From assembly GCA_035546575.1 (NCBI GenBank), contig DASZWN010000001.1, positions 1 through 47,081 on the forward strand: a stretch of 47,081 nt of DNA. The letters are read 5' to 3'. Source of the stretch: Minisyncoccota bacterium. GTDB lineage: Bacteria; Patescibacteriota; Minisyncoccia; Phycocordibacterales; SBAW01. Numbering within the stretch: the first letter of the stretch is position 1; each line of letters starts with the position of its first letter. The notes beneath the pieces were generated by a model that saw nothing but the letters and a program-made list of their open reading frames with translations, did no database searches and had not been told where the DNA came from. Of this stretch, positions 1 to 47,081 are shown piece after piece. The position numbers and the translations under genes were made by a program.

Positions 1-1066
<1,066 letters not shown>

Positions 1067-1358
1067 CCCTCTCTTTGCAGAGAAAAGAAGCTTGAGAACC
1101 GCAATAATTTGTTGTTGTTTACACACACGTGTCTACACGTGCATGTAATTTAATTTTGATTTTTACCTCCATCTCCACATCCTCGAAAAGACCCGCTTGG
1201 AAAGCGGTTGTGTGATGGATTTTAGTTGTCAAAGTCCGGGCCAAACAGATATCCCTTCGCATTAAAAAATCCCGCCTTCGCGGGACAACAAGCAACACTA
1301 AAGTCGCGTTATTATCGCCGCCTTGTGGATTGATTAATCAGTAACATCTGTACAAGAG

Positions 1359-1387
1359 AGTATATACGAGAGCCCTATAAGTGTCAA
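1359..1387 (-). promoter_or_regulatory. Candidate sigma70-type promoter driving the 23S rRNA
   Basis: The minus strand reads TTGACA - 17 nt - TATACT (plus-strand tgtcaa at ~1382-1387, agtata at ~1359-1364). It lies ~290 nt upstream of the mature 23S 5' end. Confidence 0.55.
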
Positions 1388-1410
1388 ACCTGCCTGCCGA
1401 CAGGCAGGTT
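1387..1410. repeat. GC-rich palindromic hairpin (AACCTGCCTG-ccga-CAGGCAGGTT), copy 1 of a repeated hairpin-plus-minus35 module
   Basis: Perfect 10-bp stem with a 4-nt loop, abutting the -35 hexamer of the 23S promoter on the minus strand. A near-identical copy lies at 2967-2989. Confidence 0.7.
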
Positions 1411-1460
1411 ATAAGGATATTTTGCTCATACAGCTAAAAAAGCCTTATGCCATATAACAA

Positions 1461-1485
1461 AACACCCCTTCAGGGGGTGTTTTGT
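1461..1485. terminator. Bidirectional intrinsic-terminator-like hairpin
   Basis: AAAACACCCC-ttca-GGGGTGTTTT: a GC stem flanked by an A-run and a T-run, lying between the membrane-protein gene and the 23S promoter region. Confidence 0.5.
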
Positions 1486-1503
1486 GTCGAAGATAGTTTT
1501 TGA

Positions 1504-1542
1504 CCCCGACGCTTTGGTCGGGGCCCCGACTATACGTCGGGG
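1504..1542 (-). repeat. Twin-hairpin intergenic element, copy 1
   Basis: Two tandem hairpins with identical stems: CCCCGAC-gctttg-GTCGGGG directly followed by CCCCGAC-tatac-GTCGGGG. The element ends 1 nt from the stop codon of the 1543..2238 gene. A second copy lies at 3747-3782. Confidence 0.8.
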
Positions 1543-2238
1543 TTACATGTGATTGTGCTTGTGCATGTCTTCGCGAGTCTTCTCGATGAAGCGTGCTGCG
1601 GCCTCTTGGCCGCCCAAGCCGAATGCCAAACCGAATGAGATTGCGAGCGCTACCACGATGCCCATAAAGAGCGTTTGGAAGTACTGTGCACCGATGCCGA
1701 GCTGCGAGAGCGCGACCGCGATTGCGAAGATCCAGATAGACCAGCGAGCAAGTGCGCCGGCAAACCCTGCCGAGCGGATACCTGCTGCGCGTGCGCCACC
1801 CGTCACTACATTCTGTGCGAGCTCAGCAATCACTGCGCCTATCAGCACGATCAGCACGGCTACGATCACCTGCGGCAAGAAGCCAATTACTACCTGCTGA
1901 AGGAAGAGCGTTACCGGAGTGAGCGCGAGCACCTGGAGCGCCCACATAAGGAACACGATGATGATGAACCACTTTACAAGCTCGCCGAGGAACGCGCCCG
2001 AGTCGAGCGTGTATCCTGCGCGCGAGACAACATCACCAACACCTGCCGAGCGCAGCGCTTGGTCAACTTTTATCGAGCGTATCGCCTGCGCGATAATGCG
2101 GCCGACAAACGCACCAATAAACCATCCTACGACAAAGATGATGATGGCGAATATCAGGCTCGGGATAAAATTGACGGTGCTGGCGAGCAAGTTAGAAAAC
2201 GACTGCTGCCACACATCAACCCATGTCTGTACGATCAT
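1543..2238 (-). CDS. Polytopic membrane protein with conserved-TM-helix repeats (small mechanosensitive-channel-related family)
   Basis: 231-aa ORF with about 5 hydrophobic helices. It carries repeated motifs resembling the conserved TM helix repeat seen at the N-terminus of MscS-like proteins (e.g. IIxFVVGWFIGxxVGRIIAQAIRS). The family call is from recollection, not a search. Confidence 0.6.
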   Translation of the reverse strand: MIVQTWVDVWQQSFSNLLASTVNFIPSLIFAIIIFVVGWFIGAFVGRIIAQAIRSIKVDQALRSAGVGDVVSRAGYTLDSGAFLGELVKWFIIIVFLMWALQVLALTPVTLFLQQVVIGFLPQVIVAVLIVLIGAVIAELAQNVVTGGARAAGIRSAGFAGALARWSIWIFAIAVALSQLGIGAQYFQTLFMGIVVALAISFGLAFGLGGQEAAARFIEKTREDMHKHNHM

Positions 2239-2335
2239 ATGTTATTAAATAACCTCTGCTAATGAATAATTGCTAACACCTCAATTGTAACAACCCTACC
2301 CTGGGACGCTAGGCCTTGTGTGGATAGTATGGGCC

Positions 2336-2911
2336 TTATTCTAAGCCAATGTCTAAGCGGTCGTGGACGATGCGGTGGTTGTAGTCGAGTACGTCGCGCA
2401 CCAGATGGTCGTTCATATTGAGGCGATAGAAAAACTCGTCGGTGGAGAGGAGTGTATAGCGGATCTCTTTGCCGATTTCAGACTCAAGGAGCCTAATGCT
2501 TTTGCGCAGTTTTTCGTCTTTGATGCGGTCGCCTACCACAAGCAGGTCGACGCGGCCTTCCCACTCCCCTACAAACACGCCGCCCACTACGACAAGTTTG
2601 ATAATGCCAGTGTGGCGTACACGCTCGTATATCTCATCAGCCCGCACCGGCGCATTCAAGAGCAAATTCTGGAGAGCGAGCAGATATGGAAAATTGCTAT
2701 TGAGCGTGTAGCGCGCAAGCTGTCCGCGACTGCGCGAAATAAGACCAATCTTTTTAAATACATTGAGCTCCCGTTGGGTGTCCTTGGCTGGTACTCGGGC
2801 GCGTGAGGCGGCTTCGGCAGCTATAAAGGTCTGGTTTGGGTTAAAAAGGAAAAGCCTTAAAAGCTTGATACGGGCGGCCGATCCAAAGAGTTTCGTAAGC
2901 GTATCAGTCAT
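2336..2911 (-). CDS. Winged-helix DNA-binding protein with a C-terminal nucleotidyltransferase-like domain
   Basis: 191-aa ORF. The N-terminus (KLLRLFLFNPNQTFIAAEAASRARVPAKDTQRELNVFKKIGLI) looks ArsR/wHTH-like. The C-terminal half (VVVGGVFVGEWEGRVDLLVVGD) looks like a minimal NTase fold. Confidence 0.5.
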   Translation of the reverse strand: MTDTLTKLFGSAARIKLLRLFLFNPNQTFIAAEAASRARVPAKDTQRELNVFKKIGLISRSRGQLARYTLNSNFPYLLALQNLLLNAPVRADEIYERVRHTGIIKLVVVGGVFVGEWEGRVDLLVVGDRIKDEKLRKSIRLLESEIGKEIRYTLLSTDEFFYRLNMNDHLVRDVLDYNHRIVHDRLDIGLE

Positions 2912-2966
2912 ACCGGATAATCAGAGTAGCCAGATTATTCTAGTCAAAATTAGGTTAATTAGCAAA

Positions 2967-2989
2967 ACCTGCCTGCCGGTAGGCAGGGT
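2967..2989. repeat. GC-rich palindromic hairpin, copy 2 of the hairpin-plus-minus35 module
   Basis: ACCTGCCT-gccggt-AGGCAGGGT. On the minus strand it is followed by TTGCTA - 17 nt - TAGAAT, a plausible promoter for the 2336..2911 gene. Confidence 0.6.
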
Positions 2990-2991
2990 GG

Positions 2992-3028
2992 ATAAAAAGA
3001 GAGCCGCCAGCGCTTTGGGCGCTGGCGG
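2992..3028 (-). terminator. Rho-independent terminator after the 82-aa ORF
   Basis: Perfect 10-bp stem CCGCCAGCGC-tttgg-GCGCTGGCGG, followed on the minus strand by CTCTCTTTTTAT. Confidence 0.75.
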
Positions 3029-3034
3029 TAGAAA

Positions 3035-3283
3035 TTACTTGGACGCCACGAATTCGGGCGCATATGCGATACCCTGCCGGTCCAGACTTGCCGCCTCTGC
3101 AGGGGTAAGATCCGGCGGCTCGATATGACGCGCCATAAGTTCCACAGCAGCATCGGCCATCTTGGTGGCGTCCGCGCCATACATTGGAATGAAAGCGTCG
3201 ATCACTACTTGACGACAGGCTGGCATCTGAGCCATCGCTGCCTCTGCATATGCCGCATTGACTATTTTAGTCCCTCTATACAT
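3035..3283 (-). CDS. Hypothetical small protein (82 aa)
   Basis: ATG preceded by AAAGGA, with its own downstream terminator. I recognise no family. Confidence 0.45.
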   Translation of the reverse strand: MYRGTKIVNAAYAEAAMAQMPACRQVVIDAFIPMYGADATKMADAAVELMARHIEPPDLTPAEAASLDRQGIAYAPEFVASK

Positions 3284-3321
3284 GAGTCATCCTTTCGTTT
3301 GTCTGCAAAAATCCTAACACA

Positions 3322-3350
3322 ATCAAAAAACTCCGCCATAAGCGGAGTCT
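3322..3350 (-). terminator. Rho-independent terminator after rplL
   Basis: The minus strand reads GACTCCGC-ttatg-GCGGAGT followed by TTTTTTG, about 20 nt after the rplL stop. Confidence 0.8.
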
Positions 3351-3371
3351 TTTGTTTGTATGTTTTGAAGA

Positions 3372-3734
3372 TTACTTCAATTCGACTTTGCCGCCGGCTG
3401 CTTCTACTGCTGCCTTGAGCTTGTCTGCGTCCTCTTTCTTCATCCCCTCTTTGAGCATGGTTGGAGCTGCATCAACGAGGTCCTTCGCCTCCTTAAGGCC
3501 AAGTCCAAGAGCGTCCTTAACTGCCTTGATAACAGCAACTTTCTGGGCACCTGCGTCGGCCAACTGCACGTTAAATGCCGACTTCTCCTCGCCTGCCGCT
3601 GCGCCCGCTGCCGGGCCAGCTGCTGCCACTGCCACTGCCGAGACGCCCCACTTTTCCTCAATCGCTTTAACCAGCGTGTTGAGCTCGAGTACGGTCATCT
3701 TCTCGACTGCTTCGATAATTTGTTCCTGGTTCAT
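3372..3734 (-). CDS. rplL: 50S ribosomal protein L7/L12
   Basis: 120 aa: N-terminal dimerisation helix, Ala/Gly-rich hinge ([15 protein letters not shown]), and a C-terminal domain with [24 protein letters not shown]...[27 protein letters not shown]. Confidence 0.98.
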
Positions 3735-3746
3735 AGTTTTAATTAA

Positions 3747-3782
3747 CCCGACGCTTTGGTCGGGTCCCGACTATACGTCGGG
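3747..3782 (-). repeat. Twin-hairpin intergenic element, copy 2 (rplJ-rplL spacer)
   Basis: CCCGAC-gctttg-GTCGGG t CCCGAC-tatac-GTCGGG, with the same loops and stem core as copy 1. It starts 1-2 nt after the rplJ stop codon and ends 12 nt before the rplL ATG. Confidence 0.8.
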
Positions 3783-3783
3783 A

Positions 3784-4272
3784 TTAGCTTTTAGTTTCTG
3801 CTACACGGCTGAGCACCACTGCAAACCGCTGCTTGGGCGAGTTGATGAGTTGGGCAAACATGCCGCGGAGCGTCTCAGCACCCGGAATAGCCGCAATTGA
3901 AATAATCTCATCTTTCCCGACAAACTTGCCTGCAAACATGCCGCCTGCAAATGCAAGATGCTCGCCAAACTTTTTGACGAACACTGCCATCTCTCGTGCG
4001 GGAGCCAACTCGTCCTCGCCATAGGCAAGCGCCACTTCTCCTTCAAGCACTGGCATCTCTCCCTCAAATGCGCCTTCTTTAAGGCCAATGTTGAGAAGTG
4101 TCTTTTTTGCAACGGTATAGCCAACCGCCTGAGCACGGAGTGCTTTACGCATCTCGTTTTGCTCGGCAACGGTGAGCCCCTTAAAGTTGGCAAACACGAG
4201 CGTCTTTGCCTTCTTTGCGATGTCGCTCACCTTTGCGACAACTTCTGCTTTCTTTTGTTTTGTAATTGCCAT
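3784..4272 (-). CDS. rplJ: 50S ribosomal protein L10
   Basis: MAITKQKKAEVV...FANFKGLTVAEQNEMRKALR...VAKKTL is typical L10. The ORF stays open to an upstream ATG at 4317, but the L10-like sequence begins at the ATG at 4272, which I prefer. Confidence 0.9.
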   Translation of the reverse strand: MAITKQKKAEVVAKVSDIAKKAKTLVFANFKGLTVAEQNEMRKALRAQAVGYTVAKKTLLNIGLKEGAFEGEMPVLEGEVALAYGEDELAPAREMAVFVKKFGEHLAFAGGMFAGKFVGKDEIISIAAIPGAETLRGMFAQLINSPKQRFAVVLSRVAETKS

Positions 4273-4456
4273 TCTTTTTATTGCCACAGAATCCAGTCGG
4301 TTCTGCGGTTTGGGCATAAAAAATGCCCTATTACTATAAGGGCTTGGAGAATCGACCTACCTCGGTCGGCGCTCGTAAGCATTAAATCCCTCTGCGGGAA
4401 ACCAACTGTCTCTGGCCCTTGATGAACAGATTACCGTGGAGACGCCACTGTGTCAA
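4273..4456 (-). promoter_or_regulatory. Candidate rplJL promoter plus structured leader (possible L10-type autoregulatory leader)
   Basis: The minus strand reads TTGACA - 17 nt - TAATCT (plus-strand ~4428-4456), followed by a ~150-nt leader with several stems and a weak hairpin plus T-run just before the ORF. The leader function is inferred from the known L10(L12)4 autoregulation of rplJL. Confidence 0.35.
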
Positions 4457-4575
4457 CCGGACTCGGCGCAAGCGAGGCAGTTGCGGCCATAAGCCCAAAA
4501 GCAAGCCCCAATATAACGAGGAAGCTAAAAAAGAATTTATAGAAGGTCTTTGTAAAATACCGGGGCATGCAAAAA

Positions 4576-5169
4576 CTAGTGAGCTTGTGCGTTCAGTTGC
4601 GCCTGGAGTTTTAGGAGATCTGGATTATTAGGATTTGCTTTGAGTCCTTGCGCGAGTATGTCTGCTGCTGCAGAAGTTCCTGACTTATACCCGTATACGG
4701 TATAGAGCATGTACAGGTTGCGGTAGCCGTCAATATAGTCGGGCTTGAGTTCCACCACCTTTTGATAATTGATCTCAGCAGACGGATAGTTATGAAAGAC
4801 ATTTTCATACATGTCGGCAAGGTTGTTGTATGCAATGTAGCTGATAAACGAGTGTGACTCGGCTAACCCCTCCCAGATTGCGGCTGCACCCCGGTAGTCG
4901 CCGGCATTCTTTTTGTCTTGGCCTTGCTGCAGGATCTTATACTGCGCATCTACTTGCGATTGGGTGAGCGCTCCATTGAGGTTAACACCCTGATTTTGAT
5001 TAGCGGAAGAGGTTGTCGTTGCCGTAGAGGTAGCCGCAGTAGGAGTTGTGGTAGCTGTCCCCTGCTCCAGCACAGGCTCTGTAGACTTGCCCATAAAAAG
5101 TGCGATACCGCCAAGCACTACTATCACAACAGCTGCGAGTACGACCCAGGTCCGAGTAGAGTTTTGCAT
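4576..5169 (-). CDS. Membrane-anchored TPR-repeat protein
   Basis: 197 aa: N-terminal TM helix (WVVLAAVVIVVLGGIALF), a Thr/Ser-rich linker, then TPR-like repeats (AYNNLADMYENVFHNYPSAEINYQKVVELKPDYIDGYRNLYMLY). Confidence 0.7.
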   Translation of the reverse strand: MQNSTRTWVVLAAVVIVVLGGIALFMGKSTEPVLEQGTATTTPTAATSTATTTSSANQNQGVNLNGALTQSQVDAQYKILQQGQDKKNAGDYRGAAAIWEGLAESHSFISYIAYNNLADMYENVFHNYPSAEINYQKVVELKPDYIDGYRNLYMLYTVYGYKSGTSAAADILAQGLKANPNNPDLLKLQAQLNAQAH

Positions 5170-5203
5170 ACCTTATAAGTGTACTACGCCTCTGCGGAGC
5201 AAC

Positions 5204-5235
5204 GCAAAAGCCCCCTCTTTCGAGGGGGCTTTTGC
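5204..5235. terminator. Strong hairpin terminator after the large surface-protein gene
   Basis: Perfect 14-bp stem GCAAAAGCCCCCTC-tttc-GAGGGGGCTTTTGC, about 45 nt downstream of the 5282 stop. It is symmetric, so it may act in both directions. Confidence 0.7.
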
Positions 5236-5281
5236 TGCTTGGTACTAGGAATTAATCCTGTACGTTGCTCCGCTATCAGTA

Positions 5282-8200
5282 TTACTGAGTGCGGTTCTGG
5301 TTGATGCCGAGGGACGGGAGTCCAACAACACCGTAACCATTCGCGTAGTCGTTAGCCGCAGCTGAGGTAACCGTACCCGTTGCGTTTGGAGACCATACGA
5401 AGTTGTAGAGCGCGTCAAGAGCCGTTGCAGTACCAACTGCTGGGCTAGCAATCTGCGAACCATCACCCATCAACGTTGTGTTGATGTTGTAGTTCGAAGC
5501 AGAGCCGTTGTAGGTCACCGTACCCTTCAGGAGGAAGTATACCGATGAGCCTCCAGGGACCTGGATCGGAGTAGAGATGGTTGTCGTCGCATACATACCA
5601 CCTGCAGTGTAGGTAGCAGCTACTGCTACACCTGCGGTTGTACCCGGAGCTGGCGTCGAGAAGCTAGAATCGCTGTACGCATAGAGCGTAGGATTTGCAA
5701 CTACGATACCAGTCGAGGATGCGAAGCTGAAGACGAACTGCTTAACACCAAGTGAGCCAGCGCTGTTTGCGGTGACATGGAACTTGATGAGCTGGCCGTC
5801 GCCGGTAACGCCACCAGTAGTGGTGTTATCGAGCGTGACGGTTGGGAAGGTCTTGTAGACAGTTACGCCTGCAACACCTGCTGTTGCACCGACGCTAACT
5901 GGCTGACCAGACGCTACGCCTGTGCCCTCTGCACCGGACGGATCAACCTTGATGATTGCTCCCTCAACGCCTGGCTGACCTACGCCAATCTGAGCAAGGT
6001 CACCCTTGATCGTGAGATTGAAGTCTGTGTTTGCCGGAAGAGCGATAGAGCTTGCAAGTGAGGTTGTTGCGTATGTACCAGTGAAGGTAGCTGTACCAAC
6101 CTGAGTTGCGCCGTTATAGAGGTAGACCGTACCAAGAGATGCTGCGGTGCCGCTAGTCAACTTGAGGCCAACCTTTGTGAGGTTGATCGACTCGTTAGCC
6201 GCGCGGAACTTGATAACACCCAAGGTGACGCCGTTCGTACCACCTGCTGCGATAGCAGCTGACGGAGACGTAGCGGCATCATAACCAACAGTGAGAGTGC
6301 CGGTGCCCGAGACGGCCTGTGCGCCAGCCGAAGTGCTGGTGATGGTCATACCGAGAGTACCGTTGGTAGGACCAACAGTGCTGTTTGATGTGTTACCAGT
6401 TGCAGTGATGCTCTGGCCGCTTACTACACCCCACGTAAACGTGCCGGTAGTACCAGACGCTACGTTGCAGGTGAGAGTAAGAGTTGTGACTGTTCCCTTC
6501 GGAACAACAAGCGAGTTGTTGAAGTTGAAGGTAGTCGGGTAAGTAGCTGCAGGTGCCCATGAGTTAGCGGCAATTACCGGTGAGTTTACCGTGTTAGAGC
6601 CGTAGTTCAGAGGCGAACCTGTACCAACTGCGCCGTTCCAGAGCTGGCAGCCGCTCAAAGTCGAAGTTGATGCACCGGCTGAGCCGATAGAATCAACCAT
6701 CATGAGCGGAAGCGAGTTGAGACGGATGTCTTCGCCAGACTGTGAAGCGTCGAGCTGCACGTTAGCAAAGACCGTATTCTGGCCGCCTGCAACGATAGAC
6801 TGCGCTGCCGGTGTTGCAGACACGCTAACCGCGAGGGTTGCGCCGCGAACCGTCATTGTGTTCATCGAGACAGTGCCAGCACTGGAGAGAGATACCGTGT
6901 TGCCGGTAGTCTGACCAGTTACATTAGTCCAAGAGCTTGGAGTCGTGCTGAGGCGGTACGTAGAGCCGTTAGCCGCACCAGTAGGAACCGTACCCTTGAG
7001 GGTATAGGTTGCAGAACCAACCGGGAAGGTGATCGTATTGCTGAACACAAGGTTGCCAGCAGTATTCTCGTCGACCGGACCGGCAACAACGCTGCCGTTC
7101 TTGTCAACAATCGATACGTTCGTGAGGAAGCCCGTAGAACCAGTAGTAGACGAGACAGCAAATGTCAGCGTCTGTACTGATACCGGCTCACCAACAAAGT
7201 TGGTAGTGAAGCCGCCGAGTACCTGGTTAGGAACGTTGATTGCAATGTTCTGCGATGCAACGCTCGATGCGTTGGTGATCGTAGTTACCGTACCGCCCTG
7301 GATAGTTACTGTAGAACCCTGGAAGAATGGCTGACCAGCAGCATATGTTCCTCCGGATACTGTACCGCTACCGACGAAGCCGGAGCGATAAGTACCAGTC
7401 GAAGGGGTTGAGCGATCCCAGCTATTTGCAGTTGGGATGATGCCGTAACCATAGGTCTGACCAACAACGTAGATGTCGGAAGCCTTGTCGATATCGAATG
7501 CTGCTACGCGACCTGAAGCGTTAGAACCAGCAATGTCACCCTTGAGGTATACATCTGCTGAGTAACCCTTCTGGACGAGCACGCCACCTGGGAATACCGA
7601 GGTGAGGTAACGACCGTCAGTCGAGGCAACAACCGGATATGAGGTGCCGTTGACGTAGGTCATGAGGTTTGCCAAGTCCGAAGACGAGACAGAACCGTTC
7701 ATGCGCCAGCGGATGCTCATTACGCGAACATCCTCAGCAGAGCCTGCCTGTACGCGAACACCAGAGAAGTTAACGCCAGTGTCACCAATGTTCTTGGTAG
7801 AAGCGTTTGCCGGATCGTACGAAGAGATGCTGAGTGTTGCTGTACCGATAGCAAGCGACGAGTTGATCGTCTGGGAAGCACCCGTAATCGGGAGCGAGCC
7901 ATTGACCGCTGCAGAGCTGTTGATAGCAACAACCTGGAGCTGTGCGATCTGACCCGAGTAGTTGTCGAGGTTAGATGCCATGTTGCCTGCAACAGTGTAA
8001 GTCATCGACTGACCCGGGTTGAGCATAAAGCTCGAACCGATGTTTGCCTGATGATTGCTGTTGAGGGTGCTTGAAACGCCGATCTGAGCGCCAGTCTGGT
8101 CCAAGAGGACGATACCGGAGAAGACCGAGTCGTTAGCAAAGCCAACGCGCTGCACCGTTACGCTGTTGATCGTCACTGCCATCGAAGAGTTGTTCGTGAG

Positions 8201-8821
8201 AGTGAAGGTCGTGAAAGGAACGCGCGATGCGCTCTCTACAGCGAGCGAGTTAGCAGGCTGTGCTGCTGCCGAAACGCTGAGACCAGGACCTGAAGGTGTG
8301 CCCGGGTTGCTAGAAGTGCCACCGCAAACAGCTGCAATAGCTGCGCGAGTAGCAGGACCAACGATACCGATCGGGTCAACATTGTTCAAAGTCTGGAACT
8401 TGATCACTGCTGCCTTAGTAGCAGGACCGAAGTAGGTTGACTCAAGACCAGGAGAGCCTGCGCCAGAGCTTGCTACCTGAGTAGCTGCCTTTGCGTTGAG
8501 GAAGACCTGGAGAGCCTTGACGTCAGCACCTGTCGAACCCTGCTGGAGGGAGCGAGAGAGCGCTGGGCAAGCACCGCCGGTGCCTGTACCTGTGCCCGTA
8601 CCAGTTGTTGCCTGGCCGTTGAGCGAGGCAGTCACATTTGCGACTGTCTGCGCATCAGCACCGAACGATTGAAGCAGCGAGATGATTGCGCTTATCTGCG
8701 ACTGCGTCAGGGCTGCCGCCTGTGCTGGTGCTGCTGCAAATGCTCCCGCGAAGAGAGAAAGTGCAACTGCGACACCCGCTACAAAAGCGACGAGCCGTGT
8801 TGAACTCTGAGTAATAGTCAT
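5282..8821 (-). CDS. Large secreted cell-surface protein with an N-terminal peptidoglycan-binding domain and a long beta-rich Thr/Ser/Gly/Ala region (S-layer/adhesin-like)
   Basis: 1179 aa. It has a signal peptide (VAFVAGVAVALSLFAGAFAAAPAQA), a (TG)5 linker, and a PG_binding_1-like segment (GSTGADVKALQVFLN...YFGPATKAAVIKFQ...GIVGPATRAAI). About 1000 aa of low-charge T/S/G/A/V-rich sequence follows, typical of Ig-like repeat surface proteins. Confidence 0.8.
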   Translation of the reverse strand: MTITQSSTRLVAFVAGVAVALSLFAGAFAAAPAQAAALTQSQISAIISLLQSFGADAQTVANVTASLNGQATTGTGTGTGTGGACPALSRSLQQGSTGADVKALQVFLNAKAATQVASSGAGSPGLESTYFGPATKAAVIKFQTLNNVDPIGIVGPATRAAIAAVCGGTSSNPGTPSGPGLSVSAAAQPANSLAVESASRVPFTTFTLTNNSSMAVTINSVTVQRVGFANDSVFSGIVLLDQTGAQIGVSSTLNSNHQANIGSSFMLNPGQSMTYTVAGNMASNLDNYSGQIAQLQVVAINSSAAVNGSLPITGASQTINSSLAIGTATLSISSYDPANASTKNIGDTGVNFSGVRVQAGSAEDVRVMSIRWRMNGSVSSSDLANLMTYVNGTSYPVVASTDGRYLTSVFPGGVLVQKGYSADVYLKGDIAGSNASGRVAAFDIDKASDIYVVGQTYGYGIIPTANSWDRSTPSTGTYRSGFVGSGTVSGGTYAAGQPFFQGSTVTIQGGTVTTITNASSVASQNIAINVPNQVLGGFTTNFVGEPVSVQTLTFAVSSTTGSTGFLTNVSIVDKNGSVVAGPVDENTAGNLVFSNTITFPVGSATYTLKGTVPTGAANGSTYRLSTTPSSWTNVTGQTTGNTVSLSSAGTVSMNTMTVRGATLAVSVSATPAAQSIVAGGQNTVFANVQLDASQSGEDIRLNSLPLMMVDSIGSAGASTSTLSGCQLWNGAVGTGSPLNYGSNTVNSPVIAANSWAPAATYPTTFNFNNSLVVPKGTVTTLTLTCNVASGTTGTFTWGVVSGQSITATGNTSNSTVGPTNGTLGMTITSTSAGAQAVSGTGTLTVGYDAATSPSAAIAAGGTNGVTLGVIKFRAANESINLTKVGLKLTSGTAASLGTVYLYNGATQVGTATFTGTYATTSLASSIALPANTDFNLTIKGDLAQIGVGQPGVEGAIIKVDPSGAEGTGVASGQPVSVGATAGVAGVTVYKTFPTVTLDNTTTGGVTGDGQLIKFHVTANSAGSLGVKQFVFSFASSTGIVVANPTLYAYSDSSFSTPAPGTTAGVAVAATYTAGGMYATTTISTPIQVPGGSSVYFLLKGTVTYNGSASNYNINTTLMGDGSQIASPAVGTATALDALYNFVWSPNATGTVTSAAANDYANGYGVVGLPSLGINQNRTQ

Positions 8822-9162
8822 ACTTTAATAATTCTCGAACGAATAATAATTTACTTGTAATCTACCAATAAAGAGAACCGCACGTTTTTCTACCGACCAC
8901 CTTTTTGCCTCGACCTCTGTTAAAGAAGTCGGGCCACCAGGCGTGCCTTGGTAGCAATAGATAGGACTGAGTTTCAACCGGTAGCAACCATGAAGGGATC
9001 AGGAATATTCTGTAGAGAACACTGTTAATGACGCCCTAAGCACATATTGCTTACAGCGCCGTTATGATGGACGTTTTCGTACGTATTAAATTGTCAACGA
9101 ACAATACTTTTCTTGCCTTTCTGTATACGTGCTCAGATGTGCCGATTTCAGTCGCTCACACC

Positions 9163-9192
9163 ATTATATGGCTATATACAAAAAGCCTGCAA
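9163..9192 (-). promoter_or_regulatory. Candidate promoter for the surface-protein gene (implies a ~330-nt 5' leader)
   Basis: The minus strand reads TTGCAG - 18 nt - TATAAT within the 500-bp non-coding gap 8822-9321. Confidence 0.35.
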
Positions 9193-9321
9193 AAAAACTA
9201 TGTGGATAAGCGGCAAAAGGATATTTTGCCGAAAACACACAAAAAGCCCACCTTGGGCCCTCCTTGTGTTTGTCCACACATCAAAAGGTATACCAAGGGG
9301 TATAAAAGGTCAATTGACCGG

Positions 9322-10068
9322 TCAGCTAAAAGATGACGTAGGCAAATAGACGCTCCAACGCCTCTCCCCCCTTCTTTCCACCAGGCCCTGAGTTATAAGG
9401 ATAGAAAGTTCCCGCTGGATTGTCTTTTCGCTGCAGCCGCGGACTACATGCGCTATTTCTTTTATTGAAACACCCTTATTTTTCTTCACAAAATCAAGTA
9501 TTAGCGCTGTTCTATTCTGTTGTCCTTTAGAACGGGCGTCGTTGTCCTTAATATGTCCTTTATTTTTGTCCTTTATAGTATGCTGTGTCGCTGACTCAGT
9601 AGATTTAGTAAATACATTGGCTGCTGGCACTTCTAGCGTTTGCCTGCTCCCCTCTATTTCTACAGCAAAATCTTGAGATGAAACAAACGGCGATGGGCGG
9701 TTTTGAGCGGCTACTTTTCTTGCGATAGTCTCGTATTCTTCCACAAGAATAAGGGTATTCTCCTTGCGAATATACCCCTTGGTTGCGCTTAAGCGCACCA
9801 TCGAAAGGAGCGAAAATATATCGGCAAGCACTACTGCCGCTTCGACCTCTTCGGCTATAAAATGGAGCATGGTATGTGGCAATCGGCTCGCTGCGGTGAC
9901 CAACTCTTCAAAGTCTTGGGTGTCTTTAAACGAGGAATCTTGCGCGAGCATGCTGAGCACATGCGCGATCTTTTCTGATTTTAGATAGCAAAAATACCAA
10001 TCGGCTCGTCCTTTAAAAAGAATTGATTTTAAAGCTAGTTCGTGGAAATTTTTATTCGATTCGTCCAT
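9322..10068 (-). CDS. Hypothetical protein with a C-terminal DeoR-like winged-helix DNA-binding domain
   Basis: 248 aa. The C-terminus (RTALILDFVKKNKGVSIKEIAHVVRGCSEKTIQRELSILITQGLVERRGERRWSVY) is a clear HTH/wHTH. The N-terminal helical domain is unassigned. Confidence 0.6.
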   Translation of the reverse strand: MDESNKNFHELALKSILFKGRADWYFCYLKSEKIAHVLSMLAQDSSFKDTQDFEELVTAASRLPHTMLHFIAEEVEAAVVLADIFSLLSMVRLSATKGYIRKENTLILVEEYETIARKVAAQNRPSPFVSSQDFAVEIEGSRQTLEVPAANVFTKSTESATQHTIKDKNKGHIKDNDARSKGQQNRTALILDFVKKNKGVSIKEIAHVVRGCSEKTIQRELSILITQGLVERRGERRWSVYLPTSSFS

Positions 10069-10198
10069 ATTTGTCTTATATACTACCTGTGATGTCTTTT
10101 ACAAAAACCTCCGGAAAATAAGGGACAGCTTCTTGTCTCTTAGGATAGCTCGTATGCCTTGAAACGCAAGCACCTATCCACATGGTATTATTCCCTCC

Positions 10199-12418
10199 AT
10201 GGCGCGCAAAAGTAGCAAGAGCAGCAAGTCTTCTTTCACGCCTGCGATCACGCTCCCGAGCAAGACAAAACGCGCAATCATTATTGTGTTGTTTGTGATT
10301 GTAGGAATGCTTCTTGTGCTTGCGCCTTTTAGCGGCGCAGGCCCGATCGGCGACCAGGCATACACACTGCTTAGATCACTCGTAGGTATTGGATATTTTC
10401 TTCTCCCTATCTTGTTTTTTGTGCTTGCAGGCAATGCAATGCGCGAGCAGGAAGAAACTACCTTTAGCATACTTAAGGGGATCGCGAGTGCGATATTTTT
10501 ACTCTCTGGGCTCGGGTTTGTTGCTATTGTGAGCCAAGACGGCGGCCTCATTGGCGCTACTATCGCGGACCCTCTGGTGCGCCAGTTTGATATCTACGCA
10601 TCTCTCATCGTGCTCGGGGGGCTCGCGCTTATCTCACTGCTGGTCCTTCTTGAGGGGAATATCCCCGTTGAATCTGCCGCTGCTTTAATAACAAAGATTC
10701 GTGGGTTGTTTGGCAAAAAAGAAGAGGTGCTTGAACCCGCGATCAGCGGTATCGCGAGCGCTGCGAACGACCGTCAACTCCCTCCCCGCCAAGAAGAGAC
10801 TGAGGAGGAGACGTACGACGAGGAACCTGTTGTTGCAAAAGCTCCTCAGCGCAATCCGGCACAAGAGCGCGAGACAAGCGCAGCAGCACTCCAAGCGCTC
10901 CTTGGCGAGTACAATCCCCCGCCGCTCTCGCTCCTGGAGCGCGATAAAGGCCGCCCGGGTGTAGGCGATATCAAAGGCAATGCAAATATTATCAAGCGTA
11001 CGCTCCAGAACTTTGGCATAACCGTAGAGCTCGACGAAATCTCGATTGGCCCTTCAGTTACCCGCTACGCTATAAAACCTGCAGAGGGTGTGCGTTTGCA
11101 GAAGATCATCTCGCTCCAGACTAACTTGGAGCTTGCACTTGCGGCTCACCCCGTGCGCATTGAGGCCCCTATACCAGGCAAGTCGCTTGTCGGTATTGAG
11201 GTACCAAATACCTCTAAGGTTACCGTTGGTTTGGGCACGCTGCTTGAGTCGCCGGATTTTAGTGAGTCGCGCAAACCGCTTATGGTAGCGCTGGGTCGCG
11301 ATATCGCCGGGGCCTCGCATTTTGCCAACGTTGCCAAAATGCCGCATGCGCTTATTGCGGGCGCAACCGGATCGGGAAAATCGGTTACAATCCACGCCGT
11401 AATCGCTTCGCTTCTTTTCCGCATGGGGCCGTCGCGCCTGCGCTTCCTGATGATCGACCCAAAGCGGGTTGAACTCACACTCTATAACCCGATTCCGCAT
11501 CTGCTATCTCCTGTTATCACCGATGCTAAGCGCGCCATCACCGCACTGCGCTGGGCAGGAAAGGAGATGGAACGCCGCTACAATATCCTTGAGGAGCATC
11601 GCGTGCGCGATATCGACTCGTATCACGAAAATGTTTTGGCACCTGCCCTTGAGGCACTGCGCAAAAAAGGCGGCCAACCTGACGAGGGGGAGAAAGTGCC
11701 GGAGGGTATGCCCTACATCGTTATCGTAATCGACGAACTTGCCGACATTATGCAGACCTACCCGCGCGAGCTTGAGGGCGCTATCGTGCGCCTGGCGCAG
11801 ATGTCACGTGCTGTCGGTATCCATTTGATAGTCTCAACACAGCGACCGTCGGTGAACGTTATTACTGGTCTCATTAAGGCAAACATTCCTGCGCGCCTGG
11901 CACTCCAGGTAGCATCGCAGATAGACTCGCGCACGATCCTCGACCAGGGCGGTGCCGAGAAACTGCTTGGTGCCGGCGACATGCTCTATCTTTCGGGCGA
12001 CATGGGCAAGCCGGTGCGTTTGCAGAGCGCCTTTATTAGCGAAACGGAGGTAAAGAAGGTTGTGGACTACATTGCCAAAAACAATGAGGCCGAGCTTCCG
12101 GTTGATATTGGAGTTGGTTCAGGATCCTCTGGCAGCAACAGTAACGGAGACTCCGTTGCAACAGGCGGATTCAGCGGCGACGACGAAGAGATCGACGACG
12201 ACATGTACGAGGCTGCACGCGCGGCAGTGCTTGAGGCCGGAAAAGCATCTACCTCGTACCTGCAGCGCAAACTACGCATCGGGTATGCCCGCGCGGCCCG
12301 ACTCATTGATATTCTTGAGGAGCGCGGCGTGATCGGCCCCGGCGACGGCGCAAAGCCTCGAGAGATTCTTGGAGCGCAACCTGTCGACACTCCCCCATCT
12401 CCGAGCGAAGAACTATGA
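10199..12418 (+). CDS. ftsK: DNA translocase FtsK/SpoIIIE
   Basis: 739 aa: N-terminal TM helices, an acidic linker, a motor domain with Walker A (GATGSGKS) and Walker B (IVIVIDELAD), and a C-terminal gamma wHTH (STSYLQRKLRIGYARAARLIDILEERGVIGP). Confidence 0.97.
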   Translation: MARKSSKSSKSSFTPAITLPSKTKRAIIIVLFVIVGMLLVLAPFSGAGPIGDQAYTLLRSLVGIGYFLLPILFFVLAGNAMREQEETTFSILKGIASAIFLLSGLGFVAIVSQDGGLIGATIADPLVRQFDIYASLIVLGGLALISLLVLLEGNIPVESAAALITKIRGLFGKKEEVLEPAISGIASAANDRQLPPRQEETEEETYDEEPVVAKAPQRNPAQERETSAAALQALLGEYNPPPLSLLERDKGRPGVGDIKGNANIIKRTLQNFGITVELDEISIGPSVTRYAIKPAEGVRLQKIISLQTNLELALAAHPVRIEAPIPGKSLVGIEVPNTSKVTVGLGTLLESPDFSESRKPLMVALGRDIAGASHFANVAKMPHALIAGATGSGKSVTIHAVIASLLFRMGPSRLRFLMIDPKRVELTLYNPIPHLLSPVITDAKRAITALRWAGKEMERRYNILEEHRVRDIDSYHENVLAPALEALRKKGGQPDEGEKVPEGMPYIVIVIDELADIMQTYPRELEGAIVRLAQMSRAVGIHLIVSTQRPSVNVITGLIKANIPARLALQVASQIDSRTILDQGGAEKLLGAGDMLYLSGDMGKPVRLQSAFISETEVKKVVDYIAKNNEAELPVDIGVGSGSSGSNSNGDSVATGGFSGDDEEIDDDMYEAARAAVLEAGKASTSYLQRKLRIGYARAARLIDILEERGVIGPGDGAKPREILGAQPVDTPPSPSEEL

Positions 12419-12762
12419 GAAAGTTAGCCCTGCTCATTGCAGTGCTATTGGTGATAGGCTACGGATTTTTTGAGGCACGCAGACTCATTGGCGGCCCCAC
12501 CATTACACTGACCGAGCCGCTGGACGGCACGGCAACATCATCAACAAGTATTGTGATCTCAGGAAATGCTCAGAATATTTCCTTCCTAACCATTAACGAC
12601 GCACCCGCTTTTACCGATGAACAGGGCCATTTTTCAGAAACCCTTTCCCCACCGCCTGGATATGCTATATTCACCGTCGCAGCAACCGATCGTTTTGGGC
12701 GACGCGCTTCTTCACAAGTTCATATTACTGTTTTAAATTACTGCTCAGATTCGGTTAGTTAA
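12415..12762 (+). CDS. Small membrane-anchored protein with an Ig-like ectodomain (hypothetical)
   Basis: 115 aa. The start overlaps the ftsK stop (ATGA). It has an N-terminal TM helix followed by a beta-rich domain. Confidence 0.55.
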
Positions 12763-12773
12763 CCGAATCTGAG
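12744..12773. terminator. 13-bp perfect palindromic hairpin spanning the stop codon of the 12415 ORF, 28 nt upstream of recA
   Basis: CTCAGATTCGGTT-agtt-AACCGAATCTGAG. No T-run follows, so it could be a terminator, an RNA stabiliser or an operator. Confidence 0.5.
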
Positions 12774-12800
12774 TACATTAACCAGAGTAATCCTATTTAT

Positions 12801-13883
12801 ATGGCACTCAAAGGAAAAGAGAAGAAGCCAGAAAAGACAATGGGCAGCCGCGACCAGAGTGCGATAGATGCGGCTATCCGCGAAATCAAGACTAAATTCG
12901 GCGACGAGGCTATTATGAAGCTCGGTGAACAGCCGAAGGTAAACGTCGACACTATCCCCTCGGGCTCTATCGGCCTTGACTGGGCGCTCGGGATCGGCGG
13001 CTACCCGCGCGGCCGCATAATCGAAATCTTTGGTCCTGAGTCTTCCGGCAAGACCACGCTCACGCTCCATGCTATTGCCGAGGCACAAAAAAAGGGTGGC
13101 ATATGCGCATTTATCGATGCAGAACATGCGCTCGACCCTGAATACGCAAAAAAGATCGGTGTCAAAATCGATGAGCTTCTGCTCTCGCAGCCAGACAACG
13201 GCGAGCAAGCGCTCGAGATCGTCGAGGGCCTCGTGCGCAGCGGCAAGATAGACATTATCGTGGTCGACTCAGTTGCCGCACTCACTCCAAAAGACGAGAT
13301 CGAGGCTGACATGGGCTCCTACCAGGTGGGCAAACAAGCTCGCCTCATGTCGCAGGCATTGCGCAAACTCACTGCGGTGGTAGCAAAATCAAAAACAATC
13401 GTTATTTTCATCAACCAGATCCGCATGCAGATCGGCGTGATGTTCGGCAATCCAGAAACAACGACCGGCGGCAAAGCGCTCAAGTTTTATACCTCGGTGC
13501 GCCTCGATATTCGCCGTGTTGCCCAGATCAAGAAAGGCGAAGAGGTGGTAGGCGGCCGCCACCGCGTAAAGGTAGTCAAAAACAAAGTCGCAGCACCGTT
13601 CCGCGTGACCGAGTTTGACCTTATGTATAACGAGGGCATCTCGACCGAAGGCGAGCTTTTAGCTCTTGGCGAGCGCCTGGGCATCGTACAAAAGAGCGGC
13701 AGCTCCTACTCGTTTGGTGACGAGAAGCTGGGCCGCGGCTACGATGCGTCACGCACATACCTCCGAGAGAATAAAAAAGTTGCAAACGAACTCCTTAAAG
13801 CGATCCGCAAAGGACTTGCCGAAAACGCATCAAGCAAAACTTCGAGTGCTTCGTCCGAAGGATCGGATAGCAGCGACGAGTAG
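12801..13883 (+). CDS. recA: Recombinase RecA
   Basis: 360 aa with canonical RecA motifs ([60 protein letters not shown]) and an acidic C-terminal tail. Confidence 0.99.
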
Positions 13884-14153
13884 CGAGGTTGAGGCAAGCG
13901 TTGCGATAAAGAGCCCCAGCTGTACGATAAGCTGCGTGCCAACGACTGCCGCGATCGTAAAGCCGATAATGCTCGGCACTCCCCCATGCGCCGAGATCGC
14001 AAAGTTCTCTACTACATGAGGCACTGACACAAACGCGCTTATTGCTAGAAATGAGATGACCGCGTAACAAGCAAAAGCGGCTGGTGAAATCAGCTGGCGC
14101 ACGCCATAAATAACGGCAACGCTACCCATAACTTGTTCCTCGATCCGGCTCAT
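13830..14153 (-). CDS. Small membrane protein co-transcribed with the ECF sigma factor (candidate anti-sigma factor)
   Basis: 107 aa with 3 predicted TM helices. Its ATG overlaps the sigma gene stop (ATGA). No zinc-finger anti-sigma motif is visible, so the role is inferred from context only. Confidence 0.5.
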
Positions 14154-14758
14154 ATATTTGTGGTTATTGCTTCGTAAACTTTTCTAAACTCTTTCTTGGC
14201 ACGATGCACGCGAGTTTTTATCGCACCGACCGAAACTCCTTCTGCCTGAGCCATTTCCTCTTGCGACTTGCCTTCCAAAAAGAAACTGGTGAGCGCCCGA
14301 GCAAACAGCTCCGGCATACGCGAGAGCACCGAGGCAACTTCGTCGGTAAACTCTTTCTTTTCAAATTGTCGCAGATTCTTGTCGGGGATAAGAGCCCAGA
14401 TCTCTTCGTCGAGCTCTACCGTGCGGCTCCCCTCTTTTTTGCGCTTTACGTAACTCGTGAGTGCGGTGTTGATTACAATCCGATACGCCCACGAAGAAAA
14501 TGAGGCGCCCTCAACGGTCTCGAACTTGCTTGCGTTGAGATAGATCTTTACAAACGCCTCTTGCACTATATCTTGCGCCGCTTCGTCGTCGCGGACGATA
14601 CTTTTTGCTTTGCGCAAGAATGCCTCTTCGTATTTGCGCACCAGGAGCGCAAACAGCGACGGGTGCGTTATAGAGGCCGCGAGGACGTCCTCGTCTTTTT
14701 GCTCAACTGCCTCGTCTTCTGTAGAGAGGTACCCGCTCATGGCTACACTGTATATCAT
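14150..14758 (-). CDS. RNA polymerase sigma-70 family (ECF-type) sigma factor
   Basis: Region 2 (AAQDIVQEAFVKIYLN...FSSWAYRIVINTA) and region 4 HTH (SQEEMAQAEGVSVGAIKTRVHRAKKEF). The ORF opens with TTG at 14785. The first ATGs are at 14758 and 14740, so the start is uncertain. Confidence 0.88.
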   Translation of the reverse strand: MIYSVAMSGYLSTEDEAVEQKDEDVLAASITHPSLFALLVRKYEEAFLRKAKSIVRDDEAAQDIVQEAFVKIYLNASKFETVEGASFSSWAYRIVINTALTSYVKRKKEGSRTVELDEEIWALIPDKNLRQFEKKEFTDEVASVLSRMPELFARALTSFFLEGKSQEEMAQAEGVSVGAIKTRVHRAKKEFRKVYEAITTNI

Positions 14759-14820
14759 ACGCCTGGCATTTTCTAGAACCCACAAAATAGTTTTCAGGTT
14801 TCTTGTTATACTGACCCTGC

Positions 14821-15252
14821 ATGGACGCTCGTACCCCTCGCCTATTTTTTACCGCAGCCACCGTGTACTTTGCTTGTATCGGCTTTGCAACCCTTATTGC
14901 AAGCGTGGCTACTTGGCATTTTGGACAAGTCTTCCCTGCACTTGCCCTTGCGTATACCGCCATGAATCTGCTGCTCAGCACAGGGTTTTATCTGCGAGAA
15001 AAATGGCTCCTCCCCCTGCTCGCGCTCAATTGCGCTGGCTACACCTGCGTATATGCAGCTGCTTGGGCTCTGGGCAGCGACGTTAGTGTGCTGCGTTTTG
15101 CACTGAGTACAATCTTGGCTGGCGGGACGCTTGGTTTGGTCTATTACTATAGAGATCTTCTTGTGGAACAACCCTATTCTTTATACACAGGAGCGGTCTT
15201 TCTTGGCTTGTGGATTCTAACCTTTACATACACTGCCACAGGGGTGCTATAG
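14821..15252 (+). CDS. Hypothetical 4-TM membrane protein
   Basis: 143-aa hydrophobic ORF, divergent from the sigma factor gene. I recognise no family. Confidence 0.5.
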   Translation: MDARTPRLFFTAATVYFACIGFATLIASVATWHFGQVFPALALAYTAMNLLLSTGFYLREKWLLPLLALNCAGYTCVYAAAWALGSDVSVLRFALSTILAGGTLGLVYYYRDLLVEQPYSLYTGAVFLGLWILTFTYTATGVL

Positions 15253-15259
15253 TAACTGC

Positions 15260-15988
15260 ATGTTTAAATACACCCATATCCGTGCTGCATCTGTACTGGT
15301 AATGCTCTTTTTGGTGTTTGTGCTTATTGCCGCTCCTTTTAATGCCCCGGCACAGGCAGACCCAGTTAGCCTTATTATTGCTTTGGTCGTTGGAGCCGCA
15401 ACGGTAGTGGTTGTCGACTACTTTGTGTGCGGTTTCGATATTTTCTTCTACTGCGATAGGAACGGAAACATTATAGGTAGCGTCGGAAATGGTAACGGCA
15501 CTGGAGGCACCGACTTTGTGCCTATAAACGGAAACAATGGTACTAACGGGAACAATAACGGTAATGGCAACAACGGTAATAACGGTAATGGCAACGCAAT
15601 TGCGTGTCTCAGCACAGAGGTAAACGCCTGCGGTATGCGTGGGAACGGCTTTATCATCAATAACGCATGTAATGCTACCCCTCCGCCAAATAGTTCTTGC
15701 CCTGCCCCTGTTATCGGTGATAAGGGCTTTTATGCAGACCCTGCATCGGTACGCACTGGAGAAAAGTCGAAGCTCTTCTGGAATGTCACCAATGCAACTA
15801 CATGCGACCTCACGGGTGGCGGTCTCACCGGGCAACTTGGCATTGCAATAAAAAATCTCCTGGGGCTTGGTACCAACACGATCAACTCAAAGACGGTCTT
15901 TACGCTCACCTGCCAAAACGGTCTTGGCGGTCCTAAAACATCTAAACAGACTACGGTTAACCTTATTCCTTCTTACCAGGAGGTATAG
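15260..15988 (+). CDS. Secreted/membrane-anchored protein with an Asn/Gly-rich low-complexity region and a Cys-containing C-terminal Ig-like domain
   Basis: 242 aa: signal/anchor (VLVMLFLVFVLIAAPFNAPAQA), a second hydrophobic segment, an NGN repeat tract, then a beta-rich domain (ADPASVRTGEKSKLFWNVTNATTCDL...VFTLTCQN). Confidence 0.6.
   Translation: MFKYTHIRAASVLVMLFLVFVLIAAPFNAPAQADPVSLIIALVVGAATVVVVDYFVCGFDIFFYCDRNGNIIGSVGNGNGTGGTDFVPINGNNGTNGNNNGNGNNGNNGNGNAIACLSTEVNACGMRGNGFIINNACNATPPPNSSCPAPVIGDKGFYADPASVRTGEKSKLFWNVTNATTCDLTGGGLTGQLGIAIKNLLGLGTNTINSKTVFTLTCQNGLGGPKTSKQTTVNLIPSYQEV
15458..15595 (+). repeat. Coding low-complexity tract (AAC/GGT/AAT codon repeats encoding N/G)
   Basis: Encodes NGNIIGSVGNGNGTGGTDFVPINGNNGTNGNNNGNGNNGNNGNGN. 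The DNA shows degenerate aacggtaat-type repeats. Confidence 0.8.
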
Positions 15989-17540
15989 TCTTGAGGTAGA
16001 GCGCCGCAATAACGCTCAGCAGAGCACAAATCCAGAAGGGTACGCTACCCCACTGGTTAAAAAGAGTGCGCACTCCTGGAGCAATATCTACAGAACCGCG
16101 CAAGATACCTCCTGTGCCAAGCGGCATATAAGCGACAACCCTGCCAGTACGGTCGATAATCGCCGACGGGCCGAGCAAAGATGCGCGCACCACAGGGACA
16201 TTATTCTCAACCGCACGGTATTGGGCCGCGCGTAAGCTAAAGAGGCTTGTGATATCGTCCTGGAACATTGCTTCGGAGCCGGCAGCTATCAGTATTCCCG
16301 CGCTTGCGGCCTCTTCGCGCCCCCGGGTCTCGCGATGCACTTCTGAGCACACCAACCCGCCAACAAACACCCCCCCTACTGCAACTGGCGCCGCATTAGG
16401 AGGCCCCGAGATCACATCAAACGGCATCGAGTATAGATCGGCTTTGCGGGCCCAAGTAGGCTCGTAGTCCATAAACGGAAGGAGGGCATGTTTTACAACC
16501 TCTCCCGCTAGCGCCCCATTCTGCCAGAACTGGAACTGCGTTGTAATAGCACCTCCACTCAGAACATTTTCCCAGGTCATGAGTGCTGCACTTTTTGGCG
16601 CGTGCTCCCCTATCCACTTTTTTAATTGCGCCTCAGTCGCAACCACCCACGCATTATCTACAGCAGGGAGCGTCGTGTCACGCGCGACAATTCCCGCAAC
16701 CGGTGAGTCAGGATAGATCAGCAAATCTGGTTTGCCTTGGGCCGCCTCGCTGAGTGTCTGTGCAAGCCACGGGAAAGAAAGCGCTCCGTCGGCACTAACA
16801 GAAGCAAAATTTTTTTCAGACGGGCTGCTGACCTGCACGACAGCAACAGAAAAATCCTTAACGTGTTGCCCCGACGCCATATACAAAGAGTTAGCTGCAG
16901 ACAGGAGCGCGAGTGTCGCAACAAGCGCTCCCCCTGCGTAGACTGCCCTAAGACGACGCTCGGCGGGCAGCAACAATATTTCTGCAATGTAGGTATTGCA
17001 GAGCACTACGATAAGCGACACGAGCGACGCTCCCCCAAGCGCCGCAAAACTCATGAGTAGTGGCAGTGGAGTTACTGCGTGTGAAAACGCTCCGAGGTAA
17101 TAGCCGCCGACCGAAAACTCCGCGATCCGCTCACACATAGCGTATAGCGAGGCGCCTACAAGCGCATTCAGTATTGGAGACTGCGACCTCAGCCGAGCGT
17201 ATGCTGCAAGCCAGAGTCCGAAGAGCGCTCCGTACCCAAGCGTGGCGGTTACAATTCCGCCATAGCGTATAGCGTCGACAAAAAACGGGCTTGCGGGGAG
17301 CCAATTAAACTGCACAACCAGAAAAAACGAGACGGTAAAGGCCAGCATACCCACCGCAATGCCGCCAGCCAAAAACAGATCTCTCGTGCGTGCCGTTGGG
17401 CGCAGAGCGGCAAAGCACAGCGGCACTAATGCCACAAAACACAGCGGCCAGAGATAAAAAGGATAGAAGCACAGTATGAGTAGCCCGCCCGAGAGCATAG
17501 CGCCCACATACCAATGTTTACTGAAGACATTGTATTGCAC
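15963..17540 (-). CDS. lnt: Apolipoprotein N-acyltransferase (Lnt-like; multi-TM N-terminal domain plus C-N hydrolase domain)
   Basis: 525 aa with about 7 N-terminal TM helices and a C-terminal nitrilase-type domain with a Cys motif (GGLVCSEVH). The predicted start is GTG. The 3' end overlaps the convergent 15260 gene by 26 nt. Confidence 0.7.
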   Translation of the reverse strand: MQYNVFSKHWYVGAMLSGGLLILCFYPFYLWPLCFVALVPLCFAALRPTARTRDLFLAGGIAVGMLAFTVSFFLVVQFNWLPASPFFVDAIRYGGIVTATLGYGALFGLWLAAYARLRSQSPILNALVGASLYAMCERIAEFSVGGYYLGAFSHAVTPLPLLMSFAALGGASLVSLIVVLCNTYIAEILLLPAERRLRAVYAGGALVATLALLSAANSLYMASGQHVKDFSVAVVQVSSPSEKNFASVSADGALSFPWLAQTLSEAAQGKPDLLIYPDSPVAGIVARDTTLPAVDNAWVVATEAQLKKWIGEHAPKSAALMTWENVLSGGAITTQFQFWQNGALAGEVVKHALLPFMDYEPTWARKADLYSMPFDVISGPPNAAPVAVGGVFVGGLVCSEVHRETRGREEAASAGILIAAGSEAMFQDDITSLFSLRAAQYRAVENNVPVVRASLLGPSAIIDRTGRVVAYMPLGTGGILRGSVDIAPGVRTLFNQWGSVPFWICALLSVIAALYLKTIPPGKKE

Positions 17541-17635
17541 GAGACCACTATAGCATCAGGCCTGGAGTCTAGGCGGGCTCGACAAACGCCCGTACTTGGG
17601 TACAATGCTCGTATTGCCCTCGGGGCACATTTTTT

Positions 17636-18211
17636 ATGGCAATGCTCGAATATAATGAAATCCTCCCTAAAAAGGTGATCCTTATGGACGGCGCGCCGTA
17701 CGAGGTGCTTGATGCACACGTCTTCCGCAAGCAGCAGCGCAAACCGGTCAATCAGACCAAGTTGCGCCATCTTATAACCGGCAAGGTGACCGAACAGGCG
17801 TTCCACGTGTCAGAAAAGGTTGAAGAGGCTGATCTCTCAACCCGCGAGGTTAAATACCTCTACAGCAACCGCGGCGAGTGGTGGTTTAGCGACGCCAAGA
17901 ATCCGGCTGATCGCTTTAAGCTCTCGACAGATACTATTGGTCCCGCAGGACAGTTCCTCAAACCTAACACCGTACTTGAGGCGCTTGTATTCGACGAGGA
18001 GATCATTGCAGTTAAGATCCCGATTAAAGTCGAGCTTTTGGTAAAAGACGCGCCGCCAGCGGTGCGCGGCAACACCGCCCAGGGCGGAAGCAAGGAGGTC
18101 ACACTCGAGACGGGCGCAACCATTCAGGCCCCCCTATTCATCAACGAGGGCGACATCTTGCGCATCAACACCGAGACCGCAAGCTACGTCGAGCGAGTTG
18201 ATAAGAAATAA
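17636..18211 (+). CDS. efp: Translation elongation factor P
   Basis: 191 aa, colinear by eye with E. coli EF-P (MDGAPYEVLDAH.., TKLRHLITG, C-terminal PLFINEGDILRINTETASYVERV). Confidence 0.93.
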   Translation: MAMLEYNEILPKKVILMDGAPYEVLDAHVFRKQQRKPVNQTKLRHLITGKVTEQAFHVSEKVEEADLSTREVKYLYSNRGEWWFSDAKNPADRFKLSTDTIGPAGQFLKPNTVLEALVFDEEIIAVKIPIKVELLVKDAPPAVRGNTAQGGSKEVTLETGATIQAPLFINEGDILRINTETASYVERVDKK

Positions 18212-18215
18212 ACAA

Positions 18216-18246
18216 AAAAGTCCCGGAGAAATCCGGGGCTTTTTTG
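18216..18246. terminator. Bidirectional intrinsic terminator between efp and rpsR
   Basis: AAAAAAGTCCCGGA-gaaa-TCCGGGGCTTTTTTG. Confidence 0.8.
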
Positions 18247-18258
18247 TCGAACAATATA

Positions 18259-18456
18259 TTACCTTACGATAAACGGAAGGAGTGCCATGAAGCGGGCGCG
18301 CTTGACTGCCTGTGCGAGCTCGCGCTGGTTACCAGCCGAGAGGCCGGTGCGGCGGCGAGACATGATCTTGCCGTGCGGGTTGAGAAACTTCTTCAAAGTC
18401 TCAACATCTTTATAGTCTACATGCTGCAATTGTGTGCCAAATACGTCTTTTTGCAT
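18259..18456 (-). CDS. rpsR: 30S ribosomal protein S18
   Basis: 65 aa with [49 protein letters not shown]. Confidence 0.95.
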
Positions 18457-18490
18457 AAATATCGCTTACTCTTAATTATTCTAGGTAAAC

Positions 18491-18937
18491 CTAGAAGGGT
18501 ATGTCGTCAGGGTTAATATCCTCTTGCGGGTAGTCAATTGCATCTTCCTTTGCCGCCTTCTGTGGCGCCTCGGCATCAGACATCGTGTCGCGTGGAGCGC
18601 TTGCTCCTGCGCCGCCGGAGCGGGCGCCAAACTCAATGCGGTCTGCAATAATCTCAGTGCGATACTGCTTGCCCTTCTCTGGAGAGTCCCAGCTGCGGGT
18701 CTGGATACGACCCTCGACGATCGCTGAGCTCCCTTTCTTAAGGTATTGCGCGGTAGTCTCTGCTTGCCGGCCAAATACGACGATGTTATGAAACTCCACT
18801 TGCTCCTGCTTTTGGCCATCTTTGTCGCGCCATACGCGGTTAGTAGCAAGACCAAACGATGCAACCTGACCGCCAGATGGCAGAGTCTTGAGCTCTGGGT
18901 CGCGAGTTAAGTTGCCGTACAAAATTACCTTATTCAT
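18491..18937 (-). CDS. ssb: Single-stranded DNA-binding protein
   Basis: 148 aa: OB fold (MNKVILYGNLTRDPELKTLPSGGQVASFGLATNR), a Gly/Ala-rich linker and the C-terminal acidic tip DDIPF. Confidence 0.96.
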   Translation of the reverse strand: MNKVILYGNLTRDPELKTLPSGGQVASFGLATNRVWRDKDGQKQEQVEFHNIVVFGRQAETTAQYLKKGSSAIVEGRIQTRSWDSPEKGKQYRTEIIADRIEFGARSGGAGASAPRDTMSDAEAPQKAAKEDAIDYPQEDINPDDIPF

Positions 18938-18938
18938 A

Positions 18939-19463
18939 TTATTTCTCCTCCACTACAAGTGCGTCGATGCTCTTGTCGAGCTCTGCCTCCGAAACCACGC
19001 CTCCCTCTTCAGGAGCGCCTGCAGGCTTCTTTAGTGTCTCACCTTCGAGGCGATTCGATGAGAATATTGCGCGGCGCGGTGTAACTTCAGCAATCGAGCT
19101 CTGCACCAAAAGATAGCGGAGTATCTCGTGTGTTGTGCGCAATACAGTCTCGAGCGCTGGGATAGATTCGCGATCCTCTACAGCGAATTTGATCCAGCCA
19201 AAGTATGCCTCGTTGTACTTTTCACGTTTGCCGGTGGTAGAACGCTCTACGGTGTAAGCAAGGTTTGTTTTTACTGGAAATTGCTCGCCTATGACTGACG
19301 CTTTAGCTGCATCAATGACTTTGCGGATTTTCTCAACCACATCGCCTATTTTTGCCTCCTCTACCGTAGGTACGACATGAAACCCGACCTCGTATATGAG
19401 GCGGGAGTCTTTAGGAGCCGCTTGGGATGAGGTCTCCGGGGAGACCTGCGACATTTCTGCCAT
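18939..19463 (-). CDS. rpsF: 30S ribosomal protein S6 (with N- and C-terminal extensions)
   Basis: S6 core (YEVGFHVVP...NLAYTVE...AYFGWIKFAV...LRYLLV) in the canonical rpsF-ssb-rpsR order. Confidence 0.85.
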   Translation of the reverse strand: MAEMSQVSPETSSQAAPKDSRLIYEVGFHVVPTVEEAKIGDVVEKIRKVIDAAKASVIGEQFPVKTNLAYTVERSTTGKREKYNEAYFGWIKFAVEDRESIPALETVLRTTHEILRYLLVQSSIAEVTPRRAIFSSNRLEGETLKKPAGAPEEGGVVSEAELDKSIDALVVEEK

Positions 19464-19487
19464 GCGGGCACTATAGCACAGGGTTTT

Positions 19488-20270
19488 CTACCCTGCAATA
19501 TCAAAGAGTTTTTGGCTGTTTTTGACTATCTGAGTGGCCATTTCTCCTGCTGACACATTTTTTATCAAAGCAATTTTCTTAACTACGCCCTCTACATACG
19601 CAGGCTCATTGCGCTGGCCGCGGTGCGGTACGGGTGCGGCAAACGGTGAGTCGGTTTCTGCTAAAATCCTCTCAAGCGGAGCGACTTTGATAGAGTCGTC
19701 GTACATGTCGGTATACGTAATTGGCCCGGGGAACGAAAGATAGCAGCCGAGGTCGAGGTATTTCTGCGCCAACTCCCCCGAGACCGTACAAAAATGTATA
19801 ACCGCCCGCAGCTTTTCATTCTTAAATTCTTGAGAATATGAGAATAGGATCTCAAGCATGTCGTCATGAGCGTTGCGGCAGTGGATTATCAGTGGCTTCC
19901 CAACCTTAATCGCCAGCTCGATTTGTTTCTCAAATCTAGCTTTTTGCGCAGACTGCTCCTCCGGCGTGCCGCCGCTCCTAAAGTAGTCGAGCCCGCACTC
20001 GCCTATTGCAACTACTTTTGGGTGCTTTGCCAGCTCCTCAAATGCCGCTATATCAAATTCCTCTTTTGGGCTGTCGTTGGGGTGCAAGCCAACCGCAGCC
20101 CATAAAAACTCATAGCCGGCGGCCAACTCGACCGCGCCGCGGCTGGTTGCCAGGTCAACGCCAATCACGATGCTGCCGACTCCCCCCTGTTGCATACGTT
20201 CAAGCACTTCTGCTCTATCCGCATCAAATTGCGAGAGCTGCAAATGAGAATGTGCGTCAAACAACTGCAT
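19488..20270 (-). CDS. tatD: TatD-family metal-dependent hydrolase/DNase
   Basis: MQLFDAHSHLQ... with downstream GECGLDY, IIHCR and ETDSPF motifs. The ATG at 20270 is preferred over the TTG-opened extension to 20285. Confidence 0.9.
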   Translation of the reverse strand: MQLFDAHSHLQLSQFDADRAEVLERMQQGGVGSIVIGVDLATSRGAVELAAGYEFLWAAVGLHPNDSPKEEFDIAAFEELAKHPKVVAIGECGLDYFRSGGTPEEQSAQKARFEKQIELAIKVGKPLIIHCRNAHDDMLEILFSYSQEFKNEKLRAVIHFCTVSGELAQKYLDLGCYLSFPGPITYTDMYDDSIKVAPLERILAETDSPFAAPVPHRGQRNEPAYVEGVVKKIALIKNVSAGEMATQIVKNSQKLFDIAG

Positions 20271-20271
20271 G

Positions 20272-20733
20272 TTATTTAGACTCAAAATATTTCAGAGCTG
20301 CCAGCGCGTACAAACGAACCCCTTCTCGTATTTCTGAGTTATTTGATTGAATCTCTTCTTTAGAAACCCATTTCATTGCAACACCATCTTCAGGATTCAG
20401 ATCTCCTCCAACAACAAGGCCAAAATAAATAAAATCCACGTGCTCATGCGTGTCGTTGATATGATGCCGGTTAATAAACATAGGCGGAGTAAGATCTTTC
20501 GAATCGTCTTGTAGCGACACGTCCAGTGTCGGATTTCCGACCAGAGTAATGTCAAAGCCGCTCTCCTCTTTTGCTTCTCTGACCGCCGCGATGGTTGGGT
20601 CTTCGTCCAGCTCGATATGACCCCCGGGTGGCAGCCATATGCCGAGCTTTTTGTGTTTATGCAGAAGCACTTTTCCTTCGCATACGATATATACGCTTGT
20701 CGTAAAGTCTATTTTTTCGTGTATATGCGCCAT
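20272..20733 (-). CDS. NUDIX hydrolase
   Basis: 153 aa with a Nudix box GGHIELDEDPTIAAVREAKEESG. Confidence 0.9.
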   Translation of the reverse strand: MAHIHEKIDFTTSVYIVCEGKVLLHKHKKLGIWLPPGGHIELDEDPTIAAVREAKEESGFDITLVGNPTLDVSLQDDSKDLTPPMFINRHHINDTHEHVDFIYFGLVVGGDLNPEDGVAMKWVSKEEIQSNNSEIREGVRLYALAALKYFESK

Positions 20734-20735
20734 GC

Positions 20736-22172
20736 TCAGTCTTTGCGCGGGAAAAGATTCTCCGGTTTTTTATTAGCTACGATTGCTTCTTTAAGGATAC
20801 GATTAGTCTCGGGCATAAACGGGTTGAGCATGCGGACGATTATATACAGCTCCTGTGTGAGCGCAAAAATAAGCTTCTTCCCCTCTTCGGGCTTATCTTT
20901 TACTACCTTAAATGGTTGCGTGTCGGTAATCTGCTGATCAAGCAGTTTGATACGCTCCCAGACAAAGTCGAGTGCGCGATTACTCTCGAACTTTTCGAGA
21001 GCCTCGGTATATTGCTTAGGAAACCCTACCGCCTCGGGTCGTGTACCTTCCCCAAGATGCGTCTGCGCAAGCTGCATGATACGTGCAGCCAAATTGCCGA
21101 TACCGTTGGCTAGGTCGGCATTGTAGGCAGCCTTAAAGCGCTCCATCGTAAAGTCGCTGTCATCAAACGGGTGTATGTGGCGCAGCAGGAAGTAACGCAA
21201 TGCGTCGATACCATACTCCTCGACAATTGCGAGCGGGTCGATAACATTGCCGAGCGATTTGCTCATCTTTTGTCCGCCGCTGGTGATAAAGCCGTGGTAG
21301 AGTACACGCCCTGTCTGTGGCAGCTCGGCCGACATAAGCATTGCCTGCCACATAACAGACTGGAATCGCACCTGATCTTTACCTGCTATCTGGAGCGTCT
21401 CACCGTCTTTCCAAAACTTTTTAAATAGCCCGTCTGTATCCTCCGGCCACCCAAGAGTGGAGATGTAGTTGGTGAGCGCATCAAACCACACATACATCAC
21501 CTGCGTGTCGTCGTCTGGCACCGGCACACCCCAGCTCATGCGCGAGGTTTCCCGCGAAATACTAAAGTCTTCGAGCCCAGCCTCAACAAACGTAATAGCC
21601 TCTTCTCTGCGCCAATCCGGGATAATAACGTCTTGTTTTTTGAGATAGTCGAGAACTTTGTCCTGATATGCGCTCAGTTTAAAAAAGTAGTTTTCCTCCT
21701 CGATCTCTACAGGAGTCAGGTTTGGGTGGTTGGGGCATCTGCCGTTTACCAAATCAGTTTCTTTAAGAAACATCTCATCACCCACGCAATACAGCCCCTT
21801 ATATTTCTTTTTATAAATATCACCCTTTGCAGCACAACGCTTCCATAGCTCTTGTGCTGCCGCCTTATGATGCGGGTTAGTGGTGCGGATAAAATGGAGG
21901 TCGCTATAGAGACCTAGTTTTTCTTTAAGCTCGCGGAATTTCGCTGCGTACTCGTCGACATAGCCTTGTGTCTCCTTCCCCTCCTCCGCAGCCTTCTGGA
22001 ATATTTTCTGGCCGTGCTCGTCGGTACCGGTGTTAAAAAAGACCTCTCTACCCATCAAAGTTTGGTAACGCACCAGCGCGTCCGCCTGTACCATCTCTAG
22101 CGCAAAGCCGATATGCGGCGCTGCATTTACGTACGGCAAGGTTGTCGTTAGGTAAAAAGGCTTTTTAGACAT
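20736..22172 (-). CDS. metG: Methionine--tRNA ligase (short form, no C-terminal tRNA-binding domain)
   Basis: MSKKPFYLTTTLPYVNAAPHIGFALE (HIGH-type motif) and KMSKSLGN. The start is set at the ATG at 22172. The ORF-track extension to 22325 overlaps the upstream gene and is not MetRS-like. Confidence 0.95.
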   Translation of the reverse strand: MSKKPFYLTTTLPYVNAAPHIGFALEMVQADALVRYQTLMGREVFFNTGTDEHGQKIFQKAAEEGKETQGYVDEYAAKFRELKEKLGLYSDLHFIRTTNPHHKAAAQELWKRCAAKGDIYKKKYKGLYCVGDEMFLKETDLVNGRCPNHPNLTPVEIEEENYFFKLSAYQDKVLDYLKKQDVIIPDWRREEAITFVEAGLEDFSISRETSRMSWGVPVPDDDTQVMYVWFDALTNYISTLGWPEDTDGLFKKFWKDGETLQIAGKDQVRFQSVMWQAMLMSAELPQTGRVLYHGFITSGGQKMSKSLGNVIDPLAIVEEYGIDALRYFLLRHIHPFDDSDFTMERFKAAYNADLANGIGNLAARIMQLAQTHLGEGTRPEAVGFPKQYTEALEKFESNRALDFVWERIKLLDQQITDTQPFKVVKDKPEEGKKLIFALTQELYIIVRMLNPFMPETNRILKEAIVANKKPENLFPRKD

Positions 22173-22182
22173 ATAGGTCAAC

Positions 22183-23250
22183 CTACCCCGCTGCCTTCTC
22201 CTGTGCAAGCTGGCGTGCCAGAGCGCGAGTCTTTTCTCGATCGACATCGGAGACAAACTCCTGTATTGCTCCCGCAATCGGCACCGAGAGGAGTACCCCG
22301 AGGAAGCCAAATAATTTAAAGCCAATGAGAAGCGCCAAAATAACCAAGAGCGGCGGCACGCCTACAACCTTTTTAACCACAACCGGATAGATGAGATGCG
22401 CCTCAAACTGCTGCACCAGCACGTAGAGGCCGACGACAAGCAGTGCCTCGGTAGCGCCGCCTGTACCAAAGGCGAGCGCAACAGCCGGGACCGCTGCGAT
22501 AAATTGCCCGAAGACCGGTATCAGCTCGCAGATGCCAGCGATAACCGCAAGCAAAAGCGCGTATGGCACGCCAAGGATCATAAGACCGAGATACAAGAGC
22601 ACTCCGACAATTACCGCGAGTATCAGTTGCCCTTGCATCCATTTGCCTATCTTTTCCTGGCTACGCTTCCAGAGGTGGAGTACGTAGGCCTGTTCCTTAA
22701 CTGGTGTTACCACGCGCAGGAAGTCATCGATACCTGTTTCTTGCACAGAAAAGTAGAACGAAAAGACGACAATAAGCACGAATGAAGTGACGCCGCCGAA
22801 TATTGCCGAGAGCGTGGTAAAGGCGCCACCAGTCGTGTCGGCAAGCGTTGACGAGAGATTTTTAAGGAGCTGCGCGGATGAAACCGTGTCGGCAACGCTC
22901 CCCCACGGCAAGAGCCCGTGTGTTGCGTCGGAGATATTGAGCGTGGTGAGAGTCTCGGGCAGTTTGTCGAGGAATGTAGCAGCGTCGGAGAGGACCGGCG
23001 GAATAAAGAGAAAGAGTACGGTAAACAAGACGGTGGCAACTCCCGCGTATATTGCGATAACACCCAAGAGACGGGGCACTCCGCGCCGCACAAATGCGTG
23101 TACTCCAGGCTCGATAGCTGAGGCGATAACCACAGCGGTAAGCACAATAAGCACCAAGTCGCGCAGATAAAAAACGAGTGCGGCAAGCACTATAACCAGC
23201 AGCGCCATAAAAAGGCTCGCTGGATTGATAGTGATGTTAAAATCCTTCAT
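22183..23250 (-). CDS. AI-2E family transporter (PerM/YhhT-like permease)
   Basis: 355 aa with about 8 TM helices and the family-typical C-terminal half (LILAVIVGVL...ELIPVFGQFIAAVPAVALAF...HLIYPVVVKKVVGVPPLLVILALLIG). Confidence 0.85.
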   Translation of the reverse strand: MKDFNITINPASLFMALLVIVLAALVFYLRDLVLIVLTAVVIASAIEPGVHAFVRRGVPRLLGVIAIYAGVATVLFTVLFLFIPPVLSDAATFLDKLPETLTTLNISDATHGLLPWGSVADTVSSAQLLKNLSSTLADTTGGAFTTLSAIFGGVTSFVLIVVFSFYFSVQETGIDDFLRVVTPVKEQAYVLHLWKRSQEKIGKWMQGQLILAVIVGVLLYLGLMILGVPYALLLAVIAGICELIPVFGQFIAAVPAVALAFGTGGATEALLVVGLYVLVQQFEAHLIYPVVVKKVVGVPPLLVILALLIGFKLFGFLGVLLSVPIAGAIQEFVSDVDREKTRALARQLAQEKAAG

Positions 23251-23259
23251 TCCCCTATC

Positions 23260-24081
23260 TTACACCCTTATCTTTTGTGATAGAAGCTTCGCGTTGCCTT
23301 GGCTGAGGAGACCTAGATACGAATTCCGAGTCGCTTCCGCTCTTTCTTGCCCTTTGCTCTCTTGCAATCGTTTAAACATTCTTCTCTTCGTGCTTGTGCG
23401 CAGCACGCGATGAGTTGGAAAATGCACCCAGCCAAGAAAGTCCACGCCAGAAGCAAAGGTTTTAATAAAAGTCTTATCCTGATGTAAAGTGAGTTTTAAT
23501 TGTTCTTTCAGAAACAGTTCCATATATGGAACTGTTTCTTGGAGCTCCTTTTTGTAATCAGACAGCAGCACAAAGTCATCCGCATACCGAATATAATACT
23601 TTGCCTTGAGTGTGTGCTTTACGAATTGGTCGAACTCGTTCATATAGATATTCACCAGAAGCTGTGACGTAAGATTGCCCAGCGGCAGGCCCACCTTCCC
23701 GCCAGCAAGGTTCGACCTTACTGAAAAGCTGCCGATGACTTGCCCTAGAAGCCAGAGAATGTCTTGGTCGGGTATGTACTTTTGTAGGATTTGGATAAGT
23801 ATGCCTTGGTCGATGCTCGCGAAGAACTTTTTGATGTCGCATTTGAGTACCCACACGGTACGGGTGTGGTTGCGCCCTCGCTTTCTCGCATATGCGAAAA
23901 ATTGAGTGAAGGCTTTGTGCGTGCCCTTCCCCACCCGGCAGGAGTAGGAGTCGGCAATAAAGGTGCGGCCAAAGAACGGATAGAGCTTGCGGTAGAGCGC
24001 ATGGTGTTGCCGGTCTTGGAGCGAGTCAAACAAGCCTATTTGCTCTGGCATGAGTACCATTCTACGCTGCCAAAAGTACAC
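23260..24081 (-). CDS. DGR-type reverse transcriptase (N-terminally short; possibly truncated)
   Basis: 273-aa ORF with RT motifs DRQHHAL, SYSCRVGKGTH, VLKCDIKKFFASID, the DGR-signature LPLGNLTSQLLVNIYMN (LGxxxSQ), and RYADDFVLL. The ORF opens with GTG. It has no convincing RBS, and upstream in frame there is only antisense avd sequence. Confidence 0.85.
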   Translation of the reverse strand: MYFWQRRMVLMPEQIGLFDSLQDRQHHALYRKLYPFFGRTFIADSYSCRVGKGTHKAFTQFFAYARKRGRNHTRTVWVLKCDIKKFFASIDQGILIQILQKYIPDQDILWLLGQVIGSFSVRSNLAGGKVGLPLGNLTSQLLVNIYMNEFDQFVKHTLKAKYYIRYADDFVLLSDYKKELQETVPYMELFLKEQLKLTLHQDKTFIKTFASGVDFLGWVHFPTHRVLRTSTKRRMFKRLQESKGQERAEATRNSYLGLLSQGNAKLLSQKIRV

Positions 24082-24378
24082 CGGTATACGATTGGAGAGA
24101 AAATTGACACCTTGTTTATTGAAATATTGGAGGCAATCTCAACAGCGGCATTTCTGTCGCGCGAAAAGAAAGTACCGTATATATTGCTTGGCTTACAAAA
24201 GCTTAATACGCTTACCTTATTACTCATGATTTTGTGGGAAACAAAGTCTCTGCGGGACAAAAGGTATATAGCTCTTTCGCTCCCACTCGATGAAATAGGA
24301 AGAATGCTCAATGGGTGGCAGGGTCAACTCCAAAAACAAAACTCCCCCGAAGCCGCGAGCCGGACGAGAGAGAAATGA
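24001..24378 (+). CDS. avd: Four-helix-bundle protein (23S rRNA IVS protein family; Avd-like DGR accessory protein)
   Basis: The C-terminal 126 aa of the 23791..24378 ORF are typical of the four-helix-bundle family to which Bordetella phage Avd belongs (VLERVKQAYLLWHEYHSTLPKVHRYTIGEKIDTLFIEILEAI...LQKLNTLTLLLMILWETKSL..KRYIALSLPLDEIGRMLNGWQ). The part upstream of 24001 is merely antisense to the RT gene. The start codon is uncertain. Confidence 0.75.
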   Translation: MVLPVLERVKQAYLLWHEYHSTLPKVHRYTIGEKIDTLFIEILEAISTAAFLSREKKVPYILLGLQKLNTLTLLLMILWETKSLRDKRYIALSLPLDEIGRMLNGWQGQLQKQNSPEAASRTREK

Positions 24379-24384
24379 AGAGAG

Positions 24385-24521
24385 TTGCGGAGACGGAACA
24401 CGACCGCGTTGTCGAGATTCCACTCGTTGTCCGGATTCGTCCAATTGGTGTTGAGCCACGGCTTGCCGTCATCGTTGTGCTTGACGTTGAACACGTTCGG
24501 GTTGCCATCGGAGTCGGTTAT
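24385..24521 (-). repeat. DGR template repeat (TR)
   Basis: 137 bp aligning without gaps to 24839-24975 (offset 454). In the VR reading frame it is rich in AAC/AAT codons (ITDSDGNPNVFNVKHNDDGKPWLNTNWTNPDNEWNLDNAVVFRLR). Confidence 0.9.
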
Positions 24522-24760
24522 GTACGAGGTGCCACCCGTACCACTGCCCCTTGAACACTCTTAGGACTGTATCTGATTCGACATCGTAATGCCTTAGCAC
24601 CTCGCACCAAGTATCTTCAATTTTTTGAAGTGTCTACATGCACCACTCTTTCTTCAACCACGGTCGAAGAAACTCTCGGCGCATGGATACTGGATTCGGC
24701 AGCGGACAGTCCTTGCCATCCGCATACTCGCCTACTACCAAGGTTAGTATATACGTAAAA

Positions 24761-24786
24761 TGGCCCCGCTCTTGCGAGCGGGGCCA
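24761..24786 (-). terminator. 11-bp GC-rich hairpin with a GCAA (GNRA) loop downstream of VR; target-gene terminator and/or DGR target-site hairpin
   Basis: TGGCCCCGCTC-ttgc-GAGCGGGGCCA on the plus strand. On the minus strand the loop is GCAA and the stem is followed by TTTTAC. It lies ~50 nt 3' of the VR end. Confidence 0.7.
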
Positions 24787-24834
24787 AAGGGTTAAGGGAC
24801 TAAGCGTGAGAGCTAAATCCCTAAGTGAGAAGGG

Positions 24835-25503
24835 CTACTTGCGGAGACGGAACACGACCGCGCCGTCGAGATCCCACCCGTTGTCCGGACCCGCCCAACT
24901 GGCGCCGAGCCACGGCCTGCCGCCATCGCTGCGCCCGACGCTGAACACGCTCGGGCGGCCACCGGAGTCGGTGATCTGCTTCATGGCGGTCCAGAAGTAA
25001 TCGCCGCGCAACTGGTCCTTGAGTTCCAGCCGGATAGCGGGTCCGTCGCCGGGCTCGCATAGGCTATGGCCGAGTTCGCGGATGCGCGCCCAGATTTGCG
25101 CGGTCGTCGGATTCTTGGTGAATCCGAGATCACGTATCGTGACGCGAGCGAACTTGACCGTCTCCTTCTTGCCGGGCTTCCAAGCGGGCTTGGACATGAT
25201 GTCCTTCGCCCAATCGGAAACAGAGCAGCCACTCGACTTGAGCTCCGCGAGGAGTTCGTCCTTCGACTTGCCGCCGACCTTGATCTCGAGATAGACCGGA
25301 AACACCGGTCCTCTCTGCGAGAACGTGCGGATGCCTTCGGCCAGGTACGCCGCAAAACCCTTGCTCTCGATCAGCAACTGCCCTGCCTCGTCGTCGAGGC
25401 CGGCCTTGTTGTACTGAGCGCGAAAAATCGCAACCGCTTCCTGCCCTTTGCGGCTATCAGCGGTCAGGGTGGTAGACGCTTTCAACGCTGTTCGCGTCGC
25501 CAT
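24835..25503 (-). CDS. DGR variable (target) protein with the VR in its C-terminal ~45 codons (C-type-lectin-like ending)
   Basis: The ATG at 25503 is preceded by AAGGAG; the TTG-opened ORF extends to 25521. The C-terminus is ...ITDSGGRPSVFSVGRSDGGRPWLGASWAGPDNGWDLDGAVVFRLRK*. No signal peptide is visible. The fold assignment is inferred from the W/G pattern and FRL ending common in DGR targets. Confidence 0.8.
   Translation of the reverse strand: MATRTALKASTTLTADSRKGQEAVAIFRAQYNKAGLDDEAGQLLIESKGFAAYLAEGIRTFSQRGPVFPVYLEIKVGGKSKDELLAELKSSGCSVSDWAKDIMSKPAWKPGKKETVKFARVTIRDLGFTKNPTTAQIWARIRELGHSLCEPGDGPAIRLELKDQLRGDYFWTAMKQITDSGGRPSVFSVGRSDGGRPWLGASWAGPDNGWDLDGAVVFRLRK
24839..24975 (-). repeat. 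DGR variable repeat (VR)
   Basis: 137 bp. By hand alignment there are 23 mismatches to TR, all at positions where TR (minus strand) has A. The last 24 nt at the 3' end are identical to TR, and homology stops 1 nt before the stop codon. Confidence 0.9.
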
Positions 25504-25575
25504 CGTCAGTCTCCTTCTCAAAGAGCCGATACGGAAAGCTCAGGCAGAATGCCCGGGTCCGTCAGCTACTTATAA

Positions 25576-26913
25576 TTATACTCCTTTTATAGCAGAAGTC
25601 AAGTACCCTGAAAGCTCTTGTACTGTAAGGCGCTTTTGCTCGCCGGTGTCTCTATCGCGCACGGTTACGGTGTCTTTAAGCTCGGGCTTTTCGCCAAGCG
25701 TGTCGAAGTCGATCGTGATGCACCACGGCGTGCCTATTTCGTCTTGGCGGCGATAGCGCTTGCCCACGTTGCCGTTGTCATCAAATACAATCTGCGGGAT
25801 CTCTTTCTTGAGCATCGCGTAAATCTCGCGAGCCTTAGCTACAAGCTCGGGCTTATTTTTGAGGAGCGGAAAGACTGCGGCCTTAATAGGCGCTACAGCG
25901 GGAGCGAATTTGAGATACGTGCGAGTCTCACCGCCCAGAGTGTCTTCTGTGTATGCGCTTGCAAGGACTGCGAGTACCGTTCGGTCTACACCAAGCGACG
26001 GCTCAATTACATGCGGCACAAAAGGCTCTTCGCCCTCATCTCGGTACGAGAGGTCTTTTGCAGATCCCCTGGCATGGGCCGAAAGATCAAAGTCGGTACG
26101 ATATGCCAAGCCGTAGAGCTCTTTGCGGCCAAACGGAAAGTCGAACTCAAAGTCGATCGTGCGTTTAGAGTAATGTGCTCGATCTCCATCGGCAACCTCT
26201 AATTCATGCACCGCATCTTTTTTGATACCGACTGCCAAAATAAAATTGAGTATTACCTGGCGCCATTCCTCAAACTTCCCTTCCCAATCAGATGGGCGTA
26301 CAAAGTATTCAACCTCCATCTGCTCGAACTCGCGCGAGCGGAACACGAAGTCGCGCGGCGCTATTTCGTTGCGGAATGCTTTGCCGATCTGCGCCAAACC
26401 GAACGGAAGTTTTGGGTGCAAAGCGTCGAGCACATTCTTAAAGTTAACAAACATGCCACCCGCAGTCTCGGGGCGCAAGTACGATACGCTCGACTCGTCT
26501 TCGGTAGCGCCAACATGCGTCTTAAACATCATGTTGAACTGGCGTGCCTCTCCCAATTTGCCTCCGCAATCTGGACAGATACTCCCCTCTACATGGTCGG
26601 CGCGGAAACGGTGTCTGCATTTTGCGCACTCAACTAATGGATCGGAAAATCCGCTCACATGTCCTGAGGATTCCCACACCCTTGGGTGCATGAGTATTGC
26701 AGCATCTACCCCATACATGTCGTCGCGCGAGTCGACAAACATCTTCCACCATATGTTTTTTATATTGTTCTTGAGCGCAACGCCAAGAGGCCCGTAGTCC
26801 CAGGTGCCGGCCAAACCGCCGTAGATTTCTGACCCTTGGAATACAAACCCGCGGCGCTTGCACAGCGAGATTATTTTTTCCATCAAATCCATCTGATTTT
26901 CTTCCTGGGCCAT
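25576..26913 (-). CDS. glyQS: Glycine--tRNA ligase (homodimeric class II type)
   Basis: 445 aa: ISLCKRRGFVFQGSEIYGGLAGTWDYGPLG, FRNEIAPRDFVFRSREFEQMEVEYF, and a C-terminal anticodon-binding domain. Confidence 0.96.
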   Translation of the reverse strand: MAQEENQMDLMEKIISLCKRRGFVFQGSEIYGGLAGTWDYGPLGVALKNNIKNIWWKMFVDSRDDMYGVDAAILMHPRVWESSGHVSGFSDPLVECAKCRHRFRADHVEGSICPDCGGKLGEARQFNMMFKTHVGATEDESSVSYLRPETAGGMFVNFKNVLDALHPKLPFGLAQIGKAFRNEIAPRDFVFRSREFEQMEVEYFVRPSDWEGKFEEWRQVILNFILAVGIKKDAVHELEVADGDRAHYSKRTIDFEFDFPFGRKELYGLAYRTDFDLSAHARGSAKDLSYRDEGEEPFVPHVIEPSLGVDRTVLAVLASAYTEDTLGGETRTYLKFAPAVAPIKAAVFPLLKNKPELVAKAREIYAMLKKEIPQIVFDDNGNVGKRYRRQDEIGTPWCITIDFDTLGEKPELKDTVTVRDRDTGEQKRLTVQELSGYLTSAIKGV

Positions 26914-26925
26914 ATATTGTTATTA

Positions 26926-28983
26926 CTATTTCGCGACCACAGTGTCCATACCGGCACTGCCGTCTATCGTGTGCGTGGTCGGGCCGTCGACATTTGCCCC
27001 TACCTGCACCTGCGCGTAGCGATCTTGGCCGGAGGCCGAGGTCGGGCCCGTGAGTGCTGGGATAGTGCCTACTTGGGAGCTACTTGGGCTTATTGCTACT
27101 TGGAACGATGCCTGGCGCGCCGCGGTACTATAGCCGACGCCGGCTTTTATATCGCCGATATTCCACGTTACGGTACGGCTGCCCGGGTCGTACGTGACGC
27201 CGCTCCCCGACTGTGCGGCAACAAAGGTCACGTACGGCGGCAACACCGTTTGCACACTGGTGTTTGCAACAGTATTGGCAGAATTTTTAACCGTCCAGGT
27301 AATACCGTAGGTGGTGGTCTGCTCTACACGCGGTGGCACCGGTCCGGTGTTATTGAATACACCCGATCGGCTCGACTGCGCCGTAAGCGAAAGAGCGGAA
27401 GCGAGGACAAGCTTTGCGCTCGCAGCAGAAGCAATCGTGTCAGGCACGCCATTGTCGTTTTGACGAGTTGCACGCACGGTGAGATTAAGTGTGATGGTCG
27501 GGTTGGTGATAAGCGTGCCCTGCGCTGCAGGCGGGAGTGTTGCGAACGAGAATTGGAACGTGCCTGTAGCGCCCGGCGCGACAGTGCCCAGACTCGCATC
27601 GCGATCTTTTGTCCAGACGATCGTATTATTGCTCGACTGGTAGAACCCGCTTTGCGAATTGATCGAGTTTTTATCGACCGAGGGCCCGCTGAACGAGAGC
27701 TCGAGCTGCAAATCAGATATTGAATCGCTCAGGTTATTCTGCCAGCTCACCTGGCCCTGGAGTGTCCCTCCCGCGCTGACCGAAATATTTTGCCCCGTCT
27801 TCCCTTCTATTGAGACCGAGCCCGTGATGAATGGGTGTTCAACCGAGAGCGTCTGGGGCACGGTGAGGAACGGTACTCGCACATGCGTATCGGTCGGGTC
27901 GGAGTTTGAGCCTGCCAAGAATCTGAACACGCGCTCGTCGCCATCGGCAGCATCGATGCTGCCGGTAATATGTATCACTTTGGTAGTACCTGGCGCGAGC
28001 GTACCAAAGCGCCAGAGCGTACCGCCAGCTGCGGCTGCAGGATTGGTGTTTGAAACCGAAAAACCAAATGGGTATTGCGCCTCGATCGTAACATTGTCGA
28101 CCGGCGTTGTGGCATTTGAGCGCACCGTTATGTCGATGCCAAACGAGTCGCCGGCAATAACCTTGCTTGGCGCATCGATGCTGACCGAGACCGGTGCGGA
28201 GCCGATGGTAAAGAGCGCCTGACCCTGCTTCTCGAACACAGCATTGGAGCCCGAGACGCTGTACTCAAGCCGCGCAGCAATAGCCTCTTGCGCGCCTTCC
28301 TGGCCGTAGAGGAGTGCCGAGAATGTCTTTTTTACTTGCTCACCCGATGTAATAGTACCTATCGAGATGCGGTCATGCGTGAGCGACTTTGTCGGATCCG
28401 CAGCAGATCGAGCGCCGTCTGGATAATCGATCACTAAGTCTGCCAACTCGAGCGATGTGGTATTGCGGTTCGTAATAATCACTTCAAAATCTGCTTCTTT
28501 GCCGCCATCTATTAGCGAAGGCGCGATAACCTCGACGTCGATATTTTGCGGCGAAGTAGTGTTGACTCCTCCATAAAACAACAGTGCTGAGATGCCTGCA
28601 GCAATAATAAAAAACAAAATGGAGCCGAAAAAGAATTTTGTTGAGAGTGACATGCGTTTTTTTGGTTCTACGGGTGTAAGCGGCGTAGGAGTTATCACTG
28701 GCGCGTTAGGGTCGGTATACTCCCATGCTTGCGCAGCGGCGCTCTTTGGAGGCTGAGGGGGTTCTGAGAATTCTGATTTTGCAGCGTCCCCGTTGTGTCC
28801 TGCAGCGGAGAAATCAGAATTCTCAGAACCCTCGCCGGGAGCATGTATCTCGCTCCAGGAGGTTGGTGCGTGCACCTCATTGGGCGACATCGGCGAGCGC
28901 TCCTCGGGCTTGGCGGCCTTGGCGCCACGTGCATAGAGACGACTTTTGAGCTTCTCGACAGCCCCCTTCTCCTCTTTTGCCAT
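26926..28983 (-). CDS. Type-II membrane-anchored surface protein with repeated beta-sandwich (CARDB/DUF11-like) domains
   Basis: 685 aa: a ~110-aa charged/Pro-rich cytoplasmic tail, one TM helix (FFFGSILFFIIAAGISALLFYGG), then about 5 Ig-like modules rich in T/S/V/G. Confidence 0.7.
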   Translation of the reverse strand: MAKEEKGAVEKLKSRLYARGAKAAKPEERSPMSPNEVHAPTSWSEIHAPGEGSENSDFSAAGHNGDAAKSEFSEPPQPPKSAAAQAWEYTDPNAPVITPTPLTPVEPKKRMSLSTKFFFGSILFFIIAAGISALLFYGGVNTTSPQNIDVEVIAPSLIDGGKEADFEVIITNRNTTSLELADLVIDYPDGARSAADPTKSLTHDRISIGTITSGEQVKKTFSALLYGQEGAQEAIAARLEYSVSGSNAVFEKQGQALFTIGSAPVSVSIDAPSKVIAGDSFGIDITVRSNATTPVDNVTIEAQYPFGFSVSNTNPAAAAGGTLWRFGTLAPGTTKVIHITGSIDAADGDERVFRFLAGSNSDPTDTHVRVPFLTVPQTLSVEHPFITGSVSIEGKTGQNISVSAGGTLQGQVSWQNNLSDSISDLQLELSFSGPSVDKNSINSQSGFYQSSNNTIVWTKDRDASLGTVAPGATGTFQFSFATLPPAAQGTLITNPTITLNLTVRATRQNDNGVPDTIASAASAKLVLASALSLTAQSSRSGVFNNTGPVPPRVEQTTTYGITWTVKNSANTVANTSVQTVLPPYVTFVAAQSGSGVTYDPGSRTVTWNIGDIKAGVGYSTAARQASFQVAISPSSSQVGTIPALTGPTSASGQDRYAQVQVGANVDGPTTHTIDGSAGMDTVVAK
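28759..28831. repeat. 21-bp perfect inverted repeat inside the coding region of the 26926..28983 gene
   Basis: GGGTTCTGAGAATTCTGATTT (~28759-28779) and its exact reverse complement AAATCAGAATTCTCAGAACCC (~28811-28831), separated by a 31-nt spacer. Each arm contains a GAATTC core. Confidence 0.8.
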
Positions 28984-29008
28984 AAAGAGAATTATACACT
29001 ACCTGTCT

Positions 29009-29593
29009 TTAGAGTCCGGTTGCGGTGAGAGAGTCGTTAATTGCTTTAAGCAGCAGCGCTCGAGATGCTTCCGCCTCTGCCTGGAGCTCGATCGAAAAGA
29101 AATCTTGCTCTATAAATGGTTGCAGCTCCGGCGTCTGCGGCAAGTACCCCAAATGCGAGACAATCCTGAGCACAAGCACTGTCTCGATGCTCTGCACAGT
29201 TGCACCTTGGCTGCGAGAAAGAGCGCTGAGACCTTCGGCCACTGTCTCATATAGCGCTGTGTTGTACTCCTCGCCATGGATAAGACGCATGAGTAGCCGT
29301 ACGATCCGCCCCGCTGCCTGCCGCTTTTCGGTCGAGATATCACCTGCGCGCCACTCGTCGACTGCGCCTACGGCGCCAGTGAGCTTCCACTCGTTTTTGC
29401 CGCGGATAAAAGAGTACGTACCACTTGAGAGAGGCTCGATGCTATAACGCAGTTTTGACGCCTCGCGCCGGGCGCTGCGCGCTACAGCCTTAACAAGCCC
29501 GAGCTCGCGCGTGAGTATAGCAACAAGCGTGTTAGCCTCGCCTAGGCCTTTTTTGCCAAGCACGACTCCGTCGCTTACAAACAGTTTGTGCAT
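29009..29593 (-). CDS. recO: DNA repair protein RecO (short form)
   Basis: 194 aa with an N-terminal OB fold (VSDGVVLGKKGLGEANTLVAILTRELGLVKAVARSAR...SKLR). It lies immediately downstream of ileS (1-nt gap). Confidence 0.7.
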   Translation of the reverse strand: MHKLFVSDGVVLGKKGLGEANTLVAILTRELGLVKAVARSARREASKLRYSIEPLSSGTYSFIRGKNEWKLTGAVGAVDEWRAGDISTEKRQAAGRIVRLLMRLIHGEEYNTALYETVAEGLSALSRSQGATVQSIETVLVLRIVSHLGYLPQTPELQPFIEQDFFSIELQAEAEASRALLLKAINDSLTATGL

Positions 29594-29594
29594 A

Positions 29595-32500
29595 TTATTC
29601 TGTCGAGATGTTTAAGCTCCCCAACCCGGTGCCTTGCATGATCTCGTCGCGATGCATCTGCGCAATTACTTTTTCCTCGGGCGTCACTACAAGCGTGTAG
29701 TCCGGTCGGTCGGTGATAGTGAGGTTTTGCTCTTTGCGCCACTCCTGTATCCGGCGCATCAACGTGCGCACGGTCCCCTCTTCTTGCAACTCTTGTGTAA
29801 GAACGGTATCAAGTTTTGGCTCAACAAGAGTTGGGTCCTCCAAAATAGTTTTTACGTTTATTTCGTCGCTGATTATGTGTGTGGTATTCGAAACGTCAGA
29901 GAGTTTAGGAATGGTAAGTGAGGCAAGAGGCTGACGGACCTTGATTCCTGCCTGCTCTCGCAACTCAAGCCCTTTTGATGATAACGCGCGTGTAAGTTCC
30001 ATCTCTTTAATAAGAGCCTCGTCTATAGCAGTCTCGGCCGGCCAGTTGCTCAAGTGCACGCTGTCTTGGTCGCCATTTTCCTTCATTGCTTGGTAGAGCG
30101 TCTCTGCATAAAACGGCATCACAGGCGCCATAACGTGCGCAACAGTGTAGAGCACGTAGCGCAGTGTTGAGAGCGCCGCTTTTTTGTCCTCAGTATTCTC
30201 CTTAAACCGGTCGCGAGAACGGCGCAGATACCAGGTTGAAAGGTCGTCTATAAACCCGGCGAGCGGACGCGCTGCAACATCGAGCTCATATTTCTCGAAT
30301 CCATCTGTTGTACTGCGCACGAGTTCCCCTAAACGCGAGATAATCCAGCGGTCGAGCACATGGGCGCTTTGCGTGCTGCGCTCGGTACCATCTGCGTAGA
30401 GCACATAGAAAGAACGCACGTTGTCGAGCCGCATGAGCAATTTTTTATTAACATCCTCTACTCCGCGCAACACAAAGTTAAGGTCCTCGCCGCGGATTAC
30501 CGGAGAAGAAAGCAGATAGTAGCGCAAAGCGTCCACCCCCGGACCATCTGCCACATCCATCGGGTCGGGATAATTTTTAAGCCGCTTGCTCATCTTTTGT
30601 CCATCTTGCGCAAGCACGAGCCCGTTTACGATCACGTTTTTGTACGGACTGCGACCGAAGAGCGCAGTTGAAAGTACGATGAGCGAGTAGAACCACCCGC
30701 GCGTCTGGTCGAGGCCCTCAGCGATAAAGTCGGCCGGAAATCCTTTGGGCATCAGGCCAAATACGCGGCGCGGATCAAACGTATCTTTCTCAAAAGGATA
30801 GTGGTTGGAGGCAAACGGCATCGAGCCCGACTCAAACCAGCAGTCAAACACATCGGGCACACGCTCCCACTGCCCACTTGCCGGGTCGCCCATTGGCACC
30901 TCGTCGATATACGGGCGGTGCAAGTCGAGGTCGTAATCGGCATTATGCGGGAATGGAGTAAATGGGAGTTCTTTAACGCTTGCTTTGTCTGGCAGCGTTT
31001 CTATTTTTGAGCGCAACTCCTCGGAAGTAGTGCGATCAGCAACCGAGGAAAGCAGCCAGATAGGGTTACCGTGAGTAACAATCAGAATATTTTTATTTAC
31101 ATAGCGCCGCTCGATCTCAAACAAAAAGTCTCCCATTCGACGCCGTACATCCATAAAACTCTCCCCTCCTTCCGGCGCATGCACAAACTGCTCGGCGTTG
31201 CTGATAGCTGCATGGAACTCGGCCGATGTTTTGCCGGAAAAGATGCCAAACTCAAACTCTCGCAAGCGTTGGTCTACCATTACCGCTTGGTCAGGAAGGC
31301 CCAACTCCTTTTGCACAATCCCCGCTGTCTCCCGGGTACGCAGAATCGGAGATGTGATGATCATGTCGATTTGCTTGCTCTTTAAGCTCTCGGCTGCTTT
31401 TGCCACTTGCCCTCTCCCTGTTTCAGTAAGGTGGTTGTCTGGTCTGCCGGTCGAGTCGAGCCTGTCTTCAACATTTCCGATAGCCTCGCCATGGCGCATC
31501 ACAAAGTAGGTGTTGCCTGAGCGCCGCACGTTTTTGAGCAGTTCCTCGACCGAGCCCATTACCTTAATATCTTTTGTTTTTTTGTTGCGCCAGACCGGCA
31601 GCGGCGCCCCCCAGTAGCGTGTGCGCGAGATAGCCCAGTCCGGTGCAGACTCAAGACCGTTGCGGAAACGCCCCTTCCCCACGTGCTCTGGCACCCATTC
31701 TACTTTCTGGTTTTCTGCGAGCAGATTCTTTTTGAGTGCGGAGACTTTTACAAACCATGAGTTTGCTGCCCAGTTGAGGAGCGGCGTGTCGCAGCGCCAG
31801 CAGTGCGGGTACGAGTGCGTGATCTTTTCGTCTTTAAATAACAGGCCGCGGCCTTTCAGATTCTCTACTATAAGCGCGTCGGTCTCAGTGTGGCGTCCTT
31901 TTGGCTTAACCGGCAGCCCTGCAAAGTCGGCAACCGTTGCAATAAATTTCCCCTCATCGGTTACGTGATGAATGAGCGGGATCTTTTCTTTCTGTGCCAG
32001 CTCCAGGTCCTCGGCACCATAGGCCGGCGCCAAATGCACGATGCCGGTACCGTCCTCGAGTGTTACATATGGCGCGGCGTATACCTTCCATGCGTGCGTG
32101 CGGTGTTTGTGGAGCTCGTCCTTAAAGTACTCAAACGGCGGAGCATAACTCTTGCCTACCAGCTCCTTTCCCAGCATCTCGCCCACGATATCTAGCGACT
32201 CGCCAAGCACTTTGTGTGCGAGCTCCTTTGCGACAACTACAAACTCGTCCCCTATTTTTACTTTTACGTACACTGCGTCAGCTTTTACCGCAGCCGCCAC
32301 GTTGCCCGGGAGCGTCCATGGCGTCGTAGTCCATATAAGGAGAGAGGTATTCTTTTCATCAACAAGAGGCAGACGTACTGTTACTGCAAAATCTTTTATG
32401 TCTTGATAACCCTGCGCCACCTCAAAGTTAGAGAGCGTGGTGCCGCAGCGCGGGCATAGATGCATCGCTTTAAAACCCTCGTAAATAAGACCTTTGCTGT

Positions 32501-33041
32501 AGAGCTTTTGGAACGACCACCACACCGACTCCGTGTACGTAGAGTCCATGGTTTTGTAATCGTCTTCCATGTCGGCCCAGCGACCCATGCGCGGGACGAT
32601 GCGCTTCCAGTCGTTAACATCTTTCATGATGCTCGCGCGCGCGGCCTCGTTGAATTTGCCGATGCCGTACGCCTCGATATCGCGCTTGGTTTTAAATCCG
32701 AGCTCTTTCTCAACGAGGTTTTCTACCGGCAGACCGTGGCAATCCCAGCCCCAGCGGCGCGCCACACGGTAGCCCTGCATCGTGCGGTAGCGCGGGATAG
32801 CATCTTTTATGGCAGAGGCCAAAATGTGGCCGTAGTGCGGCAAACCGTTGGCAAACGGCGGCCCGTCATAAAATACAAACTCGCCTTTTGGCGAAGGCTT
32901 TTCTAAGCTGCGTTCAAATATCTTATGCTCATTCCAAAAAGCCAGCACGCCCTCCTCGCGCTTAGCGGTGTCGCTCTTTGCAGAGTCATTCTCTGGCGCA
33001 TGATGCATCTCTTCCCCGCCCTGCTTCCGGTCATCAACCAT
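29595..33041 (-). CDS. ileS: Isoleucine--tRNA ligase (eukaryote-like/type 2) with an inserted histidine-phosphatase domain
   Basis: PPFANGLPHYGHIL (HIGH), a CP1 editing region (TTTPWTLPGN), WAISRTRYWGAPLPVW, DVFDCWFESGSMPF and KMSKRLKN (KMSKS). At 1148 aa it is about 190 aa longer than expected because of the insert listed below. Confidence 0.95.
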   Translation of the reverse strand: MVDDRKQGGEEMHHAPENDSAKSDTAKREEGVLAFWNEHKIFERSLEKPSPKGEFVFYDGPPFANGLPHYGHILASAIKDAIPRYRTMQGYRVARRWGWDCHGLPVENLVEKELGFKTKRDIEAYGIGKFNEAARASIMKDVNDWKRIVPRMGRWADMEDDYKTMDSTYTESVWWSFQKLYSKGLIYEGFKAMHLCPRCGTTLSNFEVAQGYQDIKDFAVTVRLPLVDEKNTSLLIWTTTPWTLPGNVAAAVKADAVYVKVKIGDEFVVVAKELAHKVLGESLDIVGEMLGKELVGKSYAPPFEYFKDELHKHRTHAWKVYAAPYVTLEDGTGIVHLAPAYGAEDLELAQKEKIPLIHHVTDEGKFIATVADFAGLPVKPKGRHTETDALIVENLKGRGLLFKDEKITHSYPHCWRCDTPLLNWAANSWFVKVSALKKNLLAENQKVEWVPEHVGKGRFRNGLESAPDWAISRTRYWGAPLPVWRNKKTKDIKVMGSVEELLKNVRRSGNTYFVMRHGEAIGNVEDRLDSTGRPDNHLTETGRGQVAKAAESLKSKQIDMIITSPILRTRETAGIVQKELGLPDQAVMVDQRLREFEFGIFSGKTSAEFHAAISNAEQFVHAPEGGESFMDVRRRMGDFLFEIERRYVNKNILIVTHGNPIWLLSSVADRTTSEELRSKIETLPDKASVKELPFTPFPHNADYDLDLHRPYIDEVPMGDPASGQWERVPDVFDCWFESGSMPFASNHYPFEKDTFDPRRVFGLMPKGFPADFIAEGLDQTRGWFYSLIVLSTALFGRSPYKNVIVNGLVLAQDGQKMSKRLKNYPDPMDVADGPGVDALRYYLLSSPVIRGEDLNFVLRGVEDVNKKLLMRLDNVRSFYVLYADGTERSTQSAHVLDRWIISRLGELVRSTTDGFEKYELDVAARPLAGFIDDLSTWYLRRSRDRFKENTEDKKAALSTLRYVLYTVAHVMAPVMPFYAETLYQAMKENGDQDSVHLSNWPAETAIDEALIKEMELTRALSSKGLELREQAGIKVRQPLASLTIPKLSDVSNTTHIISDEINVKTILEDPTLVEPKLDTVLTQELQEEGTVRTLMRRIQEWRKEQNLTITDRPDYTLVVTPEEKVIAQMHRDEIMQGTGLGSLNISTE
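30942..31520 (-). other. Histidine phosphatase (phosphoglycerate-mutase-like, RHG family) domain inserted in IleRS (aa ~508-700)
   Basis: YFVMRHGEA...HLTETGRGQ...IITSPILRTRETA...LREFEFGIFSG...APEGGESFMDVRRR...ILIVTHGNP. These are the hallmark RHGE, S-P-x-x-R-x-x-x-T, E-x-x-x-G, GES and xHG motifs, in frame and flanked by IleRS core sequence on both sides. Confidence 0.8.
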
Positions 33042-33055
33042 ATTAAAAGACTATA

Positions 33056-34705
33056 CTACATCTCCTCCGGTGTTGGGATGCCTAAAACTTGGAGACCTTG
33101 TGCAAGAGTGTTCTCAATCGCCTTAACCACTGCAAGCGCGCGGCTTGTTATTGCTCCGTCGACAATCAAGCGTTCGCTCGCATACCAACTATTAAACATT
33201 CCGGCCAGCTCCGTAAGATAGGTGGCCACATAATGCGGCTCGAGCTCATGTACCGTGCGCTCAACCACTTGCGGGAAGTGCACGATAAGCCGCTCTATCG
33301 GCATCGGGCCTGCGGGCTCCGGGTCGACAACTTTTGCACTTCTTGCATTACGCAAGAGTGCGCGAGCACGCACCAACGCATACTGCACATAGGGTCCAGA
33401 ATCGCCTTCAAGCGAGAGCGACTTCTCCGGATCAAAAACGATATCCTTGCCGGAGCTTTGCTTGAGCACCGCGTATTTGATCGCTCCTACTGCCACCTGC
33501 TGTGCTGTGTTGTGCGCATCTTTGAGCTCGCGCCCTTCCATCTTTGTATTTGTTTCCCCCATCAAATCCATCAGGAGCGACTCGCCGGTAATGACATTGC
33601 CCACTCTAGAAGACATTTTGCCCTCGGCAAAACGCATCATGCCGTGCGAGCGATGCATGAGTTTGTTTGCTATCTCTGGGAACACCAGACCAGCGGCTTG
33701 GAACACAACCTTAAAATATTCATTCTGCTCATTGGCAGTTACATATATATAGTGGTCTGATTGTCCGCGTTGCTCCTTCTCGACAATGAGCCCTAGGTCT
33801 TTTGCCTCATAAGTTGGGAGGCCAAGTTTGTTGATAAACACGCGGGTGTGGAGGCCGTACTTCTCGCCATGAAATACGATCGCGCCTTCGCTAGCCTCAA
33901 AAATCTCCGGGCGGGCGCGCACGATCTCTAAACCTTTGTTAGCCGTCTCGCTCTCAAAAAAGTAGAGGTCGAACTTAGTGCCGAGTATCTTGTAGATCTC
34001 TTCAAAGTGCTCAAGCGAGAGTGTGCGGCCTTTTTTATAGAGTTCGTTTACGCGCTCGTCAGTCTTGTCATAAATCTTTTTATTGAGCGCATCGATTGCC
34101 AGCTTGTCCTCCGGCTTCTCTTCATAGCGAGTAGCGCCCTCAACATAGGCGCGACTTATATCCTCGATAGTCGGATTCTCGATATTCTTCTCGAGCAAGA
34201 CAAAGAGCGCTTTTGCAACATGCGGACCAACATCTCCTTGATAATTAGCGCGCAATACTTCTGCCCCCGAATGCTCAAGCGCACGCGCGATACTCTCGCC
34301 TATTGCGTTGCTCATAAGGTGGCCTATGTGGAATTGTTTGAACGGGTTTGGGTCCGTGTACTCGACCATCACCTTCTTTCCTTTGTATATAGTATTGTTT
34401 CCCCACTCCTTGCCATGTGCCTCATGCACAACCTCTTTAACCACAGACCCTGAGAGCGTAAAGTTAATGAACCCCGGCCCCGCAACCTCGATTTTTTTAA
34501 TACCCTCGATTGCGAGGTTGCTTGCGAGCTCGTCGGCCACCTCTTTTGGATTCTTTTTAAGAATCTTTGCCGCAATAAGTGCCGCGTTAGTAGCGTAGTC
34601 GCCATGATCCATCGAGCCTGGCCGCTCTAGAGCAAAAGCCACACCCTCGGCCCCCATAGCCGTAAGCGCCACCGTTATAGCTTGCTCAATATCTTGCCGA
34701 ATCAT
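33056..34705 (-). CDS. argS: Arginine--tRNA ligase
   Basis: N-terminal Arg_tRNA_synt_N-like domain, FKQFHIGHLMSNAIGESIAR (HIGH), a DALR anticodon-binding domain, and a terminal M. The ATG at 34705 is preferred over the TTG at 34711. Confidence 0.96.
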   Translation of the reverse strand: MIRQDIEQAITVALTAMGAEGVAFALERPGSMDHGDYATNAALIAAKILKKNPKEVADELASNLAIEGIKKIEVAGPGFINFTLSGSVVKEVVHEAHGKEWGNNTIYKGKKVMVEYTDPNPFKQFHIGHLMSNAIGESIARALEHSGAEVLRANYQGDVGPHVAKALFVLLEKNIENPTIEDISRAYVEGATRYEEKPEDKLAIDALNKKIYDKTDERVNELYKKGRTLSLEHFEEIYKILGTKFDLYFFESETANKGLEIVRARPEIFEASEGAIVFHGEKYGLHTRVFINKLGLPTYEAKDLGLIVEKEQRGQSDHYIYVTANEQNEYFKVVFQAAGLVFPEIANKLMHRSHGMMRFAEGKMSSRVGNVITGESLLMDLMGETNTKMEGRELKDAHNTAQQVAVGAIKYAVLKQSSGKDIVFDPEKSLSLEGDSGPYVQYALVRARALLRNARSAKVVDPEPAGPMPIERLIVHFPQVVERTVHELEPHYVATYLTELAGMFNSWYASERLIVDGAITSRALAVVKAIENTLAQGLQVLGIPTPEEM

Positions 34706-34750
34706 GCACAAAGAGTAACAGATTTTATAAAAAGGAGAACTAACCTCAGA

Positions 34751-35872
34751 CTATAGGTCTTTTGTAGCTATCTGCGGCGTGCTTGAGCTTTCTACCACCG
34801 CAAATGAGATACGGCCGATGAGTGAGCCGTTTGAGGTCTCGATATCGCAGCGCCATTTGCCCGGCGTTACTTTAGAGACGGTAAAGCCGCGATACCCCTC
34901 GTCGCGCCCGCCGTTTATCGGGAATGAGATCCGCGACATTACGACCCACTTCCCTGCCTCTTGGTCGTAGCGCTCCCACGTGTGATATATGGGCGCCGAA
35001 AGACTCGTTGGCGCAAACACCGAGGAGAAGCACGATGCCTTGTTGTCCGCCGTGAGCGTATAGGTGTTGGAAGTATCGCGCCAGAATACGTACCACGGTG
35101 CGGGCTCGTATGCGCCCGAATAAATACTGTCGGTACCGCCGGCAGGCGCAGGCAAACGCGTGAGCGAGTGATATACGCCGATACCTTTGAGCGAGAGCGG
35201 GACCGGGGGGATAATCTGGAGGAAATAGAGCGCGTTAAAGCCGAGGAAGATCGCGACAATAATCACGCGCGCCTCCATAAGCAGCTGTTTTTCTTGCGTG
35301 CCGCGCCTCAGCACATAGCGCAGCAGCACCAAAAACGGAATCATCACCACTAAACTGATGAGGCCGCTGATTATAAACACCCAGGTGCCTACCGAGTGCA
35401 AGATAAATGTCGGCACGGCGATGATCGCGTAGGTTAACAGCAGCAAGTAGTACACCGCGATGTTAAAACGCAGCTGCTCGTAGCGCGTTTTAAGAAACTC
35501 GTTGCCGATGAGCATCGCCGCGAGTATGAGGAGAAAAAGCGTCGAGCCTGCAAGCGTTCCACTTTTGCCGTACAAGACAAGCAGGTTGCTTGATAAACCT
35601 CCAAAACAGAACTGTAAAATAAGCAGCAAGAAGATCGGCGGCGCGTTTACGATGTCGGTAGTTCTGCGCGTCTGACGCAAGTTGAGGATAATAATCAGCG
35701 AGCCGGCAATAAAGAGGTACGAGAGCAGGAGCAGATTGTCGAAGACGCTGTCGGGCCGCTTGGCGATAAACAGATCGAAGATAAAGCCTATTGTGAGCGA
35801 GGCAGCAGCAAGCGGCCGTTCGTAACGATTCCACAAATCGACAAGCGATCGAAAAGGAGAGGAGAATCTCAT
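34751..35872 (-). CDS. Polytopic membrane protein with a C-terminal DUF2914-like extracytoplasmic domain
   Basis: 373 aa with about 8 TM helices, then a soluble domain (IYHTWERYDQEAGKWVVMSRISFPINGGRDEGYRGFTVSKVTPGKWRCDIETSNGSLIGRISF) matching my recollection of DUF2914. Confidence 0.65.
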   Translation of the reverse strand: MRFSSPFRSLVDLWNRYERPLAAASLTIGFIFDLFIAKRPDSVFDNLLLLSYLFIAGSLIIILNLRQTRRTTDIVNAPPIFLLLILQFCFGGLSSNLLVLYGKSGTLAGSTLFLLILAAMLIGNEFLKTRYEQLRFNIAVYYLLLLTYAIIAVPTFILHSVGTWVFIISGLISLVVMIPFLVLLRYVLRRGTQEKQLLMEARVIIVAIFLGFNALYFLQIIPPVPLSLKGIGVYHSLTRLPAPAGGTDSIYSGAYEPAPWYVFWRDTSNTYTLTADNKASCFSSVFAPTSLSAPIYHTWERYDQEAGKWVVMSRISFPINGGRDEGYRGFTVSKVTPGKWRCDIETSNGSLIGRISFAVVESSSTPQIATKDL

Positions 35873-35905
35873 ACCTCTATCTTACTCTATTCTGCTGTTG
35901 TGCTC

Positions 35906-37174
35906 TTACACGAACGAGTCGGGTATCGGGAATTTGGCACAGCCAGCTTTTATCTCCTCGTGTATCTCGTTGAGTTTGCTCTCGTCGCTGCGGTTTTGTA
36001 GCGCATCGAGCATCAACTCCGCCACATGCGCCGACTCCGCCTCTTTAAAGCCGCGAGTCGTGATGGCCGGCGTACCAAAACGGATACCGGACGGGTCCAT
36101 AGGGCTGCGCGTGTCGTCGGCAATAACATTTTTGTTGAGTGTAATGCCTACGCGGTCTAAAAGCGCTTCTGCCTCTTTGCCCGGCACGCCAAGAGAGCCA
36201 AATACGTCCGCCAAAATGAGATGATTAGAAGTCCCGCCGCCGAGCATGCGGACATTGCGCGCACGGAACACCTCCTCCATAGCCTTTGCGTTTTTGAGTA
36301 CCTGCGCCGCGTATGTTTTAAACGATGGTTGCAGCGCCTCACCAAAAGCGACGGCCTTCCCCGCTATTACGTGCATGAGTGGTCCTCCTTGGAGACCTGG
36401 GAAGACTGCTTTGTCTACTCTTTTGCCGATCTCCTCGCTCTCGCGCGTGAGTATAAGCCCGCCACGTGGGCCGCGCAGCGTCTTATGCGTAGTCGAAGTG
36501 ATTACGTCGAATCCATAGTCAAAAGGGTTCTTCACTGCCCCGCCGGCAATGAGGCCTGCAATATGCGCCGCGTCCATCACCGCATAGGCACCGACCTCTT
36601 TTGCAATGGAGCTGATCTTTTCGTAATCAAGCTCGCGCGGATAAGCCGAGTATCCCGCAAGCACAATCTTTGGCTTGCTCTCCAAGGCGGTGCGGCGCAT
36701 CTCATCGTAGTCGATCTCGCCGGTCTCCGGATTCTTCATCTTGTAGCGCACAAAGTTAAAGAACTTGGTGATGTAGGTCACCGGGTGTCCGTGCGTTAAA
36801 TGTCCACCATGCGAGAGATCCATACCGAGCACGGTATCCCCTGGCTCAAGCAGCGCCATGTACATCGCGATATTGGCATTGGCGCCTGCATGCGTCTGCA
36901 CGTTCGCAAACTTGGCGCCAAACAACTTCTTTGCGCGATCAATCGCGATTGTCTCTACTTGGTCGGTGTACGTCTGCCCGCCGTAGTAGCGCTTACCGGG
37001 ATATCCTTCTGAGTATTTGTTCGTAAATATAGAGCCCTGCGCCTCGCGCACTGCTTTGGATACGTAATTTTCGCTTGGAATAAGCTCAAGCCCCTCGCGC
37101 TCGCGAGTCTCTTCGCCCTCGAGTGTATCGAATACTTCTTTGTCTTGTTTTTGAATGTATGAGTAGTCTTCCAT
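35906..37174 (-). CDS. glyA: Serine hydroxymethyltransferase
   Basis: 422 aa: ELIPSENYVS, YSEGYPGKRYYGG, TSTTHKTLRGPRGG (PLP lysine motif). Confidence 0.98.
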   Translation of the reverse strand: MEDYSYIQKQDKEVFDTLEGEETREREGLELIPSENYVSKAVREAQGSIFTNKYSEGYPGKRYYGGQTYTDQVETIAIDRAKKLFGAKFANVQTHAGANANIAMYMALLEPGDTVLGMDLSHGGHLTHGHPVTYITKFFNFVRYKMKNPETGEIDYDEMRRTALESKPKIVLAGYSAYPRELDYEKISSIAKEVGAYAVMDAAHIAGLIAGGAVKNPFDYGFDVITSTTHKTLRGPRGGLILTRESEEIGKRVDKAVFPGLQGGPLMHVIAGKAVAFGEALQPSFKTYAAQVLKNAKAMEEVFRARNVRMLGGGTSNHLILADVFGSLGVPGKEAEALLDRVGITLNKNVIADDTRSPMDPSGIRFGTPAITTRGFKEAESAHVAELMLDALQNRSDESKLNEIHEEIKAGCAKFPIPDSFV

Positions 37175-37223
37175 AGTGTTTGGAGTTAAAAGTGAGTAAA
37201 CCTATGGAGCGCGTTAGATCATA

Positions 37224-38189
37224 TTAGCCGTGGATCTTTTTATTATACCCTCCCGAGACGGTAAGCTCTGCCTTGATCGGCGGATGCGGGTCGTAGCCCT
37301 CAAGCACCACCATCTCCGGCTTAAACGCGTCGAGGTTTGGCACATCGCCATCGATGCGGAGTGTTGGGAACGGCTTAGGTTCGCGCGAGAGCTGCTCTTT
37401 GATCTGCTCGCGATGATTCTCGTACATATGGAAGTCGCCAAAGGTGTGCACAAACTCCCCCGGCTCGCGGCCCAAGATCTTTGCAATCACCGCGGTGAGG
37501 AGCGCGTAGCTCGCGATATTAAACGGCACACCAAGGAAGATGTCGGCGCTGCGCTGGTACAACTGGAGGCAGACCTTCCCCTTTTTAATATTGACCTGAT
37601 ACATATTGTGGCAAATCGGGAATCGTGCCCCTTCGCCCGGCTTTGCCATCGCGTACATATATTGCGGGTCCCATGAGGTCACCAGCGTGTTATGCGCATC
37701 CGGGTCTTTGCGGAGCTCGTCTACAACCCAACCAAGCTGATCTACCGTGCGGCCATCAATCGCCGGCCAGCGGCGCCACATTTCGCCGTAGATATGCGGG
37801 AGCTCGCCGTGCGCCGCGGCAAATGCAGCGTCATTTTTAATCTTCTCTACAAATTCTTCTTTAGTAAGTGTTGGAGCGCTCCCCTTCTCCATCTTTTCTT
37901 TATAGATACGGTATGGATAGTCGTCCCAGATGTGCACGTTTTGGTCGACCAAATATTTTATATTGCTCTGGCCCGAGAGAAACCAGTACAGCTCGTGCAG
38001 CACGCCGGCCCAATACACCTTCTTGGTGGTGAGCATCGGGAAGCCCTGCGAGAGGTCAAAGCGGATCTGCGCGCCAAAGACGCTGTAGGTCTTGACCCCT
38101 GTGCCGCTGTCGACCTGCTCCTCGCCCTCCTCAAGGGTCTTGCGGAGCAACTCTAGATACTGCTGTTCTGGGTGTTTGTCCATGATCAT
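37224..38189 (-). CDS. thyA: Thymidylate synthase (ThyA, long form)
   Basis: FGAQIRFDL, GFPMLTTKKV, WDPQ...PICHNMYQ (catalytic Cys), QLYQRSADIFLGVPFNIASYALL. The start is set at the ATG at 38189, which overlaps the dcd stop as ATGA. The ORF-track start at 38237 is a TTG inside dcd. Confidence 0.96.
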   Translation of the reverse strand: MIMDKHPEQQYLELLRKTLEEGEEQVDSGTGVKTYSVFGAQIRFDLSQGFPMLTTKKVYWAGVLHELYWFLSGQSNIKYLVDQNVHIWDDYPYRIYKEKMEKGSAPTLTKEEFVEKIKNDAAFAAAHGELPHIYGEMWRRWPAIDGRTVDQLGWVVDELRKDPDAHNTLVTSWDPQYMYAMAKPGEGARFPICHNMYQVNIKKGKVCLQLYQRSADIFLGVPFNIASYALLTAVIAKILGREPGEFVHTFGDFHMYENHREQIKEQLSREPKPFPTLRIDGDVPNLDAFKPEMVVLEGYDPHPPIKAELTVSGGYNKKIHG

Positions 38190-38749
38190 TTTTTCTTTTT
38201 CTTTACAGCCTGTTTCTCGCCTGCGTAATGGTTCCAATTGTCTTTGGCAAAACGTCCGGTGTCGCGATAGCTCTGGCGCGTCGGGCTCGAGAGCTTGGAG
38301 AAGGTTATCTGCGCTATCTTCATCCCCGGCCTCAGCACGATAGGAATATTGTTTTGGTTGGTTATCTCAAGCGTAATGTTGAGGAAGTGCCCCGGATTTA
38401 CGATACCGGCAGTATTGTGGATCATAAGCCCCACACGAGCGAGCGACGACTTACCACTTAACTGGATAAGATAGTGATCGGAACCGAAGTAATCCTTAGT
38501 GGTACCTAAAACCGAAATGCCCGGGCGCAATATAAACTCGTCGCCGTCTTTGACCCGCACCTCGCGCGTCTTGGCATAGATCTTTTTAACCGGGTCGATA
38601 ATGGTTGCCGTGTACTCGTCGTTGAGCAGAAACTCATTGCCCAGCAGGAGGTCGTAGCTTGCAGGGCCAAGGCGCGACTCGTCAAAGGGCTTTAGCGTGA
38701 TGCGCTTTGTTTTAACCTCTTTCAGAATATCTACATCAGAGAGAAACAT
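38186..38749 (-). CDS. dcd: dCTP deaminase family protein (possibly bifunctional dCTP deaminase/dUTPase)
   Basis: 187 aa: MFLSDVDILKEV...LGPASYDLLLG..., beta-barrel dUTPase-like fold motifs (GKSSLARVGLMIHNTAGIVNPGH). Confidence 0.9.
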   Translation of the reverse strand: MFLSDVDILKEVKTKRITLKPFDESRLGPASYDLLLGNEFLLNDEYTATIIDPVKKIYAKTREVRVKDGDEFILRPGISVLGTTKDYFGSDHYLIQLSGKSSLARVGLMIHNTAGIVNPGHFLNITLEITNQNNIPIVLRPGMKIAQITFSKLSSPTRQSYRDTGRFAKDNWNHYAGEKQAVKKKKK

Positions 38750-38756
38750 GGTGATG

Positions 38757-39431
38757 TTATTGAATAGTAAAAATCTTATCTGTTCCGTAATACTCCGGCC
38801 AATGCTCGTTGTAGAACGCGAACATCCTCTCGAGCCTATCTTGCGGCAGTTCCTCTACGCCGCACTCCGCCATGAGCGCATGGATAGAATCTCGGGCCGC
38901 ATCTACCTCGTTTGCATCGCCGACCACCTTCTCAAACTCGGCGAGCCACCCGTAGCCGGCGTTATGGTCGAGACATACTGTCGCACCCTTAAACGCATAC
39001 TCTTCCCTCTCGCGCGACCACTTAGCTTGGTAAGTAAAGCCGGCGTCTAGGAGCATCTTATCGAGCGCATCTAGAGAAATACCAACCTTCTCCTCAAACT
39101 CGATACGGCTTACGCCGTTTGCACTGGTGTCGTCGCCGACCGAGGCTTTGAGCACTAAAAGAGTTGTACCGTTTTTGTCGCGCGTGCGCAGAGAAAAATC
39201 GGTCGCTTTTGCTGCCAAGTCATCAAACTTTGCACGAGCCTCGGGCGAGAGAATCGGAGCAACTACCGTAGCCAGCTTTTTTAAATCGCCACCAATAAAA
39301 TAGTGATTGAGCTGCTTGTTAGTAGAAATTTGTTTAGTTGCCGGGTCGAGTTCCTGCATGCGCGCACGTAAAGCGTCCGCCTGTTCGCGACTCCCTAAAA
39401 GCGACTTTACCTCCACCTCGTAAGACTGCAT
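38757..39431 (-). CDS. CYTH-domain protein (triphosphate tunnel metalloenzyme; CyaB/ThTPase family)
   Basis: 224 aa beginning MQSYEVEVKSLLG (the ExExK signature), with later acidic/basic beta-strand motifs (RIEFEEKV, CLDHNAGYGWLAEFE). Confidence 0.75.
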   Translation of the reverse strand: MQSYEVEVKSLLGSREQADALRARMQELDPATKQISTNKQLNHYFIGGDLKKLATVVAPILSPEARAKFDDLAAKATDFSLRTRDKNGTTLLVLKASVGDDTSANGVSRIEFEEKVGISLDALDKMLLDAGFTYQAKWSREREEYAFKGATVCLDHNAGYGWLAEFEKVVGDANEVDAARDSIHALMAECGVEELPQDRLERMFAFYNEHWPEYYGTDKIFTIQ

Positions 39432-39594
39432 TGGCTTTATAGTACCCTCCGCCCTGCCTTTGCCAAACTAATGACTATTCCCCACTTTATCCCCACAGAT
39501 ATCAACAAAAACACAATCTAAATATGGCCTTGATTTTAAACAAGATTTATTGCATTCTCTTGGCAGAAAAGTAACCGAACAAGGAGTGACAACG

Positions 39595-40296
39595 ATGTCC
39601 AACTATCGCAGTGTATTTCCCAAGAAACACACTTTTCTTCCGGTGATTCACGTGGAGAACCCGGATCAAGCGGTCCGTAATGCGCGTATCGCTATCAACG
39701 AAGGAGCAGATGGGGTATTCCTGATCAACCACCACATATCAGCGGACGATCTGCTCTCGAGCTACGAAGCGGTTCTGAGGAGAGTGCCCACGGCATGGAT
39801 CGGCGTGAATTATCTGCGTACGACCGCGACAGAAGCGGTGCAGTATATGCGGTCGTCGATGAACGGGCTCTGGGTTGATAATGCCGGGGTGTATGAGGAC
39901 GCACGCGGTTCGCAAGAAGCGGCCACTCTTTTCAAGACCCAGCAGGAGTTGGAGAGAATGTGGCAAGGAGAATTCCTCCTTTTTGGAGGAGTAGCTTTCA
40001 AGGGCCAGGAATCCGTTAAGGACCCGGCTCGGATGGCAAAGCTTGCTATGCCGTACGTGGACGTCATAACCACGAGCGGCGTAGCTACCGGTTTTGCGCC
40101 GCCCGTCGACAAGATCCGGCTGATGCGCGAGGCGATTGGCGAGCATCCTCTTGCGATCGCAAGCGGCATGACACCGGAGAATGTGCACAAGTATCTGCCC
40201 TATACCGATGCGTTTCTCGTTGCAACCGGTATCAGCAAATCCTTTACCGAACTCGACCCCAAAAAGGTCGCGCAATTTGTGAAGGCACTCTGCTGA
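39595..40296 (+). CDS. BtpA/SgcQ-family TIM-barrel protein
   Basis: The ATG at 39595 is preceded by AAGGAG. The sequence shows FLPVIHVENPDQAVRNARIAINEGADGVFLIN, IGVNYL, and a C-terminal AIASGMTPENVHKYLPYTDAFLVATGISK resembling BtpA-family ends. The family call is from recollection. Confidence 0.55.
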   Translation: MSNYRSVFPKKHTFLPVIHVENPDQAVRNARIAINEGADGVFLINHHISADDLLSSYEAVLRRVPTAWIGVNYLRTTATEAVQYMRSSMNGLWVDNAGVYEDARGSQEAATLFKTQQELERMWQGEFLLFGGVAFKGQESVKDPARMAKLAMPYVDVITTSGVATGFAPPVDKIRLMREAIGEHPLAIASGMTPENVHKYLPYTDAFLVATGISKSFTELDPKKVAQFVKALC

Positions 40297-40304
40297 TTCA
40301 ACTC

Positions 40305-40338
40305 GTTCCCCCGCACAACCTGCGGGGGAACTTCTTTA
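40305..40338 (+). terminator. Rho-independent terminator after the BtpA-like gene
   Basis: Perfect 11-bp stem GTTCCCCCGCA-caacc-TGCGGGGGAAC followed by TTCTTTA. Confidence 0.75.
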
Positions 40339-40372
40339 TATATACTCTCCTCTCTCATGCTATAGTCGCTTT

Positions 40373-40873
40373 ATGCAAAAACCTCGTGTAAGCCTTATTG
40401 TTTCGATCGGCAAGAATATGGTGATTGGCCGCTCGGACAAGCTCATGTGGCCAATCCCGGAGGACCTTAAGCGGTTTAAACAGCTCACTATGGGTCATCC
40501 GGTTGTTATGGGCCGGAAGACTTTTGAGTCGATTTTGGCCTCTTTGGGCAAACCACTATCCGGCCGCACTAATATTGTTGTGACGCGCGATGAGAGCTAC
40601 AAGCCCGAGGGCGCAATAATTACTCACACTCTTGAGGACGCAATTACAAAAGCAAAAGAGATCGACCAGGAAGAAATTTTTATCGGCGGCGGCGCACAGA
40701 TTTATGAGCAAGCACTCCCCATGGTAGACCGCCTCTACCTCACCCTTATAGACGACGAAAAAGAGGGCGACGCCTATTTCCCCGAGTACGAGCACTTATT
40801 TACTAAAAAAATCTCTGAGGAGCCGCGCGAATATAACGGCCTCAAATATTCGTGGGTTACTTTAGAGCACTAG
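40373..40873 (+). CDS. folA: Dihydrofolate reductase
   Basis: 166 aa: SLIVSIGKNMVIGRSDKLMWPIPEDLKRFKQLTMGHPVVMGRKTFESI, NIVVTRD, IFIGGGAQIYEQALP, LYLTLID. Confidence 0.97.
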   Translation: MQKPRVSLIVSIGKNMVIGRSDKLMWPIPEDLKRFKQLTMGHPVVMGRKTFESILASLGKPLSGRTNIVVTRDESYKPEGAIITHTLEDAITKAKEIDQEEIFIGGGAQIYEQALPMVDRLYLTLIDDEKEGDAYFPEYEHLFTKKISEEPREYNGLKYSWVTLEH

Positions 40874-41612
40874 GCTTACCTTTCTTCCACTTTGCTTTTG
40901 TTAAAAATGGTGCAAAGAGATCTTCTTTGAGCGGCACTTTAAAGCTGTGCCAGCCTTTATTGGTTTTGCGCCCTTTCCAGACAATACCAGGAGCGTTGCG
41001 GATTACGGCAAGCGGTGTTTGCTCGCTCCCCTCGCCCATTACGAGCACTGCGCTTGCTGCAAGTGCATCAGCCAGGTTTGCCTGCTCAAAATTAAATTTT
41101 CTACCGAACAAATCTTTTGCACCCCGATAATCGTACAGAGGCTCAAACCCAGCCCACGCAAGGGCAAAACCAATTGCGCCGCGGCGCAGCGGGCTGCTGA
41201 TCGAGTCGGTAATAATGACGCCAAGTTGTTTGAGTTTGTACTCTTTCAGTAAAAACGCCCGTATCTGTTTTGCCGATCGCATCGGGTCTTGAGGCCACAA
41301 AATAAAGTGGCCTTTTGCATTGCTCTCGTCGATGCCAGCACTGCGGATCAGTACACCATTAATTATTGTGTGGAGTGCGTGTCGACCCGGAGTGTACTTT
41401 CTCTCGAGATACAGCTCAGCCTCTTGCTTTGCGAGCGCATCTTTAGTTGCTGCAGTAACTGGCACACAACGCCCTTCGTGGATACTTACCACTTTGGAGG
41501 ATACCGCAATAATGTCGCCGTTTTTAGGTTTGAGCTTAGAGGCTACAATCTTAGAAAACAAAACGTCCTTCGGCGGCACAAGCAAGCCTATTTTGATCGG
41601 GGTTATATCCAT
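40857..41612 (-). CDS. CofE-like protein (F420-0:gamma-glutamyl ligase family fold)
   Basis: The start is set at the ATG at 41612 (MDITPIKIG...). NGDIIAVSSKVVSIHEGRCV, SAGIDESNA and GVIITDSISSPLRRGAIGFALAWAGFEPLYDYRG are typical of the CofE/FbiB N-terminal family. The 3' end overlaps folA by 17 nt (convergent). Confidence 0.7.
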   Translation of the reverse strand: MDITPIKIGLLVPPKDVLFSKIVASKLKPKNGDIIAVSSKVVSIHEGRCVPVTAATKDALAKQEAELYLERKYTPGRHALHTIINGVLIRSAGIDESNAKGHFILWPQDPMRSAKQIRAFLLKEYKLKQLGVIITDSISSPLRRGAIGFALAWAGFEPLYDYRGAKDLFGRKFNFEQANLADALAASAVLVMGEGSEQTPLAVIRNAPGIVWKGRKTNKGWHSFKVPLKEDLFAPFLTKAKWKKGKPSALK

Positions 41613-41633
41613 GAGACTAGAGTAACAGAGTAA

Positions 41634-41667
41634 TGCAAAACGCCGCGACCTTAAATAGTCGCGGCGT
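41634..41667 (-). terminator. Rho-independent terminator after the 137-aa ORF
   Basis: Perfect 10-bp stem ACGCCGCGAC-cttaaata-GTCGCGGCGT, followed on the minus strand by TTTTGC. Confidence 0.7.
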
Positions 41668-41676
41668 GTTTGGCCT

Positions 41677-42090
41677 TTAGACAGATTCCAGGGCCTTGGG
41701 TGCAAAGGATCCAGCACTTCCGTTGAGTTGGATCCCTCCGCTAACGAAAAGAAGAGGGGTGCTCTTGAAATCACTGTCTGCAAACTTTGCACTTATGGCA
41801 GTTACCCAAGCGGTATAGTTTGCGATCTCTCCGATTGGGAGTGAGTGATAGGAAGAGCGGTGGTGAAAGCCAAAGTACAGTACAACGGACTCCTGAATCG
41901 CGAAGGACATTTGCAGACCCCCGCGTGTGACGTCCTCAGCCCTGCACCAGACTTTTTCTCCGCGGTAATACGGAACTGTAGCTACAATTTGGCGGAACTT
42001 ATCCTCAATCTCTGCGAGATCAATCAGGCCTCCGCTCATGCAAAAGTGGAGGCTCGCAACAGCACCAAAACCTTGCTCCTTGCCGGACAT
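41677..42090 (-). CDS. Hypothetical protein (137 aa) occupying the position normally held by rplA
   Basis: ATG-initiated ORF with its own terminator. No similarity to ribosomal protein L1 or any family I recognise. Confidence 0.5.
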   Translation of the reverse strand: MSGKEQGFGAVASLHFCMSGGLIDLAEIEDKFRQIVATVPYYRGEKVWCRAEDVTRGGLQMSFAIQESVVLYFGFHHRSSYHSLPIGEIANYTAWVTAISAKFADSDFKSTPLLFVSGGIQLNGSAGSFAPKALESV

Positions 42091-42267
42091 TATTAGACCC
42101 TCGTTGTTGTAAGAACTTTGAAAAATCCGTGTCTCCCTTTTGGATAACGCGGAAAACGAGCTACAAGTTACAAAGGATTTTATTTTACGTCAACCCACAC
42201 ATACTTTTCTGCTGAAAAGTTGCGCGGGCCCGCCTCGGCTCGACAGCCTCCGGCTCGTTGATGTTTC

Positions 42268-42690
42268 CTATTTCACATCAACGCCCATTGATCGAGCAGA
42301 GCCTGCAACAACCTTCATTGCCTGGTCGATGTCGTGCGCGTTGAGGTCGGGCATCTTCTTTTCTGCGATCTCCTTAAGCTGCGCCTTATTGAGCGTGCCG
42401 ATCTTTGCAGTGTTTGGCTTGCCGCTACCCTTCTCTTTGCCGAGCGCTTTGAGGATAAGGCTTGAGACCGGAGGAGTCTTGAGGACAAAGTCGTATGAGC
42501 GGTCCTCGTAGACCGAGATCTCTGCAGGCACCATGTCGCCGCGCATCTCCTTAGATGCCTCGTTAAACTTCTTGATGAACTCGCCGATGTTGATGCCGGC
42601 AGGGCCCAAGACTTGCCCCATAGCTGGAGTCATAGCAGCTGCGCCGCCGTTCGCGATGATCTTTATCTTTTTGACTACTTTCTTTGCCAT
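42268..42690 (-). CDS. rplK: 50S ribosomal protein L11
   Basis: 140 aa: AGGAAAMTPAMGQVLGPAGINIGEFIKKFN, YEDRSYDFVLKTPP, GSGKPNTAKIGTL. Confidence 0.98.
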   Translation of the reverse strand: MAKKVVKKIKIIANGGAAAMTPAMGQVLGPAGINIGEFIKKFNEASKEMRGDMVPAEISVYEDRSYDFVLKTPPVSSLILKALGKEKGSGKPNTAKIGTLNKAQLKEIAEKKMPDLNAHDIDQAMKVVAGSARSMGVDVK

Positions 42691-42730
42691 ATGATGAGAT
42701 TAAGAGAATACCGTATTTTATCGATTTTGG

Positions 42731-43282
42731 CTATATACGCTTGATTTGCAAGAAATCCAATTCGACTGGTGTCTCGCGGCCAAACATCGCCACCAAAACT
42801 TTTACCTTTCCGCGAGCCTCGTCTACCTCGCCCACCTTGCCATCGAGGTCTTTAAACGGACCGTCAACAATAACAACAGCGTCGCCGATAGAAAGGTCGA
42901 TTGCGTGTTTGACCGAGCCCTCTGCAGCCTGCATGCGGCCAAGGAGCTCATCAACTTCCTTCTGTTGGAGCGGAACCGGGTTAACACCAGATCCGACAAA
43001 GCCCGTTACGCGAGGCGTGTTGCGCACGACGTACCACGACTGGTCATCTACCATCATGTCTACGAGCACATAGCCAGGGAATACCTTCTCTTCCTCCTCG
43101 ACGCGGCGGCCGCCTTTAATCTTGACCGTGCGCTCGGTTGGCACTACCACCTGGAAAATTTTATCACCGAGGCCGAGGCTCTCTATGCGCTGACGCAAGT
43201 TGCGTGCGACCGCGTTCTCATAGCCCGCATAGGTATGTATCGCATACCACGCTCTGCCTACTGATGTATCTTGCTTTGCCAT
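42731..43282 (-). CDS. nusG: Transcription termination/antitermination factor NusG
   Basis: 183 aa: WYAIHTYAGYENAV (NGN domain) and a C-terminal KOW (GDAVVIVDGPFKDLDGKVGEVD). Confidence 0.97.
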   Translation of the reverse strand: MAKQDTSVGRAWYAIHTYAGYENAVARNLRQRIESLGLGDKIFQVVVPTERTVKIKGGRRVEEEEKVFPGYVLVDMMVDDQSWYVVRNTPRVTGFVGSGVNPVPLQQKEVDELLGRMQAAEGSVKHAIDLSIGDAVVIVDGPFKDLDGKVGEVDEARGKVKVLVAMFGRETPVELDFLQIKRI

Positions 43283-43306
43283 AGGTAATAAGTACGTGAG
43301 TTAGAT

Positions 43307-43477
43307 TTATATGATGCTGCGTAATAGTGCGGCAAACGAGTAATCGAGGAGTCCCAGGTACACTGCGGTACCAAGTGATGCAGCAATAACCACTATCGTG
43401 TATGCGATAGCTTGCGAGCGTGACGGCCACGAAACGTGTTTGAGCTCTGAGCGAACGTCTTTAAAGTATTGCCACAT
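43307..43477 (-). CDS. secE: Preprotein translocase subunit SecE (56 aa; below the ORF-track size cutoff)
   Basis: Hand translation: MWQYFKDVRSELKHVSWPSRSQAIAYTIVVIAASLGTAVYLGLLDYSFAALLRSII. It shows the E-L-K-x-V-x-W-P motif plus a single TM helix, an AAGAGGA RBS, and the canonical position before nusG. Confidence 0.85.
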   Translation of the reverse strand: MWQYFKDVRSELKHVSWPSRSQAIAYTIVVIAASLGTAVYLGLLDYSFAALLRSII

Positions 43478-43571
43478 ATTAATCAATTATCCTCTTTAAT
43501 TGTCCGTTTTCCCTATCTAGCGACAGGCAAAACGGTTGCCTAAGAAAAAACCCCTCCCGGGGCTTTTTCTT

Positions 43572-43599
43572 ATCATACCCTACTCGGCCTGCTAGTCAA
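43572..43599 (-). promoter_or_regulatory. Candidate promoter for secE-nusG-rplK
   Basis: The minus strand reads TTGACT - 16 nt - TATGAT, about 95 nt upstream of the secE ATG. Confidence 0.35.
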
Positions 43600-43645
43600 G
43601 CCCGCCTCGACTCCGTCTGGGCGCCGAGACCGAGCCGAGGCGGAG

Positions 43646-44494
43646 CTACCTGATTTCGTAGGTGACGGTGACGTCTGAGGTAACCTTGTTCTGCCCTATT
43701 GAGATCTCTGGGGCTGCAGCCTTAGTAGACTGATTAGCCACCACTCCTGCACCATAGGCCATGTCGCGAGCGTAGAGCGGAGACGGATAGCTACCGTTTT
43801 CGCTATAAGACACTACGCGCACCAAGTGTACGCCAAGCGACTTTGCGAGCACATCTGCCTTTTCTTTTGCATTTGCAATTGCCTTATCGCGCGCCTCGTC
43901 TTGTACCATATCTGGCTTGTCGAAGGTAAAGTTGAGTCCCGACACTTCGGTTGCACCCTTGCCGCCTACACCAGCGAGCAAATCGCCCGCTTTCTCGGTG
44001 TCGCGTACTTTTATGCTTGTAGTCTGGCGCACCTCGTAGCCTTTGAGCACTTGCTTGCCTGGAGGGCAATAGATTGCAGCGCTTGTACCGCCAGAGGAGA
44101 CCGGAGCAGATGTTGGGCAGACCGCGTTTTGATACTCATATTGCGGATACACAGAGTAGTCGCTGGTCTGGATATCTTTTTTGTCGACACCCGCATCAGT
44201 GAGATACGCGGTGACTGCGTTTATCTTTGCTGTCGCATCTTCTTGCGCTGCCGCAACCGTTGATTTGTCAGACACTACCGAGAACGAAAAGGTTGCGATG
44301 TCCGGCACGGCAACCGCCTCGCCATGACCCGAGACCGAGATGGTGTTAGTTGCTTGGAGGCCGGCACCTATGTAGCGCCACTCCTTTATCCCCGCTATTA
44401 CCTGTACCGCCAAAAACAACGCAAGCATTGCAACAACGGTTACAATACCGCGCTTAAGCCACACACCTTGCGAACCCTCAAACATGCCTCCCAT
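43646..44494 (-). CDS. SIMPL/DUF541-domain protein (membrane-anchored)
   Basis: 282 aa: N-terminal TM anchor, then ISVSGHGEAVAVPDIATFSFSV...AQEDATAKINAVTAYL...GVDKKDIQTS, typical of the SIMPL (26-kDa periplasmic immunogenic protein) family. Confidence 0.8.
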   Translation of the reverse strand: MGGMFEGSQGVWLKRGIVTVVAMLALFLAVQVIAGIKEWRYIGAGLQATNTISVSGHGEAVAVPDIATFSFSVVSDKSTVAAAQEDATAKINAVTAYLTDAGVDKKDIQTSDYSVYPQYEYQNAVCPTSAPVSSGGTSAAIYCPPGKQVLKGYEVRQTTSIKVRDTEKAGDLLAGVGGKGATEVSGLNFTFDKPDMVQDEARDKAIANAKEKADVLAKSLGVHLVRVVSYSENGSYPSPLYARDMAYGAGVVANQSTKAAAPEISIGQNKVTSDVTVTYEIR

Positions 44495-44532
44495 ATAGCT
44501 ATGAAAATAAAGTTAATAAATATACCTCGCTC

Positions 44533-45228
44533 TTATTGACGTGCCTTGATGGCGTTTATTACAGCCATGAAGTTGGCGTATGGCTGCGCCCCGGATACCG
44601 GGACCTGTACCCCATTCCCCACTACTACCGTAAACGGAGTGCCGTTTCCACCATTACTTTCTGCCTCTTGGGTACCCTGGTCGAGCACGCTCTGATATTT
44701 TTCTGACGATACGCAGGCGGCAAACTTAGTCGAATCGGCGCCCATTTGTGCCGCTAGCTGCGCGTAGTACGCAGGCGCCATCTTACTCTGGTCGTTAAAT
44801 ATGGTGTCGGCAAACTTCCAGAAGCCGTCGTTACCGAGCTGCTCGGTGATACACTCGGCTGCAAGCGCCGCAGGTTTAGCTTGCGGGTGGATAGAGACGA
44901 GGGGATACTCGCGATAGATCCATGCAATCTGGCCTTGCGACTCGCTCACGATGCGCTTGAGTGTTGGATAGACCATCGCGCAGTACGGACACTGGAAGTC
45001 GGAATACTCGACAAGCACAATCGGCGCAGATGGCGAGCCCACAATATGGTCGCTTGCTGTAGGAGCCGGAACATTAGCATTTGCTGGCAGCTGATTGTTT
45101 TCTGCAACAGCCGGTTGCGCCGGATGCGTATTTATAAACAATATCGACCCGGCAATAAGGAGACCGGAGATGAGTATTGCAACCGAGGGAGATAATTCGA
45201 ACTTCTGCGGTTTGGTTTCTTCAGGCAT
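44533..45228 (-). CDS. DsbA-family thioredoxin-fold thiol:disulfide oxidoreductase (membrane-anchored)
   Basis: TM anchor, then VLVEYSDFQCPYCA (the CxxC motif). The ATG at 45228 is preferred over the TTG-opened extension to 45255. Confidence 0.88.
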   Translation of the reverse strand: MPEETKPQKFELSPSVAILISGLLIAGSILFINTHPAQPAVAENNQLPANANVPAPTASDHIVGSPSAPIVLVEYSDFQCPYCAMVYPTLKRIVSESQGQIAWIYREYPLVSIHPQAKPAALAAECITEQLGNDGFWKFADTIFNDQSKMAPAYYAQLAAQMGADSTKFAACVSSEKYQSVLDQGTQEAESNGGNGTPFTVVVGNGVQVPVSGAQPYANFMAVINAIKARQ

Positions 45229-45257
45229 GAGACTACTATACCACCTCTCGCCCAAAA

Positions 45258-45668
45258 CTACTGTCTTGACTTAAGGAGGTCGCGGATTTCCTCGAGCAAA
45301 CGCTCTTGTGCGGGCTTTTCTTCTGGCGGGACTGCCTTCTCCCCTTCCTTAAACATGCGCTTACGTGCCGCGCTCATCATTTTAAATACGATAAATATAG
45401 AGAGCGATATAACAAGGAAGTTAAATACTGCCTGCAAAAATGCTCCGTACTTGACTACAATATTCGGCTCAATCGTGTACGAGAGCGTCTTAAAGTCTAC
45501 GTTGCCGGTAATAATCCCCAGAAGCGGCGTAATGATGTCGCCTACAAGCGAGTTAACGATTGCGCTAAACGCGTTACCTATAATGACAGCGATCGCAAGC
45601 TCAAAAGCATTACCCTTTATGGCAAAGCTTCTAAACTCACTCAAAAATCCGCGTGTTCTGTGCATCAT
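45258..45668 (-). CDS. mscL: Large-conductance mechanosensitive channel
   Basis: 136 aa: FLSEFRSFAIKGNAFELAIAVIIGNAFSAIVNSLVGDIITPLLG. Confidence 0.96.
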   Translation of the reverse strand: MMHRTRGFLSEFRSFAIKGNAFELAIAVIIGNAFSAIVNSLVGDIITPLLGIITGNVDFKTLSYTIEPNIVVKYGAFLQAVFNFLVISLSIFIVFKMMSAARKRMFKEGEKAVPPEEKPAQERLLEEIRDLLKSRQ

Positions 45669-46063
45669 ATCTTTTTCTCTCCTTCTATCTCTTCTAGTAA
45701 ATCGCCCTGGAGCTCATCGACGTCCTCCTGGATCTCGCCCACATCTTCCTGAATCTCTTCAACATCTTCCTGAATGTCCCCCACGTCTTCTTGAATCTCA
45801 TCGATATCCTCTTCGACTTCGGCCAAACTCTCGCGCGTGCGATTGAGGCTCATTTGGATAAAAATCGCTAGGTAAATAGCCTCAAGCGACACTACGGTGG
45901 TAAGCACCAGGAGCATGCGGTCAAAGGTAATAAGCTCGGCTATTACCGCCACAAAGCTCCCAATAAAAAAGATGGTGTGGACTACCAGCGACTGGACCGA
46001 GCCGATCCACCCTGTAATAGCAAAAGATACCTCTTCAAGTTTTTGTTTTTGTCTTGGCGGCAT
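45665..46063 (-). CDS. DUF1003-like 2-TM membrane protein with an acidic hexapeptide-repeat tail
   Basis: 132 aa. GSVQSLVVHTIFFIGSF...FDRMLLVLTTVVSLEAIYLAIFIQMSLNR resembles DUF1003. The tail carries (E/D)IQEDV repeated about 5 times. The stop overlaps the mscL start (ATGA). Confidence 0.65.
   Translation of the reverse strand: MPPRQKQKLEEVSFAITGWIGSVQSLVVHTIFFIGSFVAVIAELITFDRMLLVLTTVVSLEAIYLAIFIQMSLNRTRESLAEVEEDIDEIQEDVGDIQEDVEEIQEDVGEIQEDVDELQGDLLEEIEGEKKI
45704..45811 (-). repeat. Imperfect 18-bp coding tandem repeat (about 5-6 units) encoding xIQEDV
   Basis: Protein: DIDEIQEDVGDIQEDVEEIQEDVGEIQEDVDELQGD. The DNA shows repeated atcttcctgaat-type units. Confidence 0.8.
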
Positions 46064-46095
46064 ACCACATTCAGTCTAGCACTCTACGTTCTCTG

Positions 46096-46168
46096 GGCGG
46101 CTACAGGGAATCGAACCCTGATCGAGAGCTCCACAAGCTCCAGTGTTAACCGTTACACCATAGCCGCC
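46096..46168 (-). tRNA. tRNA-His (anticodon GTG) with a genomically encoded G-1; CCA not fully encoded
   Basis: Hand fold of the minus strand: G(-1), GCGGCTA, TG, GTGT-aacggtta-ACAC, T, GGAGC-ttGTGga-GCTCT, cgat, CAGGG-ttcgatt-CCCTG, TAGCCGC, C73. It gives a perfect acceptor stem, a G-1:C73 pair, U33 and a purine at 37. Confidence 0.9.
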
Positions 46169-46215
46169 ATACCGTCGGGCGCTACAAATCACGCACCGTT
46201 GGGCTCTTTATACCA

Positions 46216-47081
46216 TCACCCGAGCTCTTCGGCTATCTCCCCCGTGCGCAAGGCGCGGCGAGAAGAAATGTACGCGAGGCTGATAAAACCGAGGCCGATT
46301 GTTGCAATAACAATCTCCGGTACATGCACAATAAGCCCTGTGTACATCGAAAGCGCGAGGCCGAAAATCGCCCAATGCGCGCCATGCTCCAGGTACTTGA
46401 GCGCGGCAAGGGTGTTGGCCCGCACCAAATACACCGTGAGTGAGCGGACGAAGTACGCGCCAATACCAAGGCCCACCACAATGATCGGGAGCGAGGTAGT
46501 TAGCGCAAACGCGCCGATAACGCCATCAAGCGAGAACGCCGAGTCAAGAATGTTGAGGTAGATGAAGAGCATGAGGCCCGTACGCACTGCCCCCTTGCTT
46601 TCTACGCCAAGCCCATGTGCCACTCCCTCGGTCAAAGTAAAAAGTATGATGCCGATAATGCCCGCATGGAGAATCGTCTCGACAGAGTCGTGGCTGACGT
46701 ACGAGATACCAAGCAGCATTGCGAGTGCGAGTGCTATTTCTATCGCCTCTACCCTGCCCCATCGCACGAGGCGGCGCTCAAGCGGCGCGAACCAGTGCAC
46801 GTTTTTGCCCACATCGAAAAAGTATTTAAGCGAAACCATAAGGAGAAACGAACCGCCGAACGCTTTAATCGCTGCATCTGCGCCGACAAGAAGTCGCGTA
46901 TATTCCTCGGGCTCGTAGAGCGCGAGCATCGTGATAGTTGCCGGCGAAGTCAGTGCAACCGCACTCACAATGAGTATCGGGAGGATGAGGCGCGTACCGA
47001 CTACAGAAAGCAAGATGCCCCACGTAAGGAAGCGTCTCTGCCAACGTGCGTCCATTTCGCCAAGAACTTTTGCATTAACCA
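46216..47081 (-). CDS. TerC/DUF475-like integral membrane protein (5' end probably beyond the window)
   Basis: At least 279 aa with about 8 TM helices. The motif LNILDSAFSLDGVIGAFALT is typical of the DUF475/TerC superfamily. The frame stays open from the ATG at 47055 to the window edge. Confidence 0.65.
   Translation of the reverse strand, partial: VNAKVLGEMDARWQRRFLTWGILLSVVGTRLILPILIVSAVALTSPATITMLALYEPEEYTRLLVGADAAIKAFGGSFLLMVSLKYFFDVGKNVHWFAPLERRLVRWGRVEAIEIALALAMLLGISYVSHDSVETILHAGIIGIILFTLTEGVAHGLGVESKGAVRTGLMLFIYLNILDSAFSLDGVIGAFALTTSLPIIVVGLGIGAYFVRSLTVYLVRANTLAALKYLEHGAHWAIFGLALSMYTGLIVHVPEIVIATIGLGFISLAYISSRRALRTGEIAEELG

Follow-up and report, generated by a model that had tools for sequence, protein, structure and literature searches.

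The question raised by this locus is whether the imperfect repeat pair that it carries was made by a diversity-generating retroelement (DGR), as a first-pass annotation of the DNA had proposed, and whether such an element could still be at work. The window, that is, the whole stretch of 47,081 nucleotides that was analysed, holds the cassette at positions 23260 to 25503. We think, with a confidence of roughly three in four, that the cassette is a chromosomal DGR of the Patescibacteria type, with architecture B3, that a deletion of ~279 bp at the avd/RT junction recently killed its reverse transcriptase (RT), and that its variable repeat (VR) is now frozen.

A repeat finder aligned the template repeat (TR; 24385..24521, minus strand) with VR (24839..24975, minus strand) over 137 nt without gaps, at an offset of 454 and an identity of 83%. 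Base-by-base tabulation gave 23 mismatches, and on the plus strand each was a T in TR that had become C (21 positions) or G (2 positions) in VR. That is, on the coding (minus) strand the change from TR to VR was A to G 21 times, A to C twice, and A to T never. TR contains 39 adenines, 23 of which are substituted in VR, and none of its 98 non-adenine positions is mismatched; chance alone would confine every one of the 23 mismatches to the 39 adenines with a probability of 4.9e-16 (hypergeometric). These values exactly reproduce the first-pass alignment, made by hand, which had restricted the mismatches to about 23 of about 39 template adenines, and the comparison that it had proposed with the mismatch rate at non-adenine TR positions returned zero such mismatches. 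As many as 38 of the 39 adenines occupy codon positions 1-2 (AAY-type codons). TR is intergenic and lies outside the target gene, and VR makes up the final 45 codons of the 222-aa ORF 24835-25503(-); both this placement and the earlier translations of the two copies were correct. Inspection for an IMH-like invariant 3' end showed that TR and VR agree over their final 23 nt, two adenines among them, and that the homology stops at ...CCGCAA. No further VR-like copy is present in the 47-kb window. The adenine-only mismatches uphold the proposed origin by adenine-specific mutagenic retrohoming. The TR/VR pair was made in this way by a genuine DGR, and it is the record of at least one retrohoming event.

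The same differences could also be read as ordinary duplication followed by strand-specific C-to-T deamination of one copy, without reverse transcription, since 21 of the 23 are T versus C on the plus strand. However, the other two are T versus G, the substituted sites are nearly confined to the first two positions of AAY-type codons, and a DGR-type RT and an Avd flank the template copy. Relatives of the same layout also argue against deamination, because A-to-T and A-to-C changes account for 37% of their substitutions. Adenine-only TR/VR pairs were found in four of the relatives, namely L005 (19/19), L009 (17/17), L015 (28/28), and L017 (18/18). In addition, the protein clusters of relatives are invariant over residues 1-179, all their variation being at fixed VR positions; a single population thus contains many VR alleles of proteins that are identical elsewhere, a pattern that deamination of a template copy cannot yield. 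The codon-position bias, the adenine-only pairs of the relatives, and the VR-only alleles effectively refute a deamination origin of the repeat, to which we give next to no credence.

With 21 G, 2 C, and no T, the substitutions of the window favour G more strongly than those of the relatives, in which G accounts for 63% (Fisher P 0.005). This bias counts against our reading of the locus.

The elements are arranged on the minus strand in the order target/VR, two hairpins (one of them a terminator), a -10-like box, a leader, TR, a post-TR stem-loop, avd (on the opposite strand), and RT. Judging from the sequence, we assign the cassette to the CPR DGRs of architecture B3, for which Wu et al. 2018 (PMC5758913) give the order TR-(avd)-RT and a reverse-strand avd. 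The inverted-avd layout is thus standard for CPR DGRs and already known. At least 566 relatives of the cassette were found in GTDB species representatives, and the same gene order was seen in L001, L004, L005, L006, L009, L014, L017, L018, and ~68 further loci; nearly all assessable relatives come from MAGs labelled Patescibacteria or CPR lineages. Compared with the B3 DGRs and with DGR clade 2 of Roux et al. 2021 (PMC8144416), the window has target/VR, TR, inverted avd, and RT arranged and oriented alike, its target is likewise small, without a recognisable domain, and free of a signal peptide or TM segment, and the element is likewise chromosomal, amid housekeeping genes. In contrast to them, its RT lacks the first ~93 codons, its post-TR stem-loop carries a 9-nt insertion, and no VR variants were seen.

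The accessory gene beside TR (24001..24378, plus strand; 125 aa) runs opposite to TR and RT, with its stop codon 6 nt from TR, and overlaps the beginning of the RT ORF head to head. Its product matches NCBIfam DivGenRetAVD over positions 1-103 of 104 with 48 bits (cutoff 80) and Pfam bAvd with 34.9 bits (cutoff 40), and its identity with the L001 Avd is 73%. Position and orientation of the gene are the same in every assessable relative. On these similarities we identify it as avd. The Avd-family gene reported earlier near the template is therefore present, with a full-length profile match, but its plus-strand location and its overlap with the RT ORF had been overlooked. Both HMM scores are below the curated cutoffs, which counts against our reading.

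Several RNA and DNA elements accompany the repeats. A structured noncoding leader of the TR-RNA, of ~228 nt and 7 helices (24522..24742, minus strand), abuts TR, and a -10-like box, TATACT (~24726-24731), stands at its 5' edge. Its covariation is very strong: RNAalifold, run with controls, gave 42 pairs, of which 33 are compensatory, and in a set of 79 sequences 40 of the 42 pairs covary and 96.4% of the cells pair. A 12-bp helix of the leader (24596-24607 with 24522-24533) terminates on the base preceding TR. The leader covariance model (R1) matched the window at 24514-24742 with 224 bits, and it gave one match per locus in 79 of the 80 DGR sources searched. In an Rfam scan of the cassette at E<=1 the leader was unmatched, and the matches obtained were noise on the terminator region only.

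On the other side of TR is a post-TR RNA element (24325..24387, minus strand), which consists of an 8-bp stem-loop (24342-24372), a U-rich stretch, and a segment able to pair with the TR 3' end. It is antisense to the 3' end of avd. Individual folds of six loci gave a stem of 7-9 bp in all and a tetraloop in most, and in the alignment the window copy has a 9-nt loop insertion relative to its relatives. The covariation of the outer helix is only moderate, because the alignment is out of register; we take the element from the individual folds and treat the outer helix as putative. An Avd-binding stem-loop directly 3' of TR has been described (bioRxiv 10.1101/2023.10.23.563531), and the element of the window matches it.

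The inverted-repeat check revealed two hairpins 3' of VR, at 17 and 55 nt, and relatives likewise have two. The nearer one (24795..24822, minus strand), seen in DNA folds of the window, L005, L006, and L009, has the same position and a different sequence in the relatives; we regard it as a candidate target-recognition element. The other (24761..24786, minus strand) is a GC-rich 11-bp hairpin with a GCAA tetraloop and a T-run, which is the target gene's intrinsic terminator and may double as a DGR cruciform. Upstream of the target gene there is a promoter-like site, TTGACT-16-TATAAT (25575..25602, minus strand), which is a consensus match only.

The RT ORF (23260-24081, minus strand; 273 codons) carries LGNLTSQ and YADD, and its palm motifs are all intact. 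Its best PDB match was the Bordetella phage bRT (8ub7, 1e-25), compared with 4e-15 for group II RTs, so that this comparison pointed to the DGR type as first proposed. With hundreds of Patescibacteria RTs it shares 57-74% identity, and its nearest homologs are located in cassettes bearing TR/VR. On the PDB match and the two motifs, rather than on a tree, we place this RT in the DGR clade, apparently closest to bRT.

The RT ORF reported earlier near TR, with both motifs, is thus there, but it is truncated at its N-terminus. The alignment with bRT begins only at bRT residue 82, an alignment with eight homologs showed that ~75 conserved N-terminal residues are missing, and the DNA alignment with L001 contains a gap of ~279 bp. 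About 93 N-terminal codons are absent (residues 1-94 of P0002, a full-length relative). The RT remnant (23260..24006, minus strand) corresponds to about residues 95-340 of full-length relatives, in agreement with the tblastn coverage of P0002 (95-340), and the open frame extends beyond 24006 through avd-antisense sequence up to a GTG at 24081. The deletion junction is at 24006..24007: the sequence up to 24006 is derived from RT, and that from 24007 onward is derived from avd. The Avd HMM match begins at nt 24007, i.e., at the junction, and the ATG GTG of avd is now the antisense of RT His-His codons there. The missing segment comprises the N-terminal extension, motif 1 (SDPKPRDIHKA), and most of motif 2 (fingers), and in bRT the N-terminal extension makes contact with Avd (bioRxiv 10.1101/2023.10.23.563531). 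A very permissive tblastn search found the missing N-terminus encoded nowhere in the 47-kb window. Among the ~68 relatives that could be assessed, just one other (L057) has an RT truncated at the N-terminus.

Because the N-terminal extension, which is the Avd-binding part in bRT, and finger motifs 1-2 are deleted, we infer that this RT copy has most likely lost its activity and that VR is probably frozen. The deletion seems to be recent, since all other parts of the cassette are intact and TR and VR show zero non-adenine differences. The first-pass annotation had named decay elsewhere in the cassette as an observation against an active element; such decay was indeed found, in the form of the ~93 N-terminal residues lost from RT. 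The truncation bears on present activity, and thus the DGR origin of the TR/VR pair is unaffected by it. We note that the 273-codon frame is still open and the palm motifs are intact, as expected if some function were kept, and this counts against the death of the RT.

The truncation itself might be an assembly artefact or a minority variant in a population whose RT is really intact, because the source is a metagenome assembly and the deletion is placed at a head-to-head gene overlap. However, L002, an independent Logan assembly of a separate run (SRR12170516), is 100% identical to the window over 4876 bp spanning 24006|24007, and no intact version of this RT at >74% identity exists among 5.8 billion clustered proteins. 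We therefore consider an artefact or minority variant very improbable. A further assembly, L003 (SRR12170517), supports the sequence of the target gene with its VR and ends short of the junction. The RT as called (P0001) has no encoding contig on record elsewhere.

It is also conceivable that the DGR has remained active, either because the shortened RT works or because a full-length RT of another DGR in the same genome serves TR in trans. The leader match of 224 bits, the lack of non-adenine TR/VR differences, the full-length Avd match, and the open RT frame with catalytic motifs speak for activity, and genomes with two DGRs of the same clade do exist, three of them among the relatives. On the other hand, the RT would have to act without motif 1, the greater part of motif 2, and the N-terminal extension through which bRT binds Avd, a segment kept by all but one assessable relative, and in the case of trans use a foreign RT-Avd would have to recognise the leader-TR RNA of the window. 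Furthermore, no VR variant was found in three assemblies or two public collections: VR is the same, at the assembly level, in the window, L002, and L003, and a TR pattern with N at the adenines gave 0 matches in JGI metagenome contigs and GTDB genomes. The 90%-identity cluster of the target protein has a single member. Taken comprehensively, continued activity seems unlikely, though clearly less so than an artefact, and we prefer the reading of an RT killed by deletion. The 47 kb analysed are part of a 287-kb contig, and the genome might encode, outside this part, another DGR RT that works in trans; this counts against a frozen VR. The constancy of VR rests on assemblies and is compatible with low-frequency VR variants or with an intact-RT subpopulation.

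The reading of an RT killed by deletion can be considered as the following course of events, modelled on the Bordetella phage paradigm. The RT-Avd complex would have bound the leader-TR RNA, and cDNA synthesis would have been primed near the TR 3' end, with misincorporation opposite adenines. The 12-bp helix abutting the TR 5' end probably halted the synthesis. The cDNA would then have replaced VR and rewritten a C-type-lectin-like binding surface at up to 21 codons. Later, the ~279-bp deletion at the divergent avd/RT junction would have taken the RT N-terminal extension and finger motifs 1-2, after which VR would stay fixed at its present sequence.

Comparing the cassette with that of Bordetella phage BPP-1 (mtd-avd-TR-Sp-brt), the two have in common adenine-specific TR-to-VR transfer, a bRT-like RT with [ILV]GxxxSQ and YxDD motifs, Avd, VR at the C-terminus of a C-type-lectin-like domain (predicted for the window), a stem-loop right after TR, and a GC-rich tetraloop hairpin 3' of VR. 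In contrast, avd of the window is on the opposite strand, between TR and RT, the GC hairpin is separated from the end of VR by ~55 nt instead of lying next to it, and the big structured RNA (228 nt) is 5' of TR, whereas the 140-nt Sp of BPP-1 is 3' of TR. The host of the window is cellular, the element lies outside a phage, and the RT is truncated.

We tentatively suggest, as a possibility that falls somewhat short of probable, that the leader is a hitherto undescribed RNA part of B3-type CPR DGRs. That is, it may be the counterpart of Sp on the 5' side of TR, a scaffold for RT-Avd, and a stop for the cDNA by its 12-bp helix, and the window may represent a natural 'RT-dead, RNA-intact' state. 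If the leader is truly the RNA scaffold of a B3-type RNP, the way in which the most abundant class of cellular DGRs carries out reverse transcription becomes directly testable. Present in 79 of 80 sources and absent from Rfam, the leader is the most interesting by-product of this analysis. As a DGR, the cassette is one more of a class extremely common in Patescibacteria and changes little. With the other parts of the cassette intact, its truncated RT would be a natural knock-out of the N-terminus that binds Avd, a dated snapshot of the fixation of a DGR target, and a control population for the host cost or gain from a frozen VR.

The target gene (24835..25503, minus strand; 222 aa) encodes a helical N-terminal region of ~65 aa followed by a conserved domain of ~155 aa, the last 45 codons of which are VR. 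The protein has no signal peptide, as already stated in the first-pass annotation, and no TM segment. Sequence searches of Pfam, NCBIfam, and PDB, with the single sequence and with a 45-sequence profile, gave no match, and among 110 homologs none has a functional name or a Pfam domain. An hhalign comparison with the unrelated target of the relative L001 showed no relationship. The earlier description of the target as uncharacterised and without a family holds as far as these databases are concerned, but the protein is not isolated: its C-terminal domain is common to at least 5138 clusters (50% identity). Judged by these homologies it is a member of a very large CPR family of DGR targets and no isolated oddity. 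CPR DGR targets lacking recognisable domains have been described collectively (PMC8144416, PMC5758913), and a family of at least 5138 clusters without a Pfam model merits definition.

The AF2 model of the whole target (pLDDT 86) gave only weak Foldseek matches to C-type lectin-like domains and no significant match in PDB and BFVD. With a model of the domain only (pLDDT 75), C-type lectin-like domains were the large majority of the top 50 Foldseek matches, at weak scores (TM 0.45-0.52, probability up to 0.85, best E 0.07, none with E<0.001); solved DGR variable proteins were not among these 50. The model thus suggests that the last ~120 aa resemble the C-type lectin fold, and the target is probably a protein of ligand-binding type without a sequence match in Pfam, NCBIfam, or PDB. 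Compared with the C-type-lectin DGR variable proteins Mtd, TvpA, TaqVP, and archaeal AvpA, its VR likewise falls, in the model, in the C-terminal strands of a beta-alpha-alpha-beta-beta-beta-beta domain, and nearly all structural matches of that model are C-type lectin-like domains, whereas its sequence has no detectable similarity to any solved structure or Pfam family.

The target gene also has a high GC3. Avoidance of adenine was considered as its source and rejected, because A3 and T3 are depleted equally.

A repeat finder detected only one long direct repeat in the region, in which positions 24385-24521 (the template repeat, TR) align without gaps to 24839-24975 (the variable repeat, VR) over 137 nt, at an offset of 454 and with 83% identity, exactly as the first-pass annotation had described. 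Base-by-base tabulation of the pair gave 23 mismatches, and in 23 of 23 the first copy had T on the plus strand. The VR base there was C in 21 cases and G in two; that is, on the coding (minus) strand, 21 changes were A to G and two were A to C. Substitutions affected 23 of the 39 TR adenines and none of the 98 non-adenine positions, so that the earlier statement that mismatches occur only at template adenines was borne out. The probability that 23 random mismatches would all land on the 39 adenine positions is 4.9e-16. In the frame common to the target ORF, 38 of the 39 TR adenines occupy the first or second codon position, mostly in AAC, AAT, AAG and GAC codons. When the non-adenine positions of TR were compared, no further template-like copy was found elsewhere in the 47-kb window. 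Adenine-specific TR/VR differences were also seen in related loci: 19/19 in L005, 17/17 in L009, 28/28 in L015, 18/18 in L017, 23/24 in L001 and 27/28 in L006. These results confirm the TR/VR observation and show that the reading of the element as a diversity-generating retroelement (DGR) was correct. An origin of the pair by duplication and deamination is contradicted by the codon-position pattern and the flanking DGR genes; relatives, with their A-to-T and A-to-C changes and multiple VR alleles, speak against it as well.

Pooled over eight relatives, the substitutions were 115 G, 35 C and 33 T (63% G); with 21 G, 2 C and 0 T, the pair in the window is significantly more biased toward G (Fisher P 0.005). 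Because A was replaced by G 21 times, by C twice and never by T, the VR replacements are solely of the Gly/Ser/Arg/Ala/Asp type and include no aromatics.

The VR forms the last 45 codons of the target ORF (24835-25503, minus strand, 222 aa), in agreement with the earlier reading. The reverse transcriptase (RT) ORF near the template (23260-24081, minus strand, 273 aa) matches Pfam RVT_1 and carries LGNLTSQ and YADD, as had been noticed. Its best match among solved structures was the Bordetella phage DGR RT, bRT (8ub7, E 1e-25), with group II intron RTs behind at 4e-15. The accessory gene avd (24001-24378, plus strand, 125 aa) has its stop codon 6 nt from TR. Its product gave full-length alignments to two models, DGR Avd of NCBIfam (model positions 1-103 of 104, 48 bits) and bAvd of Pfam (34.9 bits), with scores below the curated cutoffs in both cases. 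The presence of an Avd-family gene near the template had been recognized correctly; it had gone unregistered that the gene, placed between TR and RT, lies on the opposite strand and that the 5' ends of avd and the RT ORF overlap. The surroundings of the DGR are housekeeping genes, namely MetRS (20736-22325), an AI-2E-type permease (22183-23250) and GlyRS (25576-26913). The window itself starts inside a 23S rRNA gene (1-1071, minus strand, model positions 1-1028) and holds a tRNA-His at 46095-46167 (minus strand).

The cassette order is target with VR, a spacer of about 320 nt, TR, inverted avd and RT. The same order was seen in L001, L004, L005, L006, L009, L014, L017 and L018, in about 68 of 80 extra loci and, in part, in L008 and L015, and nearly all relatives' records are MAGs labelled Patescibacteria or CPR lineages. 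Of CPR DGRs, 90% have the architecture B3, 'TR-(avd)-RT' (Wu et al., PMC5758913), and the window shares this order with avd on the reverse strand. The element is an ordinary example of the B3/clade-2 class of CPR DGRs, which is very abundant. Three MAGs each hold two cassettes of the RT clade: L035 and L040 in CAIJKW01, L037 and L063 in CAYHDT01, and L034 and L070 in CAYGEV01. Cross-use of RTs between the cassettes of such MAGs is for this reason conceivable.

The RT of the window is truncated. Its nearest homologs (63-74% identity) are mostly 290-350 aa long and have in common about 75 extra N-terminal residues, Y.DIISVENLL..W..F..GK..K.DV..F......SDPKPRDIHKASVRDR, which are missing from the window RT. 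The alignment with bRT begins at bRT residue 82, and the window ORF opens with 21 unrelated residues that come from translation of the avd antisense strand. In tblastn with the full-length relative P0002, residues 95-340 were matched in the window, and the match started at residue 1-22 in all eight RT-containing relatives of the target family. DNA alignment with L001, the closest cassette (JGI), showed co-linear spacer, TR, avd and RT, interrupted only once, where the window lacks about 279 bp. The deletion junction is 24006|24007; the avd profile match starts at 24007, and the present opening ATG GTG of avd is the antisense of RT His-His codons. No sequence encoding the RT N-terminus was found anywhere in the window. 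An independent contig, L002 (Logan, SRR12170516, 4876 bp), crosses this junction and matches the window at 100% identity. An assembly accident is therefore unlikely, and the deletion is probably real. A second contig, L003 (Logan, SRR12170517, 1265 bp), is also 100% identical but spans 24502-25766 only, thus supporting the target gene and VR and not the junction.

In a set of 80 additional RT relatives taken from GTDB species representatives, the RT N-terminus was kept at every locus with enough upstream DNA except L057. At that locus (2091-3232), the second decayed cassette in the clade, degradation is heavier: RT starts at residue ~72, and only residues 67-113 of Avd are left. Its match to the leader model described below reaches only as far as the avd remnant, and TR has therefore apparently been lost.

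In the bRT-Avd cryo-EM structure, the Avd contact is made by the N-terminal extension of RT (bioRxiv 10.1101/2023.10.23.563531). Since the N-terminal extension and motif 1 region are missing, the window copy of RT would be inactive, judging from its sequence. Motif 1 of RTs is part of the finger subdomain. We think that the element has most likely been disabled recently. That the element is still active, whether because the shortened RT works or because another RT acts in trans, appears rather improbable, even with the three relatives' genomes that hold two DGRs of the clade counted in favor of supply in trans.

The VR sequence was the same in the window, L002 and L003, and the 90%-identity cluster of the window target had one member. 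When the TR sequence with N at the adenine positions was used as a search pattern, neither the JGI metagenome contigs nor the GTDB genomes yielded a further copy. In two other 90%-identity clusters of the target family, P0141 (15 members) and P0202 (13 members), residues 1-179 show no or almost no differences between members, and the last 45 residues vary at fixed positions in mosaic combinations. The target family is thus actively diversified in nature. To take one case from these clusters (alignments A7 and A8), the protein P0251 joins the 5' VR half of P0248 to the 3' half of P0247. Such mosaic alleles in one population suggest partial-length retrohoming or recombination between alleles.

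As for the noncoding parts, all on the minus strand, a promoter-like site (25602-25575) lies upstream of the target. The VR is followed by a hairpin (~24822-24795) and then by a terminator (24786-24761), made up of a GC-rich 11-bp hairpin with a tetraloop and of a T-run; in relatives the two hairpins are arranged likewise but differ in sequence. Between the terminator and TR, a block is conserved from a -10-like box to the base preceding TR. It corresponds to a strongly covarying noncoding leader RNA of about 228 nt (24514-24742), matched at 224 bits by our covariance model R1. Of the 42 pairs (7 helices) that RNAalifold predicted from nine loci, 33 show compensatory changes. The share of cells that pair is 95%, versus 39-49% with slid partners, and 0 of 500 shuffles reached the observed values. 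R1 (228 positions), which was derived from this prediction, had exactly one match in 79 of the 80 sources searched (the window and 78 of 79 other loci among L001-L099), always on the RT/TR strand and ending at TR. In the resulting 79-sequence alignment, which was fitted to R1 and so favors its structure, 96.4% of cells pair, 40 of 42 pairs changed on both sides, and double-change cells numbered 970, versus 115-239 in slid controls. Rfam 15 gave no match to the leader at E<=1. The terminal helix of the leader, 12 bp long (24596-24607 paired with 24522-24533), directly adjoins the first base of TR. If the Bordetella RNP is a guide, the leader may scaffold RT-Avd, and this helix may halt cDNA synthesis on reaching the 5' end of TR. 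Of all the items found, the structured leader most deserves follow-up.

Every folded locus also has a stem-loop of 7-9 bp after TR, usually with a tetraloop and antisense to the avd 3' end. It is followed by a U-rich stretch and a segment that the folds show as able to pair with the 3' end of TR. A matching feature, 'Avd-binding stem-loops just downstream of TR', has been reported for 207 of 278 DGRs, CPR included (bioRxiv 10.1101/2023.10.23.563531). The window's loop carries a 9-nt insertion (~24347-24361, minus strand) absent from 10 of 10 aligned relatives; it is in frame for avd and lengthens the Avd C-terminal tail by three residues.

A word-indexed search gave 110 target homologs at E<=1e-3, none with a functional name or Pfam domain. 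The exhaustive profile search brought the family to 5138 clusters (50% identity), 3040 of them at 1e-10. The common region, profile positions ~62-220, stands alone in proteins of 150-230 aa or is C-terminal in proteins of up to 735 aa. One longer protein has a PcfJ-like domain, a combination also listed among CPR targets (Wu et al., PMC5758913). No sequence search linked the family to solved structures or Pfam families. The AlphaFold2 model of the target had pLDDT 86 (residues 70-222 mostly >90), and Foldseek found no significant match to the whole model. When residues 100-222 were modelled alone (pLDDT 75), C-type lectin-like domains made up the great majority of the 50 best PDB matches, among them Mincle, DCIR, BDCA2, CLEC-2, NKR-P1A, Langerin and Dectin-1, with the whole domain covered (TM 0.45-0.52, probability up to 0.85, none at E<0.001). 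The predicted scaffold is thus likely C-type-lectin-like.

GC3 of the target gene outside VR (24976-25503, minus strand) was 0.77, versus 0.51-0.60 in RT, avd, MetRS, permease and GlyRS, with A3 and T3 depleted equally. A similar offset was seen in L004 (0.64 vs 0.39), L005 and L009. Target homologs at L007, L010, L011, L012, L013 and L016 had no RT, avd or TR in the fetched flanks of ~4 kb, some of which end with the contig, and may be orphan or remote targets.

Follow-up and report, generated by a model that had tools for sequence, protein, structure and literature searches.

The window, the whole 47,081-nt stretch of DNA analysed here, carries, with a probability of roughly 0.83, a chromosomal Patescibacteria-type DGR of the B3 architecture that was recently inactivated by a deletion of about 280 nt clipping the reverse transcriptase (RT) gene. 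The element is a DGR by descent and not an intact DGR: the differences between TR and VR are confined to adenines, the VR lies at the 3' end of the target gene with a GC-rich inverted repeat behind it, and avd is placed between TR and RT and runs opposite to them, as in B3, but the complete RT domain (N-terminal extension, fingers RT0-RT2, palm and thumb) is not present, the counterpart of bRT residues ~1-86 having been deleted. A recently inactivated DGR had been put forward in the original prediction, made from the sequence of the window, and this is upheld as the probable reading, with a clipped RT and undamaged remaining parts.

Organisation of the locus

The minus-strand order of target gene with VR, hairpin, TR and RT was re-read from the sequence and from an ORF listing, and all of the previously given coordinates hold, including those of TR, of the avd-like gene on the plus strand and of the RT ORF (Table 1). 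Read on the minus strand, TR and VR differ at 23 sites, each of them a TR adenine (21 A>G and 2 A>C); 16 TR adenines are unchanged in the VR, and no mismatch falls on any other base. The VR forms the C-terminus of the target protein, at the 3' end of the minus-strand ORF 24835-25521, and ends one nt into the last sense codon, 4 nt ahead of the target stop codon. No Pfam domain was found in the target gene using a Pfam search, and neither a second VR nor a second RT was found in the 47-kb window. In a three-way alignment with the related loci L001 and L002, the position of the hairpin after the target gene is kept, with differing stem sequences.

The avd-like gene was compared with the Pfam family bAvd (PF22296), yielding an E-value of 1.3e-8 and a score of 35.7 bits (cut-off 40 bits) across profile positions 17-104 of 107. 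It aligns over its full length with the avd of L001 at 74% identity, and the L001 protein has a recorded PF22296 match. The avd TGA occupies 24376-24378 and is separated from the TR end by the 6 nt 24379-24384, exactly the gap that had been noted.

Table 1. Features of the DGR locus, with positions in the window
Feature	Position	Strand	Description
RT remnant	23260..24006	-	from HHA of motif RT2 to the stop; LGNLTSQ and YADD intact
Blunt deletion junction	24006..24007	.	280-286 nt of the relatives missing
avd-like accessory gene	24001..24378	+	native part from TTG 24007 (LPVLE...)
GGGGGAGUUUUGUUUUUGGAG block, TR-sense strand	24328..24348	-	antisense to avd codons QLQKQNSP; apparently constrained at the nucleotide level; identical in 3 loci
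TR-closing helix, 3' strand UCUUCAUUU	24373..24381	-	other strand contains the avd stop codon
TR	24385..24521	-	137-nt direct repeat with VR, 83% identity
Structured leader RNA (predicted)	24522..24729	-	~210 nt, immediately 5' of TR; conserved
TR-closing helix, 5' strand AAAUUGAAGA	24614..24623	-	predicted long-range pairing around TR
-10 box TATACT of inferred dedicated TR-RNA promoter	24736..24741	-	consensus TGnTAnAAT just past the terminator T-run, conserved across 52 loci
GC-rich hairpin and T-run after target gene	24761..24786	-	terminator and/or DGR inverted repeat downstream of IMH
VR	24839..24975	-	137 nt, 23 mismatches to TR
DGR target gene	24835..25503	-	likely ATG 25503 behind AAGGAG; longest ORF from TTG 25521
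Promoter-like site upstream of target gene	25575..25602	-	TTGACT-16-TATAAT, 11/12 consensus matches; consensus match only

Identification of the missing RT region

Mechanical calling gives an RT ORF of 273 aa at 24081-23260 on the minus strand, with a GTG start and running through antisense avd. The predicted head-to-head overlap of 27 codons with avd was recovered from the coordinates (81 nt), and 19 sense codons were counted upstream of the GTG before an in-frame stop is reached, in agreement with the earlier figure of about 19. The ORF matches Pfam RVT_1. Among solved structures its best match is Bordetella bRT (E 1e-25), with query residues 22-239 aligned to bRT 82-284; the alignment of P0002, the closest relative of full length, spans bRT 7-306. 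A database search returned thousands of RT homologs, the best of which are annotated as Patescibacteria, are 62-74% identical to the window RT and are mostly 320-350 aa long; best local matches to Patescibacteria RTs, including those of the later genome survey, range from 57 to 74% identity, with P0002 at the top (74%). In an alignment of 17 sequences, in which close homologs are 61-68% identical across the full alignment, a conserved N-terminal block, Y.DIISVENLL.AW.EF..GK...ISDPKPRDIHKASVRDRLL, is common to the relatives and absent from the window RT. Every invariant column of this alignment is kept in the window sequence, as follows from the definition of invariant, and the DGR-clade signature [I/V/L]GxxxSQ (LGNLTSQ) and YxDD (YADD) are both found.

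The bRT model has an N-terminal extension and fingers, with R74 in the dNTP pocket promoting adenine mutagenesis (PMC7826257). The part missing from the window RT corresponds to approximately bRT 1-86, that is, the N-terminal extension and the first fingers motifs including the counterpart of R74. The 273-aa ORF does not cover the full RT core when aligned to known RTs, and the suspected N-terminal clipping is confirmed by the alignments to both bRT and the relatives. RT-like sequence had been placed from DRQHHAL onward; this stands for HHA, while 'DR' is antisense to the avd codons L-P-V and true RT homology begins at the His-His codons (24006-24001).

Two other accounts of the short ORF were considered and rejected. 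A split RT gene was searched for in the whole 47-kb window using tblastn with the 85-aa N-terminus of P0002, and no match was found. A natural subclass of short RTs was discarded, as the homologs of 287-300 aa were either called from a late start codon or cut short by the end of a contig; in L005 (P0007), the DNA encodes the full RT N-terminus despite a short protein call. Over-extended RT N-termini were also observed among the relatives: P0006 begins with MNFREGRIVFMPQQIGLFDTLQ, and P0002 and P0023 begin with LTRSKTGK, mirroring the antisense-avd frames of the window.

Alignment of the deletion junction

The reverse complement of the window was aligned with the DNA of its closest relatives, L001 and L002; between the target gene and the end of RT the three are collinear, barring one gap in the window at 24007/24006. 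Relative to L001 (4024-4303), 280 nt are missing, relative to L002, 282 nt, and relative to L085 (5760-6045), which has the same flanks as the window, 286 nt. At the junction, ...GACCGGCAA (ending at 24007) is directly joined to CACCATGC... (from 24006). The lost DNA comprises the upstream region 5' of avd and the divergent spacer, in which the poly-G tract lies, together with the start of RT and some 85 of its codons. RT is clipped because of a simple deletion of ~280 nt, not a rearrangement. This one blunt event would have removed the divergent spacer, the RT start and the residues equivalent to bRT ~1-86, and would have brought antisense avd into one reading frame with the His-His of the DRLLHHA motif. 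Read on the opposite strand, the RT His-His codons (CAC CAT, 24006-24001) supply the avd ATG-GTG at 24001-24006, a non-native by-product of the fusion; the native upstream region of avd has been lost through the deletion.

A repeat search and the alignments with relatives revealed no flanking repeat or usable microhomology at the junction. Deletion mediated by microhomology through GACCG, found in antisense avd and in the RT 'DR' codons, was examined and rejected, the retained GGCAA being avd-side sequence.

It is quite unlikely that the deletion arose in assembly or marks only a minority allele, and that the real or dominant genome has a full-length RT and a working DGR. The window belongs to a metagenome-assembled contig; searches for proteins identical to avd, to the flanking permease and to the called RT gave no match; a metagenome scan with the left-flank pattern recovered no conspecific contig, only one of another species (L085); and the missing stretch would hold a poly-G of 9-11 nt, a difficult target for sequencing whose length differs between assemblies of one population. 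However, the blunt junction offers no repeat or microhomology to make an assembler collapse the sequence, the flanks are perfectly collinear with those of the relatives, and a similar, independent deletion is present in L036, where it crosses the same junction and removes avd codons 1-65 and RT codons 1-53; no VR was detectable in L036.

Survey and folding of the TR leader

Beyond the loci of the first relatives, the best 80 genome matches to the RT among species-representative genomes were surveyed. In 52 loci with RTs just ~60-65% identical, the spacer between VR and TR is conserved. A consensus fold of the leader was calculated for 29 loci using RNAalifold, yielding 54 pairs (compensatory double changes in 43) arranged as four helices and a 12-bp long-range helix that ends ~10 nt before TR. 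When the TR flanks were searched against Rfam, only sub-threshold terminator look-alikes were returned for the window and no match for 10 related loci.

The leader block AAAUGAAGA, the most conserved of those left 'unpaired', is complementary to UCUUCAUUU immediately 3' of TR, and the two covary between loci (e.g. GAAAA/UUUUC, GUGA/UCAC, CGAAGA/UCUUCG). This TR-closing helix has 87.8% of cells paired, compared with 40-60% when the partner is slid, a value reached by none of 500 shuffles, and double changes are found in 6 of its 9 pairs. The gap of 6 nt between TR and the avd stop is fixed because the 3' strand of the helix contains, on the other strand, the avd stop. The functional DGR RNA of the class seems to consist of the leader, TR and a short antisense-avd tail. 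That the RNA 3' of TR would be antisense to avd had been suggested for the window, and proves right for the class of DGR, in which the tail overlaps the avd stop in antisense. Avd codons 110-121 display an extreme synonymous bias unlike the remainder of avd (CAA 26:1, AAC 28:0, GAG 21:1), which points to a probable nucleotide-level constraint on the antisense (TR-sense) strand. Leader RNA, TR and closing-helix elements are all intact in the window.

Variation of the poly-G tract

The avd-RT spacer contains a G tract of 7-14 nt, most commonly 9-10 nt, in 64 of the 75 surveyed loci with enough upstream DNA, and another simple repeat at the same position in three loci ((GA)17, (CTGG)10 and (CTGG)8). 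An in-frame ATG follows the tract by exactly 13 nt in 17 loci, with a TAnnnT hexamer before the ATG. Poly-C as avd coding sequence was considered and rejected: in many loci the tract is preceded by a stop but by no start codon, and it therefore lies in the avd 5' leader or promoter, outside the ORF. A check of poly-G as a promoter spacer gave distances between the tract and the candidate -35 that vary between loci.

Ten contigs from different samples that encode an identical full-length RT (P0119) have tracts of 9, 10 and 11 nt (four, four and two contigs, respectively). The same contigs include at least three VR alleles differing at TR-adenine positions, which serves as a positive control suggesting that full-length B3 DGRs are active. 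The variation in tract length would reflect either a phase-variable switch or homopolymer error. The left end of the window deletion is ~8 nt from the tract position in the relatives. The avd-RT spacer might be a hypermutable Avd/RT switch, with the window deletion as its irreversible 'locked-off' form that freezes a selected VR and is not random decay; this reading is unlikely, and it is even less likely that the undamaged RT remnant of 263-273 aa keeps some activity or role.

Functional state of the element

In intact members of the class, the target gene would end in the terminator hairpin, and a dedicated promoter just past this terminator, proposed from conservation, would drive a TR transcript composed of the ~210-nt structured leader, TR and a short 3' tail that, as covariation shows, pairs with the leader. 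Avd and RT would be expressed divergently from the ~40-nt spacer with its poly-G tract, and RT-Avd would copy TR with misincorporation at adenines, the cDNA then replacing the VR. Both adenine misincorporation and replacement of the VR by cDNA are established for DGRs in general. Retrohoming in this clade is supported by the VR alleles at TR-adenine positions among conspecific contigs.

The window RT is, judging by its sequence, almost certainly inactive. As avd, the RT remnant, TR, VR and leader have no further damage, the inactivation is probably recent and the VR now frozen. An open, undamaged RT ORF with possible GTG or ATG starts would also be expected under continued selection on the truncated protein.

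A still functional element, in which the truncated RT still works as a minimal enzyme or the RT-Avd of another DGR elsewhere in the genome acts in trans, is very unlikely. It would agree with the restriction of TR/VR differences to adenines and the lack of drift at other bases, with undamaged retained RT and avd, with an intact leader RNA and closing helix, and with the occurrence of two DGRs of the same clade in some CPR genomes (among the surveyed MAGs, L015/L022, L018/L037 and L048/L081). However, the RT has lost its N-terminal extension and some of the fingers, and with them the residue matching bRT R74; no relative with complete sequence lacks this segment; the native RT start and the control region shared by avd and RT are lost; there is no second RT within the 47 kb; and bRT-Avd reportedly acts specifically on the RNA of its own DGR (PMC6182149).

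Conservation of the reverse avd

Most of the 80 best genome matches are labelled Patescibacteria or CPR MAGs, and the remaining genomes 'bacterium', 'uncultured bacterium', Gammaproteobacteria or Methanosarcinales. In all 75 informative loci, avd occupies the position immediately upstream of RT and is encoded on the other strand, usually with a gap of ~40 nt. In 57 loci, TR was located within 0-35 nt of the avd stop, the commonest gap being 6 nt, and here the VR lies a further 240-430 nt upstream of TR. The loci of the first relatives show the same order, with target-VR, a spacer of ~330 nt, TR, a 6-nt gap, the opposite-strand avd stop and a divergent RT. This arrangement was published as B3, 'TR-(avd)-RT', and makes up 90% of the DGRs of CPR bacteria (Wu et al., 2018, NAR 46:11, PMC5758913).

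Comparison of syntenic relatives, as had been advised, identified divergent avd orientation as a common conserved architecture, and the description of the layout as atypical was not sustained. The reverse avd between TR and RT is, across these loci, the conserved, ancestral arrangement of the RT clade. With 75 of 75 loci and the published B3 class in agreement, there is therefore no inversion to be invoked. The original prediction of an inversion that flipped avd into the TR-RT gap and clipped RT, which drew on the opposite strand of avd and its head-to-head overlap with the RT ORF, has a negligible chance of being right, given that relatives with full-length RTs share the position and orientation of avd, that no inverted repeats flank avd and that the alignment needs only a deletion.

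The element is one more defective copy of a well-populated and already classified DGR architecture, and the expectation that it would be informative about minimal RT requirements was disappointed. Two cautions follow for Patescibacteria: a reverse avd between TR and RT is not to be flagged as anomalous, and short RT ORFs need checking against full-length relatives before interpretation. At the level of the class, the covarying leader RNA absent from Rfam, with its inferred promoter, the TR-closing helix and the length-polymorphic tract may deserve a study of their own. Leader RNA, closing helix and poly-G tract are better leads than the finding of a clipped RT, and together they suggest that the priming and recruitment RNA of CPR DGRs is organised unlike the Bordetella paradigm.

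Comparison with known DGRs

The element of the window resembles the B3 CPR DGRs of Wu et al. [quoted passage not shown] It differs from them in having lost ~280 nt of the avd-RT spacer and RT 5' end, and the window copy would therefore fail the 'putatively functional' filter of that study, in which more than half of the candidate DGRs were dropped for truncations and similar faults (PMC5758913).

With degenerate DGR remnants it shares one truncated component and repeats that are still recognisable; L036 and L006, the latter with a frameshifted RT, are further examples. Among such remnants, the window copy is unusually clean, having one blunt deletion and no other decay.

The DGR of Bordetella phage BPP-1 is similar in its adenine mutagenesis between TR and VR, its four-helix-bundle accessory protein Avd (an avd-like gene in the window), the homology of its bRT, and a VR at the 3' end of the target gene followed by a GC hairpin. 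Its order is mtd-VR, avd, TR, spacer and brt, with avd on the same strand upstream of TR, whereas in the window avd is reversed and abuts TR, and RT is without the counterpart of bRT 1-86. In BPP-1, the structured part of the RNA lies 3' of TR, where a non-coding spacer of 140 nt has the priming site Sp A56 (PMC6182149); in the window, in contrast, a long, conserved and apparently structured RNA precedes TR, and what follows TR is no more than a short tail that pairs back to that RNA.

RNA elements around the template repeat

The segment 5' of the template repeat (TR) is occupied by a leader RNA that is conserved with covariation support, compensatory changes being found in 43 of its 54 pairs, and Rfam 15 holds no entry for it. 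The leader RNA is preceded by a TGnTAnAAT-like box of its own. A long-range helix that closes around the TR is likewise supported by covariation, over 31 loci, and the 3' arm of this helix extends over the avd stop codon, which accounts for the recurrent 6-nt gap between the TR and that codon. Synonymous-codon bias is extreme over avd codons 110-121, at the 3' end of the gene, and a block on the TR-sense strand (GGGGGAGTTTTGTTTTTGGAG) is identical in three loci that elsewhere share approximately 70% identity; the codon bias and the invariant block together suggest an RNA or DNA element overlapping the avd 3' end.

Coordinates of features in the window and in related loci
Feature	Locus	Position	Strand	Remarks
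Leader RNA including box	window	24522-24741	-	between target terminator and TR; ~210 nt
Leader RNA counterparts	L001; L002	3287-3531; 3010-3236		~50 further loci
Long-range helix AAAU(U)GAAGA / UCUUCAUUU	window	24614-24623 with 24373-24381	-	flanks TR on both sides
Invariant block	window	24328-24348		
Poly-G tract	L001	4032-4040		
Poly-G tract	L086-L095	~25 nt upstream of RT ATG		
MetRS-like ORF (presumed)	window	20736-22325	-	one side of cassette
Membrane-protein ORF (presumed)	window	22183-23250	-	same side as MetRS-like ORF
GlyRS-like ORF (presumed)	window	25576-26913	-	opposite flank

Poly-G tract of the avd-RT spacer

A poly-G tract of 7-14 nt was found in the avd-RT spacer of 64 of the 75 informative loci, its place being taken by (GA)17 or (CTGG)8-10 in L047, L050 and L079; in the window the tract has gone with the deletion at 24006/24007. 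In ten contigs whose encoded RTs are identical, tracts of 9, 10 and 11 nt occur, and the tract may provide phase-variable control of avd and RT, the alternative explanation of these length differences being homopolymer error.

Adenine substitutions

Across 49 related loci, A>G accounts for 62% of the 826 adenine substitutions between variable repeat (VR) and TR, and against this clade-wide skew the window VR (24839-24975) shows a still higher proportion (21/23; binomial P ~0.002). The GC content of the target gene is 60-62%, versus 52% for the window. One of the ten otherwise near-identical contigs (L086) carries five differences within the TR itself, every one at an adenine (columns 508-540 of the alignment for RT P0119), and it looks as if the TR had undergone adenine mutagenesis or TR and VR reads had been mixed in assembly.

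Decay and genomic context

Two relatives carry lesions that are independent decay events: a single deletion across the same divergent junction as in the window, in L036 (2790-3030), removing avd codons 1-65 and RT codons 1-53 in a locus with no detectable VR, and a frameshifted RT N-terminal region in L006 (1157-1417). The DGR cassette of the window is predicted to be flanked by housekeeping genes, which we take from their translations to be a MetRS-like and a membrane-protein ORF at one end, with a GlyRS-like ORF at the other. The relatives' cassettes lie beside RuvC/RuvB (L001), BipA/chitinase (L002) and ribosomal protein S6/SSB (L086); as these contexts are unrelated, the cassette has moved among genomic sites.

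Follow-up and report, generated by a model that had tools for sequence, protein, structure and literature searches.

A histidine phosphatase, predicted to be catalytically intact, nested in the isoleucyl-tRNA synthetase of Minisyncoccia

The window analyzed here, the whole 47,081-nucleotide stretch of contig DASZWN010000001.1 from a Minisyncoccota bacterium, carries an ileS gene on the minus strand at positions 29595..33041. The gene encodes a type-2 isoleucyl-tRNA synthetase (IleRS) with a nested phosphatase in a single ORF of 1148 aa, the length reported in the first-pass annotation. The NCBIfam equivalog TIGR00392 scores 889.5 bits against the protein (cut-off 621.4), in two stretches that flank the insert, and the Pfam domains tRNA-synt_1, Anticodon_1 and DUF5915 are present. 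The nearest solved structures are 1ILE and 8C8U (E 7.7e-215 and 8.5e-213, respectively). No second ileS was found within the 47-kb window.

The N-terminal part of the IleRS (aa 1-502; 31536..33041, minus strand) aligns to residues 11-477 of 1ILE. It consists of the first Rossmann half, the CP core with a CxxC...CxxC zinc site, the CP1 editing domain, CP2 and the first strand of CP3. Four motifs on the minus strand are invariant in the family: HYGH, the HIGH signature (aa 69-72; 32826-32837), the CP1 editing motif WTTTPWT (aa 237-243; 32313-32333), CPRC (32445-32456) and CWRC (31791-31802). The CP1 editing residues H336 and D345 are also invariant across the family. The C-terminal part (29595..30824, minus strand), delimited by Pfam, the 1ILE alignment and motif positions, contains the second Rossmann half, the anticodon-binding domain, the C-terminal DUF5915 domain and the stop codon. 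A motif search located the KMSKS signature there as KMSKR (aa 816-820; 30582-30596, minus strand). The HIGH and KMSKS motifs described at first pass as flanking the insert are therefore both in place, as HYGH and KMSKR. Judged from its sequence, the host enzyme is a complete, editing-competent type-2 IleRS.

Alignment pairs residues 26-502 of the window IleRS with 11-477 of the Thermus thermophilus enzyme (1ILE), and residues 705-1017 with 488-805. Between these two blocks about 10 residues in T. thermophilus IleRS correspond to about 200 in the window IleRS. This agrees with the earlier observation that the flanks, WGAPLPVWRNKKTKDIKVMGSVEELLKN on one side and DLDLHRPYIDEV...VPDVFDCWFESGSMPF on the other, both present in the ORF, are adjacent in type-2 IleRS. 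The gap in the structural alignment sets the limits of the insert at aa 503-704 (nt 30930-31535), within 15 nt of the 30942-31520 proposed at first pass. The placement in the catalytic core, however, has to be corrected, as the insertion site is peripheral rather than part of the active-site core. The insert enters at the tip of the CP3 hairpin, which in T. thermophilus IleRS is the second zinc knuckle. CP3 is a peripheral subdomain of the Rossmann fold, and its topology varies among the Ca, Tt and Sa IleRS (PMC7191050).

The second half of CP3, up to the DCWFESG strand, lies at 30825..30929 on the minus strand, and the ancestral zinc-knuckle Cys ligands are absent from it. VPMGDPASGQWER in the window IleRS occupies the place of ELACACGGTMRR in the T. 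thermophilus enzyme, and all four CP3 Cys ligands are missing in the subclade of the window. The arrangement CxxC...CxC around the insert is kept in 71 of 277 relatives, with CxC/CxxC at the equivalent of 30825..30929. These basal forms have an intact zinc knuckle and the insert together, and the idea that the insert is a substitute for the zinc knuckle was rejected on that ground. Close relatives of the window protein have strongly conserved junction peptides, with SGN ahead of strand 1 and F-x-P-[FY]-P-H-N past the last strand.

The nested domain (aa 503-704; 30930..31535, minus strand) was assigned to branch 1 of the histidine phosphatases by Pfam, AF2 and Foldseek. His_Phos_1 (PF00300) matches aa 513-692 with E 2.8e-36 and 125.5 bits (cut-off 21.7), covering profile positions 2-179 of 194 and cutting tRNA-synt_1 into two stretches; the first-pass annotation had predicted such a nested match at about aa 510-670. 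The isolated domain was modelled by AF2 with pLDDT 92.9 and pTM 0.90, a confident fold. A Foldseek search with this model returned GpgP (6S2Q/4PZ9) and PhoE (1H2E) at the top, at a TM of ~0.76. Against the PDB there were 319 matches at E<=0.001, and all 50 of the 50 listed belong to the histidine phosphatase superfamily; the structural neighbours are GpgP, PhoE, HFP, PSP and CobC.

The motifs quoted at first pass (FVMRHGEA, LTETGRGQ, ITSPILRTRETA, EFEFGIFSG, PEGGESF and IVTHGNP) are all present, and the family alignment supports the reading of an in-frame branch-1 phosphatase with all its hallmarks. The RHG motif is formed by R516, H517, the presumed phospho-acceptor, and G518 (31488..31496, minus strand, as for the residues that follow), with the Arg and His found in 340 of 340 non-gap copies. 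R568, the second phosphate-binding Arg, in an SPxxR motif (31338..31340), is present in 346 of 346 copies. E595, the presumed proton donor (31257..31259), aligns with E89 of E. coli dPGM and is Glu in 328 and Asp in 13 of 345 copies. The second catalytic His, H657 (31071..31073), is found in 340 of 342. The set R-H-R-E/D-H thus hardly varies among 346 copies whose mutual identity is down to 25-40%. The remainder of the insert is faster-evolving, with a mean conservation of 0.57 vs 0.81 for the IleRS core, and the domain is mildly acidic (median pI 6.25). A cap subdomain of two short helices (AF2 helices at aa 606-612 and 615-620) spans approximately aa 596-626 (31164..31256, minus strand). About 30 residues of it are missing in 42 of the 346 units (~12%), which are scattered across the tree and have a different residual linker each time; by this alignment the substrate cap is a subdomain that has been deleted repeatedly.

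It is nearly certain that the insert is a real nested phosphatase with an intact catalytic site. The near-invariance of the catalytic residues contradicts the alternative, raised at first pass, of a degenerate structural module. A related reading is that the insert is a purely structural filler, its enzymatic meaning lost, that stabilizes CP3 after loss of the zinc knuckle. The loss of the four Cys ligands in the window's subclade and the faster evolution of the insert would be in keeping with it. Yet the coexistence of zinc knuckle and insert in basal relatives means that the insert is no replacement, the five catalytic residues are kept over deep divergence and in every tandem copy, and IleRS relatives with a short CP3 work. 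Such a filler is very improbable.

The insert was compared with the characterized families of the superfamily, whose chemistry is that of phosphomonoesters; Ap4A and alarmones, named at first pass among the possible substrates, are not phosphomonoesters. Assignment as a cofactor-dependent phosphoglycerate mutase (dPGM) was rejected, first by score (TIGR01258 pgm_1, 28.9 bits vs a cut-off of 81.7; NF038349 dPGM_arch, 86.2 vs 225) and second by residues. R90, Y92, K100, R116 and R117 of GpmA (numbered with Met1 as 1, the sequence checked against 1E58) and the C-terminal tail are all absent from the insert, which has F596, F598 and S606 at aligned positions and nothing that corresponds to the RR segment or the tail. 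Three further families were rejected: the alpha-ribazole phosphatase CobC (TIGR03162, 81.8 bits vs 162.9), the phosphohistidine phosphatase SixA (TIGR00249, 36.7 bits vs 74.5, with the match confined to the N-terminal 76 residues; the likeness to cap-less relatives is in size only) and the bifunctional RNase H/acid phosphatase (NF005567, 102.6 bits vs 326, with no RNase H domain in the window protein). On the host side, ileS_w_GNAT (NF040702) was rejected at 329 bits vs a cut-off of 1999; no GNAT domain is present, and the relatives score 218-348 bits. By these scores and residues the domain is a predicted phosphatase and not a phosphoglycerate mutase.

The same data bear on the proposal that the domain supplies the missing glycolytic phosphoglycerate mutase of those Parcubacteria clades in which no PGM gene has been detected. 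The domain belongs to the dPGM superfamily, with dPGM_arch as its second-best NCBIfam match, and a search of 921 kb of sequence around ileS genes, plus the window, gave no standalone His_Phos gene, nor was one present within 10 kb in an insert-less genome. With both mutase models below cut-off, the substrate-binding residues and the tail needed for mutase activity absent, and the cap deleted in many lineages, this role has very little likelihood. HMM-based metabolic reconstructions, on the other hand, can count the insert as a 'phosphoglycerate mutase family' gene, and annotators should be warned of this.

More than 230 listed 90%-identity clusters, 214 50%-identity representatives (E<=1e-30) and at least 80 species-representative genomes carry the insert. 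The clusters come from NCBI, JGI, ENA and Logan, and the carriers are Minisyncoccia (Parcubacteria/Paceibacteria), with the junctions in register. PF00300 and PF00133 occur together in 120 of the 120 best clusters for the window protein and in 118 of the 120 best for a distant member. Both junctions are spanned by nearly all of the best 150 listed representatives, and by the best 80 species-representative genome loci as well. Comparison of these sequences indicates that the arrangement is ancient and inherited across Minisyncoccia. The NCBI pipeline labels many such proteins only as 'class I tRNA ligase family protein'.

An assembly chimera, or a sequencing error merging two genes, was also considered. 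The GC3 of the insert, 0.539, is at the low edge of the gene's range; nothing else speaks for it. The same junctions recur in hundreds of independent assemblies from the four sources, and the essential KMSKR and anticodon domain follow in-frame beyond the insert. No stops or frame change were found at the insert, as stated at first pass, nor were a GC break or flanking repeats. The chimera that had been held out as a possible refutation is excluded for practical purposes, the residual probability being negligible. An intein or mobile element was rejected on the confident phosphatase fold and the lack of junction nucleophiles and flanking repeats; the conserved junction is H-N followed by A, E or D, not C, S or T. 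HMMER placed the P. megaterium peptide SIKELQKH against both sides of the insert (SVEELLKN and SVKELPFT). A target-site duplication was rejected and the match taken as coincidence, with the C-side Ser in just 8 of 120 sequences and the two DNA stretches without evident similarity side by side.

The number of copies of the insert varies across lineages from 0 to at least 4. Two tandem copies of ancient origin occur in some lineages; they share only 25-37% identity, and each has orthologues of its own. One fragment has at least four copies, and every tandem copy keeps the catalytic set. In P0178, P0231 and P0260 another IleRS loop, at a site ahead of LDRWI, carries one more copy. Two close relatives known from independent assemblies, P0284 and P0285, lack the insert, and their CP3 is cleanly canonical. 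Because the CP3 of these two is short and canonical, IleRS does not need the insert. The same domain was not seen in the three other aminoacyl-tRNA synthetase genes of the window. The P0284 genome, which has no insert, contains an RNase H gene just upstream of ileS with one small gene between; such a gene occurs in just 1 of 80 other loci, and a link to an RNase H neighborhood was dropped.

One polypeptide thus holds two enzymes, an IleRS and a predicted PhoE/GpgP-like branch-1 phosphatase of about 200 residues. The mechanism we favor is as follows. Charging of tRNA-Ile by the IleRS would proceed as usual, and the phosphatase would project off the IleRS surface on a two-strand stalk. It would hydrolyze phosphomonoesters through a phospho-His517 intermediate, with the phosphate held by R516, R568 and H657 and the proton supplied by E595. 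The link to IleRS would be one of tethering, which in very small genomes gives obligatory co-expression and co-localization with an enzyme that is essential and made constitutively. Tethering, not substrate channelling with the aminoacylation site, is most likely. Several observations speak against a tight geometric coupling to that site: tandem copies, the second insertion site, cap deletion, the acidity of the domain and its clean loss in some lineages. The autonomy of the domain, taken singly, comes close to an even bet, and the whole statement, that of a catalytically intact nested phosphatase acting autonomously and tethered to IleRS, is put at even chances. The full-length AF2 model (pTM 0.38, Rossmann core poorly modelled) is too poor to show how the active site lies with respect to the tRNA path, probably owing to a shallow alignment of 46 close sequences.

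Other features point toward a closer relation with translation. The conserved junction peptides hint that the domain sits on IleRS in a fixed orientation instead of hanging on a loose tether, and entry at two IleRS sites together with absence from the window's three other synthetase genes suggests a specific IleRS link. The phosphatase might therefore act on a macromolecule that IleRS binds or is. It could clear the tRNA CCA end of a 3'-phosphate, a 2',3'-cyclic phosphate or a (pyro)phosphate added by a toxin, or else undo an inhibitory phosphorylation that HipA-type kinases place on IleRS or a partner. In both cases the enzyme would come with a repair or antitoxin function built in. SixA, PGAM5 and Sts-1 have exposed active sites and macromolecular substrates, and the recurrent loss of the small-molecule cap with the catalytic core kept intact fits an exposed site of this kind. 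The best NCBIfam neighbor of the insert is the phosphatase half of an RNase H/acid phosphatase. The Rossmann-fold insertions, CP3 among them, lie near the acceptor-binding side (PMC7191050). Against this, the domain is acidic and not basic, the copy number of 0 to at least 4 and the differing position in IleRS are hard to square with a precise geometry, and no defence-system model was matched in PADLOC. Nor is any member of the histidine phosphatase family known to use RNA ends as substrate. A macromolecular phosphatase linked to translation is thus rather unlikely, and the specific claim that the domain is wired to translation by dephosphorylating the tRNA CCA end, or an IleRS or partner phosphorylated by a toxin kinase, is more doubtful still. 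If true, this would be the first case of a phospho-repair or antitoxin activity built into an aminoacyl-tRNA synthetase; IleRS would be a platform that recruited the module twice, and cap loss would open the active site to bulky substrates.

A third possibility is a phosphometabolite sensor, which would bind and slowly turn over a glycolytic or nucleotide phosphoester and allosterically tune IleRS, connecting translation with the energy state. The conserved, rigid-looking junctions and the nesting in the catalytic domain, 110 residues ahead of KMSKR, would suit such a device, as would the sparse, glycolysis-centred metabolism of Parcubacteria (PMC7304191; PMC13293708). Tandem and second-site copies and cap loss do not suit one defined ligand, however, and relatives without the insert exist, so that this role appears quite improbable.

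Aminoacyl-tRNA synthetases are among the most conserved enzymes, and the additional domains of the bacterial ones are as a rule modules for editing or tRNA binding, or zinc modules. In the present case the catalytic domain of an essential synthetase contains a second, apparently complete enzyme that belongs to an unrelated superfamily and has its active site preserved. The module is found throughout a major, largely uncultured bacterial class, in which lineages have doubled it, taken it up at a second site, trimmed it or, now and then, lost it. The first-pass annotation had allowed for a widespread and already catalogued IleRS subtype; widespread it is, but it is not catalogued in NCBIfam, and no published description was found in the openly accessible full-text literature. 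The lineages with 0, 1 and 2 or more copies, with and without cap and with and without zinc ligands, form a natural series on why a synthetase recruits a catalytic partner. The insert may indicate an unrecognized phosphatase need in genome-reduced episymbionts, and it marks the CP3 zinc hairpin as a permissive site for IleRS engineering. Since Minisyncoccus, a member of the same class, is now cultured (PMC13293708), experiments are possible.

The IleRS of T. thermophilus (1ILE) and the IleRS2 of Priestia megaterium (8C8U) are full-length homologues of the window IleRS and have in common with it HIGH, KMSKS, the CP1 editing motifs, the CP-core zinc site, the anticodon domain and a DUF5915-type C-terminus. 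The CP3 zinc knuckle CxxC...CxC of the T. thermophilus enzyme is also found in the basal relatives of the window protein and was lost in its subclade. Where that enzyme has its few residues at the CP3 tip, the window IleRS has some 200 more that are predicted to form a second enzyme. For the insert, the best sequence matches are PhoE/YhfR of Geobacillus stearothermophilus (1EBB, 1H2E) and Rv2419c, a glucosyl-3-phosphoglycerate phosphatase (4PZ9, 6S2Q), with E 9e-16 and 6.5e-12; these are also its best structural matches (TM 0.74-0.77, 28-29% identity). They share its size and the catalytic R-H-R-E-H, and PhoE also has the same 'G-K-T' past the Glu. They are free-standing, however, whereas the insert is nested, and many of its relatives have no cap. 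At ~29% identity the substrate specificity is not transferable. E. coli GpmA (1E58) is like the insert in superfamily and fold, with aligned RHG, N, second Arg, Glu and second His, but has a dPGM-specific insertion that the insert lacks. The bifunctional RNase H/acid phosphatase (PRK07238; Rv2228c type), whose C-terminal phosphatase half is the best NCBIfam neighbor, also joins a histidine phosphatase to an enzyme that handles nucleic acid, as in the IleRS case; there the fusion is end-to-end and with another partner enzyme, while in the window IleRS the domain is nested. The idiosyncratic insertions and appended domains of class Ia synthetases (CP3; ileS_w_GNAT) follow the same principle, in which surface elements take up extra modules. 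The window insert differs from these other modules in that it is predicted to be an entire enzyme, its active site intact, from a superfamily unrelated to the synthetase.

The gene that carries the insert is a 1148-aa ileS ORF on the minus strand (29595-33041), called as an ORF and identified by family profile. Its product scores 889.5 bits, in two stretches, against the NCBIfam ileS equivalog TIGR00392 (cut-off 621.4), and its Pfam architecture comprises tRNA-synt_1 in two halves, Anticodon_1 and a C-terminal DUF5915 domain. The HIGH motif is present as HYGH (aa 69-72) and the KMSKS motif as KMSKR (aa 816-820); the editing motif WTTTPWT and the CxxC pairs of the CP core are intact. The host is an ordinary type-2 isoleucyl-tRNA synthetase (IleRS).

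Four aminoacyl-tRNA synthetase genes lie inside 14 kb, all on the minus strand: MetRS (20736-22325), a class II enzyme with an HGTP anticodon domain (25576-26913), IleRS and ArgRS (33056-34711). argS and ileS are separated by 14 nt, and ileS and recO (29009-29593) by 1 nt; because of these gaps the three look like a single operon. Elsewhere in the window, a bacterial 23S rRNA gene, of which the window contains the first 1028 positions (1-1071, minus; 793 bits), crosses the left edge, and a tRNA-His (GTG) gene lies close to the right edge (46095-46167, minus). Two large ORFs, nearly devoid of recognised domains, look like typical CPR surface proteins. One (5282-8821, minus, 1179 aa) has a peptidoglycan-binding domain at aa 97-162 as its sole recognised domain, and the other (26926-28983, minus, 685 aa) has DUF11 repeats and a probable membrane anchor.

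Pfam places His_Phos_1 at aa 513-692, between the two tRNA-synt_1 halves (E 2.8e-36; 125.5 bits, cut-off 21.7), as the first-pass annotation had anticipated when it proposed a phosphatase insert at 30942-31520. The peptides it quoted are all found in the ORF, and its coordinates agree to within 15 nt with aa 503-704 (nt 30930-31535, minus), the limits obtained by alignment to solved structures. In that alignment residues 26-502 correspond to 11-477 of T. thermophilus IleRS (1ILE) and residues 705-1017 to 488-805; these breakpoints leave about 200 residues where the canonical enzyme has about 10. The insert shows no break in GC content, its GC3 of 0.539 is at the low edge of, yet within, the range of equal-sized pieces of ileS, and no flanking repeats were found around it.

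The insert site falls between the halves of a Cys4 zinc knuckle, WVCQACGK ... ELACACGG in T. thermophilus IleRS and VWECEGCQ ... LTCPVCSG in P. megaterium IleRS2. This element is called CP3 in structural papers (PMC7191050). Thus the phosphatase is nested in the tip of a peripheral hairpin that belongs to the Rossmann-fold insertions, outside the active-site core. The window protein reads VWRNKKTKD ... VPMGDPASGQW here, without Cys at the zinc-ligand positions, a state that marks its subclade (191 of 277 relatives). The CxxC...CxC/CxxC pattern around the insert is retained in 71 of the 277, including RAAC4_OD1_1 and genomes labelled Yonath-, Wolfe- and Vogelbacteria. The domain therefore entered an intact zinc knuckle first; loss of the ligands came afterwards, in the subclade of the window. 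The junctions carry S-G-N before the first strand (aa 508-510; 31512-31520, minus) and F-x-P-[FY]-P-H-N after the last (aa 694-700; 30942-30962, minus). Among close relatives these peptides are more conserved than most of the phosphatase, less so in the wider family, which suggests that the insert packs in a fixed manner against IleRS.

All 120 top-ranking 90%-identity clusters found with the window protein combine PF00300 with PF00133; they are 62-71% identical to it, 1022-1240 aa long and drawn from NCBI, JGI, ENA and Logan. A query consisting of the insert and 40-45 residues of flank per side, searched against 1.84 billion 50%-identity representatives, matched 214 proteins at E<=1e-30, and nearly all of the best 150 of these matched both junctions. 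In one-genome-per-species contigs at least 578 stretches encode relatives; the top 80 each extend across the query, with 43-73% identity, and are labelled Adler-, Nomura-, Kaiser-, Yonath-, Wolfe-, Zambryski- and Vogelbacteria, Paceibacterota, Minisyncoccia and RAAC4_OD1_1. A second search, seeded with P0219, the full-length member furthest from the window protein (42% core identity), found the insert in 118 of the 120 clusters listed, added the labels Jorgensen-, Harrison-, Specht-, Doudna- and Pacebacteria, and matched a UniRef entry that derives from a Wolfebacteria genome of 2015. Minisyncoccia is the current class name for OD1/Parcubacteria/Paceibacteria (PMC13293708). Occurrence of the same insert in independent clusters, representatives and species contigs excludes an assembly chimera, which the first-pass annotation had named as an outcome that would refute it. 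The nested arrangement is old and vertically inherited.

Parcubacteria-type IleRSs with the insert also appear under outside labels, namely Spirochaetia (locus L059), Baltobacteraceae (proteins P0307, P0339) and Binatia (P0311); those with non-CPR labels are on short contigs. Many of the listed species loci are TPA bins with the generic label "uncultured Candidatus Saccharibacteria". The outlying labels probably reflect contaminated bins or placeholder names among public MAGs.

Conservation was counted over 346 domain copies from 336 proteins or loci, leaving out gaps from truncated copies. R516 and H517 are each kept in 340/340 copies, R568 in 346/346 and H657 in 340/342; position 595 is Glu in 328 of 345 copies and Asp in 13. 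Other usual superfamily positions (N523, LT..G, S564, T572, D590, R592, E627, R635) are also conserved. Outside all these positions the insert diverges more quickly than the core of IleRS (conservation per column averages 0.57 vs 0.81). This is the pattern that selection on catalysis would predict, and it points to purifying selection on the phosphatase core and, as judged from sequence, to two intact active sites on one chain. Near-invariant catalytic residues in a faster-evolving insert also argue against the degenerate module suggested earlier as an alternative; a purely structural role is very improbable.

The number and form of the phosphatase domains vary among relatives. Some IleRSs have between 2 and 4 His_Phos_1 stretches by Pfam. 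Complete two-copy enzymes of 1468-1489 aa occur in Logan, JGI and ENA data (P0222, P0275, P0276, P0278; fragments P0204, P0239, P0263), and a form with at least four copies is provisional, coming from a single ENA fragment (P0200). Tandem copies at the CP3 site share only 25-37% identity, yet each matches a separate set of orthologues (at 54-66% and about 40%), which points to an ancient duplication. R-H-R-E-H is retained in every complete tandem copy. A second, independent insertion site is the loop directly ahead of the conserved LDRWI helix, with which the anticodon-binding domain begins; copies there are additional to the CP3 copy (P0178, aa 862-1061; P0231, aa 428-635; P0260). The cap, about 30 residues after the catalytic Glu (aa 596-626, window ~31164-31256), is lost from 42 of 346 copies, including those of 35 of the 120 close relatives (e.g. 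P0045, P0033, P0060, P0011, P0052, P0116). Two cap helices and the GGES motif are lost and the catalytic set is retained. The residual linkers differ and the cases scatter over a neighbour-joining tree of the IleRS core, so cap loss is recurrent.

Two relatives, P0284 (982 aa) and P0285 (1008 aa), lack the insert and have a short canonical CP3 tip. Their core identity to insert-bearing P0219 is 61-66%, as close as the insert-bearing relatives of P0219. P0284 is encoded on a 516-kb contig and, in an independent assembly, on a contig from Logan (L081 10001-12949; L082 877-3825), and no His_Phos gene lies within 10 kb of this ileS. Thus IleRS does not need the insert. No free-standing relative of the insert was found in 921 kb around ileS genes, and the other three synthetase genes of the window are plain, without an insert. 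P0186, an IleRS-like ORF on an 11-kb JGI contig, may be a copy that was rearranged or is decaying. Its CP1 region contains a tyrosine transposase domain of the REP/IS200 type (aa 326-472), followed further along by His_Phos (680-854) and a GNAT acetyltransferase (935-1063), and the C-terminal half of IleRS is missing.

In the histidine phosphatase superfamily phosphomonoesters are hydrolysed through a phosphohistidine. By the same chemistry, H517 of the insert would carry the phosphate, R516, R568 and H657 would bind it and E595 would serve as the acid. The insert is best read, with about even confidence, as a phosphatase that acts autonomously while tethered to IleRS; its place inside a protein that is essential and constitutively expressed would guarantee its expression and its retention in genomes of <1 Mb. 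A macromolecular substrate linked to translation is less likely, although the junction peptides are strongly conserved among close relatives of the window protein, the domain entered IleRS specifically, twice, and repeated cap loss would lay the active site open, as it is in members of the family that act on proteins. Variable copy number, two sites, dispensability and the mildly acidic insert (median pI 6.25, median net charge -2) fit poorly with RNA binding or with an arrangement geometrically matched to the aminoacylation site, and for this reason the tethered, autonomous phosphatase is preferred. A sensor role is considered improbable.

No curated NCBIfam model describes the nested arrangement, and no description was found by full-text search of papers, subscription journals and InterPro pages being outside the search. 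Since the sequences have been public since 2013-2015 with precomputed Pfam hits, the arrangement is undescribed rather than undiscovered. The NCBI name is often just "class I tRNA ligase family protein" and not isoleucine--tRNA ligase, a family whose TIGR00392 model the window protein passes. The NCBIfam IleRS-with-GNAT family was rejected (window protein 329 bits vs 1999; relatives likewise not members). PADLOC defence models gave no match.

The insert reaches none of the specific NCBIfam cut-offs: RNase H/acid phosphatase (PRK07238) 102.6 bits vs 326, dPGM_arch 86.2 vs 225, CobC 81.8 vs 162.9, PspA 68.7 vs 350, SixA 36.7 vs 74.5 and pgm_1 28.9 vs 81.7. Phosphoglycerate mutase (PGM) is reported undetected in some Parcubacteria clades (Jaffe et al., PMC7304191), which prompted the idea that the insert is the missing enzyme. 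Compared with E. coli GpmA (reference sequence identical to 1E58), the catalytic residues agree, whereas F, F and S stand in place of the mutase-specific R90, Y92 and K100, and both the RR116/117 segment and the C-terminal tail are missing. With these features absent, the insert reads as a phosphatase-type member and not a canonical mutase; with pgm_1 and dPGM_arch also below cut-off, the missing-PGM idea is hardly credible. Metabolic reconstructions could wrongly count the nested domain as a gene of the "phosphoglycerate mutase family".

AlphaFold2 predicts the domain alone confidently (pLDDT 92.9, pTM 0.90); at full length the insert is the best-predicted part (pLDDT 82-95) of an overall poor model (pTM 0.38). 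Its Foldseek neighbours (TM 0.70-0.77) are GpgP Rv2419c, PhoE, a riboflavin-pathway HFP, phosphoserine phosphatase and CobC, and the closest solved proteins by sequence are PhoE (E 9e-16), TIGAR and GpgP. The guest is an ordinary small histidine phosphatase; what is unusual is the combination and the nesting, in an arrangement that belongs to the broader class of multidomain aminoacyl-tRNA synthetases.
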